Part shown: positions 1 through 64,000 of the stretch, piece by piece
Layout of the letters: each line of letters begins with the position of its first letter
How positions within the stretch are numbered: position 1 is the first letter of the stretch
NCBI RefSeq assembly: GCF_048593235.1
Contig: NC_133620.1
Coordinates: 294,515,765 to 294,579,764, forward strand
Direction of reading: 5' to 3'
Origin: Sminthopsis crassicaudata
Taxonomy: Eukaryota
DNA: 64,000 bases
Made by a program: the position numbers and the translations under genes
Notes under the pieces: generated by a model
What the model was told of the DNA's origin: nothing
The model's database searches: none
The model's input: only the letters and a program-made list of their open reading frames with translations

Positions 1-300
1 CAGCTTATTGATGTCCTTCCAACAGTTGGCATCCAGAACCAGATACAATATTCTAAATATGGACTTACAATGACAGAGTACAACAGGAGCATCACCTCCC
101 TAATCTTGGAGAATATGCTTCTCTGAAACAGCTTCAGATTCTCTGAATCTGCATTATACTGATCACACATATTAAGCTGAGATCTTTTTTCAAGTAAGCT
201 CCATTTTAGCCATAATTCTCCCAACTTTCACTTGATTTTTTAAGCTTCCAAAAAAATAAAATTTGATATATTGCTATTAAATGTCATCTTATTAGTTCAT
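1..300 (-). mobile_element. Old CR1/L3 LINE fragment
   Basis: Sequence ccagaaccagatacaatattctaaatatgg...gagtacaacaggagcatcacctccct resembles the reverse strand of the CR1/L3 3' ORF2 region. Family recognised by eye; boundaries approximate. Confidence 0.5.
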
Positions 301-1463
301 AGGATTTTAGATTTGGAGCTAAATGAGCATATGGGAGACCACTGAGTGTAATCCCTCAGAATGAGTTAATGATTTGCCTCAGGGTCACACATCTAGTCAG
401 TCAGTCAATAAATATTTATTAAGCAATTGATTGTGCCAGGTACTCAAGAGGCAAGATTTACAGATAATGTGCTAAGTAGGTGGTTTACAGTTATTGTTTG
501 ATCCTCACAACAACCCTAAGAAGTAGGTGATTTCTCCATTTTACAAGATGAGAAAACTGATGCAAATGGATTAAGTGATCTGATCAGGATTATACTGGTA
601 GGAAGTGAATAAAGTTGTATATGAAGTTAGGTCACTCAGGTCTTCCTGACTCTTAAGTCTGGTACCCACTGTACCACCTGCCTGTCCCTTTCCATAAAAA
701 GAAGTTGAACAAGCCTGTTGCTTCTATGATATGGTCTGTGCCAAAGTCTTTCACAATTCTGATCTGTCATTATCTGCTTCCTAGTTTGAGAAACATGATA
801 TTTCAGTCTCTCCTGAAAATGTTACATAGTAAAGTTGCTAGCTACCTTTCTCCCATCATATACAATTATGATGTATATTTTTTGGTTTGTATCTCTTTAT
901 ATATGTACTGTTTTTACCACAGTAGAATGTAAGGATCTTTGAGGTTAGGGATTCTTTTGTTTTGATCTTTCACTCATCCAACAAGTATTAAAAATTTTTT
1001 TTTTCAATTTGTGTTGATATCTTTCATTTTTATATCACCTTCATTTATGAATATATCCTTCCTCCCTCCCCTACCCATCAAGCTATTCCTTGTAACAAAG
1101 AATAAAGAGGGAAAAAAGCAGTTCAACAAAACTAGCCAGCATATTTGACAGCATATGCAGTGTTCCACAGCCACAATCCCTCACCTCTGCAAAGAAGGTA
1201 GGGAGGTGCATTTTCTAATCTCTGGGGCCAAAGTTGATTATTATATATATTGTTCAGTTCCATTTTCTTCTTTCCATTAATATTGTTGTAGTGATATATA
1301 TTATTTTCTGGTTCTATTTGCTTTACTATATCAGTTCATATAAGTCTTCCCAAGTCTTCCCATGCTTATTTGAATTCTTCATATTCATTTCTTATGGCAC
1401 AGTAATATTCCATTACTTTCATGTACCAGTATTTGATCAAGTCAAATCAAGTATTTATTAAAT

Positions 1464-1585
1464 GGGGGGCAGTTAGATGGTACACTGCTCCTGGAGTCAG
1501 GAGGACTTGAGTTCAAATCCAGCCTCAGACACTTAACACTTCTTAGCTGTGTGACCCTGAGCAAGTCACTTAACCCAAATTACCA
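1464..1585 (+). mobile_element. Marsupial CORE-SINE (WSINE1/Mar1-like)
   Basis: gggggcagttagatgg...ggagtcaggaggacttgagttcaaatcc...cttagctgtgtgaccctgagcaagtcacttaacc: tRNA-derived head with B-box followed by the CORE domain. Confidence 0.75.
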
Positions 1586-3145
1586 CACATACTCACATAG
1601 AGTACATATTAAAAGCTCAGAGTCTACCAGGCACTCTGTTAAACACTGGATTAGGCATTCTTTAATCAATGGGTATATCAAGTATTAAACACCAGACATG
1701 GTTAGGCGCCATTACAAAAACAAAAAATGAAGCAGTTTATACCTTTTAGAGTTTGCATACTATTAAGAGTATTAGATTTAAGTAGAAAATAAATACAAAA
1801 TGATTTCTGGAAAGAAGGCTAGAACTGGGAATGGGGATGGGGATCAGAATAAACCACTCCTATAAGATGAGACATCTGAACTGAGTTTTAAAAGAATCTA
1901 AGGACAGAAGGGAGAGCATTACTGGTATAAAAAAATTGCCTATAGAAAGGCAAAAAGATAGGAAATATAACAACATGTATGGAGAACATGCATTTTGGCT
2001 GGAAAGTAGTTTGTGAAGGGAAAATAATGTGCAATAGGCCACATTGCAATGGTCTTTAAATGTCAAGAGTCTTGTATTTGGTTCCAAAGTCACTTGGAAA
2101 CCACTGGGCAAGGGAGTAGCATAGTCAGATCTGTGCTTTAGGAATATCAATTTGGCAATTGTCTGAAGGATTAATTGGAAATGGAAGAGACTTGAGGCAG
2201 AGAAACCAATTAGAAGACTATTGTAATAATATAAATAGGAGTTGATAAGGGATGAATGAAGAGAAAGGGAATTAGATGTTTGAGATGTTACTAAGGTAGA
2301 CTTTGCCAAGACTTGATAATTTATTGTTTATAACATTAAAAAAACAAAACAAAGAAGACTGAAGTTGAAAACCTTGGTTACTAAGAATTTCAGTAGAAAT
2401 AGGGAAGTTAGGGAGGAGTTTTGGGAGGCTGATGAGTTATTTTTTAAGGCATGTTCAATTTAAGATGTCTGGGATTCTTAGTTGGAAATGTCTAATAGCT
2501 GATAATGCAAAACTAGAGGAAAATACTTGGGCTGGAAACATAGATCCTGGGAGTCATCTAAATAGGGATGAAGAGTTAAACCTATGAGAACTGACTAGAT
2601 CTTCGTATGTCTGGGATCTAGCTAACTAACTGCCTGCCACATAATTAGTGTTTAATAAATGTTTGTTGAATGAATGGATCTAAAAATAAGGCCAAACAAT
2701 TGCATAGAATTCTTCTTCAAAACTGATATGGAACTGATATTCCAAGCTGATATTTCAGTCTGACTATTCAGTCAATATTTGACTATATTATAGTATAATC
2801 TATAGAAATTTTATAAAATATATTGCTAAAATCTAAGTAAACTATTCCTACACCATTCCTCTAACAGTTTAGTAATCTTATCACAAAAGGGAACTAAGTT
2901 AATCTCATATGACCTGTTCTTGGCTAAGCTGTGCTTTGTGATTGCTGCTTCCTTTTCTGGATATCCATTAACTATATATCTTTTAAATAAAAAATTCCAG
3001 ATTTTTGCCAGACATCAAAAGTCAAGCTCACTACCTTATGATTTGCAGATTTCAGTTTTCCCCTTTCTAAAAAATTAAGACATTAACCTATCTTCAGTCC
3101 TATGATATTTCATATTCTCCATTATTTCCTTTTGTTTGTTTGGGG

Positions 3146-3279
3146 TTTTTTGCTGAGGCTGTTGGGATCAAGTGATTTGCCCAGGGCCATACAGCTAGGA
3201 AGTATTAAGTGTCTGAGCTCAAATTTGAACTCAGGTCCTCCTGATTTCAGGGCTGGTGCTCTATCTACTTAGCTGCCCC
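3146..3279 (-). mobile_element. Marsupial CORE-SINE (WSINE1-like)
   Basis: Reverse complement reads ggggcagctaagtagatagagcaccagccctgaaatcaggaggacctgagttcaaatttgagctcagacac...cagcctcagcaaaaaa. Confidence 0.75.
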
Positions 3280-5516
3280 TCTATTATTTTCAAAGATCAT
3301 TTACTTAGTGAATTAGTAGTCTTATCTACCATTTCTTTCAGTATCCAGTGATGTAATTCAGTTGAACTTGGTCTTGAGCATTTAATCTTGAACTCATCAA
3401 GATCAGCTAAGTGTTCTTTTACTATCTCTCCATTTTAGAGGGCTATCATTTCCCTATTTGCCTTTTTATTTCTGTCTTCAAATGTAAAAGATCATCTTGA
3501 GATCTGGATAACTAAAGGTTCTTGGCACCACTATATCATGCATTCACATCTTTGTCCCCTTTCTTTCCTGGTAGTCTATGGTATACTTCAGTGACAATAT
3601 TGTTTCTTTTTCTGCCTCTTGATATCCTCACTGGAATGCTTTCTACTATGCTTCTCTCTCCAGAGAGAAGCAAATCTTGCATCTATTCATACAAGTTTAA
3701 TTTCTTAATATACATACAATATTATTGGGCCCCAATCTGTGCCTTTTCATCTAACAGAAAGGTTTAGTCCGAGTTAGAAGAGACTTTAGAGGCCATCTAA
3801 TCTGATATCTCCCTCTTATCTACACATGAAAAAACTGAAGCTTAGAGAGAGTTAAGTGATTTAATGTATACTCCTCCAGAGTCATATTCCAGGAAGTCTT
3901 ATCCCACTAAGATTCAACTGTAACTATGAGATAAAATTTTACCTCCTTTTATTGGGAGAAAAAACTGGTTTGGGGGAAAAGATGAGCTGCACTAAAAGAT
4001 AAATGCTGCACTTTGGATGTGTGAAAGTTAACAATGAAGGCTAACTAAAAATGTGTTAGCAGGTAATTAAAAATAATGCCTGCAGTTTGGGTGACAGGAC
4101 AGAGTTAGCAAACTCTAGATTAGAGAACACTTGATAGTTATAAAACATTTATATACATTATTTCATTTCATTCTAATAGGAATTCAAAGAATTAAACAGT
4201 GACAGTATTGCTAATCCATTTCTCCTATTTTACAAAAGAGGGAACAAGTTTGAAGAAGCTATAAATGAATGGTCAGAGATCTCAGTGCTAGTGAGCAGAT
4301 GGTGGAACTGAGACTCCCAATCTACTTTCTTTTTTTCTGTCCCACCTTACTTTTTAGAGAAGTGATAAGTGAAGTGGTGAGAAAGTACGAAAGAGGAAAA
4401 AAGGGAGAAGGGAGAAAAAGGGGGGAAGAAAAGAGGAAAAAGAGCAGCTAAAAACAAACTAAAGAAGAAAAAAGGAAATTTTTTTTTTAAAGCAGAGTGG
4501 CAGAAAGAGAGAACCAGGATGATATTACAGAAGCTAAGGGAAGAAATAGTTTCCAGAACAGGGTGGACAACGTTCTTATGTATATCTAAGTTCTAGCAAA
4601 ATGAGAATGGCAAAAAGTGTCACCAGAATGACCAATCCAGGACAATATTTAATCTTTTCACTTTTGTATAATAGAAAAAAATAGAGTACAGGCTCGAAGA
4701 AACTGAGTGGTTGAATTTTTTTGTAATTTTTTAGTAATATAATAAAAGTGTATTAGCACTTGGATCAGAAGACCACAGACTGGCCTTACATGAGGAGCCA
4801 AAGAGAATTCTCCCCCTGGTCTCAAACTCTCATCTTCCAAGATGAGGAAACTATCACCCAAGGGTGATAAAGTCACATATCATACAGATAACTAATCCTA
4901 GAGGCATGATTAAAATATAAATCTTCTGATTCCAAATCCAGAGCTTTTTCTCACTTTATTTGACTCTAAGAGGCAGCTGGAGATAGTGAGAGGTTTGTGT
5001 GGAAGCAAGGGAAGGCATATTAGGAAGCAGCAAAGAAGCCAATGGAAAAAGAAGAGCTGAAAGAGGGGTAAGATTTTAATTTATAGTCTGTCACAGGGAC
5101 TGTACTAATATGTAGTATGGTAAACCTTAAAAACAGATCACCTATTTCTAGAAGATTGAAGTTTAAGATGAGCAGATGAATACAGGAACTGAAATGTATT
5201 GGTAAAGGGATATGTAGGGAAAGTATAAAAAGGAGAAGTCAGGGTTCCTTCACTTAAAATCTATTGAGGAGAAAAAAACAAAATGAAACTGGAGAATGGC
5301 AAAAACTTCTAGACCAATCTGTAGTACAGATTGCAGTACAGTATAATTCAAGATAAGGAAATATGGAGCAAGTCAGGGAAAGCTTCACACAGGAGGTGGG
5401 ATTCAAGCTGAAAGTCTCTTCTTTCCTACCTCCCACTCCCCAAGCCTCCCTGCCCCCCAACCCAAGAATCCTTGGTGTCTTTCCTCACCTCAGGGATCCT
5501 GACATCTTGTCCCCAG

Positions 5517-6651
5517 GTACATTACCTGCAGCGCCCCATTGCCCTCTGGTGTGGCCTGAATCATTCCCTCGTGTTGAGCCAGAGCTCGGATTTCAGCAAG
5601 GAGCTGCTGGGTTGTGGCTGTGGAGCTGGAGGTCGGCTCCCTGGCTGGCCCAAGGGGAGCGCCTCCTTCGTCAAGCTCCATGTCAAGGTCGGGATCATGG
5701 TGGGGGAAGCAGAGGGGGATTTTGAGATCAGGGATCAAGAAAGTACGGGTCAAGATAGATAACAAGAAAGTAGGCTTTTTTGATTTCTACCCTCCCTGCC
5801 CCAAGTGGTATACATGCACACATAACTCTTATTTCTTGATCCCTTTTCTATTGTATTCCATTTGTTATGGGGGCCCTACCCAATAATCCTCATTCTTCCC
5901 TGGTCCCTCCCCCACGCCTATTTAGTTTCTCCTATTTAGTTGACTCTGTAGGAAAATGAAGCAGACTTCCCAAAGTCCAGGCCTTTCACCTTCCCTTCCA
6001 AAACTCCAGCCCTATCCCAGGACTTCTTAAACTTTTTTTCACTCGCGATCCCTTTTCACCCGAGAAATTTGTACGTGACAAGTATATAAAATAGAATACA
6101 GTTCAAACATTTACTGATAACAAATCATAATTTCTCGACCCTTTACATTCAATTACAAGACCCTATATGAGGTCATAAACCAGTTTTAAGAAGCTGGCCC
6201 CTATTATCATCATCCTCCTCCACACACAGAGTCATCTTCCCTAGTATCTCTTCTAGCCTCAGATGCCTACCATGTTCTCTCTACTTAGGTCCCTCTTTGT
6301 GCTTGCTCTCTTTGCTCCACGAGAGAATGCCTCTACATGCTCTCCAGCCATGACATTGAACGCCGCCCCACTTACCGTGACCTACCAGCCAGCAGGGCCA
6401 CAGGGACTTCAGAGCCCACTGTGGGGACGGGGACATCCCAGGATCCTGGGGGGGCAGCCCGAGCCTGTGAAGAGTATCTGAGCCAGATTCACAGCTGTCC
6501 CACCCTGCAGGACCGGATGGAGAAGATGAAGGAGATTGTGGGCTGGATGCCTCTGCTAGCTGCACAGAAGGATTTCTTCTGGGAAGCACTGGACATGCTG
6601 CAGAGGGCTGCTGGGGGAAGTGGCCCAGGACCCACACCCCTTGAAAGCTGA
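5517..6651 (+). CDS. FBXO24: F-box only protein 24, last two coding exons (5517-5687 and 6289-6651); upstream exons lie before the window
   Basis: Exon 5517-5687 (cag|GTA...AAG|gt, 171 nt) gives VHYLQRPIALWCGLNHSLVLSQSSDFSKELLGCGCGAGGRLPGWPKGSASFVKLHVK. Exon 6289-6651 gives VPLCACSLCSTRECLYMLSSHDIE...EEYLSQIHSCPTLQDRMEKMKEIVGWMPLLAAQKDFFWEALDMLQRA...PLES*. Both match the remembered human FBXO24 C-terminus, and the position upstream of PCOLCE is syntenic. Confidence 0.93.
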
Positions 6652-6881
6652 CCCCCTTTATTCCCCCAAAAGGAAGGGGAGAGACTGGCCAGGGGCCAGG
6701 CCAGGTCAGAGAAGAGCTGAAGCGTGTACTATATATATGTGAGAGATTTGGGGAAGGGGGAGGGAACAGGAGACACGCACTGGGTCGGGACGGGGTTGTT
6801 TTGTAAAATTGTTGGGGGGATTTCCCAGGAGGGGCCCCCAACCTGGGCATCATGGACAAAAGAAATTTGATGGATGGATAC

Positions 6882-6887
6882 AATAAA
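6882..6887 (+). terminator. Candidate FBXO24 polyadenylation signal
   Basis: First AATAAA downstream of the FBXO24 stop, about 230 nt away. Confidence 0.5.
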
Positions 6888-7931
6888 AGAAGCTGCAGCA
6901 GAGCCCTGGATACTTGGGTCCTAGGAGGGGAATAGTAATGACTGTTTCCTTGGATGCCCATGGGAAATAAGGGCTCAAAGAGGAGAAAGCAGGGAACCTG
7001 AGAATAGAATGCTTGAAGCTTAGGAAGATCATCTAAGGGAAGGTAGGAGACCTGGTCAGCAGAGATGGTCAGAGGAGGTGGCTTATTTTTTCTTCAACTC
7101 TACCTATGCCACAGCAAGCACCTTTCTAAGATCTAGATGGTAGGGAAAATGCTATTCCTTTGAGGTTCTACTCTATATTCTAAAACACTCATCATCTGAT
7201 TCCCCCATTAGATCCTTTATCTTTTTGCCCCAAAGTCTCCTGTCTGCTCACATTAATTTTAATATCCATCTATCTCACACCCATTGTTCCTCAGATTCTA
7301 TCACCATATACTCAGGCTATCTTAACTTTTTTGTCATTCTCAAATATATAATCTTTCATATAGTACTTTCTTCCCACTCTTGTGTAATTTTCTGTCTCCT
7401 AATATTCAACTTGTCTGGTGGTGGTGGAGCTATTTACCTATCCCTGACTTGGACTGGAGAGCCCCATTCCTGGGACCAAGGAATAGAAATGGGGGCAGGG
7501 AAAAAAGGAACAGAAAATCGGAGTAAGTAGAATTAAGAGCTAGTATGGGATGAAGTCAGATGGAACTATGAGGCAGGAAGGAGTCCCAAATAGGAACTGA
7601 ATGGGGGAGTCCTCAAAGAACAACATGAGTTTGTGGTAAAATAAGAGATTTGGATCTTGGCCAACAGCTAGGGTGCTTCCACTTCGTCTCTCCACCCCAG
7701 TCACTTAGGTTAAGTCAATATTTGTGTGTACTGGACCTGAGAGGCCCCCAGACTTGGCTCTTATTTTTTCACATCCCTGTCTTCCTTCCCTTCCCCCATT
7801 CCTCTTCCTAATTCGTTCAGTCCCCACGCCCACACACTCAAAGCCAACCCATCTGGCTTTGATTATCCTGTTGCTGCTGGACTCAGCCGCTGCCTCTGTT
7901 TCAGGGACCCCGACATCTCTTCCCCCTAGCC

Positions 7932-10900
7932 ATGCTGCCTCTTATCCCACTCTTCGTTCTGGGGCCTTTTTTTACTTCCTTCACCCTGCTATCCCTCACC
8001 CAGGCCCAGGGAGCTCCTGCCCAGAGCCCCAACTACACCAGGTAGGTCTATTTCCACTCTTAATGTACCCTTCCCAATGTCCACAGAATCCAATAAAGGA
8101 ACTCTGCTTTATGGATTTTATATTGCCGGGAAGCCATTAGGTTTTTTTTTTTTTTCCCCGTCTCACCCCTTAACTCCACACACACACTTTGACACCCCCA
8201 TCCTATTTGGCTATTACTTATCCTAAGTGCTCTTTCGTCTTGTTTTGGCTCTCTGGTTCTTTTAAATTTAGTTTCCCATTTGAAATTTCCCTCCTCTCCA
8301 CAGAGCCTTTTGTCTTCTACTTCTTTTTCTCTATCCTTCAACCCCTTATTCCAATTAATGTGACCTGAAAGGAGCAACCTCACTTTTAGAGGATTGGAAC
8401 TTAAGTATTTAAGAGGACTTTTGAAGGGGGATGGGTGGGTTAGAGGGTCAGGAGGAATTGATACCCAAATCCCAGACTTCAGCAGAAGCTGAGACAAGTG
8501 TGGTAGTTAAGGGGAGTTTGATGGCTGGATTGAGATATTGTTGCTTCCTCTCCCCTTAAATCTTATCCCTTCGTTTTAGCAGACTTGTGGCTATATCCAC
8601 ACATCTGGTGCTAGTTAAGTCAGCTGCTAGGCAGGGTAAAGGGAAAGAATTCCAAGAATTCCAGCCTTCTAGCCAGGGTAGGGGTGAAGGACCTTGGGGA
8701 ATGGGAGTAGAAAGGATATTGGGAATAGCTAGTCAAAACTATTTCCTCTGCTTCCTATCCCAGTTGGCTGTAATGCCATTTGCTTTGCTCATTTGCCAAA
8801 CTTTTTACCCATTTCTAGAAAAAACTCTAGTATTATCACCTCTCCTTTTGCAACCTTTCTCCTGCATCTGAGTTTCATCCCCATTTCTTTGTATACTAGT
8901 ACCTCAAAGCTTGACCTTTCCATTCTTAATACATTATTTTTGTTCTGCCTACTCTCACTGATACTGATTACCCACCCCCTTCATTTATGTCTGACCAACC
9001 CCCTAGACCCGTGTTCCTGTGTGGAGGGGATGTGACCGGGGAATCAGGCTACGTGGCAAGTGAGGGCTTCCCCAATCACTATCCCCCTAACAAGGAATGC
9101 ATCTGGACAATCATGGTGAGTGGTCCCCTCTGTTTTGTGCTCTGCCTTTTCAACCATTTCCTACCTTCTGGAACCAGGACAGCTTCTCTTGGGATCAAGT
9201 CCTCCCCTAAGACTTAAAGATCCTTCCTCCAGTCAGGTTCCAGAAAATCCCCATCCTCTCTGCTAATCATCAAACTAGATCTGATTACTGCCTTCTCCCT
9301 ACCCACTCACTCCAAAGATGATGCTTTATTTTGATATATCCTATTAAATCTAGGCCTTAGCACTCCATTAGCATATAATTCCTCATTTAGGATTCTGGAG
9401 TCCTTTATTTTTCTGAAGCTTTTGAATTTATAGAAGTAATGGCTCTTCTTTGCCTTGTTGCTAAAGAATACTCCTGGGCAACAAGATCAAGGGAGTAAAA
9501 ACAAGCCTCATCCCTATCAAAAATGAAGTCTCACTGGCCAAAGAAAGACATCTAGGGATCCCTTCTCTATATCTTGGACCCTGGGACCCCTATATTACCT
9601 TGGCTTAACTGCTAGAGAGGGAAATTTTTGCTTCTTTCCCTGAACTACACCTAATCTGTTCCATCTCCCAATATGACTCCACATAGCTAAGGACAAAGCT
9701 CCTCAATAATGGTGAAGTTGGGAATATAGGTATGAAAAGAAATTAAATCTTGAAGTGTAACCCTTGTCCTCTTTGTCCTTTTCTTTTCTTCCCTAGGTCC
9801 CTGAGGGTCAGACTGTTTTTCTCTCCTTCCGAGTCTTTGACTTGGAATTGGATCCCTCCTGCCGCTATGATTCCCTAGAGATTTTTGCTGGGGCAGGGAC
9901 ATCAGGCCAGCGTCTTGGACATTTCTGTGGGACCTTCAGGCCAGGGCCTGTGGTTGCCCCTGGCAACCAGGTGACACTGAGGATGAGGGCTGATGAGGGG
10001 ACAGGAGGACGAGGCTTCCTGCTGTGGTACAGTGGGCGGGCTACCAATGGCAATGGTGAGATTACCCCTCTCCTCACTTCTCACTCATGGGTATAACACA
10101 TGCCCTGCCACCCTCTATCTTGGGTTCTACCAAAATCCAAAGAGAAAGACAGGTCCATCTCCATGAGATACAAACCCTTCTCCCAAGAGGCTGAAGCCTA
10201 TCCCTGCTAGTATATCCCATACCATATAGAGGGCCTTGTCTCCAGGTTATTATTCTTCTTAATCCCCATCCTCCACCTTGCATCCTCCCCTCTCCTTTTG
10301 TCCTTACTAACTGCTCCTTCAGTCCCACCTCCCCATCTTTTCTATCCTTCCTTTCCCTCCCTCCCACCACCCCCCTCTTCTAGGCACCCCCCCAGGTGCA
10401 AGGCGGAAATGGGGCGCAGACCCACGGGTGGACTGGGCGGCGTGGGGTTACTGGGATGGTGAGTAATTTCCTTAGCCCTTTATGTCCTCTGCAGTTAGAA
10501 CTCACCTAGCTGGGGAGGGGAGGGGGGGAAAGAGAATGAAGAGGTGGGAAGAGGGAGAGAATGGAGAGAATGGAGATGAGGAAGCAGATGAATATATTCC
10601 CCTTGTCCTAAATTATCACTCCCCCCAAACCCAGTCCTAGGATTCTGACCCTATCATCCTTTTCCCATAGCAGAAAACAACCTTTAAAATAAATGTGAGG
10701 ACCACTTGGATCAGAGAGAAGCATTAGAAAAGGCATTCTCCCATTTGAGATGAGAGAGCCCTCAAATGTGTGAAACTTCCAACTGAGAAGACTAAAAAAA
10801 ATCTGGAAGAATTCTGTTAAATTTGGTGTATAAGACTTCCCTTACAGAAGGAAAAAGTGGGAATAAGAGAGAGGAGGAGATTATGGGGAGAGGGAGAGTT

Positions 10901-13084
10901 TGGGAAGTGGGCGAGTTTGAGAAGTGAACCGAGAATACTCCAGCTAATTCCTATCATTTTCTAAGGATGGAGAAGTAGGGAAAATTTGAGGGTGCCTTTA
11001 TGTTGAAAGCCAGGTCCCTACTTTTCTTTACTCTCTTTTTGCTAATTTTCCCCCTCTCCTTATCTCCCCCCAACCCTCCTCCATTCAGGAATCCATATAT
11101 TTGATCTTCCTCCTCCCCCCCCATCCTTGAACACTAGTTTTCCCTCTCCCTGCCCCCACCCCATATCTATCTCTCTATCCAGAGCATCAGTTCTGTGGGG
11201 GTCGGCTGGAGAAGCCCCAAGGTACCCTGACCACACCCAACTGGCCTGAATCTGATTATCCTCCTGGAGTCAGCTGTTCCTGGCTCATCATTGCTCCCCC
11301 AGAACAGGTAACAACATTCCCTAGGCTCTTCATGGGGAACTCAAACATCTGCCTCTCTGCTATATTAATTAGAAACCCAAGTATCTAGTTAGCCAGTTAA
11401 TTTCTATTCTACTAGGTGATTTCTCTGACTTTTGGGAAATTTGACCTGGAGCCAGACACTTATTGCCGATATGATTCAGTCAGCATTTTCAATGGAGCAC
11501 AAAGTGATGATTCAAAAAGAGTGGGGAAATATTGTGGGGACACTGCCCCAAGGTGAGTGGGTAAGGACATTAGAAGAGCAAGTTTTAGTGGCTGGGATGA
11601 AGTGGGGGGGGGGGTGTTGGATCAAATAGAAAGGACCATGACTTAAAAAGAGGGTTGAATGGGTTGGGTAAGTTTAGAAGGAAGAGAGGGAGAAAAGAGA
11701 AGTGGTGGAACAGAGGCTTTTGGAGAAAACTTTGAGGGCATTATAGCTTGGGCACTTCCTTCCCCTGATAACCTACTAACTTCCCTTCCCTCAGTTCCAT
11801 CACTTCAGAAGGAAATGAACTCCTGGTCCAGTTTGTCTCTGATCTCAGTGTCACTGCTGATGGATTTTTTGCCTCCTATAAAGCCCAACCCAGAGGAGGT
11901 GGGAAGGAGGGCATTATTTCCATGGGGAACAACCAACCAGTCCCAGCTTCTCCACAACCACGACCTAAAGTCAAACCACCTACCAAACCCCAGACCCCAG
12001 TCCAAGAGAACTTAAAACCTACCCTTGCCACAGAGTCCGGTAAGCATGATTAAGTTAAATACCAGAGTTTAGGGAGCAGGGGTTTGGGGGATAAGGAAGG
12101 TGTATAAAACAGGGATCTGGGGTCTCGATACTGGACACATAAACACAACTTAGATCTTGGAGGATTGGGAAAGAATGAAGCAAGGCTGGGTGTGGGATGA
12201 GGAAATCATAAGGCTGATTTCCTCCATAGATACTCCTAAGACTCCTTGCCCAAAACAATGCAGAAGAACAGGCACTCTACAAAGCAACTTCTGTGCCAGT
12301 GACTTTGGTAAGCAAGCCAAGAATGAACTCCCTCATACCTCCTGACGGGAGCCTTCTCCTGCTCTTTGCAAGACTTTGTCTTCCTGCCCTCCTCAATACC
12401 TTTCTCTTTCACCTTTCTCCCCCTCTTCTCCCCCCTCCCCTCTCTCCCGTTTTCCATTGCCAATCCTTATATCCTCCCTATCCAAGCTTTATTTCCTACT
12501 ACAAAATAGCATCCTAACCTTTGGTCTATCATGTTAACTTGAGCTATTTTAGTCATACTGCCCACCATATGGAGCCTCCTAATGAGTCCTCCCTATAAAT
12601 TTTATTTTTCTAATCTTTTCCTGTCTTTTTTTTAAAGTGGTGACAGGGACAGTGAAGTCAATGGTTCGAGGTCCTGGGGAAGGCATCACTGTTACCATCA
12701 CCCTCACGGGTGTTTACAAGGCAGGGGCTCTTGGCCTATCTTCCACCTCCACTGGATCCCCACTTAAATTGTATGTACTCTGTCGGCAGTGTCCCCCAAT
12801 AAAGAAAGGTAAGCGAGCTTCTGGAAGAGCTGAATAAAGTATGGGTGGGGGATAACATATTGTGGGTTCCAAGAACAAACGGGAAGGAGACATAGAACCT
12901 CTTGCCTGATTCTCCAACTCTTCCTTTAGGGGCTAGTTACTTGCTGATGGGTAGTGTGGATGAAGAAGGAAGCGCAGTCCTCCACCCCAACAGTTTTGTG
13001 GTACTCTATCGACCAAACCAGGACCAGATCCTTACCAACATGAGCAAAAAGAAGTGTCCGTCCCAGCTTCCAGCCAGGGCCTGA
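7932..13084 (+). CDS. PCOLCE: Procollagen C-endopeptidase enhancer 1 (signal peptide-CUB1-CUB2-linker-NTR), 462 aa; exons 7932-8041, 9007-9115, 9797-10055, 11183-11307, 11416-11552, 11795-12039, 12230-12307, 12638-12808, 12930-13084
   Basis: All junctions are GT-AG and phase-compatible; exons sum to 1389 nt. Translation [71 protein letters not shown]...[29 protein letters not shown]...[18 protein letters not shown]...[11 protein letters not shown] matches PCPE1. Confidence 0.97.
10384..10458 (+). CDS. PCOLCE: Putative alternative cassette exon of PCOLCE (75 nt, phase 1-1, [25 protein letters not shown])
   Basis: Long pyrimidine tract ending ctcttctag, strong donor G|GTGAGT, length a multiple of 3, stop-free in the exon 3/exon 4 frame, CpG-dense relative to the surrounding intron. 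No expression evidence available. Confidence 0.65.
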
Positions 13085-13138
13085 GATGATCTGCACCAAA
13101 TTATTACCTAATTTCTTCCTTACCTCCAAACTTTCTCT

Positions 13139-13154
13139 AATAAATACAAATAAA
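13139..13154 (+). terminator. PCOLCE polyadenylation signals
   Basis: Two AATAAA hexamers at 13139-13144 and 13149-13154, about 55-70 nt after the stop. Confidence 0.75.
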
Positions 13155-13429
13155 GTTCACCTAGACAAAAAAAAGAATCAGAACTTGTCAGGGTGAAGAC
13201 TGGGGGGAAGGAGAGGAGGGCAAAGGGGGAGGAAGTCAAGGTCGTCTTAGTTTGCTGAAACTTAAACCCCCCTCCCCCCAAAAAAAAGGTTAACTCTTGA
13301 TTGGTTTTCATCCCTTCTCCACCAGAGTAAGCCTTCCAGATCAACTCAGCTGGATTCAGGACTTAGGCTTAGGGGGAAAGGAAGACAGTGTGGGGACCTC
13401 AGCAAGAAGCCTAGTTAGGGGAAACCTAA

Positions 13430-14560
13430 AAGAAAAGGAAGACGGGCCAGGCGCCCCCTCTCCGTGGAGATGCCCCAGCTGGGTCAGGTTCAGTCAATGC
13501 AGGGGCCGAATGTCACTTCCTAGAACTCCACTCGATCCCAGCAGGACAGTCCAAGACCTACGTTCCCCGTCCAGCAGACGCCAATTGAATGATTGCCACG
13601 TACGTGTGTTTGAGCCAATGAAAAGTGCCCTTAGGCGGGACGTAGAGATTCGGAATTTTCTATTAACCACTAGGCATAGTTCTGTGACCCGGAGGGACGG
13701 GACGAACAGCGCTGAATGGCCCTCTGGGCTGGTAGGCGGCTTTCTTAGCCAATGTGAACCAGTAAGGTTGAACCCGGAACTAAAGCTGGATATTTTTGAA
13801 CCCTAGTCTTAGGTCGGAGTCTGACAATACAGACAGAATTGGAGACTCTGGGGTGAATCTCCCGGAAAAACAAAAGCGTCACTGACGGCTCCAAATTGTC
13901 AATCCACTAGCCGGACAGTACAAAAGGGTATAACCTGAGACATTTTAGAGAGAAGGGGCGAGGATGAGATTCTTGAGCCAATGTCTAAGAAGGGAGGGGG
14001 GATTGTCTGTGGCGAGACATTATAGGTAAGACTTAGGAGCCGAAGAAGCGAGGCCTCTGCAGAAGGGCGTCTCGCGCATTTGCCAAACTCCATTAATCAG
14101 AAGGCGCATCCTCCTCCTGTAGTTTCCACCCATTCCTGACATTGGTCCTTGAACTCGTCCCTCCGCTAGCATCCCAGTTTGGGCGTTCCCTAGCGTTCCC
14201 CAATCAGAATATTTGATCCTTAAACCCGCCCCCTTTCTATCAGTTCTATCTGGATGGGGGCCTCCCGGAACCTCTGTTGTTCAAATTTCGTGCCTGCAGT
14301 AGTTTGGGGTTGAGCCCAAGGCGTTCCTCTCCCTTCCCCGGGCGCCTGGTCCCGGTCCTGGTCTGCCGGACTGGGCTTTCCAACGTGCCTGTGGAGAGGC
14401 CCCTCCGGGCCTGCGCTTCCCTTGTGAGGGTGGGGCGGGCGGCAATACTGCGCATGCAGGCACTAGGAGCCTACTCTCCTGCTTGGAAACGTAGCCCCAG
14501 GGTTTGGTTGAGCTGGGATCTGTTTTAGCGCGCCATCTTTGCTGACAACAGTCTTGGGGA
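13430..14560. promoter_or_regulatory. CpG-island promoter at the MOSPD3 position
   Basis: CpG-rich block in CpG-poor DNA. Motifs: AGCCAAT at 13613, 13747 and 13976; CCAATCA at 14200; CCGGAA ETS-like cores; GC box GGGGCGGGC near 14432; NRF1-like TGCGCATGCA at 14449-14458; YY1-like CGCCATCTTT at 14531-14540. Confidence 0.75.
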
Positions 14561-16560
14561 CAGAAGGATGTGGGGACTCTTAGTTCCCAATCGACTTTTG
14601 AAGTATACATTCCATCGCCTCTTAAGGTAACCCTATCGGTTCCTCCTGTGTGACAGGGAAGCAATTGTGTCAAGCTCCTGTCACTAGACTCTTTGGAAGG
14701 CTCTAGAGCTTCTCCACAGCCATCATTTGTCATTTTCTCTAATCCCCGTTTCTCCCCTCAACTCCTCTTGAAAGATATAGTATATCATCCGGTCCTCATC
14801 TCTAGCATTACCATGGGGGGGAGGGGAGAGGGACCTAGGGTTGAAACCGGAGCCTGTGTGGTGAGCATATAGGGATATGCTCAAGGCCACATACTTGATC
14901 AGCACCTACTATCCCTATCAAACCTACCAGTTTCTTGGCAGCGAGGGTGTACATGGAGATGCTGGAAGCAGGTGGGGTTGGAGAAAGGGTCAATATGAAA
15001 GTTACTTCACAGACCATCTGACCTAGACCACAGGCTGATGAATTAATCAGGAAACATTAAGGTCCTGCCATTTACCAGAAGAGGTAGGCCCTGCCCCCAA
15101 GAGGTGAGTAATGATGCTAACGTGCTAGGCCCTTCCCTCTTTTCTCTGACTGCTCTACTCTCTAACCCTCAACTGCTTGTCTCAGAATTCTGTCAGTCAC
15201 AAAGGTCTCATTTCCAAAATATATAGAGAACTGACCCTAATTTATAAGAAATCAAACCATTCTCCAATTGATAAATGGTCAAAGGAAATGAACAGACAAT
15301 TCTCAGATGATGAAATTAAAACTATTTCCACTCATGAAAGAGTGTTCCAAATCACTATTGATCAGAGAAATGCAAATTAAGACAACTCTGAGATACCATT
15401 ACACACCTGTCAGATTGGCTAAGATGACAGGAACAAATAATGATGAATGTTGGAGGGGTTGTGGGAAAACTGGGACACTGATACATTGTTGGTGGAGTTG
15501 TGAAAGAATCCAACCATTCTGGAGAGCAATCTGGAATTATGCCCAAAAAGTTATCAAACTGTGCATACCCTTTGACCCAGCAGCGCTACTACTGGGATTA
15601 TATTCCAAGGAAATACTAAAGAGCGGAAAGGGACCTGTGTGTGCCAAAATGTTTGTGGCAGCTCTTTTTGTAGTAGCTAGAAACTGGAAGATGAATGGAT
15701 GTCCATCAATTGGAGAATGGTTGGGTAAATTATGGTATATGAAGGTTATGGAATATTATTGTTCTGTAAGAAATGACCAGCAGGAGGAATACAGAGAGGC
15801 TTGGAGAGACTTACATCAACTGTTGCTGAGTGAAATGAACAGAACCAGAAGATCACTATACAGTTCAACAACAATACTGTATGAAGATGTATTCTGATGG
15901 AAGTGGATTTCTTCAACATAAAGAAGATCCAACTCACTTCCAGCTGATCAATGATGGACAGAAATAACTACACCCAGAGAAAAGGAACACTGGGAAATGA
16001 ATGTAAATTGTTAGCACTACACTACTGTCTATCTACCCAGGTTACTTATACCTTCGGAATCTAATACTTAATGTGCAACAAGAAAATGGTATTTACACAC
16101 ACATATTGTATCTGGGTTATATTGTAACATATGTAAAATGTATGGGATTACCTGTCATCGGTGGGAGGGAGTGGAGGGAGGGGGGATAATTTGGAAAAAT
16201 GAATACAAGGGATAATATTATATATAAAAAAATTACTCATTTACTCATGCATATATACTGTGGAAAAAAATTCTAAATAAAATAAAAAAAAATAAAGAAT
16301 TCTGTCAGTCAACGAGCCCCTTGGAGTAGGATCTCTGGGACCCAGTGCCTCATTTGGGGAGAAGAGAAAGGGAAGAACGGGTGGAACTGCAAACAGTGAA
16401 TATCCCAGACATCTTCAGCCCCAGTATCTATCTTCTCTTACCTTCTGACAGTCTATATGTGACCTACTTCTACTCCTTTTTCTGCATGGACAATTCAGTC
16501 CCTTCTCCCCCCACATCCTACATGATTCTCTGGGACAAATATTAGTGTCTTGAATGCTAG
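14254..16560 (+). pseudogene. MOSPD3: Decayed MOSPD3 (motile sperm domain-containing 3) locus
   Basis: Syntenic slot. 14346-14363 encodes LVPVLV (human VVPVLV). 14411-14428 ctgcgcttcccttgtgag matches the exon 1 end (human TALRFR) but with TGA, and is out of frame with LVPVLV. 16409-16553 holds LLLLLFLHGQFSPFSPHILHDSLGQILVS* (human [29 protein letters not shown]) with upstream frameshifts. Exon 2 and 3 remnants (about 14530-14610 and 14880-15103) are only weakly recognisable. Human sequence recalled from memory. Confidence 0.72.
15200..16295 (+). mobile_element. 5'-truncated young L1 (ORF2 C-terminus + 3'UTR + A-tail) with 16-bp TSD
   Basis: TSD AGAATTCTGTCAGTCA at 15184-15199 and 16296-16311. 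Translation KGLISKIYREL...[19 protein letters not shown]...[16 protein letters not shown] is the L1 ORF2 C-terminal cysteine-rich region. Confidence 0.95.
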
Positions 16561-17289
16561 TAATAGCCTCTCAATATCATTGAGTTGGGATTGGAAAGGG
16601 TGGGCAGGACACTGAATCCTTGCAAGGAACTGACTTCTGATGCCCTTTCCTTTTTTTTGCCTCTCTTTCCTGCTCTTTTTCTCGGTGGCTTTCTTTGAAA
16701 TGTAGATCTCCCCTTCTATTTTGGGTGTAGAGTTTGAGAACAATCAGAGACATTGACATTTTGATTTATTCATTCAGACATGTACTAGGTATTTCCTCCC
16801 CAACATCTCTTGAGCCTGATAATTTTTAATAATTTTACAGAATGAATAATAAAAATATAAAAAGTCAATGTGAAGAAAATCTTATTTCCATTCCTATACT
16901 TACCCTTTTTCTTCTTTCTAGTGAAATATAGTCTGCCTTTCAGTGTCCCTGAGATCTAGATGTTTAATGACTCTTAGAATGAGCTCCTATTTGGGAGAGT
17001 CAGTTGACCTAAGCTGAATTACTTGTATGATTTTAGCAAGTTCCTCTACTTTATTAATCTCAGTTTTCTTCTATATAAAGAGAAAGTTAAGCAACAACAA
17101 AAAGCCAAACAACATAGTTTAAAATCAGCAAAATATTTTTAAGTGGCTTTCCCTAATTACCTTGTCAGCAAGTGACAGAAGCAGGACAATTTACTTGAGC
17201 CCAACTTTAGCTATGTTACATAATTGCCCTTAACCCTAAAATTCTGCCTTCAGCTCTCTGCTATTCAGGTAGAGCTTTCATCTATAATC

Positions 17290-18062
17290 CAGCTTCTTAA
17301 ACTGTGGGTTGTGATTCTGTTCCATGGGTCTCATAACTGAATGTGTGAGGGCTAGAAATTATGATTATCAGTAAATGTCTGATTTGGAGATCTATTTTAT
17401 ATAGTTATGATGGGAGTGAACCTTTTAACTGTGTTCCCTTTAATCTGTAAAAGAAAGATGACTGGGGTCTCAAGATCTCCCCTGGGAAAAGTATACCTTT
17501 CCCAGACAATGCCCTCCTCCCCAAGTTAAGTGGTCTTATTCAGTTGGAGATCTCAGCCTAGTAGTCCTATTGAGAAGGTTCCAAGATAAGTAATCTCTTT
17601 TCAATTGGAAATATAAGCCTGGGGCATTGAAGCCCAAGCCTCAGACTACTAATAAAAGACAATGCTGAACCTCAAATCTTTGCAGAAGTCTGAAACAGGA
17701 ATTTGCTTTGCCAAGGAAGCTCTCTTCTTGGCAAGGCTGCCTGCCAGGACTTTTACCCACTGTGAAGATATTCTCTTCTCAGTGTTAACCTTTATTTCCC
17801 TAACAGGACCTTTTACCCACCAAGAAGTCTTTCTTCCTAGCAAAGCTGGATTCTCAGTGCCAATAAAAATCCCTTTTGTCACACACACTTTTTGGGTTTG
17901 TGAATTTTTTCAAATTGGACCTGGGCTGACCAGAGAGGATTCCCCACCCCAATTCTCTCACCTTTTTACTACCACTATAACCTCATCAGTTTTATGTCCA
18001 GGGTCATGTAAAAATTTCTTGTACACAAAGGGGTGAAGAATAGAAAAGGTTTTAAGAAGCTG
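17290..18062. mobile_element. Non-autonomous DNA transposon (hAT-like) with a nested LTR-like insert at about 17408-17960
   Basis: Terminal inverted repeat CAGCTTCTTAAA (17290-17301) / TTTAAGAAGCTG (18051-18062). The insert has TG...CA ends, TATA-like and AATAAA motifs. No clean TSD seen. Confidence 0.55.
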
Positions 18063-18335
18063 TAATAAAGAATATTAACTTTAATATGAGAAACCTGCTT
18101 TTTAATAGGTAAAATATTATGTGAATCCCCACATAGCAAGGACATTTTATTCATATCTGTTAATTGAGATAAAGCAAATGACATATTATAGTTTCAGTAG
18201 ACATTTTCAGAGGAACCAGTATAGTATATTGAAAAGAATAAAAAGATCACTGAACTTGAAGTTCAGAGAGATCTGACATAAAATCCCAGCAACTGCTTGA
18301 CTGACTTGTACCAATTAATGTTTCTGAGCATCAGT

Positions 18336-18903
18336 TTGCTCATCTGTGAAATAGATAATTACCTAATAATTAGGTTGGAAGGAAACTGCCTTTAAAACTT
18401 TTTAATGCCTTAAAAACTTTTAAAGTGTAAAACTTTACACTATGTAAATGTAAGTTAATTTCTCTTGTTATAAACTTGACAAATATCTGGAAAAGTATAG
18501 ATACAAAGAACAGAAAAAGAGGTTTGAATATGAAATTTTGAATTCTTAAATGTCTATTAAATTTGATATGGAAGTCCTAACAAGTCCTGTTTGTCTGTGT
18601 CCCTTTCCAAATGGTTTTGTGATTTCTTTTTGCTCATCTGTGAAACAAAGATAACTACCTTTATTAGGTTGGAAGGAAAATACCTTTAAAACTTTGAAAC
18701 ACTATGTAAATGTAAGTTAATCTCTCTTGTAATAAACTTGACAAATATCTAGAAAAATATAGATACAAAGAACAGAAAAAGAGGTTTGAATATGAAACTC
18801 TGAATTTCTTAAATTTCTATTAAATTTGACATGGAAGTCCTAACTAGTCCTGTTTGTTTGTGTCCCCTTCTAAATGGTTTTGTGATTTCTTTTGCATATT
18901 TTA
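18336..18903. repeat. Tandem duplication, period about 294 nt, two diverged copies running into an assembly gap
   Basis: ttgctcatctgtgaaa...attaggttggaaggaaa...tatgtaaatgtaagttaat...ggttttgtgatttctttt starts at 18336 and again at 18630. Confidence 0.9.
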
Positions 18904-19210
18904 NNNNNNNNNNNNNNNNNNNNNNNNNNNNNNNNNNNNNNNNNNNNNNNNNNNNNNNNNNNNNNNNNNNNNNNNNNNNNNNNNNNNNNNNNNNNNNNNN
19001 NNNNNNNNNNNNNNNNNNNNNNNNNNNNNNNNNNNNNNNNNNNNNNNNNNNNNNNNNNNNNNNNNNNNNNNNNNNNNNNNNNNNNNNNNNNNNNNNNNNN
19101 NNNNNNNNNNNNNNNNNNNNNNNNNNNNNNNNNNNNNNNNNNNNNNNNNNNNNNNNNNNNNNNNNNNNNNNNNNNNNNNNNNNNNNNNNNNNNNNNNNNN
19201 NNNNNNNNNN
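18904..19210. other. Assembly gap (N run)
   Basis: Run of n characters. Confidence 1.
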
Positions 19211-19282
19211 CTCTCTCTGGCTTCATTGCCATTACCTCTCCCTACTCCCCCCTGGAATATTCTTACCTAAAATATCATTCTC

Positions 19283-19722
19283 TGTGATCTTGAGGGACTT
19301 CTGGAGGCAGCCTTCCTTTCAGTTCAGTGTTATAATCACCCCAAATGCAGCCAGGAGTTAAAATCCAAATCCTTTATTATTTTCTTTTAAGTCTTGTTTC
19401 CTTCCTTGGGCCCCGTAGCTTTCTTAGAGGCTTATCTCTCTTCCTTGGTTCCTGCTGCTAGTCCTTTGCCTCTGCCAGCTTCAGCCTCTAGCTCCCTTGG
19501 AATCTCCAGCCAGCACAAAGGTGGGATATGGAATGAATTTGACTCCACCTCCGAGAGTGGGCTTGTCCTTTTGTGGGCTCCTCCTTATACATGCTCTCTT
19601 AAAGGTGTAAATCTTGCAGAACTCTAAGAAGTACTAAGTACATCTAGAGAACTGTTAAAGCACCCTGCTAAACAACCTATCAATTCCACTGACTTAGCAC
19701 CTTGTAAGAATTTTAATACTCA
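19283..19722 (-). mobile_element. Solo LTR-like element
   Basis: TG...CA-bounded block with TTTATT (reverse polyA signal) near 19373 and LTR-like composition. Family not verified. Confidence 0.5.
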
Positions 19723-20899
19723 CCCATAACTATCTCCAGGACCAGGGCAAAAGGCACTAGGAGCATGTGAGAATCCCACAAGATAAGCTCTCAACCATCA
19801 GGATTGTCTGAATAAAGTGAAATCAGAACAAGATTTAGGAACTGGTACACCTACATTATACTTGGAGGAAGTTTGTTTTTGTTTTTGTTTTTTTTTGTTT
19901 TTTTGTTTTTTTGGTTTTTTTCCCCCATTAAATCTGGGGAGGATATGAAAAAAAGAAAGTATACAGGATAATTTTGGTAGCAGTACTTTTTTTTTGGGAG
20001 GGGGGGAGAACTATCTTTTTTTCTATACTTAATATTTTATTTTTTTATTACATGTAAAATTGTCAATATTTAGTTGTTTATTTTTTAAAGGTTATAGAAG
20101 TACTTTAATATCAAAATATGTTGATATAGTCGAAGGAACTGGGCTACAGATTTTTCAGTGTTTGCTTCATGCCAATGATATACAGTATTATACAAAGAAT
20201 ATGCATCCTTAGCAGGAACAATAAAATAAATTTATAGAGGACTTTGGGGTGAAAGCACTTTCTTCATAACTACCATAGGATATAAGTAGTACTTTTATAC
20301 CCATTTTATGGATAAGAAAACCATGTTAAGAAAAGGTTAAGTGATTTATGCAATGTCCAATAGACAGTGACAGAGCCGGAGTGTGAATCTTATCTCTTGC
20401 CTTCAAGTTCAACAATTTTCACTGGAACTAACCTCAATTTCCTCTTCCTAAGGGCACAATTTTATTTCTTAAAAAAGTTTAATTTCATTGTAGAAGTATT
20501 ACAATAATAGCCCAACAAAATCACAGTAGTTTATTACGTACATGTACAATGACAAATATAAGAATGATTATAATAAAATTTTTCTAACTTTAAAAGCTGC
20601 AAGGTTTTGATCACATCATTAAAATGCATAAGTTTTGCAGTAAAATAATCAGTGATTACTTAGTCCATATTCACTATCTGTTGAATTCTACAGTCCTTTT
20701 TTTCCAAACCCTTTCCAACACTTGGAATATATCACAAGGTATATTTTGCATAAACATGAACGTTACTACATTTATTCTGGACTATATCAGAGGTACAGAA
20801 GATTTTCATCAAATTCACTTTTCTATCTACACTGTTTTTTCTACAAATTATATATTAGCATCAATGGGGGCTTTGAGCCTTTATTCCAATACTTGCAAC

Positions 20900-21600
20900 T
20901 TTTTTTTTTTTTTGGAAGTACTTATAAAAGACTTCTTTTTTCCAATTTTTTTTCCAAAACATGTATACATGGATAATTTTCAATATTCATCCTTACATCC
21001 TTATTTTTATAAGATTTTTGATTTCCATTTTTTTCTCTTTCCCTCCCCACACAAGATAGCAGTAAGCAATATGATATCTGTTAGGTTATATATGTAAAAT
21101 AATATTAAACATATTTCCACATTAGTAGTGTTACAAAAGAAGAATCAGGACAAAAGGAGAAAACCCCATGAAAGGAAAAACAACAAAAAAGTGAAATAGT
21201 ATGCTTCATTTGTTCAGGTTCCATATTTCTTTGGATATGGCTATCATTTTCCATCATGAGTCTCTTGAAATTGTCTTAAGATCATTGTATTGCTGAGAAG
21301 AGCTAATTCTTTCAAAACTGATCATCGAACAATGGTACTGTTATTATGTATGATGTTCTCCTGATTCTGTTCATTTACCTCAGCATCAATTTATATAAGT
21401 CTTTTCCAGCTTTTTCTGAAATCTGCTTAACATTTCTTATAGAACCATAGTATTATATTCTATTCATATACCATAATTTGTTCAGCCATTTTCCAATTGA
21501 TGAGCATCCCCTTGATGTCTAATTCTTTGCCACCACAAAGAGAGCTTGCTTATATATGTGAGTCCTTTCCTCTCTCTCTTTTTTTTTTTAATAATCTCTT
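20900..21600 (-). mobile_element. Older L1 3' end fragment
   Basis: Poly-T head followed by the reverse of a typical marsupial L1 3'UTR/ORF2 end (gataattttcaatattcatcc..., ccaattgatgagcatcccc...gccaccacaaagagagct). Confidence 0.6.
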
Positions 21601-22379
21601 TAGAATACATTTTACAGGAGTTAGGTTTTTATAGAAATCTTTAACATTTAACAAAGCAGAATTATACAGCAAAAAATACACCAAAAAATTCATCTGTGTA
21701 GTCTGTCTAAAATAACTAGAGAAACCTCTCTACATAAACAGCTACTTTTATCCTTGTATCAAAACTCCTAATCTCTTAGATTTATTTGCAATGCTTAAAC
21801 TGTGAGAAGATCAGAGTCAGTTATCTTTGTCTGTTACTGTTATTCTTGACTTCTCTTGATTTATGTCATATAATCCAGAGATTGTTACCTCAAGAGATCC
21901 CTTCTCAAGAATTAAGTTCTTCAAAGACTTTCTCTTTTTCTGATCCTCCCTCAGTCTAGTCAATCTTCACAAAACAATCTTCACAAATAACTCATAAAAT
22001 GATAATTAAGTTGTCACTTCAAGATTCTATAGGTTCTTTTAATTGGGGTCCTTGAATTTCTTTTTAAAATATTTTATTACTATATTTCAATATAATTGGT
22101 TTCCTTCTGAAATCCTATATTTTATTTTACACATTTTAAAACATTGTGAGGAGTATATGGGTTTCATAGTGGTCCATGATACAAAAAAGTTAAAAACATC
22201 TTTCCCATGGGGATGCTTCTAAATCAAGTGTTGTATATTTGTATATACATATATATATGTACATATATATATATATATGTAGTCTATTTGTCTTATCAAA
22301 AAGAATAAAAATTTATTAGCATGTATCATGTGAAAAATGAAAGAGAATCTGGCTTTGTGAATAGAGACTGCTGAACTTA

Positions 22380-22830
22380 GGAAGATAAAAAATTCATCTA
22401 CTTGTCTCCTGAGGAAGCGACAGTTAGAACTAAACATGGAACAATTGATTAGACTTGGTTTAAGATTGGAAAAGGAGGATACTAGGCTGTATCTTGTTAC
22501 CTTATTTATTTAATTCATATGCAGAGTACATTATAGGAAATGCCAGACTGTATGAATCAAAGGCCGGAATTCAGGTTGCTAGGAGAAATACCAATAATAT
22601 TAGATATGATACCATTCTGATAGCAGAAAATGAAGAGGAATTAAGAAGTTTCTCAGAGAAGGTGAAAGAGAAGAGTATAAAAACTGGCTTAATGCTTAAT
22701 ATGAAAAAAAAACTGTCACTTCTTGGCAAATCAAGGTGAAAAAAAAATGGAAACAGTATTAGATTTTATATTCTTGAACTTAAAGGTCATTGCAGATGTC
22801 AACTGCAGCCATGAAATTAAGAGATGCTTG
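22380..22830 (+). mobile_element. RTE/BovB-like LINE reverse transcriptase fragment
   Basis: ORF 22494-22739 LPYLFNSYAEYIIGNARLYESKAGIQVARRNTNNIRYDTILIAENEEELRS resembles BovB RT (LFNLYAEYIMRNAGL...IKIAGRNINNLRYADDTTLMAESEEEL). The YADD motif is decayed. Confidence 0.8.
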
Positions 22831-23101
22831 CTTAAGAGAAGATATGGCAAAACAAAGACTCAAATTCCACTTTCTGCAAGGCAATTTCCTAGTTTTCCTC
22901 TGCTGCCTCATCTCCCTTTCCATCCATTCTCCATGAAGTATTTGTTCCTCTGAGATTACTTTCCATTTATGCTATATTTATCTTGTGTTCAGTTGTTTGC
23001 ATGTTATATTTCCAATTAAAAAATTAGTTCCTTGAAGGCCAGGACTGTGTTATTTCATTTCTTTGTATCCCTAGCATTTAATACAATATTTGGCCCATAG
23101 T

Positions 23102-23448
23102 TGTGAAGTCCAGGCTAGCTCCCTGGAGGCTCAGAATCAGCCGGAGTCAGGATAAGCAAAAGTCCTTTGTCTTCAGGGGGAAAAGTGAAGGGGATAGACA
23201 AAACTGCCACAAGCTCTTCACCAACCTCCCTTCTCCTCATTCTCCTCCAAAGTGACTCTGACTTGTCTCATTCCACCCTCTAATCCCTCCTACAATTATG
23301 TGTACACACCAAAGATCAAGCCAGCACGTAATAGTGAGAAGGGCCATTTTCCCAAGCATATGGTTGTTATTGTCCAATAGGTAATTAGCCTTAAGTGCTG
23401 GGTTGTCTGATTCCAGTGCACCTCTTCAGAGTTTCATCCCTTTATACA
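23102..23448. mobile_element. Solo LTR with 4-bp TSD (ERV1-like)
   Basis: TG...CA ends flanked by TAGT at 23098-23101 and 23449-23452. Confidence 0.7.
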
Positions 23449-23668
23449 TAGTAAAGATTTATTCAATTTTTGTTTATTGAAAGATAAGACAGGTGGAAGT
23501 TAACACCAGATATTGGGGGTAGGAGGGTGAGGAAGGTTCACATGAATGCATGGAATCAGATAAAACAATATTTTTCTTAAAAAATGGAACTCTGATTATA
23601 AGGGCCTTAAACACTTGGCTAAGAAATTATCTTCTCCCTTGATTTTTTATTACCATTCTTTTAGCAGG

Positions 23669-26600
23669 GTAGAGCCAAAATGGTAGACGTCAACAGGACT
23701 TTTACCTGAGCTCTTCCTGACTTCCCTCAGAATCCACACTAGAAGATCAAGCCTCTGAACAGATTTTGAAGTGGCACAACCCAAAAATATTTGGAGTGTA
23801 ACAAATTTCTAGCAGAAGATCTCTTGGAAGAAATTCAGGAGAGGTTTGTCTCAATTGTGTGTGTGTGTGTGTGTGGGGGAGACAAAGCCCAGCACAGGAG
23901 GCCCAGGATGGAGAGGCTACACACACCGAGAATCTACTGGGAGGCTTTTAGCCAAAATACAGCAGTGCTGCTTACTCTGTCCTGGTTCAGAAGACCAGTG
24001 GATCAGCAAACTAGTTGTGAGACTACAAAGGGCAAATAATGAGCCCTTGATTCATGCAGCACAAGGGGGAACCCTGCAGCACCACCAGCTCTAGGGCAGC
24101 TTGAGTCCCTGTCACCCTGTAGAGAAAGCTTATATCCTAGAAGCAGACTTCAACCTTTAAAAATGAGCAAAAAAAAAGCAAAAAGAGATGTGACCATAGA
24201 TATCTATTATAGAGTCAGGGAAAAACAGGACTCAAATCCTGAGGACACTAAAGGCAAAACACCTCCAAATGAAGCCTCAAAGAGGCATATGAACTGGTCT
24301 CCAACTCAAAAGACTCTCTTGGAAGAATTAAAAAAGGATCTTAAAAGAGAGAAGAAAGATGGGGAAAGGAAATGAGAGCTTTGCAGGAGAGTTTGGAAAA
24401 AGAAACAAAGAACTTGACTGAAGAAAAAACTCCTTTAAAAACACATTTGGTTGGGGGCAGCTAGGTGGTGCAGTGGATAGAGCATCAGCCTTGAATTCAG
24501 GAGGACCAGAGTTCAAATCTGGTCTCAGACACTTAACACTTCCTAGCTGTGTGACCCTGGGCAAGTCACTTAACCCCAGCCTCAGAAAAAACAAAACAAA
24601 ACAAAAAAAACACATTTGGTGAAATGGGGAAATATATATATATTGAAGAAAAACACTTCTTAAAAAATAGGTTTGGCAAAAATGGAAAAAAAAATCTATT
24701 TGAAAAATAGAATTGTGAAATAGGAAAAAAAAAACAAAATGCAATGAACAAAAGTACAACTGGCCAAGTGCAAAAGGAGGTAAAAAAGCTAACTGAAGAA
24801 GATAATTCACTAAAAATTAGAAATGGACAAACAGAAGTGAATGATTCAATGAAACATCAAGAATTAGTCAAACAAAGCCAAAAAGAAAAAAGAAAAATAG
24901 AAGAAAATGTAAAATACTTTATTGGAAAAACAACTGACCTGGAAAATAGATCCAGGAGAAACAATCTAAGAATTTAATAACACTACCTGAAAATCAAGAT
25001 GGAAAAAAAGAGCCTGGACAACATCTTTCAAGAAATCATCAAGGAAAACAATAACCAAGAGGATATTAAAAAAAAATTTAAAAAATCTACTGATCACTTC
25101 CTAAAAGAGAACCCAAAATAAAAACTCCAAGAAATATTGTAACTAAATTCCAGAATTATCAATCAAAGAGAAAATATTGTAAGCAGCCAGAAAGAAATAA
25201 TTCAAATATCAAGGAACTACAATCAGGATTATCCAGAACATAGAAGGACCCAATATTTTCTAGAGAGCAAAGGAGCTTGGACTATAGCCAAGAATCAGCT
25301 ACCCAGCAAAACTAAACATTATCTTTCAAGTGAAAAAATGACATTCAATGAAATAGGGGATTTCCAAGTATTTCTGATTAAAAAAAAAAAAGCTGAACAG
25401 AAAATTTGATTTTCAAATATAGAATTCAAGAGAAGCATAAAAAGATAAAAAGGAAAGAAAAACTCCATTTTGAAAAAATTAAATGTTTACATCTTTTAGG
25501 AAGATGATATGTGTTACTCTTGAGAACTATATCTTTGTTAAGGGTATAGGTAGAGGGTGTAGGCATAAATTGACTTTAATGTGAAAGTTTAAAAAACTTT
25601 AAAAAAGAAACTAGGGGTGGAAGAAAGGGAAAGGGGAGGTAAAATGAGGTAAATTACATCACATGAAAAGGCAAAAAAGACCTATTATATTTGAAGGAAA
25701 GAAGGAAGGGGGAGGAACATTGTTTGAACCTTAATCTCATCAGATTTGGCTCAAAGAGGGAATGTCGTACATATTTAGTTTTTATAGAAACTTATCTCAC
25801 CCTATAGTAAAGTAGGAGTGGAAAGGGGAAAGGAAAGGAGAAGGCTAATAGAAAGGAGGGCAGAAATAAAAGAGGAAAAGGGATAAGAAAGGAGGGAAGA
25901 ACTGAAAAAAGAGGGAGGGCAAATTGAGAGAAGTGGTGGTCAGAAATAAATTACTGGTGAGAGGAGGGAAAAGGAGAAAAAAAAGTTTGACTTGGGGAAA
26001 AATAGGATGGCAGGAAATAGTAATTTTAGCTGTGAATATGAATGGGATGAACTCTCCCATAAAATAGAAGTGGATAACAGACTAGATTAAAAGCCAGAAT
26101 CCTACAATATGTTGTTTACAAGAAACATATTTAAAGGAGAGTGAATACAGAGTAAAGGTAAAAAGCCGGAGTAGAATACATTATGCTACAGCTGAAATTA
26201 AAAAAAAAAAAAAAAATCAAGGTAGCAATCCTGATCTTAGGTCAAACAAAGGCAAAAATAGATCTCTGGACAGAGTAAAGTGAGTAGAACCAAGAGAACA
26301 TTAGACATAGCAAAAACAAAATTATGTAATGATCAACTCTGATGGATGTGGCTTTTTTTTTTTTTTTTTTTTAAACAATGAGGTGATTCAGGGCAATTCC
26401 AATAGACTTGTGATGGAGAGAATTATCTGTATCCAGAAGAAGGAATATGAGGAATGAATGTGCATCACAACATAGTATTTTCATCTTTCTTTGTTGTTGT
26501 TGGCTTTTTATTTTCTTTCTCAATTTTTTTTCCTTTTTTGTCTGATTTTTCTTGTGCAGCATGATAAATGTGGAAATATGTTTAGAAGAATTGCATATGT

Positions 26601-26747
26601 TTAACCTATATTAGATTGCTTGCTGTCTAGGAGAAGGGGGGTGGGAGGAAGGGAAGAAGAAAAATTTGGAACATAAGGTTTGCAAGGGTGAATGTTGAAA
26701 ACTATCTTTGCATGTATTTTGAAAAATTAAAACCTATTATAAAAAAG
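23669..26747 (+). mobile_element. Degenerate L1: 5'UTR, ORF1, start of the ORF2 endonuclease joined (about 26265) directly to the ORF2 end/3'UTR
   Basis: 5' end gagccaaaatgg. ORF1-like MSKKKAKRDVTIDIYY...LEELKKDLKRE and DLENRSRRNNLRI. Endonuclease-like gtgaatatgaatgggatgaactctcccataaaa...cctacaatatgttgtttacaagaaaca. L1 3'UTR at 26270-26747. Confidence 0.8.
24452..24605 (+). mobile_element. Young WSINE1-like SINE inserted in L1 ORF1, 15-bp TSD
   Basis: TSD AAAAACACATTTGGT at 24437-24451 and 24606-24620; A- and B-box head, CORE domain, (CAAAA)n tail. Confidence 0.92.
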
Positions 26748-29700
26748 TTCTGTCATAGTTCTTTTTTTTTTACCTGTTGAAACCATTATCTTTTTAGATG
26801 GTTAATTTGTTTCTTGCTTCTCATGTATAAGGATACTACCTAGGGGTCTGTTCTGGCCCTCTCTTCTTAGAACAGCCTCTCTTTTAGTGATCCCATTTAC
26901 TCCCATGGATTCAACTATCACCTATGAAGAATATACATCTAGCACTCACCCCTCTTCTGAGCATCAGTGTTATGTCTCCAACTGCCTACTCAATTGTTCT
27001 TCTTGCATCCATTATCTCCATCTTCTATTCCATCTTCCATAGAACTATGAGAATTTTTTTTCTAGTTACACATGTACATACATTTTAAAATACACATTTC
27101 TGTATGAATAGTGTGTGAGGGGAGAAAAATCAGAACAAAAGGGAAAAGCTTTAAGAGAAAAAACAAAAAGGAAAAATAAAGTGAACATATGTACTTATTC
27201 ACATTTTCTCCAGAATATTATTTTAACACATATGTCTAATCATATCACTTTCCTTCCCGTAGTTCTTATCTAACTGTAGGATCAAAAAGTGAGAGTCTCT
27301 CACTTTTGTACTTGTATCTCCAACACTAACATGGTACCTGTAGCTGCTTAATATTTTTATACTTTAATAATCCTTGAGACATTTGAAGTTTTTAAGCTGA
27401 GAGTATTCATGATCATATTTGTGCCTTAAGAAAGCACAAATGTTTTGGAGAGAGGGTATGGGGATGGGAGATAGTTAGACTAGAATTAGGGATTCCAATT
27501 AGGCACTACTATAGTTCAAGTAAGAGGGAGTCTAAATAGGGTGATGGTTGAATGGAGAGTAGGAAATAAATGTGAGTACATAAATTGAGTTTTGTTGATT
27601 TTTAATTATATTACTTCACAGAGGTCTTTCTTATTCCAATTTTTTTGGTTGTAGATTTTACACCTGCTAATATAATGAAAATTCAATTAATCAAGGAGAT
27701 TTCATATATATATTCTTCTTTACAGCCAGTTGGAGATGGGAGTGGGCTGCTGCAGATGCATCCAGATTGAGTAACTAGTTTGGCAGTACCCCAGATTTGA
27801 ACAATGTAGCTATTCCAAAGATAGCTTCTTCTCTTTCCATTTTTATATAGGAAGTGTCATATTTTTGTGATGTATTAGACATGCTCATTTCCTCCTTTTC
27901 TTGGGTGTCAGGATAGTGATTAGTTGAGACCAAGATATTATCTGCCATTCCTGTTTCCAGAGCAACAATTTGGAGTATAGTTGTCAGTTAAGGAGGAGGA
28001 GAACATAGGAATGAAATGTTCCTTTAGTCAAGGCTAGTTAGGAAGTTCTTATTTATCATGCCAGGGGCTATGAGATTACCTGGGCCCAGGAAATTTGTTG
28101 CTAGGCAAAGATGGAGATACCTTTCAGCTAATTTCAAGGTTGGAAACAAAAAAATCTGGGGCAATTAACACAGGTTATATGCCAATTAAGGCCAGGAAAA
28201 CAGCCTTGGATTCCTCTCTTATGGAGCACTCATACAAATGTCTTATCAATTTTTATCCCCTTGGGGATTTGATAAGTGAAATGTTAATTCATGTGGATTG
28301 GGGTGTGGAGAAAGAATAAACTTCTCATATACAAAGAAATATGATTTATTAATATAGTTATGTATAATGTGTAGCTCTTTGTATATATGCATACATATAT
28401 AACATGTGTGCGTATAGGCTTTGCAGTCTTTTACTTGCTATATGATCCTGGACAAATAACTCCACCTCTCTTAGCCTCAGTTTCCTTAGCTGTAATAGCA
28501 GCATGTATTCCACAAGAACAAATGAGATGTTTAAAATGTTTTACAAACCTTAAAGCCATATAAAAATATTAGTTGTTATTGTTTTTGTTATTAGCAAGCA
28601 ATTCATTTAGGATGAGGTTATGAAATAGGCAGTTGGAGATGGGAGTAGGCTGCTGCAGATGCTGAAATCTGCATCCAGATTGAATAGCAGTATGACAGAT
28701 TTGGGCAGTGTAACTAGAAGTTACGAAATACAAATCATAATTAAAAGGGTATAGAAAGAATTACAGAAATCAGACATTATGGAAAGCATTGAAACAGTTG
28801 TTTTGTTGGCCCTGCCACACAAGTGTAGCAGACTTATTTTTGCCTAAATATTTTCTCTTTTCTTGGCATGTTCGATATGCCTCTCCTACCCACTACTTGT
28901 AATTTGTCTTTTGGTGATCTCATTCACTCCCCCTAAGTTAAATTCTTGTTAATGTTCAGGAAACTTATATATCCCTTTATTTGATATATCTCTAAATCTG
29001 GTCATAATCTCTTTCCTGAATTTCAGTCATTTTACAATGCCAACTGTATGTTTTATTAATATCTCAAACTCAAAATGTCAAAATGGAACTCTTAGCTTCT
29101 CCTCACCCCTCTTGGCCCCAAATCCAGGGGATTTCCACCAACCTTCCATGGTTATTATGTTTTGTGTGACATCATGCGTATAATTGATAGCATATTGCTT
29201 TCTTCTCAATGGGTAAAGAAAATTTGGAAAACAAAATTTTTTTAAAATATTAAAAATAAGCACATAGAAAAATAAGGGAATGGGGAAGAGCCTAAACTTC
29301 CTTGCTTGTGTTGAGGATACCATCATCTTCTCAGTCAACAAAGTTTATGGTCTTAGCATCATCTTTGATTCTTCACTCTCCTTCACGTTACATATCCAAT
29401 CAGCAGTCAAGTTCAGGTTGATTATACTTTCATAATCTCTTCTTTTTCAGAACTTCCACTCTTGGTCCAGGATCTATTTCACATAGCTATTGAAATACCA
29501 TTTGACCATGCTACTTCCCTAGCCAAAAATCTATAATGGCTCTCTAATATGTTTTGGTTAAAATAGAAACCCTCTATCCTTAACATTTAACATAATCTGG
29601 CTTTGACTCAACTTTTTATCTAAACAGTTACTACCTTTCAACCAAAATAAACTATGTACCTCTCCACAAACTCAACATGCTTACCTTTATGCATTTTCAC

Positions 29701-30384
29701 AAACTGTCCCCTGCCCTTGTCATTCTTTACTTCTGATTTTCAGAAACTTTATTTTTCTTTAGGACATAGTTCAGTCACTGTACCCTCCAGGAAGCTTTCC
29801 CAAATCTCCTAGTTAGTAGTGTTCTTCTCTCTCAAATTATGTTGTGCATCTGTGTGTAGTGAGGTTGAATTGACCTATGGGGTTAATCCATAGAGAATGC
29901 TCAGTTGCCATTACTGGTTCTGGTTGACCAGATGGAAACTTTGGGAGCCTGCTTCCAGCTATTTGTGACTCAGGGCTTACACTTTGAAATGAAAATGAGT
30001 CCTTTTATTAGATATGGAGCTGGAAGAGATGACGACACCATGAACGTAGGGATAGACTGCCCCCTCATTTCTTTCCATTTAGTTGACAAATCATGTCATT
30101 TCTGTGGGATAGGCAGATTAAAATTAACTCCAACCTTGACTTCCATGTAGCTATGAGCATATGGCTTCTAATGTCTCTCTTGCCTAAGCCTAAGGGTTTA
30201 GACTGCTTTTGTATGTGTATTCTTATCTGGTTTTAGGAAAAGCAAATATTTATCCCACAATGGCTCAGAGGCAATCTTCTAAATGATAGAGTTCCTGAGT
30301 CAATGAAATGGAACTGAATAGTGGTAAGAGCAGAGTCCATGGCAACCTTTTTGGCTCTCTTAGAGAAAATTGGCCCTTTTTTGC

Positions 30385-30640
30385 AGTTTTTGGGAGATGA
30401 TACTAAATAAAAGTACAATGTACAGTTGTTTAGTTATATCTGTGACTCCATTTGGGGTTTTCTTGGCAAAAATGCTGGAGTGGCTTTGCCGTTCGTTTTC
30501 TTCTCCAGTGCATTTTATAGATGGATAAATGGAGGCAAACAAGGTAAACTGACTTGCCCAGGGTTCCACATCTAGTAAGTGTCTGAGGTTGAATTTAAAC
30601 TCAGGCCTCCCCAACTAGGGTGTGGGTATGGATGGTTAGG
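30385..30640 (-). mobile_element. Mar1-like SINE
   Basis: gactccatttggggttttcttggcaaaaatgctggagtgg...gacttgcccagggttccacatctagtaagtgtctgagg is the typical reverse Mar1 pattern. Similar copies at about 40250-40470, 41403-41640, 49490-49700, 54270-54470 and 56380-56620. Confidence 0.65.
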
Positions 30641-31827
30641 GAAAATAGAGGTGGATGTTTTATTCACTGTGCCACCTTGTGGCCCTAAAAAAAACCCATA
30701 GTTAACAGTCCTAAAAACCTGTTTTCTACCTTCTGAGGTTAGGTAATGTTATGCCACAGTTTCTTTTAATTTCTCTGCCTTAGTTTCCCTAAATTGTTCT
30801 ACTTCAGTTTCCCTGAATTGTTCTGCCTCAATGGCAACCCCCTTTCCTGACCATTACAACTGATATAAATTAGGACAGAAATAACTAGTCCTGACTAATA
30901 TAGCATTTCATACAGCCATAAAATGAAGATGGTGGGACCCTCTGAACTAGACATCCTGGCTTCTAGATCCTTCTAAGTTATCAGAATTTATGGTCCTCAT
31001 CCCCAACCTGTCAGAACTGAATTATGGTCCATTCCTGGAAGTTTCCATTCAACAGAGCTCTACCCCACCCTGCTTTGTTCCAATGATTGCTGAAGCCCTA
31101 TGAGAATCCCTGGAATTCTTCACTCCTTGCTGTATTCTTTGAGATGCGAGTCCAATCCAGTCCTGGGGCAACATAGATCCTATTTTGCCTACAGCACAAT
31201 CTCTCCCTCTCAAACAAAATATTAAAAACTCTCCAATCTCTATTTTGCCTCAGTTTCTCCAGCATTACAGTTTCAGCCTCTCAGCAGATTTTAATAGTAG
31301 TTCTAAGTTTTTACAGAATCCTGTTTTAAGTCCTTTTATTAAATGCAAAAAAATTTTTTTTTTATGTTTAACATTTCTTTTATATGGGCCAAAGGATTAA
31401 ATTACCCAGTTCACATTGTAACTGAGTATTCTTTTTTTAAACTTCCCCTTTTGGAGGAAACCCTTGATGAAAAAAAGGGAGCCAAACTTCTTTCCCATTA
31501 GAGGCAAAGCTTCACAGGAAGGATTTCTGTCCAAATCATGCCTGGAGTACAGAACAGGGATTCTTCTTTTTTGTTATCCCCAGGCATAAGGCTTAATAAG
31601 CTTTCATTGAAATTGAATTGATAATAATAACCTTTGTTTGAGGGCTATTCATGGCCAATTTTGTTACCTAGATGTACACATGTATAAAACACATATTTAA
31701 TCACAATAGTCACTGAAATAAAAAAGGAAAGACACTTCCTTTGTTGCCCTGCTCCCTTCCCTATTCCAGGCTTTTTGTCAAGTGTTGTGATTTTTAGTTG
31801 AAGAATTTTTTAAAATCCTCAGTCATC

Positions 31828-33229
31828 ATTGGGAAAACTGGAAATTAGTATGGCAGAAATTAGATATGGATCCACACTTAACACCATATACCAAGATAAG
31901 ATCAAAATGGGTCCGTGATTTAGGCATAAAGAATGAGATAATAAATAGATTAGAGGAACAGAGAATAGTTTACCTCTCAGACCTGTGGAGGAGGAAGGAA
32001 TTTATGACCAGAGGAGAACTAGAGATCATTATCGATCAGAAAATAGAAGATTTTGATTACATCAAATTAAAAGTTTCTGTACAAACAATACTAATGCAAA
32101 CAAGACTAAAAGGGAAATAACAAATTGGGAAAATATTTTTACAGTTAAAGGTTCTGATAAAGGTCTCCTTTTCAAAATATATAGAGAACTGACCCTAATT
32201 TATAAGAAATCAAACCATTCTCCAATTGATAAATGGTCAAAGGATATGAACAGACAATTCTCAGATGATGAAATTGAAACTATATCCACTCATATGAAAG
32301 AGTGTTCCAAATCACTACTGATCAGAGAAATGCAAATTAAGACAGCTCTGAGATACCACTACACACCTGTCAGATTGGCTAAGATGACAGGAACAAATAA
32401 TGATGAATGTTGGAGGGGATGTGGGAAAACTGGGACACTGATACATTGTTGGTGGAGTTGTGAAAGAATCCGGCCATTCTGGAGAGCAATTTGGAACTAT
32501 GCCCAAAAAGTTATCAAACTGTGCATACCCTTTGACCCAGCATTGCTGCTATTGGGCTTATATCCCAAAGAAATACTAAAGAACAGAAAGGGACCTGTAT
32601 GTGCCAAAATGTTTGTGGCAGCTCTTTTTGTAGAAACTGGAAGATGAATGGATGTCCATCAATTGGAGAATGGTTGGGTAAATTATTGTATATGAATGTT
32701 ATGGAATATTATTGTTCTGTAAGAAATGACCAGCAGGAGGAATACAGAGAGGCTAGGAGAGACTTACATCAACTGATGCTGAGTGAAATGAGCAGAACCA
32801 GAAGATCACTGTACACTTCAACAACAATACTGTATAAAGATGTATTCTGATGGAAGTAGATATCTTCAACATAAAGAAGATCCAACTCACTTCCAGTTGA
32901 TCAATGATGGACAGAAATAACTACACCCAGAGAAGGAACCCTGGGAAGTGAATGTAAATTGTTAGCACTACTGTCTATCTACCCAGGTTACTCATACATT
33001 CGGAATCTAATACTTAATATGCAACAAGAAAATGGTATTTACACACATATATTCTATCTAGGTTATATTGTAACATATGTAAAATGTATGGGATTGCGTG
33101 TCATCAAGGGGAGGGAGTAAAGGGAGGGAGGGGATAATTTGGAAAAATGAATACAAGGGATAATGTTATTTTAAAAAATTACTCATGCATATGTACTGTG
33201 AAAAAAAATTATAAGTAAAAAAAATAAAA
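31828..33229 (+). mobile_element. 5'-truncated young L1 with 17-bp TSD, just downstream of and antisense to TFR2
   Basis: TSD TAAAATCCTCAGTCATC at 31811-31827 and 33230-33246. ORF2 C-terminus MDPHLTPYTKIRSKWV... and [19 protein letters not shown]. Closely similar to the copy at 15200-16295. Confidence 0.95.
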
Positions 33230-36200
33230 TAAAATCCTCAGTCATCGAATAAGTCCATGGAATTAAACGTAGAAATGCTTCCTAAGAAAAGGAATGAAGG
33301 TAGGTAGGAGAAAAGAGAGCTTGTTGGGAGAGCTCTAAGCAAGCCAGGAAAGTGATTTCTCTGGAAAGGCAGGACTATCCTCAGATTCTCTCCATAGGAA
33401 AAGTATTGGCAGACCTGGACCTCCAAGCTCAAGAGAAGGTCCAGTGCACAAAAACAGGATTTCAAGTTGGAAATTGAATCCTCTTCCTCTGATTTTTTTG
33501 GGGGGGTTGGAGGAAGCCAAGAACTTGGGAAAGGGAAAGTGGACATAAGAATGATTGAACAAATAGACCCTCTTCAAAACGAGGTCTTGAATATGTTAGG
33601 GAGCCAGCCCCAGCCCTCTTACCCCTCAGGAGCTGCAGGTGCTCGAGCAAGGGCCTCAGAGTGTGGTCCCCTTGACCAAGGAAGATATGGCGGAATGGGT
33701 AGATTGCTGGTGACATACTGGGATAGGAAGTAGAATTCTATCTGCCACAAGGGCATAGAGAATGATCAGAAAGAAAGCAGAGGATCACTTCTCTTCTTGA
33801 ACCTTACTTTAACCACCCCATCAATATCACAGCTTTAGCCCCTCTCAGGCATTCCTAGTCATTTTCTCTTTGCCTAGGCCTAGTTTTCCCAACTTCCTCC
33901 AATAATTCCCCATAACTCTTTATCTTTCCCAAGTTCCCCTGCTTTTTTTAGAATTTAGAGCTGGAAAAAACCATTGATCATCTAGCAGAATCCTTTTTTT
34001 TTTTTTTTTTTTTTTTTAAATGAAGAAGCCAGAGAGGTAAAAAGATTTGCCTGGTGTCACATAAGGTAATCAAATACTTCTCATTTCCCCACTTGTTTCT
34101 ATAACTACCCTGACCCTCTCTCCCATTTTCCTCATTAACACTTCCCAATTCCATTTAATGTCCCCCTCCACATCCTTAAATGATCTGAGCTTTCCAGGGC
34201 AACCCTCATTAACCATAGCTCAACTCCTATTACTCTTCTAAACCAGTTTTTCCCTGAATGGCTGCAAAATCCAATGGCCTTTTCTCATTCCTTATCCTCT
34301 TTGAATTCCATTGGTTTCTTTGGCATTATTCTTTCCTGATTTTCTTTAATTCTTTAATTTTCTCCTGCCTAAGGGTAGGTGTCTTTCCCTGATTCTTTTT
34401 TCTTAATATTCTCTCTACTTCCATAATTTAATCCCTGTCAAATCTGGATGTTCCCCTAATCTCAATTTTTAATCCTTGACTCTCTTTCTCTTTGTTCATT
34501 CTTCTCTAGTGATCCCAGGTGAGAGAGAAGAAAGATATTCAAGTAGGGAAAGGAGAAAGAATAAAAGAATTGGAGAAAAGAGATGGGAAAGGGGAGGGGA
34601 GATAAAAGCAGGAAACAAAACAGGGAAGTGATAGTGGTGGGATTGGAGTTAGGCACAATAAAGGAAATGAAGATAGGAAAAAGTCAGAGGAAGAGACTTG
34701 GGATGTAAGACACAAAAGCAGAGAAGAGAAGCATTAACAGCAAAAGTTGTCAAAGAATAATACTTCTAACTGAGGTTGCTGGGGTTGAGGCTGCCTATTT
34801 TAGTAATTAGAATGAGGCTAACATGTGAATCTGACTCACTCTCATGATTCGGATATTGTACATTCGAATCAATCTTTCATTGCTCTCTTCTGAACTGTGG
34901 ATCTCCTTTTGCAGCTTCTCAGCTGACCAGATGTAGTCTCCTCGTGCTGAGTAGATCCACTGCAGAGTCAGGCCCGGGCCTAGAGAGTAGAAAGGGGCTA
35001 AAAATAGTGCCAGAGTGCTAAGGAAGTTGGAAGTATAATTTAGGGCCTTTAAGAAATAGAGAAGGTAAAGGCAGGGGATCAGGACACAAGTTCAGAAAAA
35101 TGAAAATAAATAGAAATAGGGGCAGAACCAAGTCCCAAAGGGACTGAAAGTTGGAAATATAGGATCCAGTGAAGAAATCTCAACAATGGCCAGGGACTAA
35201 TATCTAACCTTGAGATCTCCAGAAAACTCATTGAGTCTGTCAATGTGCTTCAAGATGACATCACCATAGCAGCCAAAGTCTAAGGGTAGTAGGTGATCAT
35301 GGCTGAGCCGGATGAGTAGTTGACCTCTTTCACAGGGACACAGAGGGTAAGTAGGGATGGAGTGGGACTGAGAAGAAGAGAAAAATAGAAAAGACAGATG
35401 TTTTCTGTCTTTGGGTCTTGTCATCCTTGTGACCAGGAAGAAATCAAGGCTTTTTTTTTCCCTCCCTGACTTTCCCTTACTCACCCTAGCAGCTGTGCAG
35501 TGATGTTGGCACTGATGGGTTGTACTGGGATACTAGGGAGGCCAGAGGATTCCACAGGTGGGAACTGGAGGGGAAGCCAGGTGTATAGGGGTCCCCTGTT
35601 CCCAAGTGAACCTGTTGGGGGAGTTGAGGCATATCTGATAAGTATAGAAACACAACTGAGCATCTCCCTATTTATTGATAATATATTTATATTTATATAA
35701 TAATATATTATTATATTATATTTATATAGCAATATATTTATATTTATCTCCCTGTTCCCATTCCCCATCCAGTCCTCCTCCTCCTCCATAAATCATAGAA
35801 TCTAGAGAGCATTGGACCTCATTCCTGGTCTTCCTTTCTGATGATGTTAGGGTCCTGAAAAGCAAGAATGATCCTTTGATTCCTAGGTATCCCATACACA
35901 GCTGTGTGGTTAGACAGCCTTAGCTTCCTGTGAGTATCTAGGTGTATGTCAGCAGGATCTGGGTAAATGAGGACACCCAGAGCCCCAAAGGCCTCAGCAT
36001 TCAATACCTAGTATAAAAATAAGGCAACATAATTTTCCTAAATCAGCTTGCATCCAAATTCCCAGTCCTCAGACTCTTTTGAATCCTTGCTATATCCCCA
36101 TGTTTTCCATTTCTGAACCTCAAGAATCCACATCCTGTTTCCTGTACTCCTCATATTTATTTCTCAAAAAAATCTATTTCCAGTTTCTCTATATAGTTCC

Positions 36201-39200
36201 TACTTCTCTAACAGCCACTACTTCTCTCTTTCTTCATAAGTTATTTCCTCTTTCTAAAGAGATTTTTTTGATTTTTTCTATTTTCCTTCCATTGCCTACT
36301 TCCTGCTAAAAACAACAATCAATAATAGCTCACATTATGCAGCACTTTAAGGTTATAGAGTGTTTTCACATCTGCAATCATGAGAACTCTGTGAGGATTG
36401 TTGTTATTCTTCATTAACAGAGGAGGATATTGAAGTTCAAAGAAGTTAGAACTTAGATTTCTCTAAATTCACACAACTGGTGGTTGAAACTCAAATCTAA
36501 GTCTATTGATTCCAAGTCCAAGGCTCTTTCTTATTTCTTTCCACCCTCTACTTTCCACTAGCTTTCTATGATAAGAACTCTAATTCTAGCAAACTTTTTG
36601 GGAGGGAATAGAAGCTGCTGGAATTGTGTTGTCTGTCTCTGTTGCCTGGTTTTGTCCTCCCTTTTCAGTCTTCACTGTCTCAGAGAGATCCCTCACCTTC
36701 TCTGCAAAGTTGACATGTCTTATTCGCACCAATAGCAGGTGCCCTTTGGGGTCCAATCCTTCTCTTGGAGAGTTTCCATATCCTTCAGTCTCCCATAGTT
36801 GGCATAGATGAGTCCTCCCTGCAGAGTCCAGCAAGGCAAACAGCAACCAAATCAATAGCTTCCTCTCCCATCCCCACCCTGATCCTGGCCCTCATATAAG
36901 GGATTAGAAAGATGTAGAACTAGAGGGTAGTACTTCTGCGCCCAAAAGAGACCAAAGGGCACCAGGAGAGGGTTAGGGAGTCTAGAGAACAAGTTTGTCT
37001 GAATCGGTGGAAACGAAAGGGATGTAGGTGGGGCTGGAAAGAAACATCAGGGCCCCAGGAAATCCCCTTACAATAGCACTGCCTTTGGCACTGTAGGGAT
37101 AATAGACATCAGGATCCTCCAAATGTAACTCTCCCAAAACTTTGCCAGACCCATCAACCCAATGCAGTGTGTTTGGCCGTATCCTATAAAGAGAAAAAAG
37201 TCAGGAATCCTCCCATTCCTCACCCTCTTCCTAGTCCCCATTGTTCTACCAGACCATATTCTCTTTCAGAGCAAAGCTGATCAGGTCTAACATCCTCCCA
37301 ACTCACAGGTCTGGAAATTTCAACCCCACATAATGAGTATCCATCCATACATGGTCTAGCTTCTGATGGGAGAACATATCTCGGATCTTGTGAGAAAGAG
37401 CAGTCATTCCAGGGGAACCTGAGAATCGATCCAGCAGACTGATACTTCTGTTTGTGGAGAAAAGGAGGCTGAAGGGCAGACACTTGGATTCTGAGCGAAG
37501 GATGATCATTAAAGGATTAGATATCTGCTTCTTATAAAGAAATGAGTTCTTTTGTGCTAAATCACTCCCTTTCTCAATTCTTTCTCAATTTCCACTCCTT
37601 TTCTTTCACCATTAAACATTCTCAGATCTCCTCAACTCTAAAACAAAATTTCCCTCCATCCTTTGGCTCTCCACAATACCAGCATGCCGTTTACTCCTCT
37701 ATTCACCATTCAACAAAAACTGCCCCTCTAATGCTCATCATCCAAATCTACATTTTCTGAGTCTTTCCAGTCCTATAACTCCAACTACTAGATAAGTAGT
37801 TGGATAAGCCACAAGTTCCTTAAACTGAACATGCCTTGAAACCTCTTCCTGACTTCCCTCTTCTGGTAATAGGGCCACCATACTTTCTTGTGCTTCAAAC
37901 GGCAAATATTTTTCCCCCCATGGGGGAGGAGGGTTTCAGACTTGGGATTTCATTGATGTGGGGAAATCCATCCACTGATAGAGATCATTAATGTAAATTA
38001 TAGCCTCAGAAAATTGTTATCCATTTCTGTTATCTCTGTTCAAACCCTCAGTTTTAGATATGTCATAATTATAACATCATTCACATTTACATATTGCTTT
38101 AAGATTTATAAAGCACCTTTCTCATAGCAAACCAGGAGATTTATTGCAAATATTATTTCCACTTCACAGATGGGTAAGTGAGAGTAAGAGAAGGACCTCA
38201 GAGGTCAACTTTCTACCCAGTGCAAATACTAATTCTACAATTTCCTAGATGATCGATATACTTTTGGTTGAATACTTCTTGTAATAGAAACATCACAGTG
38301 AAATCAATCTATTCTGTTGTCGCACAGCTCTGATCCTTAGAAGTTGTCCTTATAGTGGGCCAAAAGCTGCCTTCCTATAACTTCCATTGTTTAGCCCTCT
38401 GACAGAAGGAAGGAAATAAGCACTCATTAAGCATCTACTCATGCCATCCACTACAAAAATTATCTCATTTGCCAAGTGCTGATATCATACCTATTTTACA
38501 GAAGAGGAAACTGAAGCAAACAGGTAGTAAAAGTGGATTTGAATTTAAAACTTCCTTGCTTGGCAATCTATCTGCTGTGCCACCTAGATGCCTCTTCTAG
38601 TAGGAGATTATGAGTAAAGAGTTGTCCTGGCTGTGCCACTGATATGACTAAACTTTTCTTCCATCATAGGGCACAATATCCCTGAACAGCTAGAGCAGTA
38701 TTCCTGCTAGCAGATTAGCCTAGTCTTGCCCATAGGAAAAAGCCAAAAGGGATGTCAGTTTGGTATGGAGATGAAATTACGAAGGTTAGTGACTGTACAT
38801 AGTTCTTTTAGGAGGCAGTGCCCATATCCAAAGCAGGTCAGGAAGGTTTTGAAGATGACAAATTCCTCATGATGGAGTAGGCTTCATTTGGAGACAATAG
38901 TTCAAGAACTATCTTCACCACATCATATTGTGTTCCCCAGACCCCCAGAAAATCCAACCTACAGAACAGTACAGTAAAAAGAAGGCTGGTTTGCAGGAAT
39001 GGGGGGAAGATGTCTGTAGATCAGGTTCAATCCTTAGTGCTGTCTACTAGCAACCCTCCTTCCATCCCATGCAAGTTATCTAAAGGTAGCTAGTGGAGAT
39101 GGGAACTAGAATCAGGAAGACCTTAGTTTAAAAGTGGATTCAGATTCTTCCTAGCTGTGTGACCCTTGATAAGTCACATACTGCTTCAGTTTCCTCAAAT

Positions 39201-42200
39201 GTAAGATAATAATACCAACTTCAAATCAAATGATATATTTGCAAAACACATAGCACAGTGCTACATACATATTGTGGTAGGTGCCTAATAAATGTTAAGT
39301 TTCCTTCTTTTCTTCCTCATAAGACAGTAAACTCCCCTAGACGTCTTCTTGTGAAAGCTGGAAGATTACTAGCTATAGAAATCATAGAGGGTATTCTTTG
39401 TGAGGTCCAGAGTGGAGCAGATGATCTAAGAAGTTCTTTTGATCTCCAAGATTCCATCATCATTCCTTGATATTGGAGCCCAGGGTTCTATCTCAATCAT
39501 ATTGTAGAAAAGACATTGAATATAAAATAAATGGACTTCATTTCAAATACTGCACAAACACTTATTTATATGACCCATGAAACCTTAATTCATCTTAACA
39601 TTTCTGGGCTTCAATTTTTTCCCCTTTTTATAAAGAGGGGTACTTCAAATCAAAATGACTGCCAGAGACAAGCAGCCCAGTTCCCATATACCTAGTTCAA
39701 ACCTAAAAATTATACCAGATGGCATGATGATAAAAACTCCAATAAGAATTTCTAATATATTATTTCTACCCCAAATCTGTATAAAAGACAGCCAGAAGTT
39801 CTATGGGTAATAGGAAAGGAGGACACCAATCAAAACTAAATCTTATTTAGGTAAACAAAACATCTTTTCAACCCTCAGATCTAGAATCTAGAATCTAGGT
39901 GTCATCCTCAACTCTACCTTCTGTCATCCTCATAGGGGATGGTCTAGCTTTTGATTTTATCTTTGTAACATTTCTTATATGCTTTCTTTCTCTTCTCTGA
40001 GACACCCTGATACAGGCCTTTATCACCTCCCACTTGAACTACTGCAATAGTCTGCTGGTTGATCTGCCTTATTCCACTCCAGTCCATTCTTCACTCAGCT
40101 GTTAAAGTGATCTTAAATCACAGGTCTGACCATGATACTCCCCTCTACTCAATAAACTCAGGATAGAAATAAACTCTTTTTGACCCTTGACTTTCTTCTC
40201 TTCCCAGGCTCCATACTCTACATTCCAGTGATTTGTTGTTCAGCCATTTCAGTTGTGGCCGACTCTTCATGACCCCATTTGGAGTTTTCTTGGCAAAGAT
40301 ACTGAAGTGATTTGCCACTTCCTTCTCCAGCTCACTTAGAAATAAGAAGACTAAGGCTAACAGAGTTAAGTGACTTGCTCAGGGTCACATAGATAATAAG
40401 TGTCTGAGGCCTGATTTAAACTCAAGAAAAAGAATTTTCCTGACCTCAGACCTGGGGCTCTATCTATACATCACCAGTGATACTAGTCTTCTTATTGTTC
40501 CTCAAATAGGAAATTCAATTTCCTGACTAACATTTTCATTAGACATCTATCATGCCTGGATTGCTCTCCTTCCTCATCTCTATCTTTTGGTCTCCAAACC
40601 GATTTAAAATTTCATGTGATGCAGGAAGCCTTTTCTGATTTCCCACTTAAGATTTTAATAGATGGAAGAAAGAGGAGAGTAAAAGGAGTATATTCATTGT
40701 ATAAAGGAGGAAGAATGGGGTGGTACTTGAAGTTTCTCATGACTGAGATTTTTGAGAAAAATGGAGAAAGGGTTACGGGAAGGAGTGGGCATCAGATAAA
40801 CCTCACTCTTATCTGAACCTGACAAAGGAGGAGTGAACACATCACACACAAAGAAGTTAGCATAGACTACATTAAACTTATTAGAAACAGGTGGATACTA
40901 GGAGAGGAAAGTTAAGAGGAAGAATCACACCAGGGAAGGAATCATTTCAAGTCAAATTGTTTTGCATCAGTGGGAAGTAGCTGAACGAATTGTAATATAT
41001 ACCCTGATAAGCTTTCCTTAAAGGAATCAAATTCTAGTTTTTTCAGTCTTTTTATTGCTTGAATTTATCTAGTACATCCTAATATGATTCTTGAATGCCA
41101 GATTTTCTGTTTTCATGAGGGAGACTTCTTGTTGCTTTACCTTCCTTCCTTTGAGTCTCCTGAAACTCTCCCAATATGATAGGCAACGTAGGAGGACCTG
41201 AAGTCAGGAAGACCTAAGTTCAAATTCAGCTACTGGCACAGATACACTATGTAACCTAGGATAGTTAAAAACACTCTACCTCACTTTCCTCATCAGTAAA
41301 ATGGGGATAATCCATTAGCACCTAGGGTTGTTATAAAGCTCAAAAGATTTGAAAAGAGATTAGAAATAAAACACTACATAAATGCTAGCTATTATCATTA
41401 TAGGGTAGCTAGATAGCAAAGTAGAAAGAGTGCCTGGCCTAGAATCAAGAAGACTCATCTTTCTGAGTTCAAATTTGGCCTCACCTCAGACACTTATTAG
41501 CTATGTGATCTTGGTCAAATTGCTTAACCATGTTAGTCTGTTTCCTCATCTGTAAAATGAGATGGAGAAGAAAATAGCAAACCATTCCAATATCTTTTCC
41601 AAGAAAATCCCAAATGGGATCATGAAGAATCCGAAATAATTAAACAATATCATATCAATTACATGTTGATATAATTATTATATTGGATTATATCAATATG
41701 CTTCTGGTTTCTCATGATTTTCTGAATGGTTCCTTCATTTCTTGGGGCTACACAATGTTCCTAGGCATTGAAGTATAGTGGGAAAACATAAGATCTGGCC
41801 ATAGGAGAACTGAGTATGAGTTTGGTTCTATCTTACTAACCATGAATGTAAGGCATGTCTTTTAACCAGAGTTCTCAGTTTTCTCACTTAAAAATGAGAG
41901 CAGCTTGCTCAGAATCCTTCACAGAATTGTTAATTGTTAAATCTTAGAAATCTTTATGGAAATTATGATATTGTGTATTGTTAAGCTATATTTTAGCTAA
42001 AGTTCTGCCAGTGACAGTGATGCTAACATCACCGTGTCAGTAACCTTTGATCTCTTCCTCTCCTCTCTTTCTTCTGTCTTTTACGTAGCCACAAATGGAC
42101 ACTTCTAAAGAATAGGCCATTTCCCTACTTAGTAAACTCCAGTTTACTATTACCGTTAAGCCAAATTCAAACTCCTCTCTTTGACATTTAAAGCCCTTTT

Positions 42201-44199
42201 CCACCTGATTCTAATTTACCTTTCCTACTCCTTCATGAACTCCACAGCCCAATCAAACATCCTTCCTCCTGTTCCTTACATGTATCACTACATACCTTTC
42301 CACAGACTGACCTCCATGCCTGGAAAGTCCTACAAGCACATGGAAATTGTTGATATGGGGGTCCCGAGCTCTAAGTTTTCTCTATGTTAAAGCTCTTCAG
42401 GTCCTTTTTCTCAATTCTTCTGGATTTTTTTTCTTTTAAGAAAATTATTGATATCATTCAGTTTCAAGTCCTAACCTTCACCAGTATACATCTTGCCTGT
42501 AAAGATATTATGAAAATGTTTGCTTAAAATATTGCTGAAATACAAATAAACTATTCTTATAACCTTTCTCTCATGATCTATTAGCCTAATAATCTTAATA
42601 AAAAAAGAAATATAATATTTGGCTCTTCCTTATCTCTTGATATATCAGACTCTATCAGTTGTCAAATCTTGGTAATTCTTCCTTCAAAATATAGTCTTTC
42701 TGGGAGAACAGGTCACATAGGGCTTTGCATCTATGAAACCATAGAAAGCTGAGTGAAAATGTCTAGCATGGAGGCATAAGGAGTGGTACACCTTGCATCT
42801 GGACTACTGAATTAACTTAATCTTATAGATGGTTTTATAATTCTCTCCTGTCATAAAAAGGTAAAAGTTAATAGGGTCCTTTAAAAAAAACAGGCTGGAC
42901 CATGCAGCTAGAGCTGCCATTGCAGCCAGAGACCTAAGAACAGAGAGACAGTCAAATCCAGTTGTCATTTGGCATGAGAGAGGTTTGCCTTGAAAGAAGG
43001 GATACAAACTTCAATTGCCTGGAACCTTGGAGGTTCCAGGAGGAATAAACAAGATGTTCCTGCTTGTAGCCAGAGAAGCAGTGCTGGTCTGCCTGCAGTG
43101 AATTGTTGCATCTTGGAAGACTTCGGAGTCACCTGTTGATAAGCCAGGGTTATGCATCCATTAACCCATAGAGTATGGGACCACTCAGAATGTGGAATGA
43201 GGCTGCCCCTCTTCCCTGAGTTATGACTAAAATATTGGAGCCCAGTAGGTAGGAGTAAGGGGACAGTAATAAATGACAGTTCTCCTTTACAAGGGCTTCT
43301 GGGATGAAGGGGGTTTTGAGGGAAGGTGCTCAGACTCCAGTTCTTTTGGGGAGAAGTCATGTGTGAATCCAGCAATTTAACCTAGATAGTTATTATTCTT
43401 ATAGATATCTAATTATTTTTTTTATCCACACAGAGCATATTTTGGGGATATTAATATATAATATTATACCTCAGTTTATTGTAGCAAATATGATTAAATT
43501 ATAGAGTATTTTTCTTTTGAGTCACTTGAAGCTTAGAATATAAGTTGGAACTATTTGGATAACCTGTGACAAGTTATGATAATTGTCCAAGTAGAACTAA
43601 ATCTCTGCTTCCTTTGCCTATCTTGAGTGATAGGATTAAATTCATCTCATAAGAATCCATCCTCAAGTTATATGTGGAATGAATATCACTATCATCACCA
43701 TCATGTTTACATCTTTATTCCTTTACATGACAACTTCTAAAGATATTATCCCAAACTCAACATTTCCAAAATGGAATTCAACTTTTTCTGAAAAGCAAGT
43801 CTTTCCCAAATAGTTCATTTCTGTTCATGTTAACTTCCTTTTTTCTAGTTTCCTAGACTCCAGACCTAGCAGTTACATTTGATTTTTTCCTCTCTTTCAT
43901 CTCCTATATCCAATCCAAGTTCTTACCAACTCTTATCATCTTACTTTTTCAAATATCTTTATTATTCATCTTCTCCTTTCCTACTACAATTACCTTAGCT
44001 CCGTTCCTCATCACTTTGCACTTTGCATCTACTGTAATAACTTGATCTTAAAACTGGTTCTATAGTCTCTGGGCTCTTTCCACTAAAGTCGTTTCTCCCT
44101 TTCCTGGATATATAATCTGTACATAATGAGTGGGAGAGACAGGAGGAAAACTCAAGATATACCAACTGGTCCTGATTTAATCACTGCCATGTACAATGG

Positions 44200-44204
<5 letters not shown>

Positions 44205-44253
<49 letters not shown>
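44205..44253. repeat. (CT)n microsatellite
   Basis: Uninterrupted ctctct run. Confidence 0.95.
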
Positions 44254-44257
<4 letters not shown>

Positions 44258-44638
44258 GACCTCAAAGGCTAGCTATATTCCCTTATTTTACATATGACAA
44301 AAGTAATCAATATCTGAGGGAAGATTTTGAAGTGAAAACTTGACCCAAATCCAAGGCTTTTCCCACCATACCAAAAGAGCTCTCACTATTGAAGAAGGAT
44401 CATTGAACAGCTGGAAATAATTCAGAAACTGACAATTAGGTTAATGAATCCATATTGTCTGGAGACAATTGAAAGGAACTAGGAATATTTAAACTGAAGA
44501 TTTTAGAGAGACAGGTATATTTAAACTGAAGATTTTGGGGAGACAGGATAGCTAGCTTCAGGCATCTGAAAGGTGTGGATAAGACTGACATAGTACAGTT
44601 TCTAGGAGGAATATAGCAATGATTTTAAGGACCTTATC

Positions 44639-45136
44639 TGTCAATGATTCTAAAGTCTTCCTGCTTTAGAATCAGTGCTCCTGAGGTCCCTCTTCCCACC
44701 CCTGACCTTAGAGTACTACTTTTCTAACAATCTGTCTGTCAATGATTATAAAAATCTTCTGGCCTAGGAATATAATAATATCTCTTCCCTTAGAATTTAA
44801 GATAGATATATTAGGAATCCTGAGGCCCTCTGACCTTAGAGTACTATAGTTCTAAATTTGTCTGTCAATGATTCTAGTCTTACAAGCATTACTAACTGTC
44901 AGATACATAATCTTTTGGTCTGATAACCAAATTTCTGAGACCACTCCTCAGTTCTACCTCTAGGCCATAAAATTAGCATATCCGTGACATGAAGAACTGA
45001 ATAAATTTGTCTCCTTACTCCTGGTGCTTTGCTAAATTCTTTTGGAACTTAGTCTGTTTCAATTGGCATTACAATTATGATAAACTTTGCCTCTTGACTT
45101 GGATATCGGTTCAAGCCTGCAAATTCTTTTGAGACA
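44639..45136 (+). mobile_element. LTR-like element with internal ~130-nt tandem duplication
   Basis: TG...CA ends; repeated ctgaccttagagtacta and tgtctgtcaatgatt units. Family unverified. Confidence 0.5.
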
Positions 45137-45754
45137 TCTAATGACACTGGTCTGAGACCCCCAACATTTAGGAGTCCCTTCTGAACTGATGTAAGCTGTA
45201 TCCTGTATGCACCAGAGAGCTAGACCAGGAATGTATAGGAAGAAGTAAAAAAATTAAATAAGGCTTCATATCAGGAAAAATATTTCTTATGGTTAAAGCT
45301 GTGCAAATGTGAAATAGGTTGCTTCAGGAGGTGTTGAGCTTTTCCTCATTAGAGGTCTTCAATCAGAGGAGATAGCAGTTGAAATATGCTTCAGTGTGAA
45401 GTAATTTTCTTGCCTAAGAGCCTTACAATTTCCAAACTCCTTAATTTTGTATGAGAGGATCAATTCCTACCATGTAGATTGTATCAATTATTTCCCTAAA
45501 AGGCAAGAAAGCTATCCACAAGACTAGAGTGGCCTGGAGGCTAAAGCACAAGTTCTCTGTTGACACAGTTTCTTGCTCTTCTCAGACTATGCTGATACAG
45601 GTTCCTGGAAACCTAAGTGCATAAAAAGGGCTGACCCTCTTCAAAGTCTGACTTATAAGTCACCTCACCCTTCTCTACTTCTCAGATCCATTTTTCTATG
45701 AAGGCAAGAGCCACATCTATCCAAGCTAAGGGATGTGTTCATGTTAAACAGCTT

Positions 45755-45789
45755 NNNNNNNNNNNNNNNNNNNNNNNNNNNNNNNNNNN
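45755..45789. other. Assembly gap (N run) in TFR2 intron 3
   Basis: Run of n characters. Confidence 1.
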
Positions 45790-48700
45790 GACTATGAGAT
45801 TTATGAAGACAGGCAAAGTATCTTCCAGGATTTTGTGAGATTAAAATGAAATACTTGTAAAGTGATTTACAAATTTTAAAGTGCTGTATAAATAGTAGTT
45901 ATTATTATGGTTATCATCATTGTCATCATTATCCACAACCAAGCTGTAATTTGTTTTCTCTTCATTTGGAGGAAAAAATAGTATGTGTGTATTATTCAGG
46001 GAAAGAAAGAAAAGGACATCGATCACAAACACAGATACAGTCAAAATGAAAGGGTAGCAATTCAGCTTTCATTTCCAAGGGAGTTACTAATAGGCAATGG
46101 GAAGCCATTTTTATTTCATGGAGATAGCAGTCATCTGGGCCCAAAACAGTGTACCTTCTGGATATCTGAGCCCTGAGGCCAAGTTATAACTATTTGCATC
46201 TTTGTAGCAATTGCACAGTATATTGTACCCAATTTCTCAGTGAACATTAACTGAGGTGAGGGAAAGTGGACTTCCTGGATACTAAGAATTGAAGTTAAAT
46301 GAGGAGACATTGGAAGAAAAGATATGAGTTTCTGGCTAGGAGAAGTGCAAGATTCTATTTGAAGTGCTAAAGATCCAATTCTGGGTCTTACTGGATAGAA
46401 TTTTTCAGTTGCTCCTCACCCAAGTATTTGTGGAACATCTCCCGAAGGTCAGCCCAATATAGGTTAGAACCACTGGCATCTGGATTCAGATCATAGCCTA
46501 ACTCATCACTCACTTCTGACACAGAATTCTTACAAGAATGGCATGTATCCCGAAAGGCAAAGTAGGCTAAAACGAAGGCTGGGATAAGGAAAGTCAAGTG
46601 ATTAATTTCCTGCTAATGCTTCCTCTTCTTTTCCCTCTTCTCTCAGAACTTGAACTCTTGCCATCTCCCATACGTATGGGTTCCCTCCAGGACTATGTTC
46701 TACCCTCCTTCATTCCACCCTCCTGAGACTGAGGCATTCAAGAAATCAGCTCTTCCCCAATACCATTTACTTCTTCTTTGTTTACCCTTTCATCATTCTG
46801 CTTCTTCCCAATTCAGGACTTGGGAGGCAGACCTGCAATTTTTCCCAAATCCTAGACTTAGCATCTTCCCCCCAGGGTCCTCCACTGTATCATCAGGTCC
46901 TCTCCTCACCTCCCAAACTCATCCCAGTGCCATAGCAGGAAATGTGTGCTCACCCACAACAAAGACAAAGAGATTGATGAGTATACAGTGGGCAATTATC
47001 TTGGGGGTCAGATTCTGCCTCCCAGATTCCCCCTGCTTTTGCCCCTTTTGGTTTGTGGTCCTTAGCTCCATGTTCATGTTGAAAGAAGCTGGATCTTCTT
47101 CCTCTTGCTTCTCATCTTCCTCCAATTGTTTTCCCTGGTTCTCTTCTACTTGTTTGTAGATGGTATAGAAATGGTGGGACAGCTCTTGATTCTGGGAGCA
47201 GAGGGACCTTGAGATGAGTGGATAGATGGACAGAAATCTATGGAAAAGCTTTTGGGGAATTGAGGGAGGAGAGGATATTTCATAAGAGAGGAATGTGAGG
47301 GACAGGACATTGAGATGAGAGAAGATAAAGAGATGGAAAAGACAGGCAGATGGTGTAGGAAAGGAAAATGGAAAAAGACAATGGAGATGAAATGGGGGAA
47401 TGGGCTGGGGGAGGAGAAGAAATGAGGGATAAAGAATGAGGGAGAGGTGTAATGGTGGGATTGGAGTAAGACAGGGGGTTGACAAAAGACAGAGAGATAG
47501 GGGAGGATAGGGAAATGAGGGAGCAAAGAAAATTGAGGGAAGGCAACAAAGCCATAACTATGGTGAGGCAGCTGAGACTTTCTCAGAAACTAGCATCTAG
47601 GGGTACCATTTACTTCCTTGCTGTAATTTGAAGGCTGTCTTGTATTCATCTGTTAACTTGTGCCTTGACCTTACACCTGAGCTTAAGATTTCTTTCTCCT
47701 AGGGACACTTTCCTTCAAAACCTCTCCCTATTACTATCCAGACTAGCCCTACCCCTTCCTAGTCCTTATCTTTCACTGTCTGGCCTCTAGAATCTCTTTT
47801 ATTATGAACAATTTTCCTTCCACATCCTCCTCTCCCCTATTGCTTCCACTTTCTAGAACTCTTTGAAACAAGTTTTCTTGGGATACTCCAGCTTATGGCT
47901 ATCAGAAGTCTATGGAACTAGAAGCCAGATATCTGGAAGGAGACAGAAGCACCAGAGGAAAGACAATCAGGGGTAAGATACTCTACAAATTGGGCATAGG
48001 GATGCATATTAAGGTTGTGAGACAGAATGAGTTTGAGTTGGAGAACAGCATTTCTTCTCCAGCTTCCAAAAGTCTTACCATTTTCCTGAAGAACCCTCCG
48101 AACCCTTTCCATTCCTCTGGTGTCTTCTCGGTGCTGTGCCTGAGGCCAAGCCCTCAAGCCCTCTTAGCTTTAGCAACTAGGTCCTTTCTTCAAGAAAACA
48201 ATTCACTAGGCTTTAACCCCAACTTTGTGGTTGTTTTCACTCTTAAGTGCACACACTTTCCCCTTGGGTTCCTGGGTAAATGAGTTTGTGGGTGGGGTGG
48301 GAAATAAGTCAAACATCAAGAAACTCCACCTCTCTCTCCTCCCACTCCCCACTCCACCCCTTCTCTGCAGTAAAATCAATTTTCTGGGGTAGAACAGACT
48401 TTGACCTTTGGGTCCCTAATGAGAGTGTGGTTGAACATATAGGTACAAGTGAGGGGAGTTGGGATGTGGTGAATTTAGGAGGTTGGCCCCTATTTTCCCT
48501 TCTCCATCTGGCTTCCTCTTCCTATTCAGCCAGATAAGCCTAATACCTTTCCTTGTAAGGTAATTTTCCCACCTGTTCTAACTTCTCCTTTCTCGAAATC
48601 TCTGATGCTTTTTTGGAATCTAAGAGACCGCTGGGGCCCACACAGAAACACCCTCTCCTTCCCTCATCCCATCCTGCCACATGCCTCCCCCCCCCTCACT

Positions 48701-50565
48701 CCCCACAGCTACCCAAGTCCAGGCATTCTCTGTACTCTGGCCTCTAGTTTCTCTTGGGTGAGACTCCATTTCCTGTTACACATTAACTTGTGTCTTTTCT
48801 GCTTCAAATCTCTATCCCCGAGGGGTTGTTTGGTTAGTCTTATGATAGACTATGTGGTATATAAGTGTCTGTGTTTCATATCACAGTGACATGGTGGAAG
48901 AGTGTGCTCTGATATCCAAATCCTTGGACAGGAAGGGTGGTATGTTTGGGGAATATGATCTTCTGATCTTTTCATCCTGCCCTCTCTTTGTCCCTTTCAG
49001 AATGGGCCCCTAAAAAGTATTCTCCTCATTTCCACCTCTCTGAAGGGTAGAAATGGAAACTCATTTGCCCAACTCATTCACTCACCGTCTGGCTAGTCCA
49101 GAGCAATTATTGCTTCTGCTATCATCCAGGGTTATTGTGATGTTCAGTTTCCTTCTTATTTCTACTGATCTATTCTGCCCAAGTCCTCCTGTCTCTTCAC
49201 CCATCTCCCATTTTCATTAGATGGTTTGGTTTCTATCTCTTTTGGAAGAAGACACTGGCCCCTCCTTACCAACTATTTCCTGCCCCTTTATAAAAATATG
49301 GGTGACATACTGGTTATGTCATCCTGGGCAAAACATTTAATCTTTTCTGTGCCCCATGCAACTTTCTAAGACTAGAAATTGCAGAAAGTTGCACATCTAC
49401 ACTAGCCAAGGTAAAAATAAAACAAAACAAAATGTGAAATAATATAGTATTATATTAGTACTATTTTCTATAAATAGTGTGTGGGCAGAGGGCTGAGCCT
49501 GGAGTATGGAAGACTTATCTTCCATGGACTTACTAGTTGTATGACTCTGGGCAAGTCACTTAACTCTATTTGCCTCAGGTTTTTGTTTTTTGTTTTTTGT
49601 TTGTTTGTTTTGTTTTTCATCTGTAAAAAAAAGAGAAAGAAATGGCAGACCACTCAGATCAAGAAAAACCTAAATGGAGTCACAGTCAGACACCACTGAA
49701 TAACAAGCACCAAACCATTTATACAGGGTCTACTATCGCCAGGGACTATGCTAAGCCCTTTCCCTAGGAGGTAGATACTATTATCTCCACTCTATATTCA
49801 AAAAGATTTGCCCAGAGTCAAATAGCTTCTAAGGGTCTGAAGCTAGATAGGAACTAGATATGAAGCTAGATCCATTTAGCTGCTCAGAAATCAAGTTAAA
49901 AGGAGTAGGTAGGGCAGAATAGAGAAATAGATGGGAAGTCTCATCAGGACAGCTTGAGTAGTATGTAGGACAGGCTGTTTCCTAGGATTTTGGTGATGTG
50001 ATAGTGGGAGGTCAGGAGTTTATTCATTTTTTTTTAAGCCCTGTTTTAGGTTACCCCTGCCTTTCTTTTGCACCTGCCTCCATGAAATCTGTTGTCTCCT
50101 GTGTGAGATTTGATGTAATGCTGGGATCACAGATCTCAGCTAGAGGTGTAAAGACCTTGTGACCCTGCCCCTCCCCTCCCCAATTCCTCAAGTCCTATCC
50201 TTCCCAGCAATTCCACTCTCTAGTTCTTCCTCCCCTCCCTCCCCAGGAATCCCCTGGAACTAAATTTTTTTTAAAAAACTTTATTTTTTTATTTTTAAAT
50301 TTTTTTTATTTTTTATTATTTGCCAAACTGAGAGATTACAACAGAAACAGTAGAATGGGTCTCATGGAGATTCTCTGTATGTAGGGGATGAGGTTGTAGG
50401 AGTGGTTAAATAAGAAAGAGAAAAAGAAAAAGAGAGTGAGAGTGTAGTGGGAGGGGAGCATCCTCTCCCAGCAGCATCTTGGGGAAGGAGAGTTGGGAAA
50501 AGCAGACTGGGATTTTTTCTCCTCAGACGCCCTCTTTTTTGCCTCCCCACACTGGGCTCAGCATC

Positions 50566-59698
<9,133 letters not shown>

Positions 59699-59770
59699 GG
59701 TGGCTGCTTCCACTCTGGCTCCAGTTCCTGCGGTGGTTCTAGGCCGTGGACCCAAGAAGCAGCAGCGGGA

Positions 59771-59797
59771 TCAGCACCGAGATAACTGGACAGCTCC
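59771..59797. promoter_or_regulatory. Non-canonical (9-nt spacer) RE1/NRSE REST site in the ACTL6B 5' region
   Basis: TCAGCACC-gagataact-GGACAGCTCC: both RE1 half-sites, 73-99 nt upstream of the ACTL6B ATG. Confidence 0.75.
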
Positions 59798-59799
59798 AG

Positions 59800-59950
59800 G
59801 GATCCAGGAGGTAGGGAGAGGGTACTTAAGGACTAGCCAATCAGAGTACGGGATCCCCCACCCCCACACACGCTTCCAATTGGTGGGGAGCGCAGACAAT
59901 AACCCAGGCCTGCGCCTCCGTCTTAAAGGGCCAGGCGCCCCTAGGAATTT
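59800..59950. promoter_or_regulatory. ACTL6B proximal promoter
   Basis: CpG-containing block with AGCCAATCAG at 59835-59844 and CCAATTGG near 59876. Confidence 0.55.
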
Positions 59951-61949
59951 CTGTCTAGAAGAGGCTGGAACAGCTATAAAAAAGGGAGAGGGAAGACAGG
60001 AAAATCCTGAGATCCATCCTGAGGTCAAGGCCCAGAGGAGATGATGATAGGTGTGATTTTTGGCTTAAGTTAGGTCTCCTACAAGACTCTTAGTGGTTTA
60101 ATTGGACTGAGCCTAAAATCTAATTAGCCAATGTGGTGCTAACTCAAGCTCAAGACAATACTGAAGGCCAAAGGGTAAGAGAAATTGAAGAAACTGAGAA
60201 TGAAGAAAGGGAGAGAAAGGAGAAAAAAGTGAAGGGAAGGAGAAGGAACGACATAGAATTGAAGAATCCTCTCCTTCCCTATATCTAATCTTTACCTTGG
60301 TGACAACTTTTTGTGTTATAAATCTCCCTGGCAGTCTTGTGCACTCCATCTCAGAATGATGTTTTTAAATGCATAAAACTCACAGAATTAAAAAGGAAAC
60401 CAGTTGTATTAAATGTTTATATATAAATATATATGCACACAATACATACATATGAGTATACACATACATACATATGTACACATTCATACAAAATTCAGAG
60501 ACACCTGGCCAAGAATTCCTGCAATTGAATTCAGGTCTATTTCTCTTTCTGTCCATGTCTTTTGCTGATTTTGGCCTTTTTGAGCCTTTTTAAAACTATA
60601 AAAATCTTTCCTTGTTTGGCCCTGAAAATGATCAAATGAAAATCAAGTTCCATTGATGCTGTAACCTTGATTTAGCTCTTCACTTTCCATTTCTTAAGGC
60701 ACAATGAATTTGGTACACTGGAGGTGGTGTTTCAATAAGAAACCTGTAGGGGAGTTATGTCTTTAAATAATTTAAAATTTGTTATGTAGAGTAGAGATCA
60801 GACATTGTTGGAATCGAAGGCTTAATATAGATCTAGAACTAAAAGTTATCTTAAAAGTCATTGAATCTAAACATCTCATTTTGAAGACATTGAAAGTTCA
60901 GTGATTTGCAGTGTGATAAAGTGGATTAGTGAGATAAGATGAACAGTGAGTGCCATAGGCAGACCTATGCTTCAGGAATATTAACTTGGCAATTGTGTAG
61001 ATGATGTACTGTAGAAAGAAGAGACTCTCTTCACAACAAAATGCTAGCAAACTGATATTCCTAAAGCACCCCTCAACCTCAAACTCAGGTATCTTGATTA
61101 CTGGGGATATATCCTAATTCTGAGGACTTGTACTCTCCACTATAGCACTTCCTTCTGGTGGAGGACTGGAAAAAGTGGACAGAAAAGGAAAGACTCTTCA
61201 AAGAGAAAACAAGAGAAAGGATGGAGGAAGAGACTCATAATCTCCACATAATTCTCTTTGGAGCAAATACCAGTTCTCCTCTTCATTCTTCATTTCCACA
61301 ATGGCCAGTGCAAAGATTAGAAGTTCTGAAAGACCTGAGTTCAAGTCCTGCCTCAGACACATGAAGCTGAGTGACCTATGATGCAGATAAATCCTTAGGA
61401 CTACAAATTATAGAGAGATGCTTATCTATAACAGTGGCAAGGATTTTCACTCCAGAAATTCCCTAAATGAATGTAATAGATCTGAATTAAATATGACGTA
61501 GTGACAACAATAATTATAGAACATTTTCTCCATAAGCCTTCAGTGCATTGTCCCACATTCACAATACCAATGAGAAAAGTGGGCACAAAATTAAGAGTAC
61601 AATGTTACTGAGGCACATGTGTGGACAAGATAGTTCATAACATGAGTCTTTTTTTTTTTTTTTTGAGTCTTTTCTCTTGTGTGGATCCTCAATTTTTATA
61701 CTTGTGAAGAATAAGGAGCCTTTTGTAAACTATAAAATGCTAGACATTTTTATCTTTTTGTACTTAGCATTCCTCTGAAATTTGGCAGGCTGCATATATA
61801 AATCATGAGTTAAAGGGGCTGTAGAGATAAAATAGCAAAACCCTTTATTTACTATATACTCAAAGGTTTATAAATCACTTACCCTCAAAAACAACTCTTT
61901 GAAGTAAAATGTATTAACTCTCATTGAGGCCATTCTCTCAAATTATGCA

Positions 61950-62290
61950 GATTGAAGCCCACCATGAATAACCTTAACTTTGTCACTGGGGGCCCACACA
62001 TTACTAAGAACTTTATTTGTTTAGGATACTGTGAGGATACAAGTGGCGCACATGGATGGAGCTCATGGACTGTCCAACAGTTATGTCTCTTCCAATATGA
62101 TGAACCCCTCTTCTTCAATCATACACTTCCCTGAAAACTTTTACTCTGGTTCTTCTATAAAGTTCCTGGTTTGTCATATGTAGCATCAGCTTATCATGCA
62201 TTCACCATTCTATGTGATATTCATTTTTAGTTCTTAAGAGACTGTAGTGTTTCCTGCAAGTACAACTTGCAGCTGTATAAACACCAATAA
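61950..62290 (-). mobile_element. RTE LINE 3' fragment (marsupial RTE-like)
   Basis: Reverse strand gacaaaccaggaactttatagaagaaccagagt...ggacagtccatgagctccatccatgtgcgccacttgtatcc...gggcccccag resembles the RTE C-terminus/3' end. Recognised by eye. Confidence 0.5.
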
Positions 62291-63719
62291 AATACTGGTA
62301 TCTAAAAAATGAGACCTTTGTTTTTTGGAGAAGTTTGGAATAATTAAAGCTCTGTAATTTCTCAAATACAATCCAATTTGCTCTCTTCTACAAATTATGT
62401 ACTTAAATTATTATCCACTTGTATTGTTTGTCATGCACCCACACACATCCAGGGGAATATTAAGTACATTATGATTTGTTTTATTAACTTTATACATACA
62501 TGGTATTCCACAAGCCTTAAGAGTGTTTTAAGCTTTAAGCTATACACATTTCTTTTATACAAAAAAAAAGTACAGAGAAGTAGAGCAACTTGCCCAGGTT
62601 ACATAGAATCTGAGACAGGATTGAATTCATTTCTTTCTGACTGTCCAGCACTCTATCCACTTTTCCACCTAAGCTGCTGAAAATGAACTAGTTGGTGTTC
62701 CATCCAAATGCATGCTCTACTTCATCCACTTTTCATTTTCTCATGGCGAGCAAGTGTGAGCAAGAGTAGTTATGGATCTCCTCCGAGCACCTGGGAAATG
62801 TTCTGGAGCATGAAGCAATTAACACAATATAACCACTGGGCATCTCTCCTCAGTGTCATCCTCCTTTCATAAAAGACACAAGCTTAAAGAGCCTTAGTTG
62901 AAAGGTTAATGCATCCCGACTACAAACACTGCACACCGTTCACTAAACACCACCTCGATGCCCAACAGGCTTATTATACCGAGAAGTGACTTGCTCAAGA
63001 CCACAAATGAAGTTCAATCATCTTGCTTTTTGATCCCATTATTTCTCTGGCGCCCACAAACTGAGGACTTTCTGCATGCTGTTTGTCACCCATTTATTGG
63101 AAAGAATACAAACAAGAAGTTAAAAGTTTAGTGATACTTTTACAACCTTTCACCAAAGGTGATGAGAAAGAAAACGATCCATTAAAGAGCAGGCTACCTG
63201 AATATGAAACCATTCTCATTGCCTTTCCAAAGTCCTTTCCTATTCATGAAGTCTTCTTCTACAAGGGGCACGGTCACCATTAATTACCCTCATTTTACAA
63301 ACATGGCTGAAGCACGTGGGATGAAGGGACAGCTCACACCGGGAGTTTGAGGTAAGACTAGATCTTGGGCCCGGATTTTCATCCCAAAAGGCAGACAGAG
63401 CTGGCGGGGATCTCAGGAGGCATCCCACTGTACGGGTCAGAAACTTGATGCAGGGGCTTCATCAGGGTCAAGTGGCTACATCTGAGTCGCTATTCAAGCG
63501 TCTTTCTAACCTTAAATCCAGCGCTCTACAATTGACCACTGTTGCTCACACATTTCGATGTGACATTTCCTAAGTTCATGGGTTAGGAGCTGGAATGAAG
63601 CGTGAAGGGGAAGAACTTGAGGTACACTGAGCTTTACGTGACTCACCCAGGATCACACAGCTTGTAAGAATATGAGGTAAACTTGAACTCAGATCTGCCC
63701 GCTTCCAAGACTAGCCACT

Positions 63720-64000
63720 GAGCTCTCCCTAATGCGCCCTTCCAGGAGGCCGCCCCCGCGTCGGGCAAAGTCCGCACCGAGGACCCGCGCGACCCTGGGT
63801 CGATTGGGGGTGCGGTCAGAATTGGCAACCAAGAGACCTCACTCCCTCCTCCCATTCCGGAACCACCTATTCCGGGAGGGGAAAGAGGGACGGTCACGTG
63901 ACTGCCAAGCGGCTTCATGCCCTAATCCTCCCTGGGCTGGTACCAACGAGCCCGATCCCTGGAGAGAGCCACCGATCAGCCTCGAGGACACGCTCTCCTC
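63720..64000. promoter_or_regulatory. Start of a CpG island, probably the GNB2 promoter (synteny inference)
   Basis: Sharp rise in CpG density; palindromic E-box GTCACGTGAC at 63893-63902; reverse CCAAT boxes near 63801 and 63820. No GNB2 coding sequence is in the window. Confidence 0.6.

What the first reader, a model, noticed from the sequence alone, without database searches (positions are those of the whole stretch)
10384..10458. Hidden Trp-rich in-frame cassette exon between CUB1 and CUB2 of PCOLCE
Seen: inside intron 3 there is a pyrimidine tract + tag, then 75 nt, then G|GTGAGT. It is phase 1-1 and stop-free, adding [25 protein letters not shown] (4 Trp; basic then acidic/aromatic). 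A second acceptor at 10395 gives an in-frame 63-nt form. It keeps several CpGs in otherwise CpG-depleted intron DNA, which suggests purifying selection. Known: the CUB1-CUB2 tandem, joined by a short linker, cooperatively binds the procollagen C-propeptide to enhance BMP-1 cleavage. Inference: inclusion would give a ~487-aa PCPE1 isoform with altered enhancer activity or a new binding surface.
Basis: partly seen in the sequence, partly recalled or inferred. Interest (0 to 1): 0.7.

Follow-up and report, generated by a model that had tools for sequence, protein, structure and literature searches.

The report
Conserved alternative exon in PCOLCE linker
The 75-base stretch is a real alternative exon of the collagen-maturation gene PCOLCE, kept almost unchanged from platypus to placentals and already listed as "isoform X1" in many mammals; it is only missing from the dunnart's own annotation, and nobody seems to have tested what it does.

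Summary
At 10384-10458 a long pyrimidine tract and TAG are followed by 75 stop-free bases in phase 1-1 and then G|GTGAGT. The segment encodes [25 protein letters not shown] between the CUB1 and CUB2 exons of the fat-tailed dunnart PCOLCE gene.

It is not a chance pseudo-exon. The same 25 residues sit at the same place in NCBI "isoform X1" models:
- Eight other marsupial species, seven with a peptide identical to the dunnart's.
- Many placentals, including mouse (UniProt D3YUE2).
- A platypus model that carries three extra residues, in frame.

Across 23 therian long forms, 19 of the 25 insert columns are invariant. That equals the CUB domains and far exceeds the CUB2-NTR linker.

The dunnart RefSeq protein (462 aa) is the short form only. 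In dunnart RNA-like contigs the joint 10055>10384 appears in one of four runs, at about a fifth of exon-3 donor use. The joint 10458>11183 was not seen, so full inclusion in this species is inferred from orthology.

AlphaFold2 gives no confident fold for the insert. It carries a WxxWxxW motif, which matches the C-mannosylation sequon, and a basic patch. I found no paper on the isoform.

Verdict: real and deeply conserved, already annotated elsewhere, functionally unstudied.

The parts
9797..10055 (+). PCOLCE exon 3 (second half of CUB1), ending in phase 1
   Evidence: The translation is found exactly in the dunnart RefSeq protein P0229. The canonical joint 10055>11183 is present in runs X5, X7 and X14.
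10230..10383 (+). Pyrimidine-rich upstream intron flank (80% C/T) ending in TAG. It is conserved between dunnart and placentals.
   Evidence: The frame-0 translation aligns with unspliced placental ORFs P0087, P0169 and P0173 from about 10286 onward.
10305..10311 (+). TACTAAC, a perfect branch-point consensus about 72 nt upstream of the AG (a distant branch point)
   Evidence: Located. It falls in the block SLLTAP, which is shared with the placental ORFs. Its use as a branch point is inferred.
10384..10458 (+). Alternative cassette exon, 75 nt, phase 1-1. It encodes [25 protein letters not shown] with a WxxWxxW motif and holds 5 CpGs.
   Evidence: Supported. The peptide is identical in seven other marsupials' isoform models and has one change in bilby. 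It shares 21 of 25 residues with the placental insert. The joint 10055>10384 is present in run X7.
10394..10395 (+). Second AG, which would give an in-frame 63-nt form starting at 10396
   Evidence: Found. It is not used in any contig or any annotated isoform.
10459..10464 (+). Cassette donor GTGAGT
   Evidence: Seen. Its use is implied by the isoform X1 models of other species. No 10458>11183 joint appears in the four dunnart runs.
10464..10466 (+). TAA reached in frame if the donor is read through (...WGYWDGE-stop)
   Evidence: Supported. The same GE ending occurs in the platypus model P0074 and in the Logan ORF P0290.
10512..10528 (+). Cluster of G-runs downstream of the donor, a possible intronic splicing enhancer
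   Evidence: Located. The function is inferred only.
11183..11307 (+). PCOLCE exon 4 (start of CUB2)
   Evidence: Supported. Joints are shown.

Best explanation
Positions 10384-10458 are the dunnart copy of an ancient, regulated cassette exon of PCOLCE.

Splicing. When the exon is skipped, the usual case, exon 3 joins exon 4 and the two CUB domains of PCPE-1 are linked by a short flexible linker (seven residues in the human protein). When it is included, 25 residues are inserted exactly into that linker, giving a 487-aa secreted protein. Three features look like the regulatory apparatus of a minor, probably tissue-restricted exon:
- a distant TACTAAC branch point;
- a long conserved CU-rich upstream tract;
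- a consensus donor followed by G-runs.

Function of the insert (inferred). The insert is not just a spacer. It is as invariant as the CUB domains and carries a WxxWxxW sequon plus an RRK/R basic patch. My best guess is that the long form keeps procollagen C-proteinase enhancer activity, because the linker tolerates lengthening. The insert would then add a Trp-rich site that is C-mannosylated in the ER and/or binds an extra partner such as a glycosaminoglycan or a matrix protein.

What is shown and what is not. Shown: the exon, its conservation, its annotation in other species, and use of its acceptor in dunnart. Inferred: use of its donor in dunnart, its regulation, and every statement about function.
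For: Anatomy: splice sites, phase and open frame are as described.

Orthology:
- A phmmer search with exon 3 returned a 480-aa Weddell seal isoform X1 with [25 protein letters not shown] between CUB1 and CUB2.
- A word search on that region returned 16 protein clusters with the insert. They cover colugo, seals, cats, desman, camel, warthog, buffalo, whales, bat, mouse D3YUE2/XP_006504621.1, Peromyscus, vole, guinea pig, titi monkey and tammar.
- The tammar cluster and the devil X3 model add koala, brushtail possum, bilby, monito del monte, Gracilinanus, Monodelphis and Tasmanian devil. All have the dunnart peptide except one bilby change.
- A platypus UniProt model has the insert with an in-frame +3 aa.

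Constraint:
- 19 of 25 insert columns are invariant in 23 therian long forms. The figures are 76% for the insert, 76% for CUB1, 79% for CUB2, 4% for the long linker and 39% for NTR.
- Placental DNA rebuilt from two reading frames differs from dunnart at only 7 or more of 75 positions and keeps the CpGs.
- There are 5 CpGs in the exon against 2 in the rest of the intron.

RNA: the joint 10055>10384 (GT..AG) is present in run X7 at depth 15.4, against 65.7 for the canonical joint.

Position in the protein: the insert falls between residues 133 and 134 of chain 6FZV_D, which is the inter-CUB linker. That linker is disordered in the crystal and described as flexible (PMC6372009; PMC3234718).

Sequon: WxxW/C is the C-mannosylation sequon read on nascent chains (PMC10154233 and PMC8433626).
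Against: - No 10458>11183 joint appears in any of four dunnart runs. Depth sums leave no room for a hidden contig over 10404-10467 in X7. Contigs can drop rare forms.
- The acceptor joint appears in only one of three runs that show spliced PCOLCE.
- No Logan-assembled spliced protein with the insert was among the candidates, so the long form is minor at best.
- Synonymous sites are also very conserved (3 synonymous and 4 non-synonymous changes across the marsupial-placental split). Part of the constraint is therefore on the RNA or DNA rather than the peptide.
- AlphaFold2 gives pLDDT below 50 over the insert in two runs, and Pfam finds nothing. There is no structural support for a folded module.
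- Most isoform X1 entries are automatic gene models.
Confidence: 0.85

Rival explanations
1. The element is mainly a regulatory or 'decoy' exon. Its strong splice sites engage the spliceosome and hold back removal of intron 3, tuning PCOLCE output through a detained intron. Its coding capacity would be secondary. This is compatible with the main explanation; the two could both hold.
For: - Intron 3 persists as unspliced contigs at 15-40% of exon depth in X5 and X7, while intron 4 has none.
- The acceptor joint occurs without a donor joint in X7.
- The platypus model and Logan ORFs end at the read-through stop.
- Synonymous sites and about 95 nt of upstream intron are conserved.
Against: - The open frame has been kept in monotremes, marsupials and placentals, and the only indel seen is a multiple of three.
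- Dozens of gene models splice it in fully.
- Contig depth is a poor measure of RNA level (tool caveat).
Confidence: 0.25
2. In the dunnart the main product of acceptor use is not a cassette isoform. Instead it is a transcript that keeps the downstream part of the intron and encodes a truncated CUB1-only protein ending ...WGYWDGE, or an NMD substrate.
For: - X7 shows 10055>10384 but no 10458>11183, and a contiguous contig spans 10383-11211.
- A TAA lies in frame at 10464-10466.
- The platypus UniProt A0A6I8PBN7 is exactly this form.
Against: - It may simply be a splicing intermediate.
- The contiguous CUB1-CUB2 region is needed for enhancer activity (PMC3234718), so a CUB1-only product would lack the known function.
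- Close relatives such as the Tasmanian devil have models with full inclusion.
Confidence: 0.15
3. The segment is a chance pseudo-exon in intron DNA with no biological role.
For: Eighteen loose in-frame AG...GT segments occur in this intron alone. The dunnart annotation lacks the exon.
Against: The peptide is near-identical across all three mammalian subclasses and is annotated as an isoform in many species. An acceptor joint is present in RNA-like contigs.
Confidence: 0.02

Closest known systems
PCOLCE isoform X1 of other mammals (e.g. tammar XP_072497492.1, Monodelphis XP_056673741.1, Weddell seal XP_030884477.1, mouse XP_006504621.1 / UniProt D3YUE2)
   Same: The position is the same, between the last CUB1 exon and the first CUB2 exon. 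The length is the same, 25 residues. The peptide is identical to that of seven other marsupials and shares 21 of 25 residues with placentals.
   Different: The dunnart RefSeq set has only the 462-aa short form (P0229). In dunnart only the upstream junction was seen in RNA-like contigs.
Canonical PCPE-1 (short form; structures 6FZV/6FZW, 9EN2, 1UAP)
   Same: The CUB1, CUB2 and NTR domains are all unchanged.
   Different: The inter-CUB linker grows by 25 residues, from about 7 to about 32. The solved and studied proteins all lack the insert. The 2021 PCPE-1 review mentions no PCPE-1 splice isoform.
WxxW/C C-mannosylation sequons of thrombospondin type 1 repeats and cytokine receptors
   Same: WAAWGYW is a WxxWxxW string in a protein that passes through the ER (sequon definition: PMC10154233, PMC8433626).
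   Different: There is no TSR domain: no Pfam match, no cysteines, and no confident fold. Modification is untested. PCOLCE is not mentioned in the main text of the human iPSC C-mannosylome paper.
Decoy exons that promote intron retention
   Same: The exon has strong splice sites inside an intron that is selectively retained in RNA-like contigs. I know this class from memory of Parra et al. 2018 and did not check the paper here.
   Different: The exon is frame-preserving and stop-free, and it is fully spliced into many gene models.

Membership tests
Orthologue of the annotated PCOLCE isoform-X1 cassette exon | Lies between the CUB1 and CUB2 exons, 75 nt long, phase 1-1, open frame | tested here: met
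Orthologue of the annotated PCOLCE isoform-X1 cassette exon | Encoded peptide matches the insert of annotated long isoforms | tested here: met
   The 24 residues encoded wholly within the exon occur exactly in tammar, devil X3 and Monodelphis X1. The insert shares 21 of 25 residues with placentals.
Orthologue of the annotated PCOLCE isoform-X1 cassette exon | Both junctions used in RNA of this species | tested here: inconclusive
   10055>10384 is seen in 1 of 4 runs. 10458>11183 is not seen. Only contigs were available, and these drop rare forms.
C-mannosylation substrate | WxxW/C sequon in a secretory protein | tested here: met
   WAAWGYW is encoded at about 10434-10454. The sequon definition comes from PMC10154233. 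The signal-peptide-bearing N-terminus is present in P0229.
C-mannosylation substrate | Mannose actually attached to Trp | not testable with these tools
   This needs mass spectrometry of the long isoform.
Thrombospondin type 1 repeat | Match to the TSP_1 domain profile, including the cysteine framework | tested here: not met
   Pfam gives no hit for the insert even at E-value up to 10. The insert has no Cys.
Poison (NMD) exon | Inclusion introduces a frameshift or a premature stop | tested here: not met
   75 nt is a multiple of three and the exon has no stop in frame. A stop is reached only if the donor is read through (TAA at 10464-10466).
Decoy exon / detained intron | Host intron selectively retained, and retention dependent on the exon's splice sites | tested here: inconclusive
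   Intron 3 is covered in X5 and X7 while intron 4 is not. Dependence on the splice sites was not testable.

The most novel reading that the evidence does not exclude
The 25-residue insert is a functional module that has been overlooked in PCPE-1 biology. It would be a C-mannosylated, Trp/Arg-rich tether, conserved for more than 180 million years. It would switch PCPE-1 between partners or matrix locations, or change how the two CUB domains clamp the procollagen C-propeptide. Its inclusion would be regulated by tissue, so that collagen maturation is tuned by splicing.
Probability: 0.3. Interest if true: 0.6.

Novelty: already known. Interest (0 to 1): 0.4.

Why it matters
PCPE-1 is the specific enhancer of procollagen C-propeptide removal and is being pursued as a fibrosis biomarker and drug target. 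All structural and biochemical work found here used the short form.

An alternative exon placed exactly in the tether between the two substrate-binding CUB domains deserves a direct test for three reasons:
- it is as conserved as those domains;
- it is present from platypus to mouse;
- it carries a C-mannosylation-type motif.

For the dunnart genome itself, the practical result is a missing isoform in the annotation.

Tried and rejected
- Rfam scan of 9000-12500 found no RNA family.
- Repeat search found only low-complexity purine and pyrimidine repeats and a weak 14-nt inverted pair. The segment is not a transposon fragment or a hairpin.
No orthologous intron DNA could be fetched, so no proper dN/dS was possible. 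As a substitute I rebuilt the placental nucleotides from two overlapping reading frames. That leaves 7 ambiguous positions and rests on unnamed Logan ORFs.
- BLASTP of the frame-0 intron translation against P0087 reported only the cassette part. A local alignment with a plain matrix was needed to show the conserved upstream flank.
- A search for shorter spliced fragments with the insert, using the platypus query, found only an unspliced ORF, P0290.
- Literature searches for a PCPE-1 or PCOLCE splice isoform found nothing specific: the hits were gene lists, a review without isoforms, and one proteomics mention of D3YUE2.
- The Kronenberg 2009 paper on linker length is not held. My statement that lengthening the linker is tolerated is from memory of its abstract.
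- A metagenome DNA scan for the exon was considered and not run, because it could return human contigs.
- The dunnart exons were never joined into a spliced model for any search. Searches used single exons by reference or database proteins of other species.
- No human contig was fetched or compared. Whether the exon exists in human was not examined.

Full report
**What is in the sequence.** The window carries PCOLCE on the + strand. The translations of exons 3 and 4 occur exactly in the RefSeq protein named for Sminthopsis crassicaudata (P0229, 462 aa). Dunnart-specific residues in the long linker also match.

The layout around the candidate exon is as follows:
- Exon 3 ends at 10055 in phase 1.
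- Exon 4 starts at 11183.
- A 154-nt tract that is 80% pyrimidine (10230-10383) ends in TAG.
- The 75-nt segment occupies 10384-10458.
- G|GTGAGT follows it.

The frame set by exon 3 is open across the segment and rejoins exon 4. The insert reads [25 protein letters not shown]. The second AG at 10394-10395 would give an in-frame 63-nt form.

Five CpGs sit within 38 nt of the segment, against two in the other 1052 nt of the intron. Only 0.8% of 75-nt windows in the 64 kb reach five. The pattern alone is weak evidence, because the same intron holds 18 loosely defined in-frame AG...GT segments.

**Other species.** A phmmer search of exon 3 against 1.84 billion representatives returned a full-length 480-aa PCOLCE with [25 protein letters not shown] inserted between ...GRATSGT and EHQFCGG. 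It is "procollagen C-endopeptidase enhancer 1 isoform X1" of the Weddell seal. Its cluster also holds long forms from elephant seal, grey seal and walrus, next to 455-456-aa short forms.

A word search restricted to this region found 16 clusters that carry the insert:
- carnivores and relatives: seals, cats;
- cetartiodactyls: camel, warthog, buffalo, two whales;
- rodents: mouse (UniProt D3YUE2 = XP_006504621.1), Peromyscus, a vole, guinea pig;
- others: colugo, desman, a bat, a titi monkey;
- one marsupial cluster, represented by the tammar wallaby.

The tammar cluster holds isoform X1 of koala, brushtail possum, bilby, monito del monte, Gracilinanus and Monodelphis. The Tasmanian devil's isoform X3 also carries the insert. 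All marsupials have exactly the dunnart peptide, apart from one Pro-to-Leu change in bilby.

A platypus UniProt entry (A0A6I8PBN7) has [28 protein letters not shown], with three extra residues in frame. Annotated lizard, turtle, alligator and salamander proteins have no insert. The exon is therefore at least as old as the mammalian common ancestor.

**Strength and kind of constraint.** In an alignment of 23 therian long forms, invariant columns are distributed like this:

| Region | Invariant columns |
|---|---|
| Insert | 19 of 25 (76%) |
| CUB1 | 76% |
| CUB2 | 79% |
| NTR | 39% |
| CUB2-NTR linker | 4% |

As a substitute I combined the isoform X1 peptide with unspliced Logan ORFs that read the same DNA in another frame (P0087 and cluster mates). 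Solving for nucleotides consistent with both frames shows that placental DNA differs from dunnart at 6 determined positions. One further position must also differ, giving at least 7 of 75. Four of the changes are non-synonymous and three synonymous, and the CpGs are kept.

That is far less change than neutral sequence would show between marsupials and placentals. Low synonymous change means that part of the constraint acts on the nucleotides themselves, as is usual for regulated alternative exons. About 95 nt of upstream intron also align between dunnart and placentals, including a perfect TACTAAC at 10305-10311.

**RNA evidence in the dunnart.** Only Logan contigs were available. The table gives depths.

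| Run | Canonical joint 10055>11183 | Joint 10055>10384 | Note |
|---|---|---|---|
| X5 | 40.7 | none | spliced PCOLCE present |
| X7 | 65.7 | 15.4 (one 58-nt contig, GT..AG ends) | spliced PCOLCE present |
| X14 | 36 | none | spliced PCOLCE present |
| X1 | none | none | only genomic-type contigs |

- The X7 joint uses exactly the predicted acceptor, at roughly a fifth of exon-3 donor use in that run.
- No run shows 10458>11183. The summed depths leave no room for an undisplayed contig over 10404-10467 in X7.
- Instead, a single contig runs from 10383 to 11211.
- Intron 3 as a whole is held unspliced at 15-40% of exon depth in X5 and X7, while intron 4 has none.

So use of the acceptor is shown, use of the donor is not, and contigs cannot prove absence.

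If the donor is read through, the frame ends at TAA (10464-10466) after ...WGYWDGE. The platypus model and a Logan ORF (P0290) end the same way. No Logan-assembled spliced protein with the insert was among the candidates of two searches. This suggests that the long form is a minor species in most transcript assemblies.

**Where the insert sits in the protein, and a likely mechanism.** Against the solved CUB1CUB2 structure, the tammar long form aligns up to chain residue 133 and resumes at 134. Its 25 extra residues fall between these two (6FZV_D). This is the inter-CUB linker. It is invisible in the crystal and is described as flexible (PMC6372009; PMC6829435). CUB1 and CUB2 bind the C-propeptide trimer cooperatively while tethered by it (PMC3234718).

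From memory of Kronenberg et al. 2009 (not held here), lengthening this linker did not harm activity. On that basis I expect the long form to remain an enhancer.

AlphaFold2 gave pLDDT below 50 across the insert with two different alignments, and Pfam finds nothing there. The insert looks like a flexible segment, yet its sequence is held as tightly as a domain. It contains WAAWGYW, a WxxWxxW string that fits the WxxW/C sequon read by ER C-mannosyltransferases on nascent chains (PMC10154233, PMC8433626). It also contains RRK and R residues. My working model is a modified, Trp-rich docking or tether segment. This is inference only.

**Comparison with what is known.** The exon is the orthologue of an exon already present in public gene models of many mammals and in a mouse UniProt entry, so it is not new. 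What seems to be missing is any study of it:
- A 2021 review of PCPE-1 mentions no PCPE-1 splice isoform.
- Searches for PCOLCE or PCPE splice variants found nothing specific.
- D3YUE2 appears once, in a proteomics paper whose context I did not read.
- The solved structures found here all lack the insert.

**Limits.**
I did not fetch or compare human contigs, and I did not examine whether the exon exists in human.
- The sequencing-run search and the read-laying tool allowed one call each, so tissue distribution and raw-read junction counts remain open.

**Verdict.** The interpretation as a real, selected cassette exon is supported, but "hidden" applies only to the dunnart annotation. Function is untested. 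Interest is moderate: the exon is ordinary as a genome feature and already annotated elsewhere, but it is a well-defined and apparently unstudied lead for PCPE-1 biology.

Noticed in passing
window 10056-11182 versus 11308-11415: Intron 3 is present as unspliced contigs in RNA-like runs X5 (depth 32.9, against exons at about 80-114) and X7 (21-33 against 186). Intron 4 has no coverage at all. This may be a selectively detained intron.
   Followed up: partly
window 11075-11104: Run X5 holds a 1235-nt contig (depth 56.9) whose last 30 nt match 11075-11104. The rest is GC-rich sequence that is absent from the window, and there is no AG at the joint. It may be a chimera, a trans-joined RNA or an assembly artefact.
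   Followed up: partly
P0283 (Tasmanian devil PCOLCE isoform X3): This gene model pairs the cassette exon with an alternative N-terminus (MLEALGRRPKG...) that replaces the signal peptide. It may be a model artefact or an alternative promoter.
   Followed up: no
window 10464-10466; P0074; P0290: The in-frame TAA right after the cassette donor gives the same ...WGYWDGE end in dunnart, in the platypus UniProt model and in a cetartiodactyl-like Logan ORF.
   Followed up: partly
window 10247, 10517, 10789, 11115, 11362: Run X1 differs from the window by a 3-nt deletion and four single-base changes in introns 3 and 4. X14 shares the change at 10789. None lies in the cassette. These are probably polymorphisms.
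   Followed up: no
P0258, P0259 (deer and sheep models): Some deposited ruminant gene models fuse PCOLCE with an MSP-domain (MOSPD3-like) protein, Pfam PF00635. These are probably read-through mis-models of neighbouring genes.
   Followed up: no
whole window: The window holds 342 N. They were left untouched.
   Followed up: no

Follow-up and report, generated by a model that had tools for sequence, protein, structure and literature searches.

GULO in haplorhine primates is an example of a clade-wide unitary pseudogene. MOSPD3 is an ER membrane protein with an MSP domain and, in humans, one of five VAP-family tethers through which ER contact sites are formed. A 2026 preprint assigns to it the specific role of ER adaptor for ATG2A, a lipid-transfer protein, in autophagy, and reports that in human cells recruitment of ATG2A depends on MOSPD3 and not on MOSPD1 (bioRxiv 10.64898/2026.01.04.697522). 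A role in the heart is indicated by a passage in a review that cites a 2004 mouse study linking MOSPD3 to development of the right ventricle (PMC7610837). MOSPD1, an X-linked paralogue, recognizes the FFNT motifs bound by MOSPD3 and is able to form pairs with it (PMC7610837; bioRxiv 10.64898/2026.01.04.697522); since recruitment of ATG2A in human cells is reported to depend on MOSPD3, full redundancy between the two is not a given. We found no paper mentioning MOSPD3 together with marsupials or opossum.

The region downstream of PCOLCE in the fat-tailed dunnart

The window, that is, the whole stretch of 64,000 nt of Sminthopsis crassicaudata DNA analyzed here, which matches assembly GCA_048593235.1 at 18,850 of 18,850 bases compared, carries at 14298-16705 (+) what we interpret, from sequence comparison, as MOSPD3 in the form of a unitary pseudogene. 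Its inactivation most likely took place a single time, on the marsupial stem, and its evolution since has been neutral; to this reading as a whole we assign a probability of roughly 0.9. Remnants of all five MOSPD3 coding exons can be followed in the expected order and orientation from about 1.2 kb 3' of PCOLCE, on the + strand. The features are as follows.

7932..13081, + strand: PCOLCE, intact upstream neighbor, all coding exons matched by tblastn with marsupial PCOLCE proteins
13000..14500, no strand: stretch of moderate CpG richness covering the former 5' end of MOSPD3 (CpG observed/expected 0.46-0.49)
14298..14428, + strand: remnant of MOSPD3 coding exon 1, 131 nt against 205 nt in armadillo, from alignment to armadillo and five marsupials
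14524..14597, + strand: remnant of coding exon 2, 74 nt against 76 nt in armadillo
14776..14944, + strand: remnant of coding exon 3, 169 nt against 230 nt in armadillo
15184..16311, + strand: LINE 3'-end insertion (15200-16295) with its duplications, inside the former MOSPD3 intron 3
16409..16553, + strand: remnant of coding exon 4 (first transmembrane (TM) helix, loop, start of the second TM helix), 145 nt against 165 nt
16674..16705, + strand: remnant of coding exon 5, 32 nt, equal to the armadillo length

PCOLCE, which serves as context and as a control of assembly quality, has several exons that are 100% identical by tblastn to the S. crassicaudata protein P0239. The relic keeps the conserved position and orientation of its parent gene: PCOLCE and MOSPD3 are joined on one strand in the read-through gene models P0231/P0232 of sheep and deer, and in armadillo MOSPD3 is followed by TFR2 on the minus strand. 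PCOLCE was not found within 6 kb upstream of MOSPD3 in armadillo, and the evidence for adjacency of the two genes is consequently that of the fusion models in sheep and deer. The original prediction of a MOSPD3 unitary pseudogene in a conserved slot is thus upheld by synteny, and likewise by homology, disabling lesions and neutral decay. The extent that it gave, 14254-16560, needs to be changed to 14298 to about 16705, exons 2, 3 and 5 having been overlooked. Similarly, the ATG at 14254 does open an in-frame run that ends at TGA 14311-14313, but it lies about 44 nt upstream of the aligned start and is not the ancestral one.

Six marsupials were compared, namely dunnart, opossum (Monodelphis), monito del monte (Dromiciops), bilby, wombat and tammar wallaby, covering five orders (Dasyuromorphia, Peramelemorphia, Diprotodontia, Microbiotheria and Didelphimorphia, with Paucituberculata and Notoryctemorphia outside the sample). 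The flank 3' of PCOLCE was searched by tblastn with nine MOSPD3 queries (eutherian, echidna, amphibian and coelacanth). The best E-values for the TM exon were 5e-12 in wombat, 3e-6 in monito, 4.5e-5 in opossum, 1e-3 in dunnart and 8e-3 in tammar, the dunnart match (E = 0.001) being to echidna MOSPD3 in a 56-kb database. The homology proposed for the window is therefore matched by a significant hit at the TM exon, both in the dunnart itself and in the collinear wombat. Exon 1 of wombat was also detected (E = 4.5e-5), as were pieces of exon 3 in opossum, wombat and tammar, which still read ...DIPSIGKPPA... where eutherians have ...KDIPSVLRAPA.... No MOSPD3 relic was found by tblastn in the bilby flank after PCOLCE, whereas the four other non-dunnart marsupials gave one. 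The human MOSPD3 residues used in the original prediction agree with real eutherian sequences (P0232:405-598, P0279, P0295). Scanning the window for the two motifs of the original prediction was only suggestive, the 15-residue one being matched equally well in 6 of 100 shuffled windows.

The MSP domain (Pfam PF00635, Motile_Sperm) was not matched in 70 stop-free + strand pieces from 13800-18900 with the LINE excluded, nor in the exon-bearing dunnart pieces, and the intact domain of a functional MOSPD3/VAP member was accordingly not detected there. Full-length MOSPD3 proteins contain it (armadillo P0295, E = 3e-14; echidna P0372, E = 1.8e-11), but among the intact single exons of armadillo only exon 2 scores (E = 0.002); as Pfam is weak on single intact exons, the negative scan of the dunnart counts little.

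Each dunnart exon was compared with armadillo, the one eutherian sequence used as the intact DNA reference. Exons were aligned to it one by one, a global alignment including armadillo having misplaced the armadillo exons, and at identities of 45-58% a given gap cannot be positioned with precision. Three gaps (43, 5 and 27 nt) interrupt exon 1, which has also gained 1 nt by insertion, and AGT, not ATG, stands at 14298-14300, which align to the eutherian start. The LVPVLV reading was correctly located at 14346-14363 by the original prediction, and its counterpart is the VVPVLV codons of armadillo exon 1. The deletion of about 32 nt proposed to follow it is right in total (32 nt relative to armadillo) but falls into two separate losses, with 5 nt missing after 14367 and another 27 nt after 14404. 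TGA at 14425-14427, the last full codon of the exon, does replace an arginine codon as proposed, the aligned armadillo codon being CGA (Arg68). Exon 2 has lost its acceptor AG and 2 nt of sequence, contains TAG at 14526-14528 and 14581-14583, and has a TT in place of the donor GT at 14598-14599. Exon 3 shows gaps of 1, 28, 24+18+1 and 1 nt, a 12-nt insertion, and stops at the aligned codons 14870-14872 and 14896-14898.

The TM exon had been placed exactly at 16409-16553, and the frameshifts and terminal stop ascribed to it are found: the indels are -9, +1, -4, +2 and -8 nt, the donor GT is AT (16554-16555), and the C-terminal reading is ...HILHDSLGQILVS, then TGA (16551-16553). An open frame with a C-terminal TM anchor is not present, since this exon requires four frame changes and closes with TGA, and stop-free pieces covering it reach 34 aa at most. 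In exon 5, GC replaces the acceptor AG, and the aligned reading is FFSVAFFEM followed by a stop, against LLTMVFLRT followed by a stop in armadillo, the dunnart TAG (16703-16705) standing at the ancestral position. Altogether, the relic contains at least ten indels of a length not divisible by three and at least six stops at aligned codon positions (14425, 14526, 14581, 14870, 14896 and 16551). It has lost the exon-2 acceptor and donor, the exon-4 donor and the exon-5 acceptor, and has 157 nt fewer coding-equivalent bases than functional MOSPD3. These lesions are read from one assembly together with k-mer presence: a fraction of 0.92 of the 31-mers sampled from 13100-17400 was present in each of two DNA data sets from different studies.

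The insertion at 15200-16295 is flanked by an exact 16-bp target-site duplication read from the sequence (15184-15199 and 16296-16311), bears an A-rich tail and has a 92%-identical copy at 32360-33232; based on the duplication, the tail and the other copies it is recognized as a repeat. An ORF piece within it (15391-15894) gave no Pfam match. It is absent from the orthologous site in wombat, tammar, monito, opossum and bilby, being dunnart-specific among the six marsupials, and it was removed from the multi-species alignment.

Decay shared among marsupials

By blastn, the wombat flank 3' of PCOLCE is collinear throughout with that of each of the other five marsupials. The 10 kb that follow PCOLCE are without a called gene in Sminthopsis, tammar, wombat, Monodelphis and Dromiciops, and in bilby the sole call in those 10 kb is TFR2, with an 805-aa product. 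Several lesions recur across orders, in line with the mapping that the original prediction called for. Exon 1 lacks 11 nt in wombat, tammar and monito (a gap that can be drawn as 3+8 or 7+4); the deletion junction CCGTGACCCT is common to wombat, tammar and opossum; and in bilby and dunnart the position of the 11-nt deletion lies within larger deletions. Likewise, the exon-2 donor is TT for GT in wombat, tammar, monito, opossum and dunnart, so that both the exon-1 junction and the donor change are shared. ATG at the aligned MOSPD3 start was found in none of the species compared. Other changes have a narrower distribution, the CGA codon at the end of exon 1 being kept in wombat and monito and replaced by TGA in dunnart and bilby only. 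A further candidate from tblastn, a 9-nt insertion and stop after ...AAY shared by wombat and monito, was rejected as read-through into the conserved intron-4 donor.

In pairwise comparisons of the six marsupials, identity is 0.713 for the exon remnants, 0.730 for the intron remnants and 0.722 for the 1 kb upstream. The exons are thus no better conserved than the introns, as would be expected under neutral evolution. The CpG-rich stretch at 13000-14500, where CpG observed/expected is 0.46-0.49 against 0.0-0.2 across most of the window, is not more conserved among marsupials than its flanks.

The protein record is in agreement with these observations. The best 120 of 189 MOSPD3-like matches belong to eutherians, echidna (P0372), amphibians, coelacanth and bichir, and no marsupial protein is among those 120, nor is any from a sauropsid. 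The search extended to proteins as distant as those of echidna (54% identity) and amphibians (48-52%), and the same database, which also includes unnamed proteins from public run assemblies, has PCOLCE for eleven marsupial species. MOSPD3 is annotated in eutherians, echidna, amphibians, coelacanth and bichir, with the MSP domain confirmed in armadillo and echidna. Since the gene is functional in these outgroups, the ancestor of marsupials possessed it.

Timing of the loss and rival explanations

As the same relic with shared lesions is found in opossum, monito, bilby, wombat and wallaby, the loss probably predates the diversification of living marsupials. We hypothesize a single inactivation of MOSPD3 as the most likely history, placed on the marsupial stem between the divergence from placentals and the separation of opossum from the Australasian lineages. 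Neutral drift would have followed, and each lineage would have gained further lesions of its own: the LINE in dunnart, extensive deletions in bilby as well as dunnart, and insertions in both tammar and opossum. The dunnart exons are neither translatable nor spliceable, and a younger LINE has landed in intron 3.

Some of the evidence could be read as a recent loss limited to the dunnart or to dasyurids, with a working gene in other marsupials, given that the LINE occurs in dunnart only and the change from CGA to TGA in exon 1 in dunnart and bilby only. This is contradicted by the relics, disrupted by stops and frameshifts, that tblastn reveals at this site in opossum, monito, wombat and tammar, by the collinear and more decayed bilby, by lesions common to several orders in exons no better kept than introns, and by the lack of a called gene in the slot and of a marsupial MOSPD3 among the matches listed, which makes such a history highly improbable. 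The old lineage-specific loss originally proposed is therefore indeed old, but the lineage appears to be the marsupials as a whole, with relics in five orders, and not the dunnart or the dasyurids. A functional MOSPD3 transposed or retro-copied elsewhere in marsupial genomes, beside a dead copy in the slot, might be expected to surface in the protein search, and the absence of any marsupial from the best 120 of 189 matches, although echidna and amphibians were found, leaves it very unlikely.

That the gene is intact in the animal and the lesions are errors of assembly or sequencing is contradicted by the intact PCOLCE 1.2 kb away and by five other marsupial assemblies, from different projects, in which the region is decayed as well; two DNA studies contain 92% of the 31-mers, and dozens of lesions, including exon-scale deletions, do not form a pattern of error, so that we give this explanation next to no credence. 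Chance resemblance, with no MOSPD3 relic ever present at these coordinates, draws on the weakness of the dunnart taken alone, in which the TM exon reaches only E = 0.001, the motif recurs in 6 of 100 shuffles and no Pfam MSP match exists at 13800-18900. Against this, the collinear orthologous region of wombat gives E = 5e-12 for the TM exon and 4.5e-5 for exon 1, and five exons align in order; coincidence is thus extremely improbable. Somewhat different is the proposal that the relic, dead as a coding gene, persists as a non-coding transcript or regulatory element driven by its surviving CpG-rich 5' region, which is compatible with a pseudogene. A CpG observed/expected of 0.46-0.49 is still present at 13000-14500, and runs guessed to be RNA, which may be DNA, contain 0.63-0.66 of the words of 13100-17400; nevertheless, neither in the relic nor in the 1 kb before it does any block exceed its surroundings in conservation among marsupials, and we regard such a function as unlikely. 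A MOSPD3 unitary pseudogene inherited from the marsupial stem is the reading that we retain.

Comparison with MOSPD3, MOSPD1 and other unitary pseudogenes

As a type of event, the loss of MOSPD3 would be an ordinary clade-wide unitary gene loss. An infraclass living without MOSPD3 for tens of millions of years would constitute a natural experiment on the dispensability of this gene and on the redundancy of MOSPD1. It is probable that one stem knockout made each living marsupial a natural MOSPD3 null that forms its heart and carries out autophagy without this gene, presumably through MOSPD1 or through changed partners bearing FFNT motifs; that the paralogue covers the lost function is likewise presumed. 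This raises the questions of whether the FFNT motif is kept in marsupial ATG2A and in other FFNT-motif proteins, and whether the constraint or expression of MOSPD1 is altered.

Compared with functional MOSPD3 of armadillo (P0295) and echidna (P0372), the dunnart relic occupies the same slot and strand after PCOLCE and has the same layout of five coding exons, and it keeps MOSPD3-like residues in exon 1 (LVPVLV), in exon 3 and in the TM exon (LHxSLGQxLV). However, functional MOSPD3 is a protein of 220-235 aa with an MSP domain, whereas the dunnart copy is without the aligned start and an open frame and has lost splice sites. MOSPD1 shares family and motif preference with MOSPD3 and is a likely back-up, but lies at a different locus. 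In common with clade-wide unitary pseudogenes such as GULO, the MOSPD3 relic appears to be a single-copy gene disabled in place, with shared lesions and neutral decay; it differs from the GULO case in gene and clade, and is so old that in some lineages single exons can hardly be recognized.

MOSPD3 remnants downstream of PCOLCE

The decayed MOSPD3 exons of the dunnart lie in the expected FBXO24-PCOLCE-[MOSPD3]-TFR2 block, and because the preceding PCOLCE gene is intact the local assembly is considered sound. The two CUB domains of PCOLCE are separated by a Trp-rich cassette (10383-10469), which shows a 90% match to residues 160-188 of the annotated tammar X1 isoform (P0216) and is also found in eutherian X1 isoforms, e.g. 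P0031; since X1 and X2 isoform pairs differ by 25 aa, it represents an annotated alternative PCOLCE exon. Exon remnants were placed by exon-by-exon alignments against the coding exons of armadillo MOSPD3 (protein P0295, locus L007), and all relic searches were run in the same way.

Features of the window (armadillo L007 exon coordinates in brackets)
7932-13081, +, PCOLCE exons, best match to marsupial PCOLCE proteins, above all that of Sminthopsis crassicaudata
14298-14428, +, MOSPD3 exon 1 remnant, 131 nt vs 205 nt in armadillo (6001-6205)
14524-14597, +, MOSPD3 exon 2 remnant, 74 nt vs 76 nt (6442-6517)
14776-14944, +, MOSPD3 exon 3 remnant, 169 nt vs 230 nt (6715-6944)
15200-16295, 5'-truncated LINE in the former intron 3, tail A-rich, flanked by a perfect 16-bp target-site duplication
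16409-16553, +, MOSPD3 exon 4 (transmembrane exon) remnant, 145 nt vs 165 nt (7489-7653)
16674-16705, +, MOSPD3 exon 5 remnant, 32 nt vs 32 nt (7745-7776)
21347-21546, LINE copy of the same family, 73% identity
32360-33232, LINE copy of the same family, 92% identity
54696-54984, LINE copy of the same family, 75% identity

Every exon remnant carries lesions. The aligned start of exon 1 is AGT (14298-14300) rather than ATG; the exon also lacks 43, 5 and 27 nt at three places and has gained 1 nt. The in-frame ATG at 14254 and TGA at 14311 of the original prediction are both present, as is the stretch encoding LVPVLV (14346-14363), but this ATG is located 5' of the aligned start and there is no reason to regard it as ancestral; the proposed deletion of about 32 nt is correct in total and consists of two gaps, the 5-nt and the 27-nt one. 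The exon-end TGA at 14425-14427, also noted there, aligns with an armadillo CGA codon. In exon 2 the acceptor is gone, 2 nt are deleted, TAG codons occur at 14526 and 14581 and the donor GT has become TT (14598-14599), while exon 3 displays gaps of 1, 28, 43 and 1 nt, a 12-nt insertion and stops at 14870 and 14896. Exon 4 was rightly described as frameshifted and ending in a stop, with five indels (-9, +1, -4, +2 and -8 nt), a stop-free piece ending in ...HILHDSLGQILVS followed by TGA at 16551-16553, and a donor changed from GT to AT. Exon 5 has lost its acceptor and retains the stop codon at the ancestral position (16703-16705). The first description of the relic (14254-16560) covered exons 1 and 4 and overlooked exons 2, 3 and 5. 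In a six-frame scan of the whole window, the two MOSPD3 motifs of the original prediction had their best matches at exactly the predicted positions, although the 15-residue one was matched equally well in 6 of 100 shuffles and is, alone, only suggestive.

The independent support for the assembled letters consists solely of two DNA studies, each containing 0.92 of the sampled 31-mers from 13100-17400, and of the decayed state agreed by five other assemblies. Four runs labelled 'RNA?' (X7-X10; the label is a guess and they may be DNA) contain a fraction of 0.63-0.66 of the words sampled from this interval, which is mostly non-genic; should they truly be RNA, transcription would cover the relic region. 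No Pfam match to the MSP domain was obtained in the dunnart pieces. This domain was detected in whole armadillo and echidna MOSPD3, but among single intact armadillo exons only exon 2 scores, and for this reason the negative result is weak evidence alone.

Marsupial MOSPD3 in databases and at orthologous loci

A window PCOLCE exon, compared with a representative library, led to the full-length PCOLCE P0031, and a word search with the latter returned PCOLCE from eight marsupials together with two fused PCOLCE-MOSPD3 gene models of ruminants (P0231 and P0232; deer and sheep hybrid), in which both genes adjoin on one strand. The fusion skips the final exon of PCOLCE and the beginning of MOSPD3, and these models are probably annotation artefacts of read-through. 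Residues 405-598 of P0232 served as the MOSPD3 query. Among the best 120 of 189 homologues were about a hundred eutherian clusters, the echidna protein (P0372, 54% identity) and then amphibians, coelacanth and bichir, with no marsupial protein, even though a marsupial orthologue at 60-70% identity would outrank echidna, and PCOLCE is on record in the same database for eleven marsupial species in all. Likewise, no bird or reptile protein was present among these 120, and sauropsids may also be without MOSPD3, or may have copies diverged beyond the reach of a word search.

PCOLCE loci with 10 kb of downstream flank were obtained by exact-protein look-up for tammar wallaby (L002), wombat (L003), Monodelphis (L004), Dromiciops (L005) and bilby (L006); the dunnart locus L001 (GCA_048593235.1, CM109184.1) is the window's own assembly (18,850/18,850 positions identical) and was excluded from later comparisons because it partly spans the stretch that is masked as N in the window. 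No gene is annotated after PCOLCE in the 10-kb flanks of Sminthopsis, tammar, wombat, Monodelphis and Dromiciops, and in bilby only TFR2 is (L006 23925-25293; 805 aa product, starting 8.6 kb downstream of PCOLCE). With nine MOSPD3 proteins as tblastn queries, the transmembrane exon was matched at the same relative place in wombat (E = 5e-12), monito (3e-6), opossum (4.5e-5), dunnart (1e-3) and tammar (8e-3), exon 1 in wombat (4.5e-5), and pieces of exon 3 in opossum, wombat and tammar; the bilby flank gave no match. By blastn the entire flank is collinear between wombat and each other species, bilby included, which makes the weak remnants in the dunnart orthologues of the strong ones in wombat. 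Marsupial genomes may carry an unannotated second MOSPD3 copy elsewhere, of which no protein appears among the best 120 homologues. The relic is very probably a unitary pseudogene, as originally interpreted, and the loss of MOSPD3 a marsupial-wide unitary gene loss.

Timing of the inactivation

Three lesions recur across marsupial orders. In exon 1, 11 nt within the codons for ...GPRQLLT..., a motif retained in echidna and non-mammals, are absent in wombat, tammar and monito; wombat, tammar and opossum have the deletion junction CCGTGACCCT in common, and bigger deletions span the site in bilby and dunnart. At the exon 2 donor, TT has replaced GT in five species (wombat, tammar, monito, opossum and dunnart), and the position aligned to the start codon is not ATG in any of the marsupials. 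Pairwise identity among the six marsupials does not differ between exon remnants (0.713), intron remnants (0.730) and the upstream kilobase (0.722), and MOSPD3 has been under no coding constraint since these lineages split. Taken together, the shared lesions and the equal exon and intron identity point to a single inactivation, after the marsupial-placental split (roughly 160 million years ago) and before that between Didelphimorphia and Australidelphia (roughly 80 million years ago). The loss is old, as first proposed, and its scope is wider than a single window could reveal.

Other lesions are later and lineage-restricted: the CGA to TGA change in dunnart and bilby, a 32-nt exon 3 deletion in wombat and tammar, insertions splitting exon 4 in tammar (~545 nt, L002 17984-18527) and exon 3 in opossum (~240 nt, L004 about 16960-17200), both presumably repeats, and the dunnart intron-3 LINE, whose site is empty in wombat, tammar, Monodelphis, Dromiciops and bilby.

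Marsupials as probable natural MOSPD3 nulls

Full-text literature searches found no paper naming MOSPD3 together with 'marsupial' or 'opossum', nor one on MOSPD3 as a lost gene, and the marsupial loss is apparently unreported so far. MOSPD3 and MOSPD1 are the VAP-family members that bind FFNT motifs (PMC7610837), and the same review refers to mouse work from 2004 in which Mospd3 was linked to development of the right ventricle. In human cells, recruitment of ATG2A to the ER reportedly needs MOSPD3 specifically, whereas ATG2B can use MOSPD1 or MOSPD3 (2026 preprint, 10.64898/2026.01.04.697522). The loss is an ordinary kind of event, and its moderate interest lies in that it would make marsupials natural MOSPD3 nulls.

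Follow-up and report, generated by a model that had tools for sequence, protein, structure and literature searches.

Hereditary haemochromatosis can result from the loss of any of a small number of genes, among them TFR2, which also modulates erythropoietin signalling. Loss-of-function alleles of the gene lead to type 3 haemochromatosis in humans, and Tfr2-null mice exist. In a published table, TFR2 is absent in zebra finch and chicken and present in both mammal columns (PMC2865498), and in the Zan paper the opossum Tfr2 was used only as a synteny marker. Our literature searches yielded no account of TFR2 loss in a mammal. Here we analyzed a window of 64,000 nucleotides of genomic DNA, derived from one assembly of one individual, and propose, with a probability of roughly 0.85, that the orthologous TFR2 of a dasyurid marsupial is now a unitary pseudogene.

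Identity and position of the locus

As judged from its sequence, the segment 48112..33561 on the minus strand of the window is the TFR2 orthologue of a marsupial, located at its usual chromosomal site. The retained pieces matched TFR2 proteins best and shared 79% protein identity with TFR2 of the Tasmanian devil over 598 aligned residues. With the exon 17 peptide, a full-length gecko protein was matched at 80% identity; its sources give it the name "transferrin receptor protein 2", and the named matches in the same protein search were TFR2 of many tetrapods. Pfam searches with single exon peptides, which are too short for this purpose, returned nothing significant apart from a weak PA match. 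In blastn comparisons, the locus was colinear with its intact counterparts in devil and antechinus, with approximately 93% identity at aligned bases over more than 30 kb, and Sarcophilus and Antechinus are the closest relatives of the window sequence.

The gene order ACTL6B - TFR2 - (MOSPD3) - PCOLCE is conserved, with TFR2 and ACTL6B on the same strand. The exons of the actin-like ACTL6B are located upstream at 51495..58349 (minus strand), while PCOLCE, recognized by its CUB, CUB and NTR domain hits, lies downstream at 8930..13081 (plus strand). Likewise, in the devil, antechinus and koala loci, the immediate upstream neighbour of TFR2 is a gene of the actin family encoding 426 amino acids. 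The initial annotation, made from the letters of the window, had named the gene TFR2 and its host a marsupial, and both assignments were supported by the protein matches, the ACTL6B/PCOLCE synteny and the colinear alignment to Sarcophilus and Antechinus.

Exon structure and disabling lesions

To check the lesions, we took the 18 coding exons from the Sarcophilus gene and aligned them to the window. Exon sizes are the same in Sarcophilus and Antechinus throughout, and the koala gene agrees for exons 1 and 4 to 17. Since the sizes are shared by these intact marsupial genes, all exon-size changes can be placed on the lineage of the window.

All exons are read from the minus strand. Exon 1 survives as a remnant (48079..48112, ATG at 48112-48110) of 34 instead of 33 nt, with a 1-nt insertion near 48099 that had not been listed before; the canonical frame stops at codon 38 (47114-47112, in exon 2). 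Exon 2 (46954..47191, 238 nt) shows an in-frame 3-nt deletion in a poly-Glu run and retains its AG and GT splice sites, as do exon 3 with the transmembrane segment (46392..46578, 187 nt), exon 4 (37307..37447, 141 nt) and exon 5 (37072..37183, 112 nt), which are all of full length. The final base of exon 3, ahead of the GT donor, is changed from G to A, and exon 5 carries a Cys229 to Tyr replacement at a site occupied by Cys in Sarcophilus, Antechinus and koala.

Exon 6 (36697..36818, 122 nt) has lost 1 nt at 36757/36756, resulting in a TAA at 36722-36720. Both had been noticed initially, with the deletion placed at 36758-36759, a difference that reflects alignment ambiguity. Exon 7 (35892..36007) comprises 116 of 120 nt, as a 12-nt deletion takes the final 4 nt of the exon plus GTGAGTCT, including the GT donor, and exon 8 (35485..35611) is reduced from 140 to 127 nt by a 13-nt deletion at 35569/35568. 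A 2.87-kb deletion, whose junction at 35326..35334 contains the 7-nt filler GTGAAAG, has removed exons 9 to 15 and, at the start of exon 16, another 110 nt (36.7 codons). Positions 23105-25977 of the Sarcophilus locus (L001) had no counterpart in the window when compared by blastn, and a tblastn search with full-length TFR2 detected no residues of exons 9 to 15 or of the start of exon 16 anywhere in the 64 kb. The remnant of exon 16 (35209..35326) consists of the last 118 of 228 nt and retains its GT donor. Exon 17 (34840..34979) is 140 of 141 nt long, with a 1-nt deletion at 34976/34975, and reads GCC CGG GCC TGA in the incoming frame (TGA at 34970-34968). The remnant of exon 18 (33561..33741) shows a 2-nt deletion at 33716/33715 and lacks the last 81 nt (26 codons and the stop) as part of a deletion of about 350 bp with TATTT microhomology at its junction (33561/33554). 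The alignment thus reproduced what the initial annotation had described for the end of exon 7 without a donor, the 13-nt deletion in exon 8, the absence of exons 9 to 15 and of about 37 codons of exon 16, and the shortened exon 17 with its TGA. For exon 18, the 2-nt deletion and the terminal loss were correct, whereas the length of that loss had been overestimated at about 30 codons.

Altogether, the ancestral locus carries nine independent disabling lesions, polarised by three intact outgroup genes. They include small frameshifts of +1, -1, -1 and -2 nt, the frameshifting 13-nt deletion, the 12-nt deletion of the exon 7 donor, the 2.87-kb deletion reaching from exon 9 into exon 16, and the 3' deletion with its loss of the stop codon, and several of them result in a premature stop. 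With frameshifts in exons 1, 6, 8, 17 and 18 and with the exon 7 donor, exons 9 to 15, half of exon 16 and the stop codon deleted, no uninterrupted 18-exon reading frame with canonical splice sites is left. In devil TFR2, the PA, Peptidase_M28 and TFR_dimer domains span residues 244-320, 411-610 and 667-737, respectively. The window offers no such combination: the whole Peptidase_M28 domain has no counterpart, and the sequences for the PA and dimerisation/helical domains are no longer in frame. As the Peptidase_M28 domain is deleted and every remaining part is frameshifted, no full-length receptor is encodable, and a transferrin-binding, dimerising ectodomain cannot be made from this gene.

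The assembly gap at the locus, 35 N at 45755..45789, is located in intron 3 between SINE-like repeat flanks; 603 nt separate it from the exon 3 donor on its upstream side, and exon 4 follows after approximately 8.3 kb. Its flanks are colinear with intron 3 of Sarcophilus (L001, up to 12307 and from 12669; exon 3 ends at 11697 and exon 4 starts at 21053) and of Antechinus. No TFR2 exon of these relatives maps to the gap, which accordingly alters no frame call, and the idea that it hides coding sequence was rejected, as it is intronic in both relatives. No N runs were present at any TFR2 lesion. In three lesions, a single nucleotide in a short run was lost or gained (G4 to G3, T3 to T2 and G to GG), changes of a kind that a noisy long-read assembly can produce. 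When the open reading frame spanning the intron 8/exon 16 junction was compared with a collection of 5.8 billion proteins, the same join was not found, and the matches were confined to pieces of exon 16 from other mammals.

Selective constraint and age of the loss

On the branch leading to the window, we counted 29 nonsynonymous and 14 synonymous changes, corresponding to an omega of about 0.61 with a wide 95% confidence interval (about 0.30-1.25). The Sarcophilus and Antechinus branches plus the dasyurine stem together displayed 10 nonsynonymous and 24 synonymous changes and an omega of about 0.12 (Fisher p=0.0013). For exons 1 to 5 alone, the window branch showed 17 nonsynonymous and 5 synonymous changes (omega about 0.9), and the possibility that the spared exons 2 to 5 are under constraint was rejected on these grounds. 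Seven small indels were found in 1.54 kb of retained coding sequence, close to the 6.4 per kb measured for non-coding sequence along this branch. By these estimates, the surviving codons, including those of the undamaged exons 2 to 5, are shown to evolve almost neutrally, and relaxed constraint and near-neutral indel density together show, within the alignment, a long-standing decay of TFR2. The earlier statement that the gene is inactivated and cannot encode a full-length receptor is therefore supported by the lesions, the loss of the Peptidase_M28 domain and the relaxed constraint.

The window sequence diverges by 6.95% from the devil and by 6.60% from antechinus, while the latter two differ by 4.99%. 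The resulting node-depth ratio of about 1.36 is near that of Sminthopsinae to crown Dasyurinae (about 1.25) and far from that of the numbat or thylacine (about 1.85) (PMC5715987), suggesting that the lineage is probably that of a sminthopsine dasyurid. According to a protein search, 11 further marsupial species, two dasyurids among them, have an annotated intact TFR2, as does every other mammal among the matches listed in two such searches. A third dasyurid TFR2 protein, whether intact, partial or of low quality, was not found in the protein collection. Because of the 11 intact marsupial genes, the loss is lineage-specific, and the initial notion of an inactivation in "this marsupial" holds for the present lineage and is refined to one dasyurid lineage rather than marsupials generally.

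The inactivation would be old, covering approximately half or more of the lineage's length of about 21-29 My, and, being old, it would be fixed and probably common to related species. The animal would then regulate hepcidin and erythropoiesis without TFR2, the loss may have been followed by compensatory rewiring, and the genome presumably contains no second copy. More tentatively, and with rather less than even odds, we suggest that the sminthopsines (dunnarts, planigales and their kin) lost TFR2 at an early stage, over 10 My ago, and that the gene is absent throughout the clade, with transferrin-iron sensing and erythropoietin sensitivity maintained by a TFR2-independent route.

Alternative readings and comparison with known systems

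The data could be explained differently if the species had a working TFR2 and the lesions stemmed from mis-assembly, from errors in the consensus or from a deletion allele that segregates. The use of a single assembly, the three 1-nt indels in short runs and the gap in intron 3 are compatible with such an artefact or rare null haplotype. However, the nine lesions are of varied kinds, including deletions of 12, 13, 350 and 2870 bp in gap-free sequence, and the two largest have clean filler or microhomology junctions typical of real end-joining. Indel-type errors would not create an excess of nonsynonymous changes, and a young allele would not bear so many independent hits. In addition, the ACTL6B exons, only a few kb away, served as a local control of assembly quality and showed no exonic indels relative to Sarcophilus, arguing that the changes in TFR2 are decay and not assembly noise. 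We consider this explanation very unlikely.

Slightly less probable still is a truncated product with some function, either an N-terminal stub of about 220 amino acids that is anchored in the membrane and runs from an internal Met of exon 2 (position 47077) to the TAA in exon 6, or a regulatory RNA. The Met is in frame, and exons 2 to 5 retain their lengths and splice sites. Yet the insertion in exon 1 shifts the frame of the canonical start, an omega of about 0.9 in exons 1 to 5 and the loss of a Cys common to three intact marsupial genes do not point to a conserved stub, and such a stub would be devoid of all ligand-binding and dimerisation domains. Moreover, an exon 6 stop that is followed by further junctions would normally trigger nonsense-mediated decay. 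The least probable explanation is that the ancestral gene decayed after a duplicate or retrocopy had taken over its function elsewhere in the genome. Among the 11 other marsupials with annotated TFR2, those whose DNA was examined (devil, antechinus and koala) have the ACTL6B-linked locus, and the absence of any further dasyurid TFR2 from the protein collection likewise does not favor a relocated copy.

Taken together, our results favor a unitary pseudogene. Apparently, this lineage is a natural knockout, among mammals, for a gene that leads to haemochromatosis when lost in humans. If a tolerated, old and lineage-specific knockout is indeed present, it would show that a mammal can keep its hepcidin set-point without TFR2, and the TFR2-bearing devil and antechinus, set against the lineage without TFR2, would provide a comparative system in which compensating changes in HFE, HJV, BMP6, TMPRSS6, TFRC, ERFE and EPOR could be sought. 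If the host is a dunnart, a marsupial bred in laboratories, its physiology would be open to direct testing, and with a sminthopsine-wide loss, the laboratory-bred dunnart would represent a natural mammalian model of the HFE/HJV-BMP-hepcidin axis without TFR2.

The closest known counterparts, the intact genes of Sarcophilus harrisii (XP_031821184) and Antechinus flavipes (XP_051851954), occupy the same ACTL6B-adjacent locus with the same 18-exon layout. While these two have complete open reading frames of 796 codons and identical exon sizes, the copy in the window combines its nine lesions with the absence of exons 9 to 15. Birds are likewise a natural vertebrate lineage without TFR2. In birds, however, the gene is simply reported missing, whereas the window contains a datable pseudogene at the ancestral locus, in a group of mammals with close relatives that have kept TFR2. 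Human type 3 haemochromatosis and Tfr2-null mice involve loss of the same gene, and lesions of the frameshift and truncation class are pathogenic in people, but those null alleles are disease alleles in species that depend on TFR2, in contrast to what looks like an old, tolerated, lineage-wide loss. Other mammalian unitary pseudogenes share with the TFR2 copy an orthologous position, multiple disabling mutations and an omega rising towards 1. From these it does not differ in kind, and the interest of the present case lies in which gene was lost.

Locus and lesions of the TFR2 copy

From 48.1 down to 33.5 kb of the window, stop-free minus-strand segments translate into fragments of a transferrin-receptor-like protein. 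In a search of 1.84 billion representatives, the exon 17 peptide (46 residues, 34974-34837) retrieved a 790-residue protein at 80% identity, a gecko transferrin receptor protein 2 according to the naming of its source, together with TFR2 relatives from reptiles, amphibians, monotremes, marsupials and placentals. When the full-length gecko protein was compared with the whole window by tblastn, matches were confined to residues 85-363 and 625-750, and none was found within the 64 kb for residues 364-624 and 751-790. Over 598 aligned residues, the pieces share 79% identity with TFR2 of the Tasmanian devil, the closest marsupial protein; those of wombat, bilby, opossum and monito del monte reach 69-71%.

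The window is colinear over more than 30 kb with the TFR2 loci of the devil (L001) and antechinus (L003), at 86.9-92.2% identity per HSP with gaps counted and about 93% at aligned bases. In devil, antechinus and koala, the immediate upstream neighbour of TFR2, on its own strand, is an actin-family gene of 426 residues, and exons of the same gene (ACTL6B) occupy 51.5-58.3 kb of the window on the minus strand, while PCOLCE exons (CUB, CUB and NTR) are found at 8.9-13.1 kb on the plus strand, on the far side of TFR2 from ACTL6B. This arrangement agrees with the order FBXO24, PCOLCE, MOSPD3, TFR2, ACTL6B at human 7q22. Because of the colinearity with relatives, the ACTL6B and PCOLCE flanks and the matching gene order, the locus is the TFR2 orthologue and not a stray copy. 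In the opossum, Tfr2 is retained at the end of a conserved AchE-Tfr2 block (PMC9275260). Two highly similar C-terminal fragments of L1 ORF2 with a common peptide run lie at 15307-15897 and, just downstream of the TFR2 remnant, at 32246-32647 (both on the plus strand); both are about 84% identical to a repeat in the devil flank.

The 18-exon coding structures of devil, antechinus and koala TFR2 were derived from proteins and loci, and lesions were called from alignments of the individual devil exons, flanks included, with the window. Exon sizes are the same in devil and antechinus, and koala concurs for exon 1 and exons 4 to 17. The exons below are all on the minus strand of the window. Exon 1 (ATG at 48112) carries a +1 change giving 34 nt, and its frame stops at codon 38 (47114-47112). 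Exon 2 is shortened by 3 nt with the frame kept, and exons 3, 4 and 5 are full length with AG and GT retained. Exon 6 has lost 1 nt and contains a TAA at 36722-36720, a 12-nt deletion has taken the final 4 nt of exon 7 together with its GT donor, and exon 8 lacks 13 nt. Exons 9 to 15 and the first 110 nt of exon 16 were removed by a 2.87-kb deletion (L001 23105-25977), whose join at 35334/35326 carries a 7-nt filler. A further -1 in exon 17 brings the incoming frame GCC CGG GCC to a TGA at 34970-34968. Exon 18 lacks 2 nt, and its last 81 nt, with the stop codon among them, fell to a deletion of about 350 bp whose junction shows TATTT microhomology. The initial annotation had listed the exon 6 frameshift and TAA, the exon 7 donor loss, the 13-nt deletion, the missing exons 9 to 15 and 5' part of exon 16, the exon 17 stop and the truncated, frameshifted exon 18; alignment to the devil exons recovered the whole list to within a base or two, and added the exon 1 lesion.

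In the devil protein, the PA, Peptidase_M28 and TFR_dimer domains span residues 244-320, 411-610 and 667-737, respectively. In the window the M28-like core is deleted and both PA and TFR_dimer are out of frame, so that this copy cannot make the full receptor protein. The last base of exon 3 (46392) is A instead of the devil G (CCG|gt to CCA|gt), which keeps the GT but would weaken the donor. Intron 3 contains a perfect (TC)25 microsatellite (44205-44254), and shortly before exon 8, intron 7 contains an AT-rich tandem array (35669-35747). About 540 bp of devil intron 17 (L001 27445-27988) are missing at 33855-33859, with ACTAG microhomology at the join, reflecting either a deletion in the window or an insertion in the devil.

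Decay, assembly error and the spared exons

Substitutions at 498 comparable codons were polarised with koala as the outgroup. On the window branch, 29 changes are nonsynonymous and 14 synonymous (omega ~0.61; interval 0.30-1.25, binomial on 29/43), compared with 10 and 24 on the pooled devil, antechinus and dasyurine-stem branches (omega ~0.12; Fisher's exact p = 0.0013). Indel-type consensus errors cannot produce such a nonsynonymous excess. The retained coding sequence holds 7 small indels in 1.54 kb, and the non-coding rate on the window branch, assigned by three-way distances, is 6.4 per kb; the exons therefore drifted as introns do over most of the branch. As a neighbour control, 12 strongly conserved blocks of the ACTL6B region, exons included, were compared with the devil. 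No exonic gap in ACTL6B was found across these blocks, all gaps sparing the reading frames and falling in a polypyrimidine tract, in an intronic flank or in conserved sequence that is not exonic, and 10 of the 12 showed only 1-4 mismatches over 116-244 nt.

The window contains two runs of N, neither adjoining a TFR2 lesion. The larger (307 N, 18904-19210) is intergenic between MOSPD3 and TFR2 and lies outside the present finding. The smaller (35 N, 45755-45789) is flanked by SINE-like letters, with the exon 3 donor 603 nt upstream of it and exon 4 8.3 kb downstream. In the devil, the flanking sequence matches intron 3 as far as L001 12307 and resumes at 12669, between the end of exon 3 (11697) and the start of exon 4 (21053); the antechinus counterparts are 12332 and 12684. 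Hidden coding sequence is thus ruled out, since the gap corresponds to intron 3 in both species, with no exon at stake and no frame crossing it. The large-deletion junctions are of the end-joining type and not repeat collapses. The ORF spanning the join of the 2.87-kb deletion was not found in public ORF collections. The assembly around TFR2 looks locally sound, and the substitutions, indels and neighbour control argue for a decay that is real and old.

The sparing of exons 2 to 5 raises the alternative of a membrane-anchored stub. Such a stub could start at an internal Met (47077) and run for 220 residues to the TAA of exon 6. However, the normal start is lost because of the exon 1 frameshift, exons 1 to 5 accumulated 17 nonsynonymous and 5 synonymous changes on the window branch (omega ~0.9), and a Cys common to the devil, antechinus and koala genes has become Tyr. 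The stub is therefore disfavoured, and the substitution pattern gives no sign of retained constraint on exons 1 to 5.

Lineage, age and meaning of the loss

Intact TFR2 proteins are annotated in devil, antechinus, wombat, koala, tammar wallaby, brushtail possum, sugar glider, opossum, agile gracile opossum, bilby and monito del monte. Loss of TFR2 is thus not general to marsupials: the inactivation proposed in the initial annotation stands for this wrecked locus, but its scope narrows to one dasyurid lineage, an intact gene being annotated in these 11 other species. Besides devil and antechinus, no third dasyurid TFR2 protein was found in the protein collection. Substitution distances (window-devil 6.95%, window-antechinus 6.60%, devil-antechinus 4.99%) place the window outside the devil-antechinus clade; the corresponding ratio of node depths is about 1.36. 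Kealy and Beck's dated dasyuromorph tree puts the Dasyurinae-Sminthopsinae split at 20.6-28.6 Ma and crown Dasyurinae at 16.7-22.9 Ma (ratio ~1.25), and the numbat/thylacine node at 30.7-42.9 Ma (ratio ~1.85) (PMC5715987). On this molecular clock, the most probable host is a member of the Sminthopsinae (dunnart, planigale, ningaui or kultarr). If omega is taken to mix values of 0.12 and 1, the inactivation would date to roughly half of the branch, or some 10-15 Ma; the interval extends from a few My up to the full branch, and the indel load favours its older end. Given this age, related species are predicted to have some of the lesions in common.

TFR2 is a receptor for holo-transferrin that works together with HFE and hemojuvelin in the BMP-SMAD signalling that controls hepcidin, and it also associates with the erythropoietin receptor; its loss in humans leads to type 3 haemochromatosis. 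The dasyurid lineage of the window presumably lives without it. No earlier report of mammalian TFR2 loss was found in the full-text literature outside subscription journals. The present copy is most probably a new case of a unitary pseudogene, a known kind of event, and its interest for iron biology lies in which gene went and in the retention of TFR2 by close relatives. A vertebrate precedent is provided by birds, for which TFR2 is tabulated as absent (PMC2865498), a condition that the window lineage would share.
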